DNA from: Candidatus Saccharimonadota bacterium
GTDB lineage: Bacteria; Patescibacteriota; Gracilibacteria; UBA4473
DNA: 32,000 bases
Assembly: GCA_030429505.1 (NCBI GenBank)
Contig: JAUIFI010000001.1
Coordinates: 840,001 to 872,000, forward strand
Direction: 5' to 3'
Both the position numbers and the translations under genes were made by a program. Shown piece by piece: positions 1 to 32,000 of the stretch (positions are counted from its first letter, which is position 1; each line of letters starts with the position of its first letter). Below the pieces are notes generated by a model. It worked only from the letters and a program-made list of their open reading frames with translations. It was not told the DNA's origin and ran no database searches.

Positions 1-1
1 C

Positions 2-253
2 CAAGCCAGAAAAAAACTCGATCAAAACCTCTTCTCATCCATATTCATAAAACCGGCAGAGGGAATTGATATACTTCTCGAACGAGTAAAACTCAGAGCT
101 CCTATTTCCGATGAAGAACTCCAGCATAGACGCCAATCCATGAAACAAGAATTCGAACTTTCCAATCTATATGATCACATTTTATTATCTCATAATAACC
201 AAATCGATCGCCTTAAAAACGAAGGAGAATCCCTAATTCAAAGCCTTTTCTAA
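2..253 (+). CDS. gmk: guanylate kinase, C-terminal fragment (5' end lies outside the window)
   Basis: My translation of the frame starting at nt 2 gives ...FIKPAEGIDILLERVKLRAPISDEELQHRRQSMKQEFELSNLYDHILLSHNNQIDRLKNEGESLIQSLF*. This follows the Gmk C-terminal pattern (L..RL..RG.dsEE.i..R...a..E.....YD..i.N.d.d.a). Stop TAA at 251-253. Confidence 0.5.
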   Translation, partial: QARKKLDQNLFSSIFIKPAEGIDILLERVKLRAPISDEELQHRRQSMKQEFELSNLYDHILLSHNNQIDRLKNEGESLIQSLF

Positions 254-262
254 GAATATTCC

Positions 263-658
263 ATGAAATCATCAGATTCTAGCTCAAGTAAAACCCTTGG
301 CAAGGAAGGAGAGCTTCTTGCTCAAAAATTTTTAGTCAAAAAAGGTTTGCAACTCGTCGAAAAAAACTTCCACGCTCAAGGCGGAGAAATAGACCTCATC
401 ATGTACGATAAAAAGTACAAAGAATATGTTTTTGTAGAAGTAAAAACCAGAACTTCCGATAGCTTTGGAGATGTAAGATCATCCATCACTCCCAACAAAC
501 TCAAAAAAATCATGAAGGCTGCCGAGCATTTTTTCTTTCAAAAATTTCACCTTACAGAGGTACCATTCTTCAGGCTCGACGCCATCTGTATCAAAAAAGA
601 CAAAATAGGAAAAACTGATATCGAACACTTTGAAAATCTCAACCCAGAAGGATATTAA
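263..658 (+). CDS. yraN: YraN-family (UPF0102) endonuclease-like protein
   Basis: 131-aa ORF with GKEGELLAQKFLVKKGLQLVEKNF...GGEIDLIM...YVFVEVKTR, the hallmark UPF0102 core. Its stop overlaps the stop of the convergent ORF at 655. Confidence 0.85.
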   Translation: MKSSDSSSSKTLGKEGELLAQKFLVKKGLQLVEKNFHAQGGEIDLIMYDKKYKEYVFVEVKTRTSDSFGDVRSSITPNKLKKIMKAAEHFFFQKFHLTEVPFFRLDAICIKKDKIGKTDIEHFENLNPEGY

Positions 659-1011
659 TTATCCTCAGTATCATCCTCCTGTATATACAAATCAAAAAAC
701 GGATGCTCCGGCGTTAAAATCTGCCTTTCAGCCTTTCCAAATTGATCAATACACACTACCTCCCCATCATCAGAATCCACAAAAAAAGGAGTTTCCAAAT
801 ACAATTTTTTTTGCCCACTATCCAAGTGAATATCAACAATTCTGTGACCATTGAGCACCTCTAAATATCGATTTTCCAAAAAATCTAAAAGCAATTGATA
901 ATCTTCCGAAGATAAAGAAGACTTATTTTGATTTGAGTTATTCAATTCCTGCTCCAAAAAATCAAGAAGCTTATGAAAATCTTTCTCCTCCAAAGAATCT
1001 AAAAAATTCAT
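655..1011 (-). CDS. hypothetical acidic protein
   Basis: The ORF track gives 655..1029 with a TTG start. The first ATG (MNFLDSLEEKDF...) is at 1011. The protein is rich in D/E/L and I recognise no motif. Confidence 0.45.
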   Translation of the reverse strand: MNFLDSLEEKDFHKLLDFLEQELNNSNQNKSSLSSEDYQLLLDFLENRYLEVLNGHRIVDIHLDSGQKKLYLETPFFVDSDDGEVVCIDQFGKAERQILTPEHPFFDLYIQEDDTEDN

Positions 1012-1279
1012 AAAAGTTAAGCACAACAAAAAAAACCGGAGTGCCGTTCTTTCCTGTGACTATTTTCCTTGCTGACGCAAAGTGGGTTTTCTCTCATTCA
1101 TCTCGCAAGATAAACAAATACGAAGTCCCTTCAAACAATGATTAGGAGAAAAAGTTACAGAAAAGAACGAACAGCCTAGTTACAACTACCTTGTAACAAA
1201 AAACAAGAAAAGAATCAACAAAAATGTGTTTACCAACCCTTTAAAATATGGTAATTTCCTACGGAAATCTTCTCAAAAA

Positions 1280-2377
1280 ATGAATCTTAAAATTGGCATT
1301 GTCGGACTCCCCAATGTTGGCAAATCAACCTTGTTTAATGCGCTTACAAAATCACAAAAAGCAGCAGCTGAAAACTTTCCTTTTTGTACCATAGACCCCA
1401 ATGTCGGTATCGTCGAAGTACCAGATCAAAGAATCAATCAATTAGTTGAAATAATTCAGCCGGAAAAAACCATTCGATCAACCATAGAATTTGTCGACAT
1501 TGCCGGACTTGTTGCCGGAGCATCAAAAGGAGAAGGTCTCGGCAATAAATTTCTTTCTCATATTCGAGAATGCAACGCCATTTGTCATGTGTTACGAGAC
1601 TTCGAAGACTCAAATATCCATCACGTAGATGGACAAATCAACCCCACAAAAGATCTCGACATCATCATGACAGAACTCATTATGGCAGATCTCCAAAGCA
1701 CAGAAAATCAAATAGAACGTGTTACCAAAAAAGCCCGATCCGGAGACAAAACCGCTCAAATCGAACTCAAGCTTCTACAAGAATATCAAAGCCTCTTGTC
1801 AGAAGGGAAAATGGCACGAAATCTGAAAATTGAAGACGAAGAACAACAAAAGCTAAGAAAACAATTTCAGCTCCTCACTCAAAAACCCTACCTTATCGTC
1901 GCCAACGTCTCAGAAAAAGATTTTTCTAGTTTTAATGAAGACAATTTTAGAAAAAAAATAAACGCCAATCCAAATATTCCCATTATCCCCATCTGCGCCA
2001 AAACCGAAGCCGAACTCGCCGATCTATCCAACGAAGAAGCAAAAGAATTTTTAGCCGAAATCGGAGCTGAAAAATCAGGCTTGGAAAACTTGGTCCAACA
2101 AAGCTTTCACCTACTCGGTCTTCAGAGCTACTTCACTGCCGGTCCCAAGGAAGTTCGCAGCTGGACCATTCCCAAAGGAGCAACCGCTCCTCAAGCCGCT
2201 GGAGAAATTCACACAGACTTTGAAAAGGGATTTATCAAGGCTGAAGTTATTGCCTTTCAAGATTTTGTTGAATACAACGGAGAAGCTGGGGCAAAAGAAA
2301 AAGGGAAGCTTCGTATCGAAGGCAAAAATTACATCCTGCAAAACGGTGACGTCATACACTTTCGGTTTAATAACTAA
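1280..2377 (+). CDS. ychF: ribosome-binding ATPase YchF (Obg-family GTPase)
   Basis: MNLKIGIVGLPNVGKSTLFNALT (P-loop), FCTIDPNVG, DIAGLV.GASKGEGLGN.FL and the C-terminal TGS-like ...GDVIHFRFN. The track ORF starts at 1226, but the family-typical start is the ATG at 1280. Confidence 0.9.
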   Translation: MNLKIGIVGLPNVGKSTLFNALTKSQKAAAENFPFCTIDPNVGIVEVPDQRINQLVEIIQPEKTIRSTIEFVDIAGLVAGASKGEGLGNKFLSHIRECNAICHVLRDFEDSNIHHVDGQINPTKDLDIIMTELIMADLQSTENQIERVTKKARSGDKTAQIELKLLQEYQSLLSEGKMARNLKIEDEEQQKLRKQFQLLTQKPYLIVANVSEKDFSSFNEDNFRKKINANPNIPIIPICAKTEAELADLSNEEAKEFLAEIGAEKSGLENLVQQSFHLLGLQSYFTAGPKEVRSWTIPKGATAPQAAGEIHTDFEKGFIKAEVIAFQDFVEYNGEAGAKEKGKLRIEGKNYILQNGDVIHFRFNN

Positions 2378-2380
2378 AAC

Positions 2381-3643
2381 CTAATCAAATTTCATCGGAT
2401 CACCATCAATAATAGTATTCCAATATTTCGAATCCATCCACACCCTTCCATCTTCATCCTTCGACCACTTCGCATAGTACTCCGGTCCTTCAAATCCATA
2501 ATCGTTCCATTCCTGTAAAGTCAGAGAACGAGCAAACCTTTGTGTTTGAACATCAAACTTACAACCAGACACCAATTCCACCTTTGTGCGTAAAATACCA
2601 TCTGATACGCACCGATCTAAAAATTTCCCATCAACATCATGATTTAATATCATTAAAGCTTCAGCAACAGTAGCCTGATCTTCCATTACATTTTCCTTCC
2701 CATATAAACGAGCAAAACCACTAAATTCACTCCTTTCTTCATAGTGATCGTGAGACAAATCATGTGCCTCACTCGCATTCTTATAAGCAAGATTTCCTTT
2801 CGGATGCAAACCAAGCCAAGGTTTGTCTTCTGACCTCATTCCATCTGAATGATCAAAACGATGGAAAAATTCATGATGCAAAGCGTTAAAAATACCATTA
2901 TCAATATTAATAACCACCTTTGATTTATACTGAAATCCCCCAACGCTTTTCAAGGTTTGTTTGTTTACAAGATCAGTAACAAAATAAACCAAAGCAGGAC
3001 CGAGATCTCGAATCATAAAACGAGGATATCTCTGTAAATCTAATTCCATATCTATCAAAGCTAACTTAATTTGTTTAAGAGTAGGCACAGTAGAAGAATA
3101 AAAAGAATTTCCAAAAACCTCATACGTAATATTAAACCCATATCTATACTGTAAACGCTGAATAGTCTCGGCAATACCAAAGACCTCAATCTGAGTGTCT
3201 CGTATTCGCCCTAGCCATTGTTCTGTTTCTCCTTGAGATACACCAGAACCACCAATATCAATACCCAAAAAATGGGATTCATTGGTATATTGATCTTTTC
3301 CTTCCTGAACCAAAAAACCGAGAGAACGAAAGGCTTCTATTTCTTGTTGTAATAAAACCCTTAATTCGTCTGAAGAGGAAACCCCAAGGTATCTATTTAT
3401 CTCAAAAAAACTCAAAAAAGCCTGAAAAACACTCTCTCGATCCTCCGGATTATCAAACTCCACATCACGCAACATATTGGCAGCTTCCCAAGCGGAACGA
3501 GAAGCGATACACATAGCAGCTTGAAGTGATATACGCTCCAACCCTTGAAAATCATCGGAAGCAATACTATCTATTCTCTTATAACGCTTCAAAATAGCCT
3601 CCTGTAGCTGATCAACATCTGATTTCGGATTCTCCCCTCCCAT
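2381..3643 (-). CDS. hypothetical protein with an HExxH zinc-metallopeptidase-like motif
   Basis: 420-aa ORF. HHEFFH is encoded at 2861-2878 (minus strand CAT CAT GAA TTT TTC CAT), followed by RFDH. No signal peptide is visible. It is the last gene of a tight three-gene minus-strand cluster. Confidence 0.6.
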   Translation of the reverse strand: MGGENPKSDVDQLQEAILKRYKRIDSIASDDFQGLERISLQAAMCIASRSAWEAANMLRDVEFDNPEDRESVFQAFLSFFEINRYLGVSSSDELRVLLQQEIEAFRSLGFLVQEGKDQYTNESHFLGIDIGGSGVSQGETEQWLGRIRDTQIEVFGIAETIQRLQYRYGFNITYEVFGNSFYSSTVPTLKQIKLALIDMELDLQRYPRFMIRDLGPALVYFVTDLVNKQTLKSVGGFQYKSKVVINIDNGIFNALHHEFFHRFDHSDGMRSEDKPWLGLHPKGNLAYKNASEAHDLSHDHYEERSEFSGFARLYGKENVMEDQATVAEALMILNHDVDGKFLDRCVSDGILRTKVELVSGCKFDVQTQRFARSLTLQEWNDYGFEGPEYYAKWSKDEDGRVWMDSKYWNTIIDGDPMKFD

Positions 3644-3646
3644 AGC

Positions 3647-3958
3647 CTAAATGTGAAGATTATCTAAGTGCTCATCCATAGCAGCATCTGCCTTTCTTTT
3701 TTCTAACTCCGTAATCTTTTCTCGTATCATCTTTTTTCCTTTCCGAGCAGCATTTTGGATATGTGTCTCTAAGGCTTGAAAAAACGACGCTCTCTGGATT
3801 TCCTCTATTTTTTTTGATTCTTCACTCATAACCTCAATAACCTTATCTAGCTGAGAGTCATTAATTCCATCTAGCTGAGACAACAAACGATCCTTCAACT
3901 TTTGAGGCAAAAGTTTTGAATCCTGGATAAGATGCCGAGCCTGTAATCTTTTCGTCAT
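3647..3958 (-). CDS. hypothetical small charged, probably coiled-coil protein
   Basis: 103-aa ORF with K/E/Q-rich heptad-like sequence. It lies 3 nt upstream of the HExxH gene and 10 nt downstream of the 781-aa gene, which suggests an operon. Confidence 0.5.
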   Translation of the reverse strand: MTKRLQARHLIQDSKLLPQKLKDRLLSQLDGINDSQLDKVIEVMSEESKKIEEIQRASFFQALETHIQNAARKGKKMIREKITELEKRKADAAMDEHLDNLHI

Positions 3959-3968
3959 AAAAAAAAAT

Positions 3969-6314
3969 TTAACGTCTTACTCCAGATCGAGTCGAACCAG
4001 ATAAGCTACGCAAAGAGTCCGTAAAATCATCTAAACTATATCTTCGAGAAGCAAAATACAATTCCTGACCAGATTTTTTCACTGAAAAATCAGAGACAAC
4101 ATCATCTTTGTTATTGTATTCAAAAGATAATATCATATTTGTGCCAAAGGAAGCATTGGACACCTTAAATTGCTGCATTTCTTCATCCAAGATCCGAATA
4201 TCAGATCTCCGCACCGTAATACCTCCAGAAGCCAATCGCTCTTGCAATAACTTTCTCTGAATAACCGCATCGGGCGTAAATTGAGGAATAAAAACCTCAT
4301 CTGCCAAACCAACAGAGGATGAAGTAGTAATAGGCTCGGAAAAAACCGCCTCTTTCAAAAAGGTCTGAAAATGCTTTGGCTTTACTTGAAAAAACTCTTT
4401 ATTACCTATTCGAAGAGGATCAAAAAACTGCAATTCATAGAAAAATTCAAAATCCAAAGGAACATCATTAAAAAACACATTATTGACTTGAGTCGCCAAA
4501 CCATATCGAGCTGACATATAAGTCTTAACCACCATAGACTGAAAACTAATTCCTTTATCCTCTAAAAAATCCTTCAACTCCCGAGCATTCGCAATATGAT
4601 CTAAACGATCATCAGCCTGATCAGACGAATCTCTCTGTTGCTGCAACCCCTGAAGTCGACTATTAAGTTCTTTCTGACGATCACGTTCCTGCTGTATAAG
4701 AGCCAACTGCTCTTTCTCAATACCAGTATTTCCCACAAAAAGGATCGTATTGATAATCGCTTGCTCTTCGTCAGTAAAAACATCCAATCCCAAACGTTCT
4801 TGAATATCAGACACATTTAGCTTCCTATAGACAGACAATAAAATCTCAGATAAATCTTTTCGAGAAGAACCTTCTAAAAAATTTTGCAAAAAAAACAAAA
4901 CATCTTGACTAGACTCCAACCGAATTTCATCCAAAAATTCCTGATCCGTATGCAATATCAATTCTTTATCCACTAAAAATTTATAAAGAAGAAACAAAGA
5001 CTCCGTTTGAAAAAAGTCGTTTTTACGAAAAAGCTCTACTACCAAACGACGAAGTTTTGTAACCTCAAAAGCATCTTGAGGAGAAAGATGAATTTGCTCA
5101 ATCATGGGAAGAATTTTTTCAAACTCCAAATGAGACTTTGATAAAGACCCTTCCGCCAATAAATTCTCCGCATAAAAAAAGGTGTTTTTTACCAAAAAAA
5201 GACCATTCTCAGCTTGTTGTCCAAACCAAAACCGAACCCAAACATTATCCGGTTCGAGAGAAAAAAGTGTTTGAACCCAAAACATATGAGCCTTCAAAAA
5301 AGATTCCCACAAAAATCCCATACGATCATCTCGCTGTAAAAGAAATTGCCAAGATTCATTGTGCAATGTCTGCCCAAAAGCTTCCAGAGAAAGCTGAGTA
5401 GAACCATAGTCTCGATTTTCAAAAGCCATAAATGCTTCTACAAAATCCCTCATAAATACAAAAAATTGTCTTTTATCCTTGATAGCTTGTGGAATTCCAA
5501 ACCCAAGAGAATGCTGTATTTTCCTAGTCAAGGAGTCTAGTGGGCTTTCGGACCGAAAAAACAAATTTTCAGGAGCCAATTCAGCAAAAGCAAGTAATGC
5601 ATCTTTCCAAATATCAATGCGCTCCTCTCCCAATAAGATCAAATCAAAATAGAGAGAATTATCATCTCGATCAATTGGCTGCATTCGAAATTCCTTCTTT
5701 AACTTGGAATAAAGAAGTTGTCGAGTGATATCAGTAAGAGAAGCATCGTTAATACGAATTTTCATACCCATAGGAAGCACAAATGAGTGTTTAATTCCTT
5801 CAAAAAATACATCTACTGATCGATTTAAAGCATAAATTTCAGAGACTCCTTTATCTTGATCTCTATGAATAAATACACTTGATCCAGCACCATGAATCAA
5901 TAAAGGACCAACTCTAATTTGACCAACTTCTGGTTGAAAAGAATTAAAAGAAAAAGTTTCAGAAAAGGCAATATTATGACTTTCTTTGAAAATTCTATCC
6001 GCAATCAAAGCCGAACTCCAAAACAAATCTCCCGACAAAAAATCCCGCTTTCCATCCGAAAAATCCGCTTCACTTCCAGAAAAAAACAAAAACAATTCAC
6101 CATCATGAGTAAAAAATTCTTGGTGGTCCTCATAAAGGTCAACACGAACTGAAGAATTGATATCAACAGCACGTTCAAAAGGATTATCAACAACACTTGC
6201 CTTGTAAAAATTATTTTTTTCCAAATGCACCAAAAAAAGGAAAAGCAAAAGCGCTATCAAAAACGACCCACTCAGAAAGATAATTTTTTGAGAAAAAAAG
6301 TCTTTATACATCAC
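3969..6314 (-). CDS. large membrane-anchored hypothetical protein
   Basis: 781-aa uninterrupted ORF with one N-terminal hydrophobic helix (IIFLSGSFLIALLLFLFLV). A beta-rich N-terminal region is followed by a long F/L/E-rich, apparently helical region. I recognise no catalytic motif. Confidence 0.7.
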   Translation of the reverse strand: MMYKDFFSQKIIFLSGSFLIALLLFLFLVHLEKNNFYKASVVDNPFERAVDINSSVRVDLYEDHQEFFTHDGELFLFFSGSEADFSDGKRDFLSGDLFWSSALIADRIFKESHNIAFSETFSFNSFQPEVGQIRVGPLLIHGAGSSVFIHRDQDKGVSEIYALNRSVDVFFEGIKHSFVLPMGMKIRINDASLTDITRQLLYSKLKKEFRMQPIDRDDNSLYFDLILLGEERIDIWKDALLAFAELAPENLFFRSESPLDSLTRKIQHSLGFGIPQAIKDKRQFFVFMRDFVEAFMAFENRDYGSTQLSLEAFGQTLHNESWQFLLQRDDRMGFLWESFLKAHMFWVQTLFSLEPDNVWVRFWFGQQAENGLFLVKNTFFYAENLLAEGSLSKSHLEFEKILPMIEQIHLSPQDAFEVTKLRRLVVELFRKNDFFQTESLFLLYKFLVDKELILHTDQEFLDEIRLESSQDVLFFLQNFLEGSSRKDLSEILLSVYRKLNVSDIQERLGLDVFTDEEQAIINTILFVGNTGIEKEQLALIQQERDRQKELNSRLQGLQQQRDSSDQADDRLDHIANARELKDFLEDKGISFQSMVVKTYMSARYGLATQVNNVFFNDVPLDFEFFYELQFFDPLRIGNKEFFQVKPKHFQTFLKEAVFSEPITTSSSVGLADEVFIPQFTPDAVIQRKLLQERLASGGITVRRSDIRILDEEMQQFKVSNASFGTNMILSFEYNNKDDVVSDFSVKKSGQELYFASRRYSLDDFTDSLRSLSGSTRSGVRR

Positions 6315-6500
6315 GTCATTATACCATTTCGAAAGCTTTTTTCCAAGCTATTTTTATACTTTCTTGAGAGTACTAATTTTTTTAATAAAAACAGAAATAC
6401 AGAGGCAAAGAACTCAATATGGTATAAATCTATTTTCTCTATAAATAATTGCCCCCTAAAAACCTTTTGATTTTTTAAAAAAAATGGCACAATAACGACG

Positions 6501-8306
6501 ATGAGAGGTGTAATTTTAGCAGGAGGAACGGGGTCAAGACTCTTTCCAAGCACGAAAGTCGTCAATAAACACTTGTTGCCGGTTTTCAACAAGCCGATGA
6601 TTTATTATCCGATTCAAACTCTCAAAAAATCTGGTATCAATGAAATTCTTATTATTACGACAGCCCACCAAGCAGGAGATTTCATGAAACTTCTCGGTTC
6701 GGGCAGAGAATTAGATGTAAAATTTACCTACAAAGTCCAAGATGGTGCCGGAGGCATTGCCCAAGCACTCAGTTTAGCGGAAGAATTCGCTAGCAATGAA
6801 CCTATTGCTGTTATTCTCGGTGATAATATTTTTGAAAACAACTTTTCAGAAGACATTCGATGCTTTGAAGAAGGCGCGACTATTTTTGTTAAAACAGTAG
6901 AGAACCCCTATCGATTTGGCGTTGTAGAACAAGACGAAAATGGAGATGTTTTATCGATAGAAGAAAAACCATCAAATCCAAAATCAAATCTAGCACAAAC
7001 CGGTTTTGCCATCTACGACCAAGAAGTATTCGATATTATAAAAACTCTTGAACCCTCTAAAAGAGGAGAGCTCGAAATTACAGATATAAACAAAACATAC
7101 TTAGATAAAAAACAACTTAATGCTTCCGAAGTCTCGGGAAATTGGATCGATGCTGGCACACACGAATCACTACTTGAAGCCAATCTTATCGCCCAAGAAA
7201 TATTTGAAAATAAAAAGCAAACACAAAACAGCACAAAAAACATATCTACAGAAGCACAAAAAAGCCCATCTGTCACTATTGGCATTATTACTCATAATTC
7301 TGAAAAATACATCACACCATGTCTGGAATCACTTCAAAACCAAGATTATTCAAATCTAGAAATCGTAATCTTTGACAACAATTCTACCGACCAAACTTTG
7401 GATATTCTACAAGAAAGATTTCCAAATATCCGCCTCATAGAATCAAACGAAAATATCGGATTTGCTCGCTCTCACAATGAAATCATTAGACAAACAGATT
7501 CTGAGTTTTACGCCTGTTTTAATATCGACATGATTTTTGAACCCAACGTAATCTCGGAACTAGTAGATGCCATCCAACAAAAGCCAATTTTTGGATCAAG
7601 TGGTGGAAAAATAAAACGATGGGATTTTGATATGTTTCAAAAAAACCCAAACGCATCAGAAATCCAAGGAAAAACAAATTTCATCGATTCAGCCGGAATC
7701 CGCATTCTTAGAAGCCATCGCTTTGAGGATCGAGGTCAAAACGAAATTGACCATGGACAATACGAAGACTCAAAGCAAGTTTTTGGTATCTCTGGGGCCG
7801 CAGTACTGTATCGAAAAAAAGCTCTTGAAGACATTGCCTTCATTAATGAAAAAGAGAACAAAGAATATTTCGACGAGTCCATGTTTATGTATAAAGAAGA
7901 TATAGACATCGCTTATCGCCTTCAATGGGCGGGGTGGAAATCACTCTATACACCAAAAGCCGTCTGCTATCACGACCGCACCATTGCTTCAAAAGGAAGC
8001 TCCCACTTTCAAATTATAAAAAATAGACTCAAAAAGAAGAAAGTTGCCAATAGACTTTCCTACATAAATCACCACATTCTTTTGAAAAAAAATTTTTCCA
8101 AAGACTTCTCTTCCTCTATATCTCGAGCGACTTTATGGTACAATTGCAAAGTGTTTTTCTATATACTTCTGTTTGAAACAGAAGTTCTAACCGAATGGTG
8201 GAATCTTTCTCGACTCCAGTCAAAGATCAAAACTCGAAAACGATCCATGCCACGAAGAGTGTCTACCACCGAAATAGAAAAGCTTATTGAAAACGAAACT
8301 CTTTAA
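6501..8306 (+). CDS. fusion protein: RmlA-like sugar-1-phosphate nucleotidyltransferase (N-terminal) plus family-2 glycosyltransferase (C-terminal)
   Basis: The N-terminus MRGVILAGGTGSRLFPSTKVVNKHLLPVFNKPMIYYPIQTL matches the RmlA G1P-thymidylyltransferase signature. After a low-complexity linker (KKQTQNSTKNISTEAQKSPS) comes VTIGIITHNSEKYITPCLESLQNQDYSNLEIVIFDNNSTD...GAAVLYRK...EDIDIAYRLQ.AGW, which is GT2/rhamnosyltransferase-like. Confidence 0.8.
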   Translation: MRGVILAGGTGSRLFPSTKVVNKHLLPVFNKPMIYYPIQTLKKSGINEILIITTAHQAGDFMKLLGSGRELDVKFTYKVQDGAGGIAQALSLAEEFASNEPIAVILGDNIFENNFSEDIRCFEEGATIFVKTVENPYRFGVVEQDENGDVLSIEEKPSNPKSNLAQTGFAIYDQEVFDIIKTLEPSKRGELEITDINKTYLDKKQLNASEVSGNWIDAGTHESLLEANLIAQEIFENKKQTQNSTKNISTEAQKSPSVTIGIITHNSEKYITPCLESLQNQDYSNLEIVIFDNNSTDQTLDILQERFPNIRLIESNENIGFARSHNEIIRQTDSEFYACFNIDMIFEPNVISELVDAIQQKPIFGSSGGKIKRWDFDMFQKNPNASEIQGKTNFIDSAGIRILRSHRFEDRGQNEIDHGQYEDSKQVFGISGAAVLYRKKALEDIAFINEKENKEYFDESMFMYKEDIDIAYRLQWAGWKSLYTPKAVCYHDRTIASKGSSHFQIIKNRLKKKKVANRLSYINHHILLKKNFSKDFSSSISRATLWYNCKVFFYILLFETEVLTEWWNLSRLQSKIKTRKRSMPRRVSTTEIEKLIENETL

Positions 8307-8318
8307 CCCCTATCATTC

Positions 8319-8669
8319 ATGCCAGAAAAAACAACCCCCGATTCCAAAGTAGAAAATACAAAAACAAATCCAAAAGGAGATCATCATTTAGCAGAAAATG
8401 CTAAAGATATGGCACATAAGTCACTCGAACTTCTAAGAAAAGGTGAAGAAAAAGTTATGCATCTGCCCATGGACCGACGAATGATATTCTTTGTAGGCAT
8501 TATCATTCTCATTGCTGCTCTCATCGGTGGCAATGTCGGAAATATTATTTTAGTCCTTATCGCCATCGGTATGATCTACGTAAGTATAAGTGAGAATAAT
8601 CCACTCACAAAAATGCTCGAAAAAAAGAGGCATGAAGACGAATTAAGCACAAAAAGCAAAAAAAAGTAA
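8319..8669 (+). CDS. small membrane protein, hypothetical
   Basis: 116-aa ORF with a central hydrophobic stretch (IFFVGIIILIAALIGGNVGNIILVLIAIGMIYV) between charged termini. Confidence 0.5.
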   Translation: MPEKTTPDSKVENTKTNPKGDHHLAENAKDMAHKSLELLRKGEEKVMHLPMDRRMIFFVGIIILIAALIGGNVGNIILVLIAIGMIYVSISENNPLTKMLEKKRHEDELSTKSKKK

Positions 8670-8679
8670 GTCCCCAAAA

Positions 8680-9129
8680 ATGGCTTTTCTTCACGGTAAA
8701 AACGCACAAGAAGCAGAGGAAAAAATTCTAAATTTTATCCGCCATCACAATCTGTGCGTCGTAGCCACAGTAAATTCAGAGCAAAAACCAGACATTGCTT
8801 TGATGGAATTTCTTATAGATCAAAACCTAGAAATTATTGTCGGAACAAAAAAAGAATATCAAAAATACAAAAACCTTAAAAACAATCCTCACACCGCCAT
8901 AGAAATCGGTTTTTATGAAGACATCACTATCCAATACCAAGGTATTGCCAAAGAAATACCCACCACAAATCTCGAATCATTTCAAAAAAATAATGTTGCT
9001 ACTCGACTCAAAGAAAATAAATATCTCGGCATAGAAAACGATCTCGTGTATTTTAAAATTACCCCTACCTACATCCGCTATACCGATGTTTCTCAAGGTC
9101 CTTGGCAACACTTCGAAGTTATCTTTTAA
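8680..9129 (+). CDS. pyridoxamine 5'-phosphate oxidase-family (FMN-binding split-barrel) protein
   Basis: 149-aa ORF. A.EKILNFIRHHNLCVVATVNSEQKPDIALMEF......IVGTKKEYQKYKNLKNNPHTAIEI resembles the PNPOx/general-stress-protein-26 fold family. Confidence 0.65.
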   Translation: MAFLHGKNAQEAEEKILNFIRHHNLCVVATVNSEQKPDIALMEFLIDQNLEIIVGTKKEYQKYKNLKNNPHTAIEIGFYEDITIQYQGIAKEIPTTNLESFQKNNVATRLKENKYLGIENDLVYFKITPTYIRYTDVSQGPWQHFEVIF

Positions 9130-9231
9130 AAAACACCATCTCCCCAGAAGGTGAATCCACGTAGCTATATCTACAACACCACAAAATAAACCAAAGTAGA
9201 CTCAAATACCTATTAGAACTAATAAAATATT

Positions 9232-9826
9232 AGCGCTGTTTTATCTTGCGCCTGGATAGCTATTTCTTCATATTCCGGGTGTAAGCTAAACAGTGCATAC
9301 GCTGGTTAACGATGAAGCTCAGACGTTCTTTTCAAAATTGAAGATAGCTCCCTGGCTGGATTGGCTGGAAAAGGTTGAGGTGACTACGACCGCCGTATGG
9401 CGACACTTTGACTTAACCGGTTCTCACGGGTTCAGATAAAGAAACCCACCAGCCGTCCTACGACAGACAACTGGCGGGGAAAAGGGCGACGTCCAATCGA
9501 GTTCGACAAAGCCATTGTCAGACGAATCAGACGAACCCGACCAGAAGCATTCACCCTCGGGGGAAACCCAACACATATCGCCTGTGGTGAGCTGCGCTTT
9601 CAATAGCGGCCGGATGTAGTAGGATACATCCAGCCTTGCATCACCTCCGGCTCCGATCGATAGAAACGGCTATCGAAGTAGGCGCACAGAATTGGCGTTG
9701 CCGCGCTCAATTGTACCAGTTGCTTAACAAATTGTCAATGTTAAACAACGGTACGCAGACGGCAGGCCAGATGTTAAGCTGAAAGATTTAGCGGCTATCG
9801 ATCTCGAATCGGTAGTCGCTTTTTTG
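9232..9826 (+). ncRNA. candidate large structured non-coding RNA of unknown class (5' boundary approximate)
   Basis: GC is about 55-57% in hand-counted lines 9421-9480 and 9601-9660, against 25% at 10021-10080. No ORF of 60 aa or more in any frame across 9130-9723. Local helices: GGG-GAAA-CCC at 9560-9569, a 10-bp helix at 9608-9635, 7 bp at 9657-9676 and 15 bp at 9713-9754. It ends in an intrinsic terminator on the + strand, which sets the strand. Confidence 0.55.
9791..9826 (+). terminator. rho-independent terminator closing the GC-rich RNA
   Basis: GCGGCTATCGA (9791-9801) pairs with TCGGTAGTCGC (9809-9819) in an 11-bp stem with two G-U pairs and a 7-nt loop. TTTTTT follows at 9820-9825. 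Confidence 0.7.
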
Positions 9827-9854
9827 TTGTTTAACTTTTTGTGGAGGCAGTGCA

Positions 9855-10085
9855 ATGAGTAAAACCAAGTCCTGTCCGGGATGTCGCAAGGCGCAGATGA
9901 AGTTATTCCGCCAAGTGCGCCAGCCGAAAGGCTCCTGGGCGTATTACCAGTGTCAGGATCGCCGGTGCCGATTCCGTGAAAAGCGGTTTGAGTCCAACGA
10001 GCCGAAGTATTCGAATACCAAAAGATCAAAAAACTTCATAACCCCAAAAAGAAATAAATTTGACAGTTTTCTTCTTTCTAAATAA
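9855..10085 (+). CDS. small, very basic zinc-ribbon protein (CPGC ... CQDRRC)
   Basis: GGAGG at 9843-9847 lies 7 nt before the ATG at 9855. Sequence MSKTKSCPGCRKAQMKLFRQVRQPKGSWAYYQCQDRRCRF has a CxxC plus CxxxxC pair like transposase-type N-terminal zinc ribbons. The first ~55 codons are GC-rich like the upstream RNA. The last ~20 codons run into native AT-rich DNA. Confidence 0.45.
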   Translation: MSKTKSCPGCRKAQMKLFRQVRQPKGSWAYYQCQDRRCRFREKRFESNEPKYSNTKRSKNFITPKRNKFDSFLLSK

Positions 10086-10088
10086 AGT
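10060..10088 (+). promoter_or_regulatory. putative sigma70-type promoter for rpsP
   Basis: TTGACA (10060-10065), 17-nt spacer, TAAAGT (10083-10088), about 40 nt upstream of the rpsP ATG. It lies inside the 3' tail of the small ORF. Confidence 0.3.
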
Positions 10089-10127
10089 GCCGAAGCATAT
10101 ATTGCTTTCAGTACCAACCATTGTAGC

Positions 10128-10607
10128 ATGTTAATGATTCGTTTGTCTCGAGCAGGAAGAAAAAAAAACGCCTATTTTCATTTAGTCGTTGCCGAAAAAT
10201 CAAAAGCCGTCCAAAAAAAATATGTTGAAAAATTAGGACAATACAACCCTCATGCCAACAAAGGAGAGGGAGAATTTACTTTCTCTAAAGATCGAGTTCT
10301 TCATTTTATTAAAAACGGTGCCCAACTCTCTCAAACCGTCGCCCGCATGCTTTCAAAACAAGGTCTTAAAGAAGCAGGGGGGTTTATAAAAACACGCCCC
10401 AGCAAACCTAAAAAAGAAGTAAAAGCAAAAGAAGGAGACAAAGAAGCCACAGACAATAAAAATACTGAACCTTCAACAGAAGAAACTACTGAAAAAACAA
10501 GTGAAGTAACAGAAACACAAGAAGCTCCAGAAAATAAGCCTGAAGAATCTGTAGAAACAACCACAGAAGAAGAAAAGCCATCAGCAGGAACTGAAAAATC
10601 TGAATAA
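10128..10607 (+). CDS. rpsP: 30S ribosomal protein S16 with a long acidic/Thr-rich C-terminal extension
   Basis: M(LM)IRLSRAGRKKNAYFHLVVAEKSKAVQKKYVEKLGQYNP is a canonical S16 N-terminus. The start could be the ATG at 10134. The C-terminal ~70 aa are low-complexity (KEATDNKNTEPSTEETTEKTSEVTETQEAPENKPEE...). Confidence 0.9.
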   Translation: MLMIRLSRAGRKKNAYFHLVVAEKSKAVQKKYVEKLGQYNPHANKGEGEFTFSKDRVLHFIKNGAQLSQTVARMLSKQGLKEAGGFIKTRPSKPKKEVKAKEGDKEATDNKNTEPSTEETTEKTSEVTETQEAPENKPEESVETTTEEEKPSAGTEKSE

Positions 10608-10620
10608 TCTGTTTAATAAA

Positions 10621-10869
10621 ATGGAAAACAACACTATCGAGTTCGTAAAACACGTCCTCCAACAAATCTGTGAACACACGGAAGATATTAAGCTTGAAGA
10701 AACTCATGACGACAAAGGCACCTTAATTTCAATTCAAGTTAACGAAGCCGATATGGGGAAAATAATCGGAAAAAATGGACAAACGATTTCTGCCCTCAGG
10801 CTTTTGGTACGAAGTATGGGAGCCAAAAACAAAGAAAAAATAAACTTGAAAGTTCTAGAGAATTCATAA
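10621..10869 (+). CDS. khpA: KH-domain RNA-binding protein (UPF0109/KhpA-like)
   Basis: 82-aa ORF with ...GTLISIQVNEADMGKIIGKNGQTISALRLLVR (GxxG KH loop). It follows rpsP directly, the conserved position for this gene. Confidence 0.85.
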   Translation: MENNTIEFVKHVLQQICEHTEDIKLEETHDDKGTLISIQVNEADMGKIIGKNGQTISALRLLVRSMGAKNKEKINLKVLENS

Positions 10870-10881
10870 TATAATGGAACT

Positions 10882-11337
10882 ATGAATGAGGATTTGTCCC
10901 CTCCGGTTTACTACGAAGCCCCTACTCCGATAGAGCAGGGATTATCAGCAGGAAGTGCGAATTTTGGTGGCGCTTTAGACACAGGAAGTGACTTCAGTAT
11001 TATCGAGCTTGTACAACTCGGCGTTGTGTATGCTTTCATTATCGCCGGAGCACTATCTGCTGTTTTTATTTTCATCGGTGGAGTCTCCTTTATTCTGTCT
11101 GGCGGAAATGACGAAAAAATAAAAAGTGCGGTAAACACAATCCGATATTCAATCGTAGGACTCATTATCACCATCCTCAGCTTCACCTTTACCATGATCA
11201 TCGGTAGAATATTTGGACTTAATCTCATGGACTACATCTCTTACAGCCAAATCAAATGTTCTATCAACAAGCTTGTCTCATCAGGAGAAAATCCAACAAA
11301 TAACGACTGCGTAAATCCCAAGCTCCGAAGACGATAA
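10882..11337 (+). CDS. small integral membrane protein, TrbC/VirB2-like (pilin-like)
   Basis: 151-aa ORF. LVQLGVVYAFIIAGALSAVFIFIGGVSFILSGGNDEKIKSAVNTIRYSIVGLIITILSFTF matches the two-helix GG...SGG(d/n)..k...A...I..a..GL pattern of TrbC/VirB2-type proteins common in reduced-genome bacteria. Assignment is by motif only. Confidence 0.45.
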   Translation: MNEDLSPPVYYEAPTPIEQGLSAGSANFGGALDTGSDFSIIELVQLGVVYAFIIAGALSAVFIFIGGVSFILSGGNDEKIKSAVNTIRYSIVGLIITILSFTFTMIIGRIFGLNLMDYISYSQIKCSINKLVSSGENPTNNDCVNPKLRRR

Positions 11338-11360
11338 AAAAACATTCAAAAGTATGGCGA

Positions 11361-11981
11361 TGGGTTAAAGATGCACTTTTTCCTCCGAAATGCCTTATTT
11401 GCAAAAAGTCAGGAAACCTTCTTTGCAGTAACCACAAAAAAATTCCACCAGCACCTCCGAACCAAGTATCTTTTGAATACGTCGATCAAATCTATGCTTG
11501 TAGTAGCTACTATAAAGAACCCACAAAAACCATCATTCGCACATTTAAATTTCAGGGAAATAAAGACCTTGGAAGCATTATAGCCAGACATATAATCGAC
11601 GCAGTACCTAAATCCATATGGGATAAAGCCGTCATCATTCCCATACCACTCCATTGGAGCAGAAACCTCTGGAGAGGATTTAATCAAGCAAAAATCATTA
11701 CTAAGGAAATCAAAAAACTTATTCCTACTACAAAAACATCTAAAAAACTCAAACGCATAAAAAAAACATCGCAACAAGCAAAACTCTCTAAGTCCGAACG
11801 AAAACAAAACCTCAATAACGCATTCACCTGGAAAGGAAAAGAAAATACTCCTCCTTATATTGTACTCATCGACGACGTAGTCGCCAGCGGCGAAACTCTA
11901 GAATCCGCTGCCAAAACTCTAAAAGAAAGAGGAGCAAAGCATATTATCGCCATAGTCTTCGCCCGAGGAGGAAAAGAATAA
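11361..11981 (+). CDS. comF: ComF-family phosphoribosyltransferase-like competence protein; frame has no canonical start codon
   Basis: Not in the ORF track. My translation of the frame open from 11304 to the TAA at 11979-11981 gives (W)VKDALFPPKCLICKKSGNLLCSNHKKI...YACSSYYKEPTKTIIRTFKFQGNKDLGSIIA...IIPIPLHWSRNLWRGFNQAKII...QQAKLSKSERKQNLNNAF...YIVLIDDVVASGETLESAAKTLKERGAKHIIAIVFARG. These are the ComF CxxC...C zinc finger plus PRTase motif. No in-frame ATG/GTG/TTG exists. Confidence 0.75.
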   Translation, partial: WVKDALFPPKCLICKKSGNLLCSNHKKIPPAPPNQVSFEYVDQIYACSSYYKEPTKTIIRTFKFQGNKDLGSIIARHIIDAVPKSIWDKAVIIPIPLHWSRNLWRGFNQAKIITKEIKKLIPTTKTSKKLKRIKKTSQQAKLSKSERKQNLNNAFTWKGKENTPPYIVLIDDVVASGETLESAAKTLKERGAKHIIAIVFARGGKE

Positions 11982-11989
11982 CAAAGCAT

Positions 11990-12018
11990 TTGTATATTCA
12001 ACGTATTTTTGATACAAT
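11990..12018 (+). promoter_or_regulatory. putative sigma70-type promoter (extended -10) for the beta-CASP gene
   Basis: TTGTAT (11990-11995), 17-nt spacer, TACAAT (12013-12018) preceded by TGa (extended -10). It lies 21 nt upstream of the ATG at 12040. Confidence 0.4.
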
Positions 12019-12039
12019 GAGAAGAAAACAAAAATCCAC

Positions 12040-13524
12040 ATGAAACTTGAATTTTCCGGAGCTGCCCGAAACGTCACCGGCTCAAAACATCTGCTCCACG
12101 TAAACGGCAAAAAAATTCTACTCGAATGCGGGTTATTCCAAGGAAGACGAAAAGAGGCCATTGAGGCAAATGAAATTTTCCCATTCAAAGCTACCGAAAT
12201 CGACGCACTAGTCCTGTCACACGCTCACATAGACCATTCAGGAGCCATTCCATTGCTTGTCAAACAAGGGTTTGATGGACCCATTTATTGCACCCATGCC
12301 ACCCGAGACCTGTGCGGAATTATGCTCAAAGATTCTGCCTACATCCAAGAAAAGGATGCTGAATGGATAAAGAAAAAGAAAAAAGATCCGAATGCCAAGC
12401 CTCTCTACACCATTGAAGATGCCGAAAAAGCTCTATCCATGTTCCGCTCTGTTGCCTATGGACAAGCTTTTTCACCAGCTCCGAACATCAAAGTAACTTT
12501 TCACGATGCTGGTCATATACTTGGCTCAGCTGTAGAAGAATGGGAGATTTTTGATCAAGATATTCAAAAAAAAGTCAGACTTGGCTTTACCGGAGATTTA
12601 GGACGAAAATGCCTACCAATTCTAAAAGACCCCGTACAGCTTGAAGATCTTGATATTCTCATTACAGAATCAACCTACGGAAACAGACTCCATGACGAAA
12701 TTAAGGACATCGAAGACCAATTCTCAAACGAAGTCAATGAAGCCATAAAAAGACAAGGAAAAATTCTTATTCCAGCTTTTTCTGTCGGACGAACACAAGA
12801 AATTCTCTACGTAATTAGAGAACTCCAACACGCAAAAAAACTTCAAGCAGTACCCATTTTTGTCGATTCCCCATTATCACAGTCAGCCACTGAAATATTT
12901 GCTCTCCATCCCGAATGCTACGATCAAGAATTACGAGCTATGATTGAACGCGGACAAGATCCATTTTGCCCAGAATGTGACGGGATTCATTTCACACGTA
13001 ATGTTGATGAATCTAAATCTCTAAACAATTTTCCTGGAAGTGCCCTCATAATCTCCGCTAGTGGCATGTGCGAAGCTGGACGAATTAGACACCATCTCTA
13101 CAACCACATCCAAGATCCAAACACGCTAGTACTTATTGTTGGCTTCATGGCAGAAAACACTCTTGGACGAAAAATCGTTGAAAAAGAAAATCCTGTTAAT
13201 ATCTTCGGAGAACCCCATGAACTCAATGCTGAAGTAAAAATATACAACGCCTTTTCTGGACACGCTGATCAAAAAGGACTACTCAAATTCGCCAACCGAA
13301 GTGGTCAACCAAAATCAGTCTTCCTCGTCCACGGAGAAGATGAAAGCATGGTAGTCTTTAGAAAGGAATTATCCAAACTCGACAACCTGAAACAATCTGA
13401 CATATTTATCCCCACCCCAGGAGACATCTTTGAAATTACTCCAGAAAAAAAATGGCGTAAAACGGATACCATAAACCCACTTTCTCGAAAAATTTTAGGC
13501 GGAGAATGGCAACCATTAGGATAA
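12040..13524 (+). CDS. metallo-beta-lactamase / beta-CASP family RNA-metabolising hydrolase
   Basis: MKLEFSGAARNVTGSKHLL...ILLECGLFQG...VLSHAHIDHSGAIPLL (HxHxDH), then ...ESTYG..LH, PAFSVGRTQE and a C-terminal SGHAD...VHGE motif typical of beta-CASP nucleases. Confidence 0.85.
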   Translation: MKLEFSGAARNVTGSKHLLHVNGKKILLECGLFQGRRKEAIEANEIFPFKATEIDALVLSHAHIDHSGAIPLLVKQGFDGPIYCTHATRDLCGIMLKDSAYIQEKDAEWIKKKKKDPNAKPLYTIEDAEKALSMFRSVAYGQAFSPAPNIKVTFHDAGHILGSAVEEWEIFDQDIQKKVRLGFTGDLGRKCLPILKDPVQLEDLDILITESTYGNRLHDEIKDIEDQFSNEVNEAIKRQGKILIPAFSVGRTQEILYVIRELQHAKKLQAVPIFVDSPLSQSATEIFALHPECYDQELRAMIERGQDPFCPECDGIHFTRNVDESKSLNNFPGSALIISASGMCEAGRIRHHLYNHIQDPNTLVLIVGFMAENTLGRKIVEKENPVNIFGEPHELNAEVKIYNAFSGHADQKGLLKFANRSGQPKSVFLVHGEDESMVVFRKELSKLDNLKQSDIFIPTPGDIFEITPEKKWRKTDTINPLSRKILGGEWQPLG

Positions 13525-13576
13525 AGTATTGACGAAACATAAAATTTTACTAGAGTGACGTGGCTTATTGATATTC

Positions 13577-13975
13577 ATGTCACGAATCTGTAGCCTCACC
13601 GGAAAAAAGCCAACCAGCGGTAATAACCGTCCTTTTTCATTGAAAGCAACCAAGAGAACCTTTCGACCCAACCTTTTTGTAAAAAGAATCATGAACCCAT
13701 TCACTGGAAGAATGGAAAAAATAAAATTGTCGGCCAAGGCCATCAAAACCATCAAGAAGTGGGAAAGAGAAGGGATGATCGGAGAATCAAATGAAGTAAA
13801 TCAAAAAACATTTCATCAAGAAACCACGAAAGAACGAGTGAAAAAAGAAAAACTCACTCCCAAGCAAAAGAAAGAACTTGCCGCACAAAAAGAAGCAGAA
13901 GCAAAAGAAAGTGCAAAACCAGAAATGGCGAAAAAAAAAGAAGCCACTGAAAAGACAAAGAAAAAGCAAGGATAG
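13577..13975 (+). CDS. rpmB: 50S ribosomal protein L28 with a Lys/Glu-rich C-terminal extension
   Basis: MSRICSLTGKKPTSGNNRPFSLKATKRTFRPNLFVKRI....G....KLSAKAIKTI is the canonical L28. The track ORF starts at a TTG at 13568 and the ATG is at 13577. About 65 extra K/E/A-rich residues follow at the C-terminus. Confidence 0.85.
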   Translation: MSRICSLTGKKPTSGNNRPFSLKATKRTFRPNLFVKRIMNPFTGRMEKIKLSAKAIKTIKKWEREGMIGESNEVNQKTFHQETTKERVKKEKLTPKQKKELAAQKEAEAKESAKPEMAKKKEATEKTKKKQG

Positions 13976-14062
13976 TCTTACTTATCCAAGATCATAAGAG
14001 TAGTGTACAAATATATTGATAACAAAACTACATCAATATACCCAGATCCTACTTTTTTCTCC

Positions 14063-14530
14063 ATGCCCCAAAAAGTTATTATTCTCGAAAACATCAGATC
14101 ACTCCACAACGTCGGATCTATTTTTCGTACAGCCGACGGTGCCGGATTCGATAAAATATATCTCTGTGGTTACACTGGTACTCCACCTGATAGAAGAATC
14201 GAAAAAGTATCTCTCGGAGCTGAAAATTTTATTGAATGGGAACACCATGAACCATGCACAAAAATATGCCAAGAGTTACAAAAAAAAGACTTCAACATCA
14301 TTGCCCTCGAACAAACTCCAACTTCTCAAAATATTTTTGAAACAAATCTGAAAACAGAAAAAAACATTGCCCTCATCGTCGGAAACGAAGTCGAAGGTGT
14401 ATCAGAGGAAGTATTGAAACTCTGTAATCAACATCTTCACATCCCCATGCTCGGACAAAAAACCTCTCTCAACGTGTCGGTTGCAACCGGAATTGCACTT
14501 TACGAGATAGAAAGAAAAAGCAAGCTATAG
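14063..14530 (+). CDS. SpoU/TrmH-family RNA 2'-O-methyltransferase
   Basis: IILENIRSLHNVGSIFRTADGAGFDKIYLCG...IALIVGNEVEGVSEEVL..C...LHIPMLG...SLNVSVATGIALYE are SPOUT motifs 1-3. The ATG at 14063 is preferred over the GTG at 14003. Confidence 0.8.
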   Translation: MPQKVIILENIRSLHNVGSIFRTADGAGFDKIYLCGYTGTPPDRRIEKVSLGAENFIEWEHHEPCTKICQELQKKDFNIIALEQTPTSQNIFETNLKTEKNIALIVGNEVEGVSEEVLKLCNQHLHIPMLGQKTSLNVSVATGIALYEIERKSKL

Positions 14531-14548
14531 GAAAAAATACAAAAACTC

Positions 14549-14574
14549 GTTTTCAGTAAAAAACGACTGAAAGC
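14549..14574 (-). terminator. hairpin terminator downstream of tRNA-Tyr (shared with convergent SpoU gene)
   Basis: TTTCAGT (14551-14557) pairs with ACTGAAA (14566-14572) and can extend to 9 bp. On the minus strand a T-rich tract follows (acgagtttttgtatttttt). Confidence 0.4.
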
Positions 14575-14592
14575 ATAAAACTATTTTTGAAA

Positions 14593-14678
14593 TGGTGGGC
14601 AGGGAGGGACTCGAACCCCCGTAGACATAAGTCGGCAGATTTACAGTCTGCTGCGTTTGACCACTCCGCCACCTACCC
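14593..14678 (-). tRNA. tRNA-Tyr (anticodon GTA), long variable arm, CCA encoded
   Basis: The reverse complement reads GGGTAGGTGGCGGAGTGGTCAAACGCAGCAGACTGTAAATCTGCCGACTTATGTCTACGGGGGTTCGAGTCCCTCCCTGCCCACCA. It has a 7-bp acceptor stem GGGTAGG/CCTGCCC, anticodon loop CT-GTA-AA, a GTTCGAGTC T-loop and a class II variable arm. Confidence 0.9.
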
Positions 14679-14844
14679 GAAAAAATAAAAATGGCACTAC
14701 AAAAGATAAAAAAAGAGCCTCGAGAGTCTATTGCCATAAAGAAAAAAGTCAAATAACCATACAAAAACACTCACAAACTTAAAAGTAATAAATTTACAAA
14801 AACAAAATTTCAGGGATACAATAGAACCAATTTATAATCTTTTT

Positions 14845-15258
14845 ATGATGCTTCCTTTTCAAGATATTAATCTCACCGCCGTACTTATCGCAGCCATCAT
14901 CAGCTTCGCCTTTGGAGCACTATGGTACTCTCCAATTTTATTTATAAAAACCTGGATGAAACTCACCAACACCAAAGAGTCAGACTGTAAAAACGCTGGC
15001 AAAACCATGATTTATGGCTTTATTATAAACCTAATTCGAACATACATTTTAGCCCTCGTTATCACAATAATGAACGTTACAACAGTAAGCGAAGTTATGA
15101 TCATCGCTATCTTGCTTTGGCTCGCTATGTCGGTTCCCATAGAAACCAACGGAGTTCTGTGGGAAAGGAAACCTATCAATCTCTTTTGGCTAAATTCTAT
15201 CTATTTTCTAATCACCACCTGGATCACCGCCTCAATCCTCGTAACCTGGCCTTGGTAG
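14845..15258 (+). CDS. DUF1761-family membrane protein
   Basis: 137-aa ORF with four hydrophobic segments. The N-terminus LTAVLIAAIISFAFGALWYSPILF...W resembles DUF1761. A possible promoter is TTTACA (14793-14798), 18-nt spacer, TACAAT (14817-14822). Confidence 0.65.
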   Translation: MMLPFQDINLTAVLIAAIISFAFGALWYSPILFIKTWMKLTNTKESDCKNAGKTMIYGFIINLIRTYILALVITIMNVTTVSEVMIIAILLWLAMSVPIETNGVLWERKPINLFWLNSIYFLITTWITASILVTWPW

Positions 15259-15275
15259 ATCTATACAATAAAAGA

Positions 15276-15941
15276 CTATTTCGCAAAGACGAGATCAAGT
15301 TCAAATTCCATTTCGTCTTTAATAGCCTTGTCTCCCAAGTCATCAAAAAACTTACCCGAACCATAACGAATATCCCATAATGTTCGGTCAATCAAAAAAC
15401 TAGCCTGAGCCGTAACTTCATCATCCATTCGAACTACCTCAGCCTCGAACTCAATCTCATGAGAAATCCCCTTAATCATAAGTTCTCCCACAATACGATA
15501 ACGATTATCTCCCAAAACATCTCCACCTTTTATTACAAAAAAAGCACGAGGAAACTCATCCACAGCAAAAAAATCTTCATTTTTAAGGTGATCATCCATA
15601 TTTTTTTTCGCATCACCTTCTAAATCAGTTGTGCTAATCGAAGTCATATCAATCTCAAATCCACCACCAACTAACCGATCTCCAACCATTTGAATTTCAG
15701 CTAACTCGCCAAACCCAACAACGCCACTGTGCTCTCCAACAATCTTTCTCCCCACCCATTTCATTTTACTTCGATCATCATCAAGAACAAAAACCTCTAC
15801 ATCCCCAACAGCGATAGCATCCCCATCCGCTTGCACAGATCTAGATTCTTCTTGCCCAGAAGGAATCGTATCATTAGTAGAATTGCATCCCCATAATAAA
15901 AAAGGCAAAAGGAAGACCGAAAACGACAAAACTTTTTTCAT
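15276..15941 (-). CDS. YceI-family lipoprotein
   Basis: Lipobox LLPFLLWGC follows MKKVLSFSVF. HSGVVGF..........GGGFEIDMTSI.T........D.HLK..DFF.V.EFP.A.F......YRIVGELMIKGISHEIEF matches the YceI-like domain. Confidence 0.8.
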   Translation of the reverse strand: MKKVLSFSVFLLPFLLWGCNSTNDTIPSGQEESRSVQADGDAIAVGDVEVFVLDDDRSKMKWVGRKIVGEHSGVVGFGELAEIQMVGDRLVGGGFEIDMTSISTTDLEGDAKKNMDDHLKNEDFFAVDEFPRAFFVIKGGDVLGDNRYRIVGELMIKGISHEIEFEAEVVRMDDEVTAQASFLIDRTLWDIRYGSGKFFDDLGDKAIKDEMEFELDLVFAK

Positions 15942-15995
15942 GAAAACCAAAAAACAACCGCACTATAGCATTCCCCAAAAAAAAGAAAAATATTA

Positions 15996-16691
15996 TTACA
16001 AAATCCCCTTAAAAGCCTTTTGAACAGAAAACTTCCGCTCATCAAATAAAATCGCTCCCTCTTCTAAGCGAATCACCCTCGGTGAAAATACTTGAATAAA
16101 CCAGGGATCATGAGTCGCCAAAAGAATCGTTAATTTTTTTTCTTCATGAAGTTTCTGAAAAAGCTCCCCAATCTCACGAGAATTTTTAGAATCCAAATTT
16201 CCTGTCGGCTCATCAGCTATTAGGATTTTGGGATCGTGTACCAAAGCTCTGGCAATAGCCACTCGTTGTTTCTCCCCCCCAGACAAAGACTCTGGAAACT
16301 GATGTCGACGATCCCATAAATCAACCAAAGACAAAAGTTCGCTCACTTTTGTACGAATAGCATCATCCTTTCCACATACCTCCAAAGCAAACGCTACATT
16401 TTCAAACACTGTCTTTTGAGGCAATAGACGAAAATCTTGAAATACCACTCCAATCTGACGACGATAAGATTGAATCGCTGTCAGCGACAGCTCCCTCAAA
16501 GACAATTTATCAAGTAATATCTGTCCTTTTGTTGGCTTTAATTCACCTATCAGCAATCGAAACAAAGACGACTTTCCCGCTCCCGAAGAACCAATAATTC
16601 CCACAATTTCTCCAGAATCAATCTTAAAATCAATATCACGCAAAACTGATTTCTTACGAATAGTCAAAGACACCTGATCAAATTGAAGCAT
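15996..16691 (-). CDS. ftsE: cell-division ABC ATPase FtsE
   Basis: MLQFDQVSLTI....VL.DIDFKIDSGEIVGIIGSSGAGKSSLFRLL (Walker A), LSGGEKQRVAIARALV (signature) and ILIADEPTGNLD (Walker B). The size is typical of FtsE. The ATG at 16691 is preferred over the upstream start. Confidence 0.85.
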   Translation of the reverse strand: MLQFDQVSLTIRKKSVLRDIDFKIDSGEIVGIIGSSGAGKSSLFRLLIGELKPTKGQILLDKLSLRELSLTAIQSYRRQIGVVFQDFRLLPQKTVFENVAFALEVCGKDDAIRTKVSELLSLVDLWDRRHQFPESLSGGEKQRVAIARALVHDPKILIADEPTGNLDSKNSREIGELFQKLHEEKKLTILLATHDPWFIQVFSPRVIRLEEGAILFDERKFSVQKAFKGIL

Positions 16692-16812
16692 AAGAGAAGT
16701 AAATACAAAAAAATTGTCCCACAAACCTTACTTTTTTCCAAAATAATGAAATATAAAAATCACCAATTTCTTGATTGTCTTACACACAAATTCCCTTTAT
16801 AAACAAATCAAT

Positions 16813-18117
16813 ATGAAATTTTTATACGAAACCTTCTTCTTCGAAGATTTTGTTTGGATCCCGGAAGAAAAAAAAGTGATTTTCAAATACTCCCTAGACG
16901 AAAAAATATCTTTTCAAGAAACATTTGTTTTTGATTTCGAATGGACCAAAAAAATTCCAAAAAGCATGCTAGAAAAAGCTCTTTTAGGACTCTGGATTAT
17001 GGCTGGCATTTCGTATTTTAAAACCTACCTGCCCCCTAAAATAAAAATTAAAAAATTCTCTCTTACCAGGTCACAAGCCCAATTTTTTACCAAAACCTAT
17101 ACCCTCGGGCTTGGAGAGTTTTGGTATCAAAATAACATCAATCCAAAAGATAAAATTAACTTTCCCTACCATTCCTCCCTTCCACAAACATCATCAGAAA
17201 AAACATCATTTCAAGGAAACCTGGTCCTTATCGGAGGAGGGAAAGACTCCATCACCACCGCTGAAATCCTAAAGTCACAAAACGAAGATTTCGAAACTCT
17301 TACCATCGGCAACTATGTCTTTTTTGACACAATGCTCAAAAAAATAGACAAAACACACCTCACGATTCACAGAAAATTAGATCTGAAACTCAAAGAAATA
17401 AACGCCCAAGGTGCATTCAATGGACACGTACCTATCTCGGCCATTCTTGCTTTTACAAGCATCATTGTTGCCATCCTTCGAGGTCGAAAAAATACCATCT
17501 TGTCTAACGAAAGCTCAGCCAACAATGAAAACACCAAAGCATTCGGAATCAACATCAATCATCAGTACTCTAAAAGTTTAGAATTCGAGCAAGACTTTCA
17601 AAACTATGTCAGAGAAAATATATCTTCAGATATAAACTATTTCTCATTTCTAAGACCTCTATCAGAACTTAAAATTGCTGAAGTATTTTGTAAAAATTGG
17701 TTCAAAAAATATCAAAAACACTTTGCCTCTTGTAACAAAAACTTCGTCATTAGTAACAAAAATAAAAAATTTTCTTGGTGCGGACAATGTCCCAAATGTG
17801 CTTTTGTATTCCTTCTTTTTTCTCCCTTTCTCACAAGACAAGAAGTAAATAATATCTTTGAAAAAGATCTTCTTAAAGATAAAAACCTCAAAAAAACCTT
17901 TCAAGAACTTGCAGGTATCAAAGGACAAAAACCCTTTGAATGCGTCGGAGAAGTATCAGAAATCCAGGAAGCCATCCGACTCGCTCTCAAAAAATCAGAC
18001 TGGAACGACCTAAAGCCTCTGCAAATGAAAAATCCACCATCCCACAACCATAAATTTTCTCTCCATAGCATGCCAAAAAAGTTTGAAAAAATACTCGCAA
18101 ACTTTCTCACAAAATGA
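16813..18117 (+). CDS. PP-loop (GGGKDS) ATP-pyrophosphatase-like protein with CxxCxxC; candidate MurL-type epimerase
   Basis: LVLIGGGKDSITTAEIL is a PP-loop-like motif and WCGQCPKCAFVFLL is a Cys cluster. The stop overlaps the ATG of the following MurD-like gene (ATGA at 18114-18117). The ATG at 16813 is preferred over the TTG at 16771. Confidence 0.6.
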   Translation: MKFLYETFFFEDFVWIPEEKKVIFKYSLDEKISFQETFVFDFEWTKKIPKSMLEKALLGLWIMAGISYFKTYLPPKIKIKKFSLTRSQAQFFTKTYTLGLGEFWYQNNINPKDKINFPYHSSLPQTSSEKTSFQGNLVLIGGGKDSITTAEILKSQNEDFETLTIGNYVFFDTMLKKIDKTHLTIHRKLDLKLKEINAQGAFNGHVPISAILAFTSIIVAILRGRKNTILSNESSANNENTKAFGININHQYSKSLEFEQDFQNYVRENISSDINYFSFLRPLSELKIAEVFCKNWFKKYQKHFASCNKNFVISNKNKKFSWCGQCPKCAFVFLLFSPFLTRQEVNNIFEKDLLKDKNLKKTFQELAGIKGQKPFECVGEVSEIQEAIRLALKKSDWNDLKPLQMKNPPSHNHKFSLHSMPKKFEKILANFLTK

Positions 18118-19388
18118 ATTTTCAAAAGATCAAAAATTTCAAAAAGATTCTTATCTATGGCTATGGCGTAGAAGGAAAATCAACAGAAATATTTTTTAAA
18201 AAACACTTTCCTGACATCACTATTGATATCCTTGATGATAACAAATCTATTCCTTCTACTGAGAAAAATATTTCTCAGCCACAATGGAAAAACTACGACC
18301 TCATCATTCTAAGTCCCGGGATTACTCGTTCCAAATTACCAAAGTCTGTACAATCAAAAATCACCAGCCAAATTGAACTTTTCTTTGAAAATATCTCTGA
18401 AGAAAAACGCCAACACACAATTGGCATCACCGGCACCAAAGGTAAATCTACCACCACAAAATTTGCCTTTGAAGTTCTCCAAAATGCAGGAAAGAAAGTC
18501 CAATATGGTGGTAATTACGGACTACCATTTTTAGATATATTTGATGATTTCATAAGCGACAAATTAGAATATATTATTCTTGAACTCTCCAGTTACCAAC
18601 TGGAAAGTCTACAAATATCTCCTGGTATTGCCATCTTTCTCAATCTTTTTCCAGATCACCTTGATCGACACAAAACATATGAAAGATATCACCAAGCAAA
18701 AAAAAACATCTACCTGCACCAAAGCAAAAACAACACTCTCATCATTCCAGATAATCATAAAGATCTAGCTCCCTCATCACCACTACAAAATCTCATATTC
18801 TCAAAACCTATTCCAGAAAAAATATTCCCAAAAAACTCTCTCTTTCAAGCTCAACATCTAAGAGAAAATTTCGGCACCATTCAAGCTCTCGCCAAAATAC
18901 TCAATATTTCAGAAACAATCGTTAAAAAAACTGCCCACAAATTTAAAGGTCTTCCACACAGGCTCGAATTCTTTACCGAAAAAAATCATATCCGTTTCTA
19001 CAACGACTCGATTTCAACCACCCCACAAAGCACAAGTGCCGCCATCAAAACATTCAGAGAAAAACTTGGCTCACTCATCATAGGAGGAAAAGACCGACAA
19101 ATCAACTACACTCCACTCGCACAAACGATTCGAAAAACAACTCCTGAAATAAACGTTATATTATTGAAGTCAGAAACCACAAAATCCATGACACAAGCAC
19201 TAAAAAAAGAACATATCTCGAATATTTTCGAAGCAAAAAATCTAAGCCAAGCCGTACAAATAGCCTTCAAATCGACCCCTCCACACACCATCTGCCTTCT
19301 CTCTCCAGCAGCATCCAGCTTTGACGCATTCCAAAATTTTCAAGATCGAGGCAATCAATTCAAAAAATTAGTTTTAGATTACAAATAA
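18114..19388 (+). CDS. murD: UDP-N-acetylmuramoyl-L-alanine--glutamate ligase (MurD family; possibly the L-Glu-adding MurD2 type)
   Basis: ILIYGYGVEGKSTEIFF is the N-terminal Rossmann-like region and IGITGTKGKSTTT is the Mur ligase P-loop. ...GLPHRLEF...F.NDS.STTP....AA and LLSPAASSFD.F.NF..RG..F are MurD C-terminal motifs. Confidence 0.85.
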   Translation: MNFQKIKNFKKILIYGYGVEGKSTEIFFKKHFPDITIDILDDNKSIPSTEKNISQPQWKNYDLIILSPGITRSKLPKSVQSKITSQIELFFENISEEKRQHTIGITGTKGKSTTTKFAFEVLQNAGKKVQYGGNYGLPFLDIFDDFISDKLEYIILELSSYQLESLQISPGIAIFLNLFPDHLDRHKTYERYHQAKKNIYLHQSKNNTLIIPDNHKDLAPSSPLQNLIFSKPIPEKIFPKNSLFQAQHLRENFGTIQALAKILNISETIVKKTAHKFKGLPHRLEFFTEKNHIRFYNDSISTTPQSTSAAIKTFREKLGSLIIGGKDRQINYTPLAQTIRKTTPEINVILLKSETTKSMTQALKKEHISNIFEAKNLSQAVQIAFKSTPPHTICLLSPAASSFDAFQNFQDRGNQFKKLVLDYK

Positions 19389-19549
19389 AACTAAATTGAC
19401 AGTAGGTCAAAAAAATGTAAAAGAAATATGATCAAAAGTGATCAAGCAGGCTTTTAACAAAGAATGACTTGATCGAAACGATCAAACGTTCTTTGAAAAT
19501 CGCAAGCAACCTAACAAAGACATATCAATTCATTGGAGGAGACGAATCA

Positions 19550-20875
19550 ATGAAAGCTTTGATAGTAATTTTTATAGCGGCTGTAGCAATAAGCACAGCT
19601 GCACAGCAAGAATATAATATTCAATATCTACTCTACCAAGGAGTAGAATATTACATCATTGACAATAACAATGACAATGACAATACTGTCAAAGTCACAG
19701 ATATGGCGGGACCATTTGGTCCCCTGTTTTACGAAAACGATACTCTAAAGGTAATATACTATTCTCTTCCGAGTATAGTATATTCAGGAAAGACAGTCCT
19801 ATCGTCTCCTGTAATCAAGCCTTCAGGTCATACTGAAGGCATTTACAAAGATACGGTAATGTCTATACCTCTGCCAGATGACACCTCAAGCACGAGGGAT
19901 TACGACAATCATCTCTGGGGACAAGGAGATGAAAAAAAGCATCAAAATACAGCCATAAAAACCGGAGAAAAATCAGCAGTAGGTGATCAAGCCATACTCA
20001 ATGGCGACACGATAAACCTAAAAAATAAGTACAATATTTACACTTGGAAAGGAAATGAAGTTATTGGCTTTGCTGGAGAATGGATTCCACTCATCCGAAC
20101 AGCAAGAACACCAACACAAAATAGCCATGAAGAAAGCTATAAAGGTTGGAAAGCTCGTGTTGGATCTGGTGTAATGAGCGTGGACACACAAAGCGTGACC
20201 ATGCTCAAAGCAGGGATTTCTGGACAAGCCGGAAAATTTATCTTCGGATTAGAAGGAAGTATTGGGCTACTAGAAGAAAGTAAAACAAGTAAAAAAGAGC
20301 CCCTCCAAGGGCAAATAGAGGTTGGATGGAGAGAGGATATCTGGTCTATAGCATTAAAAGGATGGGCAAACACAAACAACCTTGCTGATCCCGATGGAAA
20401 AGCAAGATACGGAACAGGAGGATATTTTCTACTGGCTCCTTCAAAAATCCCTATTAAAATAGCAATAGATGTCGACATCGGATTGACAAATGGTCTGATA
20501 GCAGGAGGGAAAATAACACTAGGGACAAAGGACTTCCCAATAATCCAAGAAAAATGGATTATAGGAGGGAAAATAAGACTATTAGTAGTTCGAACAAGTT
20601 CTCAATTTCAAGGAGTTGTTATTCCAAGAAGTCGAGAACAAATTTGGACCATAGGTGGAACCCTAGGGTACAAAACAAACTCCATTGCCTTCAAGTTTAT
20701 TCCCAATATCGGAATAAGTGATCAAGGAAGTGGACATTTTGATTTTTGGCTTGGAATAAAAGGAACAGCAGGAGAGCTAAATGGCTTCTCGGCTGGACTA
20801 AAAAACAGAAACTTCGTACTACCTCGGAATTTTCCAACAAGTTGGTGGGAAATTGAAATCGAAGTTCCCCTGTAA
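19550..20875 (+). CDS. secreted hypothetical protein with a beta-barrel-like C-terminal half
   Basis: GGAGG lies 10 nt before the ATG at 19550, followed by signal peptide MKALIVIFIAAVAISTAAQQ. The C-terminal half shows repeated alternating-hydrophobic strands rich in G and aromatics (KFIFGLEGSIGLL, IEVGWREDIWSIALKGW, YGTGGYFLL, IKIAIDVDIGL, WIIGGKIRLLV, IWTIGGTLGY, HFDFWLGIKG, WWEIEIEV). Confidence 0.6.
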   Translation: MKALIVIFIAAVAISTAAQQEYNIQYLLYQGVEYYIIDNNNDNDNTVKVTDMAGPFGPLFYENDTLKVIYYSLPSIVYSGKTVLSSPVIKPSGHTEGIYKDTVMSIPLPDDTSSTRDYDNHLWGQGDEKKHQNTAIKTGEKSAVGDQAILNGDTINLKNKYNIYTWKGNEVIGFAGEWIPLIRTARTPTQNSHEESYKGWKARVGSGVMSVDTQSVTMLKAGISGQAGKFIFGLEGSIGLLEESKTSKKEPLQGQIEVGWREDIWSIALKGWANTNNLADPDGKARYGTGGYFLLAPSKIPIKIAIDVDIGLTNGLIAGGKITLGTKDFPIIQEKWIIGGKIRLLVVRTSSQFQGVVIPRSREQIWTIGGTLGYKTNSIAFKFIPNIGISDQGSGHFDFWLGIKGTAGELNGFSAGLKNRNFVLPRNFPTSWWEIEIEVPL

Positions 20876-20901
20876 TAGCTTGCGACAAAGAATACACATA
20901 A

Positions 20902-20930
20902 GCCTTGGCAACGTAAAAAACTGCCGAGGC
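20902..20930. terminator. bidirectional hairpin terminator between convergent genes
   Basis: GCCTTGGCA (20902-20910) pairs with TGCCGAGGC (20922-20930) in a 9-bp stem with one G-U pair. T-rich sequence follows on the + strand (tttcttttat). Confidence 0.5.
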
Positions 20931-20936
20931 TTTCTT

Positions 20937-21101
20937 TTATTCTTCCACAAGTAACTGAATCTTAACTGGTTCCTCTTGAACCACCTCTATCTCAGCTCCA
21001 CAGAGTGAACACTCCAATACTTCTCCTTCTACGATGTCTGAACTTTCCACCACAAAACGACCTCGGCAGTCAGGACAGAAAATAGTAACATCAGTACACA
21101 T
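20937..21101 (-). CDS. LysW-like small zinc-ribbon protein (amino-group carrier protein family-like), 54 aa
   Basis: Below the ORF-track size cutoff. My minus-strand translation is MCTDVTIFCPDCRGRFVVESSDIVEGEVLECSLCGAEIEVVQEEPVKIQLLVEE*. It has two CxxC pairs, the GE..EC..CGAE.EVV core and an acidic C-terminus ending in Glu, as in LysW. No obvious SD. It lies 55 nt downstream of mutS. Confidence 0.5.
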   Translation of the reverse strand: MCTDVTIFCPDCRGRFVVESSDIVEGEVLECSLCGAEIEVVQEEPVKIQLLVEE

Positions 21102-21156
21102 AGAAGAATATGTTTATTTGTTTCTGGATCCCTTTGTACCAAATTGACAGCGAAAA

Positions 21157-23727
21157 TCAACTTTTCTTTTCCTGTAATGATCGTAAAATAAAAAGAGTAT
21201 CAAGAGCTTGTTTTGGCGTCAATTCATCCAAATTTTGCTTGCGTAAAAACATCTCCACCTCAGACTTTTTTTCTATCTCCACAATCTTTTCATGAGATCG
21301 AGAGAAAGAAAATAAATGTGGTTGTCCACTCAGAAGATTCTCCGACTCCAGCCGTGATAAAACTTGCTTGGCTTTTTCAATAACACTTTTCGGCAAACCC
21401 GCACTTTTCGCTACCTCAATTCCAAAAGAATCAGAAATACCTCCCTCAGCAATCTGACGCAAAAATACAATTCCATCCTTATTCTGAGAGACTGTCACAT
21501 GAAAATTCTTTCCTGCTCTCAGTTTTTCCACCAAATCCACCAATTCATGATAATGCGTCGCAAAAAGAGTCTTGGCTTTGATCTGATCATGAAGAAATTC
21601 CGTAATCGACCACGCCAAAGAAATTCCATCAAAAGTCGATGTTCCACGACCAATTTCATCTAAAATCACAAAACTCCGTTCAGTTGCCGCATTTAAAATC
21701 CGAGCCGTCTCTGTCATTTCCACAAAAAAAGTCGACTTTCCTCCCGCCAAATTATCAGAAGCTCCCACTCGCGTAAAAATTCGATCGCAAATTCCCATTC
21801 GCACTTTTTTCGCTGGCACAAAAGAACCAATTTGTGCTAATAAAATTATCAAAGCATTTTGGCGTAAAAATGTGGATTTTCCCGCCATATTTGGACCCGT
21901 AATCAAATGCATTCGAGAAGTTTCTCCATCCATTACCAAATCATTTGCAATAAAAGCCTCAGACGTAATCTTCTCTACCACCGGATGGCGTCCGTTCTCA
22001 ATCTCAAGCACAGAAGAATTATCAATGATCTCCGGACAAACCCATCGCCATCGCAACGCCGTCCGAACGAGTATAAACACCGCATCAATCTCAGACAAAG
22101 CCTTTGCCGCCTGCTGAATATCCTCTATATATTCCAATAACTTCTGCCGTAACTCCTCAAAAAGCTTATGTTCCAATTCATAAGACTCACTCTCAGCCCT
22201 TAACGCCCTTTCCTCGTATTCTGATAACTCTGGCGTCGTAAATCGCTCTGCATTAACCAGAGTTTGTCGACGAATCCAACTCTGTGGAACCTTGTCTTTA
22301 TGCGCCGAAGACACCTCCAAGCAAAATCCAAAATTCTTGGAATATTTAAGCTTCAAACTCGAAATACCAGATTCCTGTTTTTTTTGTTCTAAAAACTGGT
22401 CAAGCCATACCTGACCATTCTTCGTCAAACGCCTCAACTCATCCAATTTTTCGGAGACTCCATCCCGAAACATTCCACCGACCGTAATCTCAAGTGGTGG
22501 ATGATCCACCAATTTCTCACTTAGCACCTGATACAAAGACCCAAAAACACTCAAACAAGCCAATCTTTGCAAGAAAAAAGGAGACTTGAAATCCTTAAAT
22601 ATCTCTGAAATTGCCGGAAAAACAGCAAAAGAATCTCGAAAAAAAGCCAGATCTCGCGCATTTCCTTTGCCCGTAACCAAACGCGCCAAAATCCGTTCCA
22701 AATCACACACTCGAGCTAAATTTTCTCGTAAAATATCATGACACTCCACATGTCCTGACAATTCAACCAAAGCATCTTGTCGCTCCTGCAAAGCAATCAT
22801 AGACAATAAAGGATTCTGAAGCCATGAGTAAAGTCTTCTCGCTCCCATAGCCGTTAGACTCTTCTCAAAAACCGACCACAACGTTGCCGTGTTTTCATCC
22901 GCATACAATGGTTCAAAAATCTCTAAATGTCGATACGTTTGCTGATCCAGTTGCATAATTTCAGAAGTATCGTAACGCACGAGCTTAGAAATATGAGAAG
23001 CCTTTATCTTTTGTGTCTCTGCCAAATACTCCACTATCTGTCCCGAAACTACTATTAAGAGAGTGATTTTTTCAATACCAAACACATCTAAATGTTCCAA
23101 TCCAAAATGCTTTTTTAGAACCTCAGCCGCATTTTTTGATGATAAATTCTTCCGCGGAGTTATATGCACTTTCGGTAGCTTTTGACACCAACCCTCATCT
23201 GCAAACAAATCACTCGAGAGCAATATTTCACGAGGATTAAGCTTGTACAATTCATCAAAAAAAGACACTTCATTCTCAAACAAACACGTACGAAATTCCC
23301 CTGTTGCAAAGTCTGAATACGCCAAAGCAAAAGTATTTTTCTCACGCCCGATTGATACCAAAAGTGACGGTTTATCTCGCTTCAAAGTACCTTCTTCGAG
23401 TGAAGTCCCAGGAGTCACCACACGCACCACCTGGCGTGTAATCGCTTTAGTCTTCTCATCCTCGACTTGCTCTGCAATCGCCACCTTATACCCCTGTTCA
23501 ATTAACTTTTCCAAATATTCCTGATGCGCATGATGAGGAAACCCACACATCGGCATTTCATTTTCTGTGCCTCGATGCCTAGCCGTCAAAGTTAACCCCA
23601 ATAATCGAGAACCCACCTGTGCATCTTCGTAAAACAATTCATAAAAGTCCCCCAACCGAAAAAACAACAATGCTTCCGGATTTTGCTTCTTAAGTTCCCA
23701 ATACTGACGTTGCACTGGAGTAGACAT
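21157..23727 (-). CDS. mutS: DNA mismatch repair protein MutS
   Basis: 856 aa. The N-terminus is TPVQRQYWELKKQNPEALLFFRLGDFYELFYEDA (mismatch-binding domain), followed by ITGPNMAGKSTFLRQ (Walker A), DEIGRGTSTFDG and a TH..EL motif. Confidence 0.95.
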   Translation of the reverse strand: MSTPVQRQYWELKKQNPEALLFFRLGDFYELFYEDAQVGSRLLGLTLTARHRGTENEMPMCGFPHHAHQEYLEKLIEQGYKVAIAEQVEDEKTKAITRQVVRVVTPGTSLEEGTLKRDKPSLLVSIGREKNTFALAYSDFATGEFRTCLFENEVSFFDELYKLNPREILLSSDLFADEGWCQKLPKVHITPRKNLSSKNAAEVLKKHFGLEHLDVFGIEKITLLIVVSGQIVEYLAETQKIKASHISKLVRYDTSEIMQLDQQTYRHLEIFEPLYADENTATLWSVFEKSLTAMGARRLYSWLQNPLLSMIALQERQDALVELSGHVECHDILRENLARVCDLERILARLVTGKGNARDLAFFRDSFAVFPAISEIFKDFKSPFFLQRLACLSVFGSLYQVLSEKLVDHPPLEITVGGMFRDGVSEKLDELRRLTKNGQVWLDQFLEQKKQESGISSLKLKYSKNFGFCLEVSSAHKDKVPQSWIRRQTLVNAERFTTPELSEYEERALRAESESYELEHKLFEELRQKLLEYIEDIQQAAKALSEIDAVFILVRTALRWRWVCPEIIDNSSVLEIENGRHPVVEKITSEAFIANDLVMDGETSRMHLITGPNMAGKSTFLRQNALIILLAQIGSFVPAKKVRMGICDRIFTRVGASDNLAGGKSTFFVEMTETARILNAATERSFVILDEIGRGTSTFDGISLAWSITEFLHDQIKAKTLFATHYHELVDLVEKLRAGKNFHVTVSQNKDGIVFLRQIAEGGISDSFGIEVAKSAGLPKSVIEKAKQVLSRLESENLLSGQPHLFSFSRSHEKIVEIEKKSEVEMFLRKQNLDELTPKQALDTLFILRSLQEKKS

Positions 23728-24015
23728 CGCCTCGACATTGTTAATAAAATAAAAATTTTCGCAAGTTCGCTCTTTGAATTGATATTAATTCACTTTTTAA
23801 TCCACCATTTCAACACATATTTTCCTATAGACAAGAGACCATCGTTTCAAGACAGATAGTTTCTACAAATAAAAATATTTTACTCTTTATCATCAAAACT
23901 AGAAAAAAAGGCTTTGACACAAAAGAAAAAAACATAAAAATAATTATACTGGAGAATTAATATTTTTTTCATTTTCTCTCCACAGTTCTTTTTATTCACG
24001 GTCGGAGAAAAAACC

Positions 24016-25650
24016 ATGCTAAAATTCCTAATTTTTATAGTAATGGGAACCTTTCTTGCGGGAACCCCAATCAAAGCAGCAGGCTTGTTTGAGTTCTCGA
24101 ATATGGTACACGACACCCTTTTGTGGAAAGGGGAGCGTTTTAGCCTAGTAATATCAGGACCCGCGCCGGGCGAAAAAACGTCCGTATCATATTTTGAGAT
24201 AACAGAGATCCAAGGAGGACTTTCCCCTAGAATCTTTTTTGCTCAAAAATTAGATTCTACCCTTTATAAAGGGTTTCTGGATGGATACAAGGTGATAAAC
24301 ATAGAAACCGACAGTATTCCCGACGGGGATTACCGGTTAAATGTAAAGTCGTTTTTAAACAACGGGTGGAAGCAAAATTGCAGAAGTCCGTTTTTCGTGA
24401 CTATAGAAAAACCGTTTAAAGGACGGTTTGTATCCCACATAAAAAACAAATCACGGTGGCTAGAGCTACCACGATCAACTTTTGTGTGGCAAATTGAAAA
24501 AACCCAAAGTATTCGAATGGATATGCTGGGGGATACGTGCGAAAAGCTAGAATGGTACCGCTTTGATGTATCCATTCCGGGAAGAGCTAAAGCTCTTTTT
24601 TCGTATGAAGGAAAGGATTCCTTGATAGAAAATATAGATATTGGAGATAACCCCGGAGAGGGGCCTATAAACACGTATGCTCGAGTATCAACTCTCATCC
24701 GATCCGACAGCTCTCGATGGCCCGAAGAGTTCGCTACAGGGGTTGCCATGAGTACCCCCAAAATAACAAAACCCGAAAAGCTATTATTGGAAGTCATATC
24801 GGGAAACCCACATATGACAGAGATCTTGGTAGGGGAAATCGTCCACACACGGGTCCCCAGAAACTATCAATTTCTCCTGCAGACCGGCGAAAAAAACCCC
24901 ATTGTCTTAGGCTCTGGGGAAGAGCCGAGAAGATTGGTAAATGTCGAAAAGTTTTGGACACAAGAAAAACTGCCAGATGGAGCAGAGATTCCTGTCATAA
25001 TTCATGTTCAGAAAAACTTGGCAGGCTTTCCAAGTTCCAAAACAAAAGACAGTACCATCCTAACTCTGAAGGGACAGTATAGACACAGCATAAAAATACC
25101 TGAAGACTCCTTGGTATCATCTGTTGTGAACATCCCCGTGAATAACGGTGGTCCTGTCGGAGAAAACACCTCCTTTCTGTACTCAGTACAGGAAGAAAAA
25201 AGTGGCAGAACAGAGAGGCAAGAGTCCACCGAACTAAACGTGGACTTCAACCTCCAAAGCATGATCGAAGAAATGGGTGGATTTTTTCAGGAAGGAGATA
25301 CGATCCGATTCCTCCTGAAAGTGGAGAAAAGGGTACCAGAAATGACACCCTTACAAAGCGAAGGAAGTATTCGCTTTGTATACACAAAGCGACCGACAGG
25401 AATAGCCTCGGGAGAAAGGGGAAAAACTTTTGTTTTTCCCAATCCTCTCTCCAGAGAGGAAGTTTTGACAATTAAAACGGAAGAAAGTATCGAAGGAAAT
25501 CTCGTGGAAATATATAATATCCACGGGGAGGAGATCCTGGCAACAGGGTCCATCCAAAACATATCGATGAAAAGGTTTCCGAGTGGCATATACTTCATTC
25601 GGACAAAGAACGGCAAAGAAGAAGTATGGGTAAAACTCATACTTCAGTAA
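24016..25650 (+). CDS. secreted protein with a T9SS-type (Por) C-terminal sorting domain
   Basis: Signal peptide MLKFLIFIVMGTFLAGTPIKAAG. The C-terminus FVFPNPLSREEVLTIKTEESIEGNLVEIYNIHGEEILATGSIQNISMKRFPSGIYFIRTKNGKEEVWVKLILQ* matches the PNP...V.IY...G.......L..G.YF.R........K(L/I) pattern. GGAG lies 9 nt before the ATG. Confidence 0.8.
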   Translation: MLKFLIFIVMGTFLAGTPIKAAGLFEFSNMVHDTLLWKGERFSLVISGPAPGEKTSVSYFEITEIQGGLSPRIFFAQKLDSTLYKGFLDGYKVINIETDSIPDGDYRLNVKSFLNNGWKQNCRSPFFVTIEKPFKGRFVSHIKNKSRWLELPRSTFVWQIEKTQSIRMDMLGDTCEKLEWYRFDVSIPGRAKALFSYEGKDSLIENIDIGDNPGEGPINTYARVSTLIRSDSSRWPEEFATGVAMSTPKITKPEKLLLEVISGNPHMTEILVGEIVHTRVPRNYQFLLQTGEKNPIVLGSGEEPRRLVNVEKFWTQEKLPDGAEIPVIIHVQKNLAGFPSSKTKDSTILTLKGQYRHSIKIPEDSLVSSVVNIPVNNGGPVGENTSFLYSVQEEKSGRTERQESTELNVDFNLQSMIEEMGGFFQEGDTIRFLLKVEKRVPEMTPLQSEGSIRFVYTKRPTGIASGERGKTFVFPNPLSREEVLTIKTEESIEGNLVEIYNIHGEEILATGSIQNISMKRFPSGIYFIRTKNGKEEVWVKLILQ

Positions 25651-25662
25651 ACCCTTTCATTC

Positions 25663-25697
25663 AAATCCTTGTTCTCAATTGAACAAGGATTTTTTTT
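25663..25697 (+). terminator. strong rho-independent terminator
   Basis: AAATCCTTGTTC (25663-25674), loop TCAATT, GAACAAGGATTT (25681-25692): a perfect 12-bp stem running into a T-run through 25697. Confidence 0.75.
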
Positions 25698-25701
25698 GAC
25701 T

Positions 25702-26142
25702 TTACCCAAATACAAAATCCAGCACCTCCACCGCATGCCCGCGTGCCTTCACCTTCCGCCACTCTTTTACAATTTCACCATTCTCAATCACAAAAGTGGA
25801 CCGCTCAATACCCATATATTTTTTACCATACATAGATTTTTCCACCCATGCGCCCAAAGCCGCAATCAGCTCACATTTTTCATCAGACAACAAAGGAAAA
25901 TTCAAATTCTCTTTCATGCAAAACTTCTCATGAGACTTTAAAGAATCTTTGGATAAACCAAAAACCTGATAACCAAGCTTCTCAAAACCAGCCTTCATAT
26001 CTCGAAAGTCCTGTGCCTCAATAGTACACCCCGAGGTCATATCCTTAGGGTACAGATACAAGACAAATTTTCCAGAAGCAAAGTCTTTATCTGTATAAGT
26101 TTTACCATCACTAGCGGGAAGCGAAAAAGAAGGAGGTTTCAT
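25702..26142 (-). CDS. bcp: thiol peroxidase Bcp (peroxiredoxin)
   Basis: FVLYLYPKDMTSGCTIEAQDFRD contains the peroxidatic Cys in the P.D.T.GCT context. ...FGLSKDS..SH.KF..K..L.FPLLSD is the typical Bcp sequence. Confidence 0.9.
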   Translation of the reverse strand: MKPPSFSLPASDGKTYTDKDFASGKFVLYLYPKDMTSGCTIEAQDFRDMKAGFEKLGYQVFGLSKDSLKSHEKFCMKENLNFPLLSDEKCELIAALGAWVEKSMYGKKYMGIERSTFVIENGEIVKEWRKVKARGHAVEVLDFVFG

Positions 26143-26186
26143 TAATTAACATAGTAAGAAAGCAAAAACGTTTTTCAAGAAAACAT

Positions 26187-26220
26187 AAAAAAGCTTTGCA
26201 CACACGAATGAGCACAAAGC
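26187..26220 (-). terminator. minus-strand hairpin terminator after the small membrane ORF
   Basis: The minus strand reads GCTTTGTGC-tcattcgtgt-GTGCAAAGC-TTTTTTA, a 9-bp stem including two G-U pairs. Stem coordinates are 26193-26201 and 26212-26220. Confidence 0.4.
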
Positions 26221-26244
26221 AAAAAGAAGAAAAAGTCAGGCTTC

Positions 26245-26415
26245 CTATCCAGGAGGACGACTGGCATTTACTTGCACAAAGCCAGCCACAGCTCCACAGA
26301 CAGCAAGAACCGCACACATAAGCCAAGGAATCAACATGGAGACAACGGCAATTACAAGAAAAAAGCAGTAAATCCACACAGGAACCTCAACAACATCCTT
26401 CAAAAGATTCAGCAT
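26245..26415 (-). CDS. small two-helix membrane protein (56 aa), hypothetical
   Basis: Below the ORF-track cutoff. The minus strand has tGGAAGGGAGtttttATG (good SD), then MLNLLKDVVEVPVWIYCFFLVIAVVSMLIPWLMCAVLAVCGAVAGFVQVNASRPPG*. A terminator follows. It competes with the Cys-rich track ORF 26111..26377, which is in another frame. Confidence 0.4.
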   Translation of the reverse strand: MLNLLKDVVEVPVWIYCFFLVIAVVSMLIPWLMCAVLAVCGAVAGFVQVNASRPPG

Positions 26416-26678
26416 AAAAACTCCCTTCCATTAAGACAAAAGCCAGCAAAGAACCAATGCCTTAAAAAATTAGATATATAAATTTTTTTTACTATTCAAC
26501 AAGGCTTTTTCTCTATAAAATAAATAAAAAGAAACGTCAACTAAATTTACCCTGATCGAACAAAAAAATATTCCTCAAAATCCCTTTCTCCCATCCTCAG
26601 AGTCCGGTCTTTTCGTATTGAAGTATGATGAAAAATTTTTTATTTTCTTGTCCGCAGAAAATACCAGACTTTATAAAA

Positions 26679-27185
26679 TCACTTCACAACCTGATAATAA
26701 AGCTGGATCGTATTATCCGACAATCGCTTGCTTTCCATCAATTTCAATTGTACATCAAGCAATTCATCTGAAAACAATGATACGCCTTTTCCAAAGATAA
26801 AAGGTTCGACATCAAGATAGATTTCATCAATCAATTTCTCCTTCATGAAAGCAGCATTCAGCCTTCCCCCTCCAGCAATAAGAGCTTTTGAAAAATTCAT
26901 TTCTTCCAATATCTGCAAAGCTTCCTGGGGCGATCGAACAAAAACAGTATTATTTTCAGGAGAAAAACTACTTGTTGAAACAACCACCGTAAATGGATTG
27001 CCAATTTTACTAAATTCACCATGAGCCTCCATAATCTCGTAAGTCTTTGTGCCAACCACTATGTTACCAGCGTCTTGTACAAAGCGAGAAAAACTCAACC
27101 ATTCTTCATCAGACCAAGGAGTTTGATCATTTTGATCAGCAATATAACCATCAACCGTCATCGCCATATACAAGATAACTTTCAT
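26679..27185 (-). CDS. dihydrofolate reductase-family protein (RibD C-terminal domain-like)
   Basis: MKVILYMAMTVDGYIADQN....W...EW..F........NIVVGTKTYE...ALIAGGGRLNAAFMKEKLIDEIYLDVEPFIFGKG. The ATG at 27185 avoids overlap with the upstream gene. Confidence 0.8.
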   Translation of the reverse strand: MKVILYMAMTVDGYIADQNDQTPWSDEEWLSFSRFVQDAGNIVVGTKTYEIMEAHGEFSKIGNPFTVVVSTSSFSPENNTVFVRSPQEALQILEEMNFSKALIAGGGRLNAAFMKEKLIDEIYLDVEPFIFGKGVSLFSDELLDVQLKLMESKRLSDNTIQLYYQVVK

Positions 27186-27196
27186 CAGAAAAAACA

Positions 27197-29413
27197 CTAA
27201 GACGAAAAAATACTTTTTAAAACCCCTTTTCCCCACCGAGAATTTTCTCGAGGATCAAGCCAGATCACACCCTTCACAGAAGGAAAAACTGACAATCTCC
27301 GAGATAAGTGAGCCATTACATGCGGCATCGTCCACACATCCCACAAACTCTGACCAGATTGCTTCATCTGCTCATCTATTGAATCTAGCAAAGGATGCGG
27401 TGGACTAAAGGGAAACTTTTGCACCATGAAAGTCTGAAATGGATACTGAGCCAAAGCTGGATGAACTAAGTTTTGCGTAAAAAGAACCACTTTTGTCGCT
27501 GTCTTTAATTTTTCCAAAAGCTTTCCATCCCCTCCCGTTACTTTTTCACCCAAAATCGTTACATCATGATCAAAAAAATACTCAGACACCTCCGTAAAAA
27601 CTTTTTTGAGAGATTCCTGACTCGAAAAATTTACCACCAACCAATGCTCATCCGAAACTTTTTGTTCCACTTCATCAATAATTTTTCGCGCACAAAAAGA
27701 ATTAAACTTCGGATCCTTCACAGAAATTAAATCAGATGGAATTTGGATAGACTTAGGAGAAACTAATCGTCCATCAGACAAAAATATTCCTTGAGATTTT
27801 CCCAAAAAAACGCGAAAAAAAGCATTCGAATCAGAAATGTTATGACGGTGAAAAATAACCGTAGAAAACTTTTGTAACAGCTCCTTTTGTCGCTGCCATA
27901 CATCAGCCTTCCAAACACTCAAAGACAAATGTCCATTTTCCGGATTATAATAAACCCATCGAACTGATTTTTCAGGAGGATTTTCGAGCACATCAGCCAT
28001 TCCAAGAATCTCTTCATCACGATCAATTTCGCGCAAGCTCTGAGCCAAATCAAGAAACCTATCTTTTGGGGACAGAGCTAATTTTTGAGGAAAAGAAGAC
28101 AGCATGTGCCGTAACTTCGGCTCAATTACCTCTCGACAAAAGTGCGTCACCCAAAACTGAGTTGCCGTAGAAATTTGATCATTTTTCGATTCCATATACG
28201 ACAAAAGTGAATACGTTTTCGTCGGAGAAAAAAGCAATTTTTCCGCACACACCTCACCTTCATCCAAAATCAACACTCGATCCTGCCAAAGAGGCAAGTG
28301 CTGAAATTGCCAAAAGGCCTGCGGCGTCAAAGCTATAATATCCTCATTCTGCCGCTCCTCTAAAACAGATTGAAAAACCAAATTTTTTTCATTCAAAACA
28401 CAAACCTGTTTCCACAATTGTCGTTCTTGAAAAAACAAATCAAAATACACCACCCCACGAAAGCCCAAAAAATGACGATAGAAGCACTTCAGATAAAATG
28501 TAGTTTCGGCATTATCAAGTTTATCTTGCTCCTCAACAAAACCGGCTAATCGCTCGGGATCTAGCAAAACTTCCGGTGTCGGAAACTTTGATAACCAAGG
28601 AAAAAAAGACAGCTTGGGAGACAAAATCACCACTTTTTTCCCCTGCGAAACAAGAGATTGCGCTATATACATCACCGCATCACGCCCCTTGATCGAATCA
28701 TCCTGTTCAATAAAAATAGATTCTTCAGACGAAAGCTCCGGTAACCGAGATCCAAACTCAGGCATAGAAAAAGAACTATCAAAAGAAGGACGAATGGGTT
28801 TTGAAAAAGAAAAGTCATCTACTCCCTTCAATCCCTGAAACAATCGCTTAGCATACCAATCAGTCTTGGTCTGTAAAAAACCCTGAATATCTCTCAAAAA
28901 ATCCGATGGCAATGCCTCAATCCTCTGACACAAAAAACCAAACAAATCCACCGAAGCCTCGACATCAGACATAGCCCGATGAGCATCCGTATGAACAAAC
29001 CCATATTTCTGAGACAAAATTTCCAACGCATAGCTTTCCTCTCCCACCAAAAGAATTCTAGACAATTCATGTGTATCGATACGAGGGTTTTTCGATACAT
29101 CAATCCCATTCGCTACCAAAAAACCAATATCAAAATCAATATTATGCCCCACAATCACACTCTCTCCGATCTGATCTTGAATCTTTTGCCGAATATCAGA
29201 CAAAGACAAGCCTTTTTCATCAATCTCCCCTTGAGAAATACCCGTAATGTGGGTAACAGTTGACGTTAACTCTGATTTCGTAGGAACAATGACCTCATCA
29301 AAAGTGTTTAAAGTTTCCTTCCTTTCATTTCGAACTACAAAAGAAACTTCAATAATCGAATCCTTGTCTGGATCAAAACCAGTCGTCTCCAAGTCCAAAA
29401 AACAATAATCCAT
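27197..29413 (-). CDS. DnaQ-like 3'-5' exonuclease fused to a DinG-like helicase-related domain
   Basis: The N-terminus has FLDLETTGFDPDKDSIIEV (Exo I), VGHNIDFDIGFL (Exo II) and HRAMSDVEAS (Exo III, DEDDh). About 500 further residues follow, in which I could not find a GxGK(T/S) Walker A. The DEAH-box position reads LILDEGE. Confidence 0.75.
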   Translation of the reverse strand: MDYCFLDLETTGFDPDKDSIIEVSFVVRNERKETLNTFDEVIVPTKSELTSTVTHITGISQGEIDEKGLSLSDIRQKIQDQIGESVIVGHNIDFDIGFLVANGIDVSKNPRIDTHELSRILLVGEESYALEILSQKYGFVHTDAHRAMSDVEASVDLFGFLCQRIEALPSDFLRDIQGFLQTKTDWYAKRLFQGLKGVDDFSFSKPIRPSFDSSFSMPEFGSRLPELSSEESIFIEQDDSIKGRDAVMYIAQSLVSQGKKVVILSPKLSFFPWLSKFPTPEVLLDPERLAGFVEEQDKLDNAETTFYLKCFYRHFLGFRGVVYFDLFFQERQLWKQVCVLNEKNLVFQSVLEERQNEDIIALTPQAFWQFQHLPLWQDRVLILDEGEVCAEKLLFSPTKTYSLLSYMESKNDQISTATQFWVTHFCREVIEPKLRHMLSSFPQKLALSPKDRFLDLAQSLREIDRDEEILGMADVLENPPEKSVRWVYYNPENGHLSLSVWKADVWQRQKELLQKFSTVIFHRHNISDSNAFFRVFLGKSQGIFLSDGRLVSPKSIQIPSDLISVKDPKFNSFCARKIIDEVEQKVSDEHWLVVNFSSQESLKKVFTEVSEYFFDHDVTILGEKVTGGDGKLLEKLKTATKVVLFTQNLVHPALAQYPFQTFMVQKFPFSPPHPLLDSIDEQMKQSGQSLWDVWTMPHVMAHLSRRLSVFPSVKGVIWLDPRENSRWGKGVLKSIFSS

Positions 29414-29496
29414 ATGACCCTACTCTATGGAAAAACATCTCAGCAAGCAATGAATACCCACTTGTTTCAGTAAAAATCAAAGCTACAATAAAAAAA

Positions 29497-29826
29497 ATGA
29501 AAATCTCTCAACGAAGTCAAAAAGTCGCCAGCCTCATTCAACACAACCTCGGAACATTACTACAGCAATATTTCACCCCAAATCAAATCGGCTTGGTAAC
29601 AATCACAGCCGTTGAAGTATCAAGTGATCTGAGCATAGCAGACATATTCATCACCAGCCTCAAAGCCCCTCCGGACTTCATCACAAAGCTCAATCAAAAA
29701 TCAGTTAAAATAGGACACGAAATAACCAAGACTATAAAAGTAAAAAAAAGAATTCAGCTCAGATTCAAGCCAGATAAATCCATCGAACTCGTTAAATCAA
29801 TAAAAGAAAAACTGTCTTCTGAATAA
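29497..29826 (+). CDS. rbfA: ribosome-binding factor A
   Basis: 109 aa. R..KV..LI...L..LL......QIGLVTIT.VEVS.DLS.A.IF.. follows the RbfA pattern. Confidence 0.75.
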   Translation: MKISQRSQKVASLIQHNLGTLLQQYFTPNQIGLVTITAVEVSSDLSIADIFITSLKAPPDFITKLNQKSVKIGHEITKTIKVKKRIQLRFKPDKSIELVKSIKEKLSSE

Positions 29827-29831
29827 AAAAT

Positions 29832-30428
29832 ATGAAGATCCTCATTGCTACAAATAATCCCGGAAAACACAAAGGTCTTATTCATGGACTAGGTATCATA
29901 CCAGGAATTGAATTTTTGCCTCTATCAAAATTTCCTCCTTCGAAAGACTGCGAAGAAACAGGCACTAGTTTTGAAGCCAACGCACTTCTCAAAGCACAAT
30001 TTTTTGCCAATACCCATCAAATTCCCACCATCGGAGAAGACTCAGGCTTTATCCTTGAAGCCTTCCCTAAGAAATTTGGACTGAAAAGTAAACGAGAAAT
30101 TCAAGCCAAAGATGACATAGAATGGACACGTCTATTTTTAGAAATGATGGAAAACACCTCCAACAGAAAAGCCACCTTTTACTCTGCTATTGCTTTTTAT
30201 AATCCTCAAAATCAAACAAAACATATAACCATCGGAGAAACAAAAGGAGCAATGTCCGAATTTCCGCAAACACCACTTGAGCCAGGAATTCCAGCCTCCG
30301 CTCTCTTTACTCCAAATGGAGAAACTGAAGTTTACTCTGCCATGAACAAAACCAAATGGAAAAAAGTCTCACATCGCGGAAAAGCTACTGCAAAAATGGC
30401 TCAATTTTTACAAACACTTTCACTTTAA
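29832..30428 (+). CDS. rdgB: non-canonical purine NTP pyrophosphatase (RdgB/HAM1 family)
   Basis: MKILIATNNPGKHKG... , ...ETG.SFE.NAL.KA......T..P.IGEDSGF and ...SHRGKA are family motifs. Confidence 0.8.
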   Translation: MKILIATNNPGKHKGLIHGLGIIPGIEFLPLSKFPPSKDCEETGTSFEANALLKAQFFANTHQIPTIGEDSGFILEAFPKKFGLKSKREIQAKDDIEWTRLFLEMMENTSNRKATFYSAIAFYNPQNQTKHITIGETKGAMSEFPQTPLEPGIPASALFTPNGETEVYSAMNKTKWKKVSHRGKATAKMAQFLQTLSL

Positions 30429-30460
30429 TTCTTACATCTCTCAAGTACAATCAATCTGAC

Positions 30461-31183
30461 ATGACAAGCTCAACCACAAAATACAAACGAATTCTCCTCA
30501 AACTTTCAGGCGAAGCATTACTCGGAAAAAAAGAATTCGGCATAGACTATGACATCATCAATCAAATCTGTCAGGAAATAGAAGAAGTGAGAAATATGGG
30601 CATAGAAATCGTCATCGTCATCGGCGCTGGCAATATCTGGCGTGGGAAAGAAAATGAAGAATCAGGCATTGATCGAGTACCTTCTGATTTTATCGGCATG
30701 CTCGGAACCATCATGAACTCCGTCGCTCTCCAAGCCGCACTTGAGAAAAAAGGTATTCACTCTCGCGTCTGCTCTTCCATCGACGTCCCAGCCGTCGCTG
30801 AACCATACATCACCCGGAGGGCCGACAGACATTTAGAAAAAAAACGAGTCGTTATCTGTGCCGCTGGCACTGGCAATCCATACTTTACCACCGATTCTGC
30901 CGCCGCCCTCCGAGCACTCGAACTCAAATGCGACGTCCTCCTCAAAGCCACCAATGTCGACGGCGTATACTCAGACGATCCGCGTACAAACAAAAACGCT
31001 ACAAAATTTAACACCATCACCTTTGACGAAGTCCTCGAACAAGACCTCCGATTTATGGACGCCACTGCCATCGCCCAATGCCGGGACAATGACATGCCCA
31101 TAATCGTCTTCAAGCTCATGGAACCAGGTAATCTCAAAAAAGCGATCCAAGGAAAAACCATTGGTACACAAATAAAATTATAG
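30461..31183 (+). CDS. pyrH: UMP kinase
   Basis: YKRILLKLSGEAL......GID........I..E......GIEI.IVIGAGNI.RG, ...GTIMNSVALQ.AL and ...AGTGNPYFTTDSAAALRA.E...D.LLKAT.VDGVY..DP. The ATG at 30461 is preferred, because the track ORF start at 30356 overlaps rdgB. Confidence 0.9.
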   Translation: MTSSTTKYKRILLKLSGEALLGKKEFGIDYDIINQICQEIEEVRNMGIEIVIVIGAGNIWRGKENEESGIDRVPSDFIGMLGTIMNSVALQAALEKKGIHSRVCSSIDVPAVAEPYITRRADRHLEKKRVVICAAGTGNPYFTTDSAAALRALELKCDVLLKATNVDGVYSDDPRTNKNATKFNTITFDEVLEQDLRFMDATAIAQCRDNDMPIIVFKLMEPGNLKKAIQGKTIGTQIKL

Positions 31184-31218
31184 AATCATACCAAAGGAAT
31201 AAAAATATTTAAAAAAAA

Positions 31219-31241
31219 CCGCTGATAGAAACTATCAGCGG
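31219..31241. terminator. bidirectional terminator hairpin between pyrH and the convergent membrane-protein gene
   Basis: CCGCTGATAG-AAA-CTATCAGCGG is a perfect 10-bp stem. An A-run precedes it (31211-18) and ttatgtt follows. Confidence 0.65.
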
Positions 31242-31319
31242 TTATGTTAAAGTTAGTTGATGATAACTGCCAAGCGAGTAAAACCCTCGGCAGAAAAAAC
31301 CAACAACAAGCCAACCATC

Positions 31320-31823
31320 TCAGGCACGTACCGAATAAATCTGGTTATTTAACCAAAAATACATTGTGAACTTCTGTTTCGGCAACAGTTTTTCCCGATT
31401 AAACGAAAGAGGTTGTACCACCTCTCTGTATCGAAAGACCAAAAGCCAGGAAAAAAGCAAAACCACCCCCAAGACCAGTCCGCCCAAAACATAGTTTTGT
31501 GGCGAAAGAAAAAAGCCAAAAAGTGCCCAAAGAAGCAAAACCACCCAACTGGTCCCGCTCAGAATCATGGTAAAATAATACAGAAAACCACCTCCATCAA
31601 TTTTATGAAGACGATTATTCGATGGCACCAAAACAAAAAAACGAGCCAGCAAAAAAAACATAAAAAACTTGAATACAGAATGAGAAGTTATCACAACCTC
31701 TCCTTCTAAGGAAATATGGGATAAATGGGGAATAAGCGTAAGAAGAAAAGCAATTCCCACAGAAGTCAAAACCGAAGAATAACGATTGAAAAAAAACATA
31801 TCTATCCTCCCAAAAATGTACAA
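31320..31823 (-). CDS. polytopic membrane protein, hypothetical
   Basis: 167-aa ORF with four to five hydrophobic segments (VLTSVGIAFLLTLIP, FKFFMFFLLARFFVLV, WVVLLLWALFGFFL, VLGGLVLGVVLLFSWLLVF). I recognise no motif. Confidence 0.5.
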   Translation of the reverse strand: MYIFGRIDMFFFNRYSSVLTSVGIAFLLTLIPHLSHISLEGEVVITSHSVFKFFMFFLLARFFVLVPSNNRLHKIDGGGFLYYFTMILSGTSWVVLLLWALFGFFLSPQNYVLGGLVLGVVLLFSWLLVFRYREVVQPLSFNREKLLPKQKFTMYFWLNNQIYSVRA

Positions 31824-32000
31824 TAAGGTTACAAAACTGAGTGTCCATCACCCAAATTCGTAACCTCATCAATACAAATAAAAACATTTTTACCTGAGAT
31901 GTGAAAGAGCTATTTAAATAATAAGACAAAAAAAAATTTTGTCAAGAGAATCCATGGTTTTCTCTACCCTAGAAAGAGACTTTCGGGGGAAAATAAAACA

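Follow-up and report, generated by a model that had tools for sequence, protein, structure and literature searches.

Positions 9232–9826 of the 32-kb window analysed here (GCA_030429505.1, contig JAUIFI010000001.1, positions 840,001 to 872,000; coordinates below count within this window) can tentatively be read as part of a horizontally acquired insert that combines an antisense RNA with a terminator-gated gene for a small zinc-ribbon regulator. With low-to-moderate confidence, this combination fits the signals better than one large plus-strand RNA, which a previous, sequence-only reading had proposed for the same segment. From that proposal, the non-coding and helix-rich character of the segment and its place outside the Rfam families stand, whereas the single plus-strand transcript and the use of GC content as evidence for RNA do not. 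The segment, hereafter the island, would make up the non-coding portion of a lone insert, about 0.9 kb long, that extends roughly from 9150 to 10027.

The insert is located between a PNPOx-like gene and rpsP (ribosomal protein S16), immediately 5′ of the latter. With 50.1% GC, the island is the highest-GC stretch within the window, its left and right flanks having 36.7% and 38.9% in the GC profile. Earlier hand counts of G and C were reproduced (33/60 at 9421–9480, 34/60 at 9601–9660 and 15/60 at 10021–10080). However, the enrichment had been taken as a mark of structured RNA, and the adjoining protein-coding ORF is equally enriched, in GC3; since the enrichment thus extends into third codon positions, it indicates foreign composition and not necessarily RNA structure. 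Likewise, position 9826, where the segment had been closed, is not the end of the GC-rich tract, which reaches about 10004 and is the sole such tract in the GC profiles of the window. The features that delimit the insert are as follows:

9128–9149, no strand: AAAAAACACCATCTCCCCAGAA, the left member of an imperfect pair of 22-nt direct repeats, whose start falls in the PNPOx-like gene's stop codon

9340–10004, no strand: GC-rich core with 52.5% GC and a foreign composition, which takes in the non-coding helices as well as codons 1–50 of the zinc-ribbon ORF

9855–10085, plus strand: unannotated zinc-ribbon ORF of 76 aa with the pattern CxxC-x22-Cx4C, preceded by the ribosome-binding site GGAGG at 9843–9847

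10028–10049, no strand: AAAAAACTTCATAACCCCAAAA, the right member of the repeat pair, just beyond the GC drop

Both the foreign composition of the island and its absence from relatives are directly observed. The sequence upstream of rpsP lacks the island in five relatives (L001, L002 and L004–L006; S16 53–74% identical), which were obtained by an S16-based scan of GTDB genomes together with look-ups of S16 homologues; in the two whose upstream gene maps were read, the gene found 62–145 nt 5′ of rpsP encodes 586 aa on the opposite strand (L001) or 263 aa (L004). The two repeat copies agree at 17/22 positions; shuffling both junction regions gave as good a match in 4 of 300 cases, and the left copy is a possible insertion junction. 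Odd composition and codon usage, absence in relatives and flanking repeats are therefore all found, as in a horizontal islet, with no mobility gene: integrase, transposase, Rep and relaxase genes are lacking throughout the 32-kb window, which holds housekeeping genes only.

The segment 9232–9826 itself lacks coding potential. As previously noted, no ORF of at least 60 aa crosses 9130–9723, the longest being one of 59 aa on the minus strand, and none of that size appears in the island under codes 11, 4 or 25; the longest open stretch, of 81 codons, is about what is expected of random sequence with 50% GC. Six-frame translations of the island matched nothing in Pfam at E ≤ 1 and nothing among 5.8 billion proteins at E ≤ 10. 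An alternative code in which UGA encodes glycine was considered because the nearest relatives are labelled Gracilibacteria, and was rejected: the genome of the window uses TGA as a stop, its true genes end in TGA, its long genes lack the triplet in frame, and reading TGA as sense, as codes 4 and 25 do, opens no reading frame in the island. It is highly unlikely that the island consists of one or more decayed donor genes, left as pseudogenes 5′ of the zinc-ribbon gene in the manner of the small ORFs (94, 49 and 126 aa) that precede its homologue P0024 at locus L007. This explanation can draw on a weak 3-base periodicity in 9232–9826 (1.86 vs 0.75 in shuffles, p about 0.02); however, the periodicity lies far below the 4.3–7.0 of real genes, the GC phase is inconsistent along the segment, no frame matches Pfam or the 5.8 billion proteins at E ≤ 10, and the proteins encoded beside the zinc-ribbon homologues have no tblastn match in the island.

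The zinc-ribbon ORF is a real gene, with true homologues and a confident ribbon model, although it is missing from the source annotation and from a protein collection that holds S16 of the same genome. Its ATG follows GGAGG with a spacing of 7 nt. Residues 1–50 form the conserved core and are encoded with foreign codon usage (GC3 0.70 against 0.29–0.44 in host genes, 8/8 arginine codons CGN), whereas codons 51–76 are host-like (GC3 0.27, arginine as AGA), forming an AT-rich tail that enters the rpsP promoter. Exhaustive HMMER comparison with 1.84 billion representatives recovered homologues in three small orphan clusters (P0024, P0025 and P0026; E = 1.5e-6 to 6.7e-4) and also matched the zinc-ribbon repeats of topoisomerase I; the conserved residues are C7, C10, P24, G26, W28, Y31, C33, C38, K43, F45 and E46. 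Pfam Ogr_Delta (PF04606) aligns with E = 0.003 at 17.9 bits, below its cut-off of 26.3. No match to the protein was found by a word-indexed protein search, in PHROGs or NCBIfam, or by tblastn against phage records. AlphaFold2 predicts residues 11–40 with a pLDDT of about 90, residues 41–50 with 86 and the tail with about 50 or below, and in Foldseek the zinc ribbon by which NrdR binds DNA and the Pol I subunit A12.2 come out as the nearest folds, at non-significant E values of 0.19 or higher. Across 13 loci of the homologues (L007–L019), no island-like upstream sequence, leader or antisense layout was found, so that the pairing of RNA and protein is not conserved.

These observations bear on the alternative that the insert is inert foreign DNA, that is, a recent fragment from a higher-GC donor (such as a mobile element or a host bacterium) whose hairpins and promoter-like and terminator-like sites are leftovers of donor intergenic or regulatory DNA, functionless in the present genome. 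Foreign composition, absence in relatives and orphan status in all databases searched are as such a fragment would show them, the ORF ends as it would at a junction, its tail running on into host DNA and the promoter of rpsP, and the ORF was left uncalled in the source annotation. However, the core of the zinc ribbon has stayed intact behind a strong ribosome-binding site, and a streamlined genome of about 1 Mb rarely retains 1 kb of junk; the GC content, which has not yet drifted to the host level, fits a very recent arrival and selection alike. Inert DNA is a possibility of real weight, only slightly less probable than the antisense-plus-regulator reading.

Within the island, every helix listed in the sequence-only reading was recovered at its coordinates, and the helix content exceeds that of shuffled sequence. 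The helices and their strand preferences, obtained by comparing helix energies between strands, are as follows:

9232–9297, plus strand: hairpin of 21 bp including 4 G-U pairs, −31.0 kcal/mol on plus and −14.0 on minus

9364–9421, specific to plus: helix

9445–9478, minus strand: terminator-like hairpin of 14 bp (8 G-C, 4 G-U) with a 6-nt loop, followed by UUUCUUUAUC

9482–9558, favouring minus: helix

9560–9569, fitting plus: previously listed GGG-GAAA-CCC hairpin with a GAAA tetraloop

9608–9635, more stable on minus: helix and palindrome, −14.4 kcal/mol on plus

9657–9676, strand-neutral: helix and palindrome, −7.1 kcal/mol

9713–9754, no strand: interrupted 15-bp palindrome that overlaps the minus-strand promoter and holds two inverted copies of GTTGYTTAAC

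9790–9826, plus strand: intrinsic terminator with a 13-bp stem at 9790–9820, a 5-nt loop and T6

Folded over its whole 595 nt, the island is more stable than all of 100 dinucleotide shuffles on either strand, with z = −4.6 on plus (MFE −211.9, centroid −166.7) and z = −5.7 on minus (MFE −212.8, centroid −204.6). The plus-strand fold is poorly defined because its centroid is far from its MFE, and the ensemble is better defined on minus. Among control strand-windows of 595 nt in the 32-kb window, coding sequence included, 3/38 reach z ≤ −4.6; the folding signal of the island is therefore unusual and not unique, a circumstance that inert DNA would also accommodate.

A check for one-strand consistency over all helices failed, giving mixed strands, which again is what functionless leftovers could produce. 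Plus is preferred only by 9232–9421, including the helices 9232–9297 and 9364–9421, and by the terminator at 9790–9826, whereas 4/5 helices of 9445–9754 (9445–9478, 9482–9558, 9608–9635 and 9713–9754) prefer minus by margins of 3 to 17 kcal/mol. The z-scores of sub-regions concur: 9232–9436 (205 nt) gives −2.42 on plus and 0.02 on minus, and 9437–9703 gives −3.02 on plus (MFE −89.8) and −4.71 on minus. Hence the plus-strand terminator, which had been held to fix the strand of the whole segment, does not do so, as the helices of 9445–9754 favour minus. The hairpin 9232–9297 itself has host-like GC content and no U-tail; together with 9364–9421, it is left unexplained by the antisense model.

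One plus-strand structured ncRNA of about 600 nt, belonging to a new class and running from about 9232 to the terminator at 9790–9826, has accordingly become quite unlikely. The segment is indeed ORF-free, GC-rich and helix-dense with a plus-strand fold z of −4.6, its plus-strand terminator is excellent, the hairpins 9232–9297 and 9364–9421 and the GAAA tetraloop suit the strand, and a new class would be expected to have no Rfam match. A possible −10 element, TAAAAT, is present at 9223–9228. However, a consensus scan found no plus-strand promoter of at least 9/12 upstream of 9232, the middle 310 nt folds better on minus both by helix and by z, the plus-strand fold is ill-defined, and the best-bounded candidate unit of the island is on the minus strand. 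Furthermore, the argument from GC loses force because the neighbouring ORF has the same foreign composition, the nearest relatives lack the island, and the collections searched yielded no homologue that could supply conservation or covariation.

The minus-strand unit is bounded by a promoter at 9738..9710 and by the terminator-like hairpin at 9478..9445, and comprises two further features:

9710–9738, minus strand: near-consensus sigma-70 promoter, TTGACA, 17 nt, TACAAT, with an extended −10 TG

9437–9703, minus strand: candidate RNA of about 267 nt, from a predicted start at about 9703 to the terminator tail, folding as a chain of hairpins

The promoter, judged by match to consensus sequence alone, agrees at 11/12 positions in addition to the TG; sites of at least 11/12 occur in only 0.6% of island shuffles and three times in the whole 32-kb window, and the same promoter hexamers stand before rpsP in the relative L005. 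At its other end, 9478..9445 has the G+C-rich stem-loop directly followed by a U-rich tail that defines an intrinsic terminator, with −24.6 kcal/mol on minus vs −13.1 on plus, where it is weaker because its four G-U pairs turn into A-C mismatches. The region shows no excess of terminator-like sites (3 vs 2.6 expected in a consensus scan). Between these bounds, the candidate RNA reaches an MFE of −114.0 kcal/mol with a nearby centroid of −109.4, none of 200 shuffles being as stable, and contains no ORF with a preceding ribosome-binding site. The motifs of promoters, terminators and the ribosome-binding site are directly observed, as are the strand-specific helix energies, and the near-consensus promoter and two well-formed terminators speak against inert DNA.

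On the plus strand, the terminator at 9790–9826 is present with its T6 as previously described, except that the stem has 13 bp and not 11 bp; it contains 2 G-U pairs on plus and has −18.2 kcal/mol on that strand vs −10.7 on minus. Its T6 ends 17 nt before the GGAGG of the zinc-ribbon ORF, and no promoter of at least 9/12 was detected between terminator and ORF in the consensus scan. Three exact copies of GTTGYTTAAC are found in the 32 kb, all within 9719–9835, where about 0.1 would be expected:

9719–9728 (plus) and 9740–9749 (minus): exact motif matches within the palindrome 9713–9754

9826–9835, plus strand: third exact copy, between the T-tract of the terminator and the ribosome-binding site, also scored as a member of an inverted-repeat pair

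The palindrome 9713–9754 could serve as an operator, or else form a hairpin in RNA. It is more stable as minus-strand RNA (−18.1 kcal/mol vs −12.9 on plus), yet lies upstream of the predicted minus-strand start.

These repeats also raise the alternative of an element acting as DNA, such as a recombination or attachment site, a replication or single-strand origin, or an operator cluster. The perfect or near-perfect, strand-neutral palindromes at 9657–9676, 9608–9635 and 9713–9754, the three GTTGYTTAAC copies in inverted and direct orientation, the flanking direct repeats and a neighbouring gene for a zinc ribbon of DNA-binding type would all suit it. Nevertheless, its probability is judged to be small: the 32-kb window contains no integrase, transposase, Rep or relaxase, iterons and tandem repeats are lacking, and the folding signal comes mostly from long one-strand helices with G-U pairs, which are typical of RNA or single-stranded DNA and not of duplex operators. 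An integron cassette with attC was considered for the RYYYAAC and GTTRRRY cores contained in GTTGYTTAAC, but rejected, as there is no integrase or cassette array in the window and the palindrome is far shorter than an attC site. A type I toxin-antitoxin system was likewise dismissed for want of a small hydrophobic ORF.

In the preferred antisense-plus-regulator reading, the promoter at 9738..9710 would drive a hairpin-rich minus-strand RNA of about 267 nt that ends at its own terminator, 9478..9445, while plus-strand transcripts arriving from the left would need to pass the 9790–9826 terminator to reach the ORF at 9855–10085. The minus-strand RNA is fully complementary to the plus-strand leader over 9437–9703 and would therefore act as a countertranscript, lowering the read-through or the stability of the plus-strand transcript. 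The small basic zinc-ribbon protein, which resembles the ribbons of Ogr/Delta and of the NrdR N-terminus, would bind the GTTGYTTAAC repeats, which lie over the minus-strand promoter and before the protein's own ribosome-binding site. Counterpoints to this model include that no homologue of the non-coding part was found, that the consensus scan gave no convincing plus-strand promoter for the leader, and that coding control regions also reach a fold z of about −5.

Database searches returned no known family for the island. With Rfam 15 at gathering scores, tRNA-Tyr alone passes in the whole window, and with permissive filters over 8900–10300 the best matches have E = 1.5–7.8 and 15–18 bits against thresholds of 45–59, none being a large-RNA family; the cmscan comparison proposed earlier thus places the island in no Rfam family, be it OLE, ROOL, GOLLD, HEARO/omega RNA, raiA, RNase P, tmRNA, SRP RNA, 6S, a group I or II intron, a riboswitch or a T-box. 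ARAGORN reported no tmRNA. The RNase P hallmark GGAAAGTCC is missing from both strands of the island, as had been stated; its reverse complement at 24217 falls where the fold z is low, but was rejected as a sign of RNase P elsewhere, since Rfam gives no RNase P there at E ≤ 5. Similarly, no phage, plasmid or E. coli genome matched the island in blastn with a word size of 11, and IMG/VR contained no exact copy of a 28-mer taken from it. Scans of IMG/VR and JGI metagenomes with degenerate 24-nt patterns, six at a time, which were derived from stop-free island translations used as pseudo-proteins and detect close relatives only, likewise found no match. The literature on structured RNAs of CPR or Gracilibacteria yielded nothing relevant. 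A long shot would be a new lineage-restricted structured RNA, or an RNP with the zinc ribbon as its dedicated partner, that moves horizontally into reduced CPR genomes. It would represent a new class of large or mid-sized ncRNA, overlooked until now if its relatives are too divergent or scarce to be picked up by the searches made here.

Symbiont-type genomes of about 1 Mb have been little surveyed for non-coding RNAs and mobile DNA. If the antisense-plus-regulator reading holds, the insert would represent a compact, horizontally acquired regulatory module in such a genome and would provide the first genomic context for a very rare zinc-ribbon family of about 50 aa, which has three other clusters; if a 600-nt plus-strand RNA were true instead, a new large RNA class would be added. 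The value of the case is mainly cautionary: a GC-rich, ORF-free stretch in an AT-rich genome can signal foreign DNA and not structured RNA, and the strand of a whole stretch does not follow from the terminator that closes it.

Conservation and covariation are the defining evidence for ornate large RNAs, whose known contexts are oapA for OLE and a phage or tRNA-cluster setting for ROOL and GOLLD. Cryo-EM structures have been reported for OLE (RF01071), ROOL (RF03087) and GOLLD (RF01998) (PMC12286853). Like these RNAs, the island spans about 600 nt without an ORF, is helix-dense, has more GC than its AT-rich genome and closes with an intrinsic terminator. However, it matches none of the three models at E < 10, its helices disagree on strand, it has no homologues, its GC enrichment also covers adjacent coding sequence, and none of the known contexts applies.

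The zinc-ribbon ORF differs from Ogr/Delta in scoring 17.9 bits, under the cut-off of 26.3, and in having three tiny clusters as its nearest sequence relatives. In common with Ogr/Delta of phages P2 and P4, it has a similar size and the spacing C-x2-C-x22-C-x4-C (C7, C10, C33, C38), and it is modelled as a three-stranded zinc ribbon like that at the N-terminus of NrdR.

Countertranscript attenuation modules comprise a leader and a ctRNA in pT181 and pIP501, and RNA II, RNA I and Rom in ColE1, and known ctRNAs measure about 60–150 nt. The antisense RNA of the island would be longer, at about 267 nt, and its sole ctRNA match, ctRNA_pGA1, is the terminator itself (14.8 bits vs a threshold of 45, E = 7.8); unlike in pT181 and pIP501, the gene encodes a zinc ribbon and not Rep, and the locus is chromosomal and has no replicon genes. 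At the level of sequence motifs, the attenuation layout of pT181 and pIP501 is nevertheless found, with the terminator ending at 9826 and the ribosome-binding site starting at 9843. As in pT181, pIP501 and ColE1, a long untranslated plus-strand leader would run up to a terminator that directly precedes a small gene and its ribosome-binding site, a strong opposite-strand promoter lies inside the leader, and the putative antisense RNA has its own terminator; moreover, as in ctRNA plasmid modules, a predicted small nucleic-acid-binding protein is encoded alongside.

The island, a GC-rich and ORF-free stretch at 9232-9826, is the GC peak of the whole window (50.1%, with 36.7% and 38.9% in its flanks) and lies in an AT-rich housekeeping chromosome (about 37-39% GC over the 32 kb) that encodes, among others, YchF, MutS, a Mur ligase, RbfA, L28, S16, and a KH-domain protein. 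The closest S16 relatives, 53-74% identical, come from metagenomes and from MAGs labelled Candidatus Gracilibacteria. In many Gracilibacteria UGA encodes glycine; despite this label, the standard code is used here, because TGA terminates genes such as 16771-18117 and 21157-23727 and never occurs in frame within the long genes. The features of the locus are as follows:

8680-9129, PNPOx-like gene, left neighbour of the island
9128-9149 and 10028-10049, imperfect 22-nt direct repeat pair (17/22 matches) bracketing the island
9738..9710, - strand, sigma-70-like promoter (TTGACA, 17 nt, TACAAT, extended -10 TG; 11/12 matches)
9478..9445, - strand, terminator-like hairpin with a U-rich tail
9790-9826, + strand, terminator (13-bp stem at 9790-9820, then T6)
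9855-10085, + strand, unannotated zinc-ribbon ORF, 76 aa (CxxC-x22-Cx4C; strong ribosome-binding site GGAGG, 9843-9847)
10060-10088, + strand, sigma-70 promoter of rpsP (TTGACA, 17 nt, TAAAGT), 40 nt before rpsP and within the zinc-ribbon ORF tail
10128-10607, + strand, rpsP (S16), to the right of the island

The rpsP promoter is canonical and has a counterpart, TTGACA...TACAAT, at the equivalent position in the relative L005 (about 350-385), so the lineage appears to use standard promoters. S16 itself carries an acidic, lysine-rich, low-complexity C-terminal extension of ~80 aa, and its homologues align with just its first 57-64%. Elsewhere, 6501-8306 (+) encodes a 601-aa protein in which a sugar-nucleotidyl transferase domain is fused to a family-2 glycosyltransferase domain, and long ORFs of 420, 103, 781, 448, and 468 aa (2381-6314 -, 16771-18117 +, 19469-20875 +) match no Pfam family at E <= 1e-4.

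The sequence-only reading had taken the GC enrichment as a sign of RNA, and its counts are exact (33/60 at 9421-9480, 34/60 at 9601-9660, and 15/60 at 10021-10080); the GC-rich tract, however, extends past 9826 to about 10004, into the zinc-ribbon ORF. Codons 1-50 of that ORF have a GC3 of 0.70 and encode arginine by CGN only, while host genes have a GC3 of 0.29-0.44; its last 26 codons have a GC3 of 0.27 and use AGA. Since enrichment at third positions is inexplicable by RNA structure, the tract 9340-10004 derives from a higher-GC donor, and foreign DNA is the better account of its composition. Consistent with this origin, the island is missing from relatives' loci around rpsP, in which neither nhmmer nor blastn finds any similarity to it: upstream of rpsP, L001 has an opposite-strand 586-aa gene at a distance of 145 nt and L004 a 263-aa gene at 62 nt, and in L005 and L006 the upstream 398 nt are unrelated and 35% GC. 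The bracketing direct repeats also fit an insertion, their match being equalled in only 4/300 shuffles. The 32-kb window holds no integrase or transposase. An element acting as DNA is judged quite improbable.

Against dinucleotide shuffles, the fold of the 595-nt island scores z = -4.6 on the + strand and -5.7 on the - strand. As an empirical control, nineteen other 595-nt windows of the same 32 kb were folded on both strands; most strand-windows gave z between +1.5 and -2.9, and three, over coding sequence, reached -4.6 to -5.6 (24100 on both strands, 30900 on -). The structure signal of the island is real, and it is not unique. The first of these regions, 24100-24694 (z -5.6 and -4.6), falls within an ORF of 544 aa that carries a Por_Secre_tail domain; 23600-25000 gave no match in a permissive Rfam scan, and the occurrence of GGAAAGTCC in reverse complement at 24217 is apparently coincidental. 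The other, 30900-31494 on the - strand (z -4.8), lies over an amino-acid kinase gene. Each helix listed earlier folds as claimed, and the favoured strands are divided:

9232-9297, + favoured, helix, -31.0 kcal/mol on +, -14.0 on -
9364-9421, + favoured, helix, -19.3 kcal/mol on +, -10.5 on -
9790-9826, + favoured, terminator helix, -18.2 kcal/mol on +, -10.7 on -
9445-9478, - favoured, helix, -24.6 kcal/mol on -, -13.1 on +
9482-9558, - favoured, helix, -31.9 kcal/mol on -, -14.7 on +
9608-9635, - favoured, helix, -17.5 kcal/mol on -, -14.4 on +
9713-9754, - favoured, helix, -18.1 kcal/mol on -, -12.9 on +

These differences arise because G-U pairs turn into A-C mismatches on the opposite strand, and the same division shows in the z-scores, in which the U- and G-richness of the - strand is corrected for (-4.71 on - and -3.02 on + for 9437-9703; -2.42 on + and 0.02 on - for 9232-9436). 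The + terminator is present with its T6, although its stem is longer than the 11 bp reported, and it cannot be taken to set the strand of the entire segment as +, since four helices favour the opposite one. A single large + strand RNA, which would account for the terminator and the + helices, is improbable, given the four - helices and the lack of any + strand promoter of at least 9/12 upstream of 9232.

The absence of an ORF of at least 60 aa across 9130-9723 holds under codes 11, 4, and 25. Six-frame translations of the island contain no Pfam family, a search with their concatenate against 5.8 billion protein clusters gave no match at E <= 10, and a weak 3-base periodicity (p about 0.02) has no consistent phase; the island is not recognisable as a decayed gene, and decayed genes, to which that periodicity might point, are a very improbable explanation. 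At gathering thresholds, Rfam 15 finds tRNA-Tyr alone in the whole window; a permissive scan gives nothing better than E = 1.5 around the island, and ARAGORN finds no tmRNA, thereby excluding OLE, ROOL, GOLLD, HEARO, raiA, RNase P, SRP RNA, 6S, and introns within the reach of covariance models. For the non-coding part, blastn against phages, plasmids, and E. coli retrieved no homologue; scans of metagenome and virus collections (IMG/VR, JGI) with island patterns, which needed exact 24-nt degenerate seeds and could therefore detect close relatives alone, returned nothing. The observation on 9232-9826 is confirmed. Its interpretation is partly supported, in that the stretch is non-coding, structured above shuffles, and unclassified; the more specific proposal, one ~600-nt + strand RNA akin to the ornate large RNAs, is not supported, and GC enrichment, the chief argument for it, is better accounted for by a foreign origin.

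The zinc-ribbon ORF is judged real. Its product is absent from protein collections in which S16 of this genome is present, and was evidently never called. An exhaustive HMMER search of 1.84 billion representatives retrieved only three small clusters (48-69 aa, E = 1.5e-6 to 6.7e-4), together with a topoisomerase I through its zinc-ribbon repeats; the four cysteines, P24, G26, W28, Y31, K43, F45, and E46 are conserved. The family core of ~50 aa corresponds to the GC-rich part of the ORF, and the AT-rich tail, which runs into the rpsP promoter, is unconserved and is modelled by AlphaFold2 as disordered, with a pLDDT of about 50 or less where residues 11-40 have about 90. A Pfam Ogr/Delta match is sub-threshold, and the best Foldseek matches, the NrdR DNA-binding zinc ribbon and Pol I A12.2, are non-significant. 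None of the thirteen homologue loci (L007-L019) resembles the island, has an Rfam RNA next to the gene, or shows a leader of this kind upstream, so the family does not have the RNA-like sequence as a conserved partner. These loci also contain additional small ORFs with CxxC...CxxC, 45-49 aa long (L008 3428-3577; L017 1162-1299), the one in L017 aligning with the family, and in L007-L012 the gene sits within a TerD/vWA cluster amid small ORFs without a known function and a weak GIY-YIG match.

The - strand promoter, identified independently of folding (a site at 11/12 is present in only 0.6% of island shuffles and three times in the window), and the - strand terminator-like hairpin bound a candidate unit of ~267 nt without a translatable ORF. 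No + strand promoter of at least 9/12 was found in the interval from the + terminator to the zinc-ribbon ribosome-binding site. Exact copies of the 10-mer GTTGYTTAAC number three in the 32 kb: two inverted copies form part of a palindrome overlapping the - strand promoter, and the third is located after the + terminator and before the ribosome-binding site. Inert foreign DNA, in which these signals would be remnants of the donor's sequence, is considered rather unlikely. Tentatively, and at less than even probability, the island is proposed to be a horizontally acquired module comprising a terminator-gated zinc-ribbon gene and an antisense countertranscript. After its acquisition, expression of the zinc-ribbon protein would require + transcripts to pass the terminator at 9790-9826; the ~267-nt - strand RNA, transcribed from the strong internal promoter and perfectly complementary to the + leader, would act as the countertranscript; and the copies of GTTGYTTAAC, those in the promoter palindrome and the one ahead of the gene's own start, may serve as binding sites for the protein.

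Countertranscript attenuation systems are known from plasmids, such as pT181, pIP501, and ColE1 with RNA I, RNA II, and Rom. The island, which has neither a Rep gene nor a replicon, is not a member of these systems, and its sole ctRNA match, which falls well short of the threshold, consists of the terminator; the island resembles them in its layout of sequence motifs.
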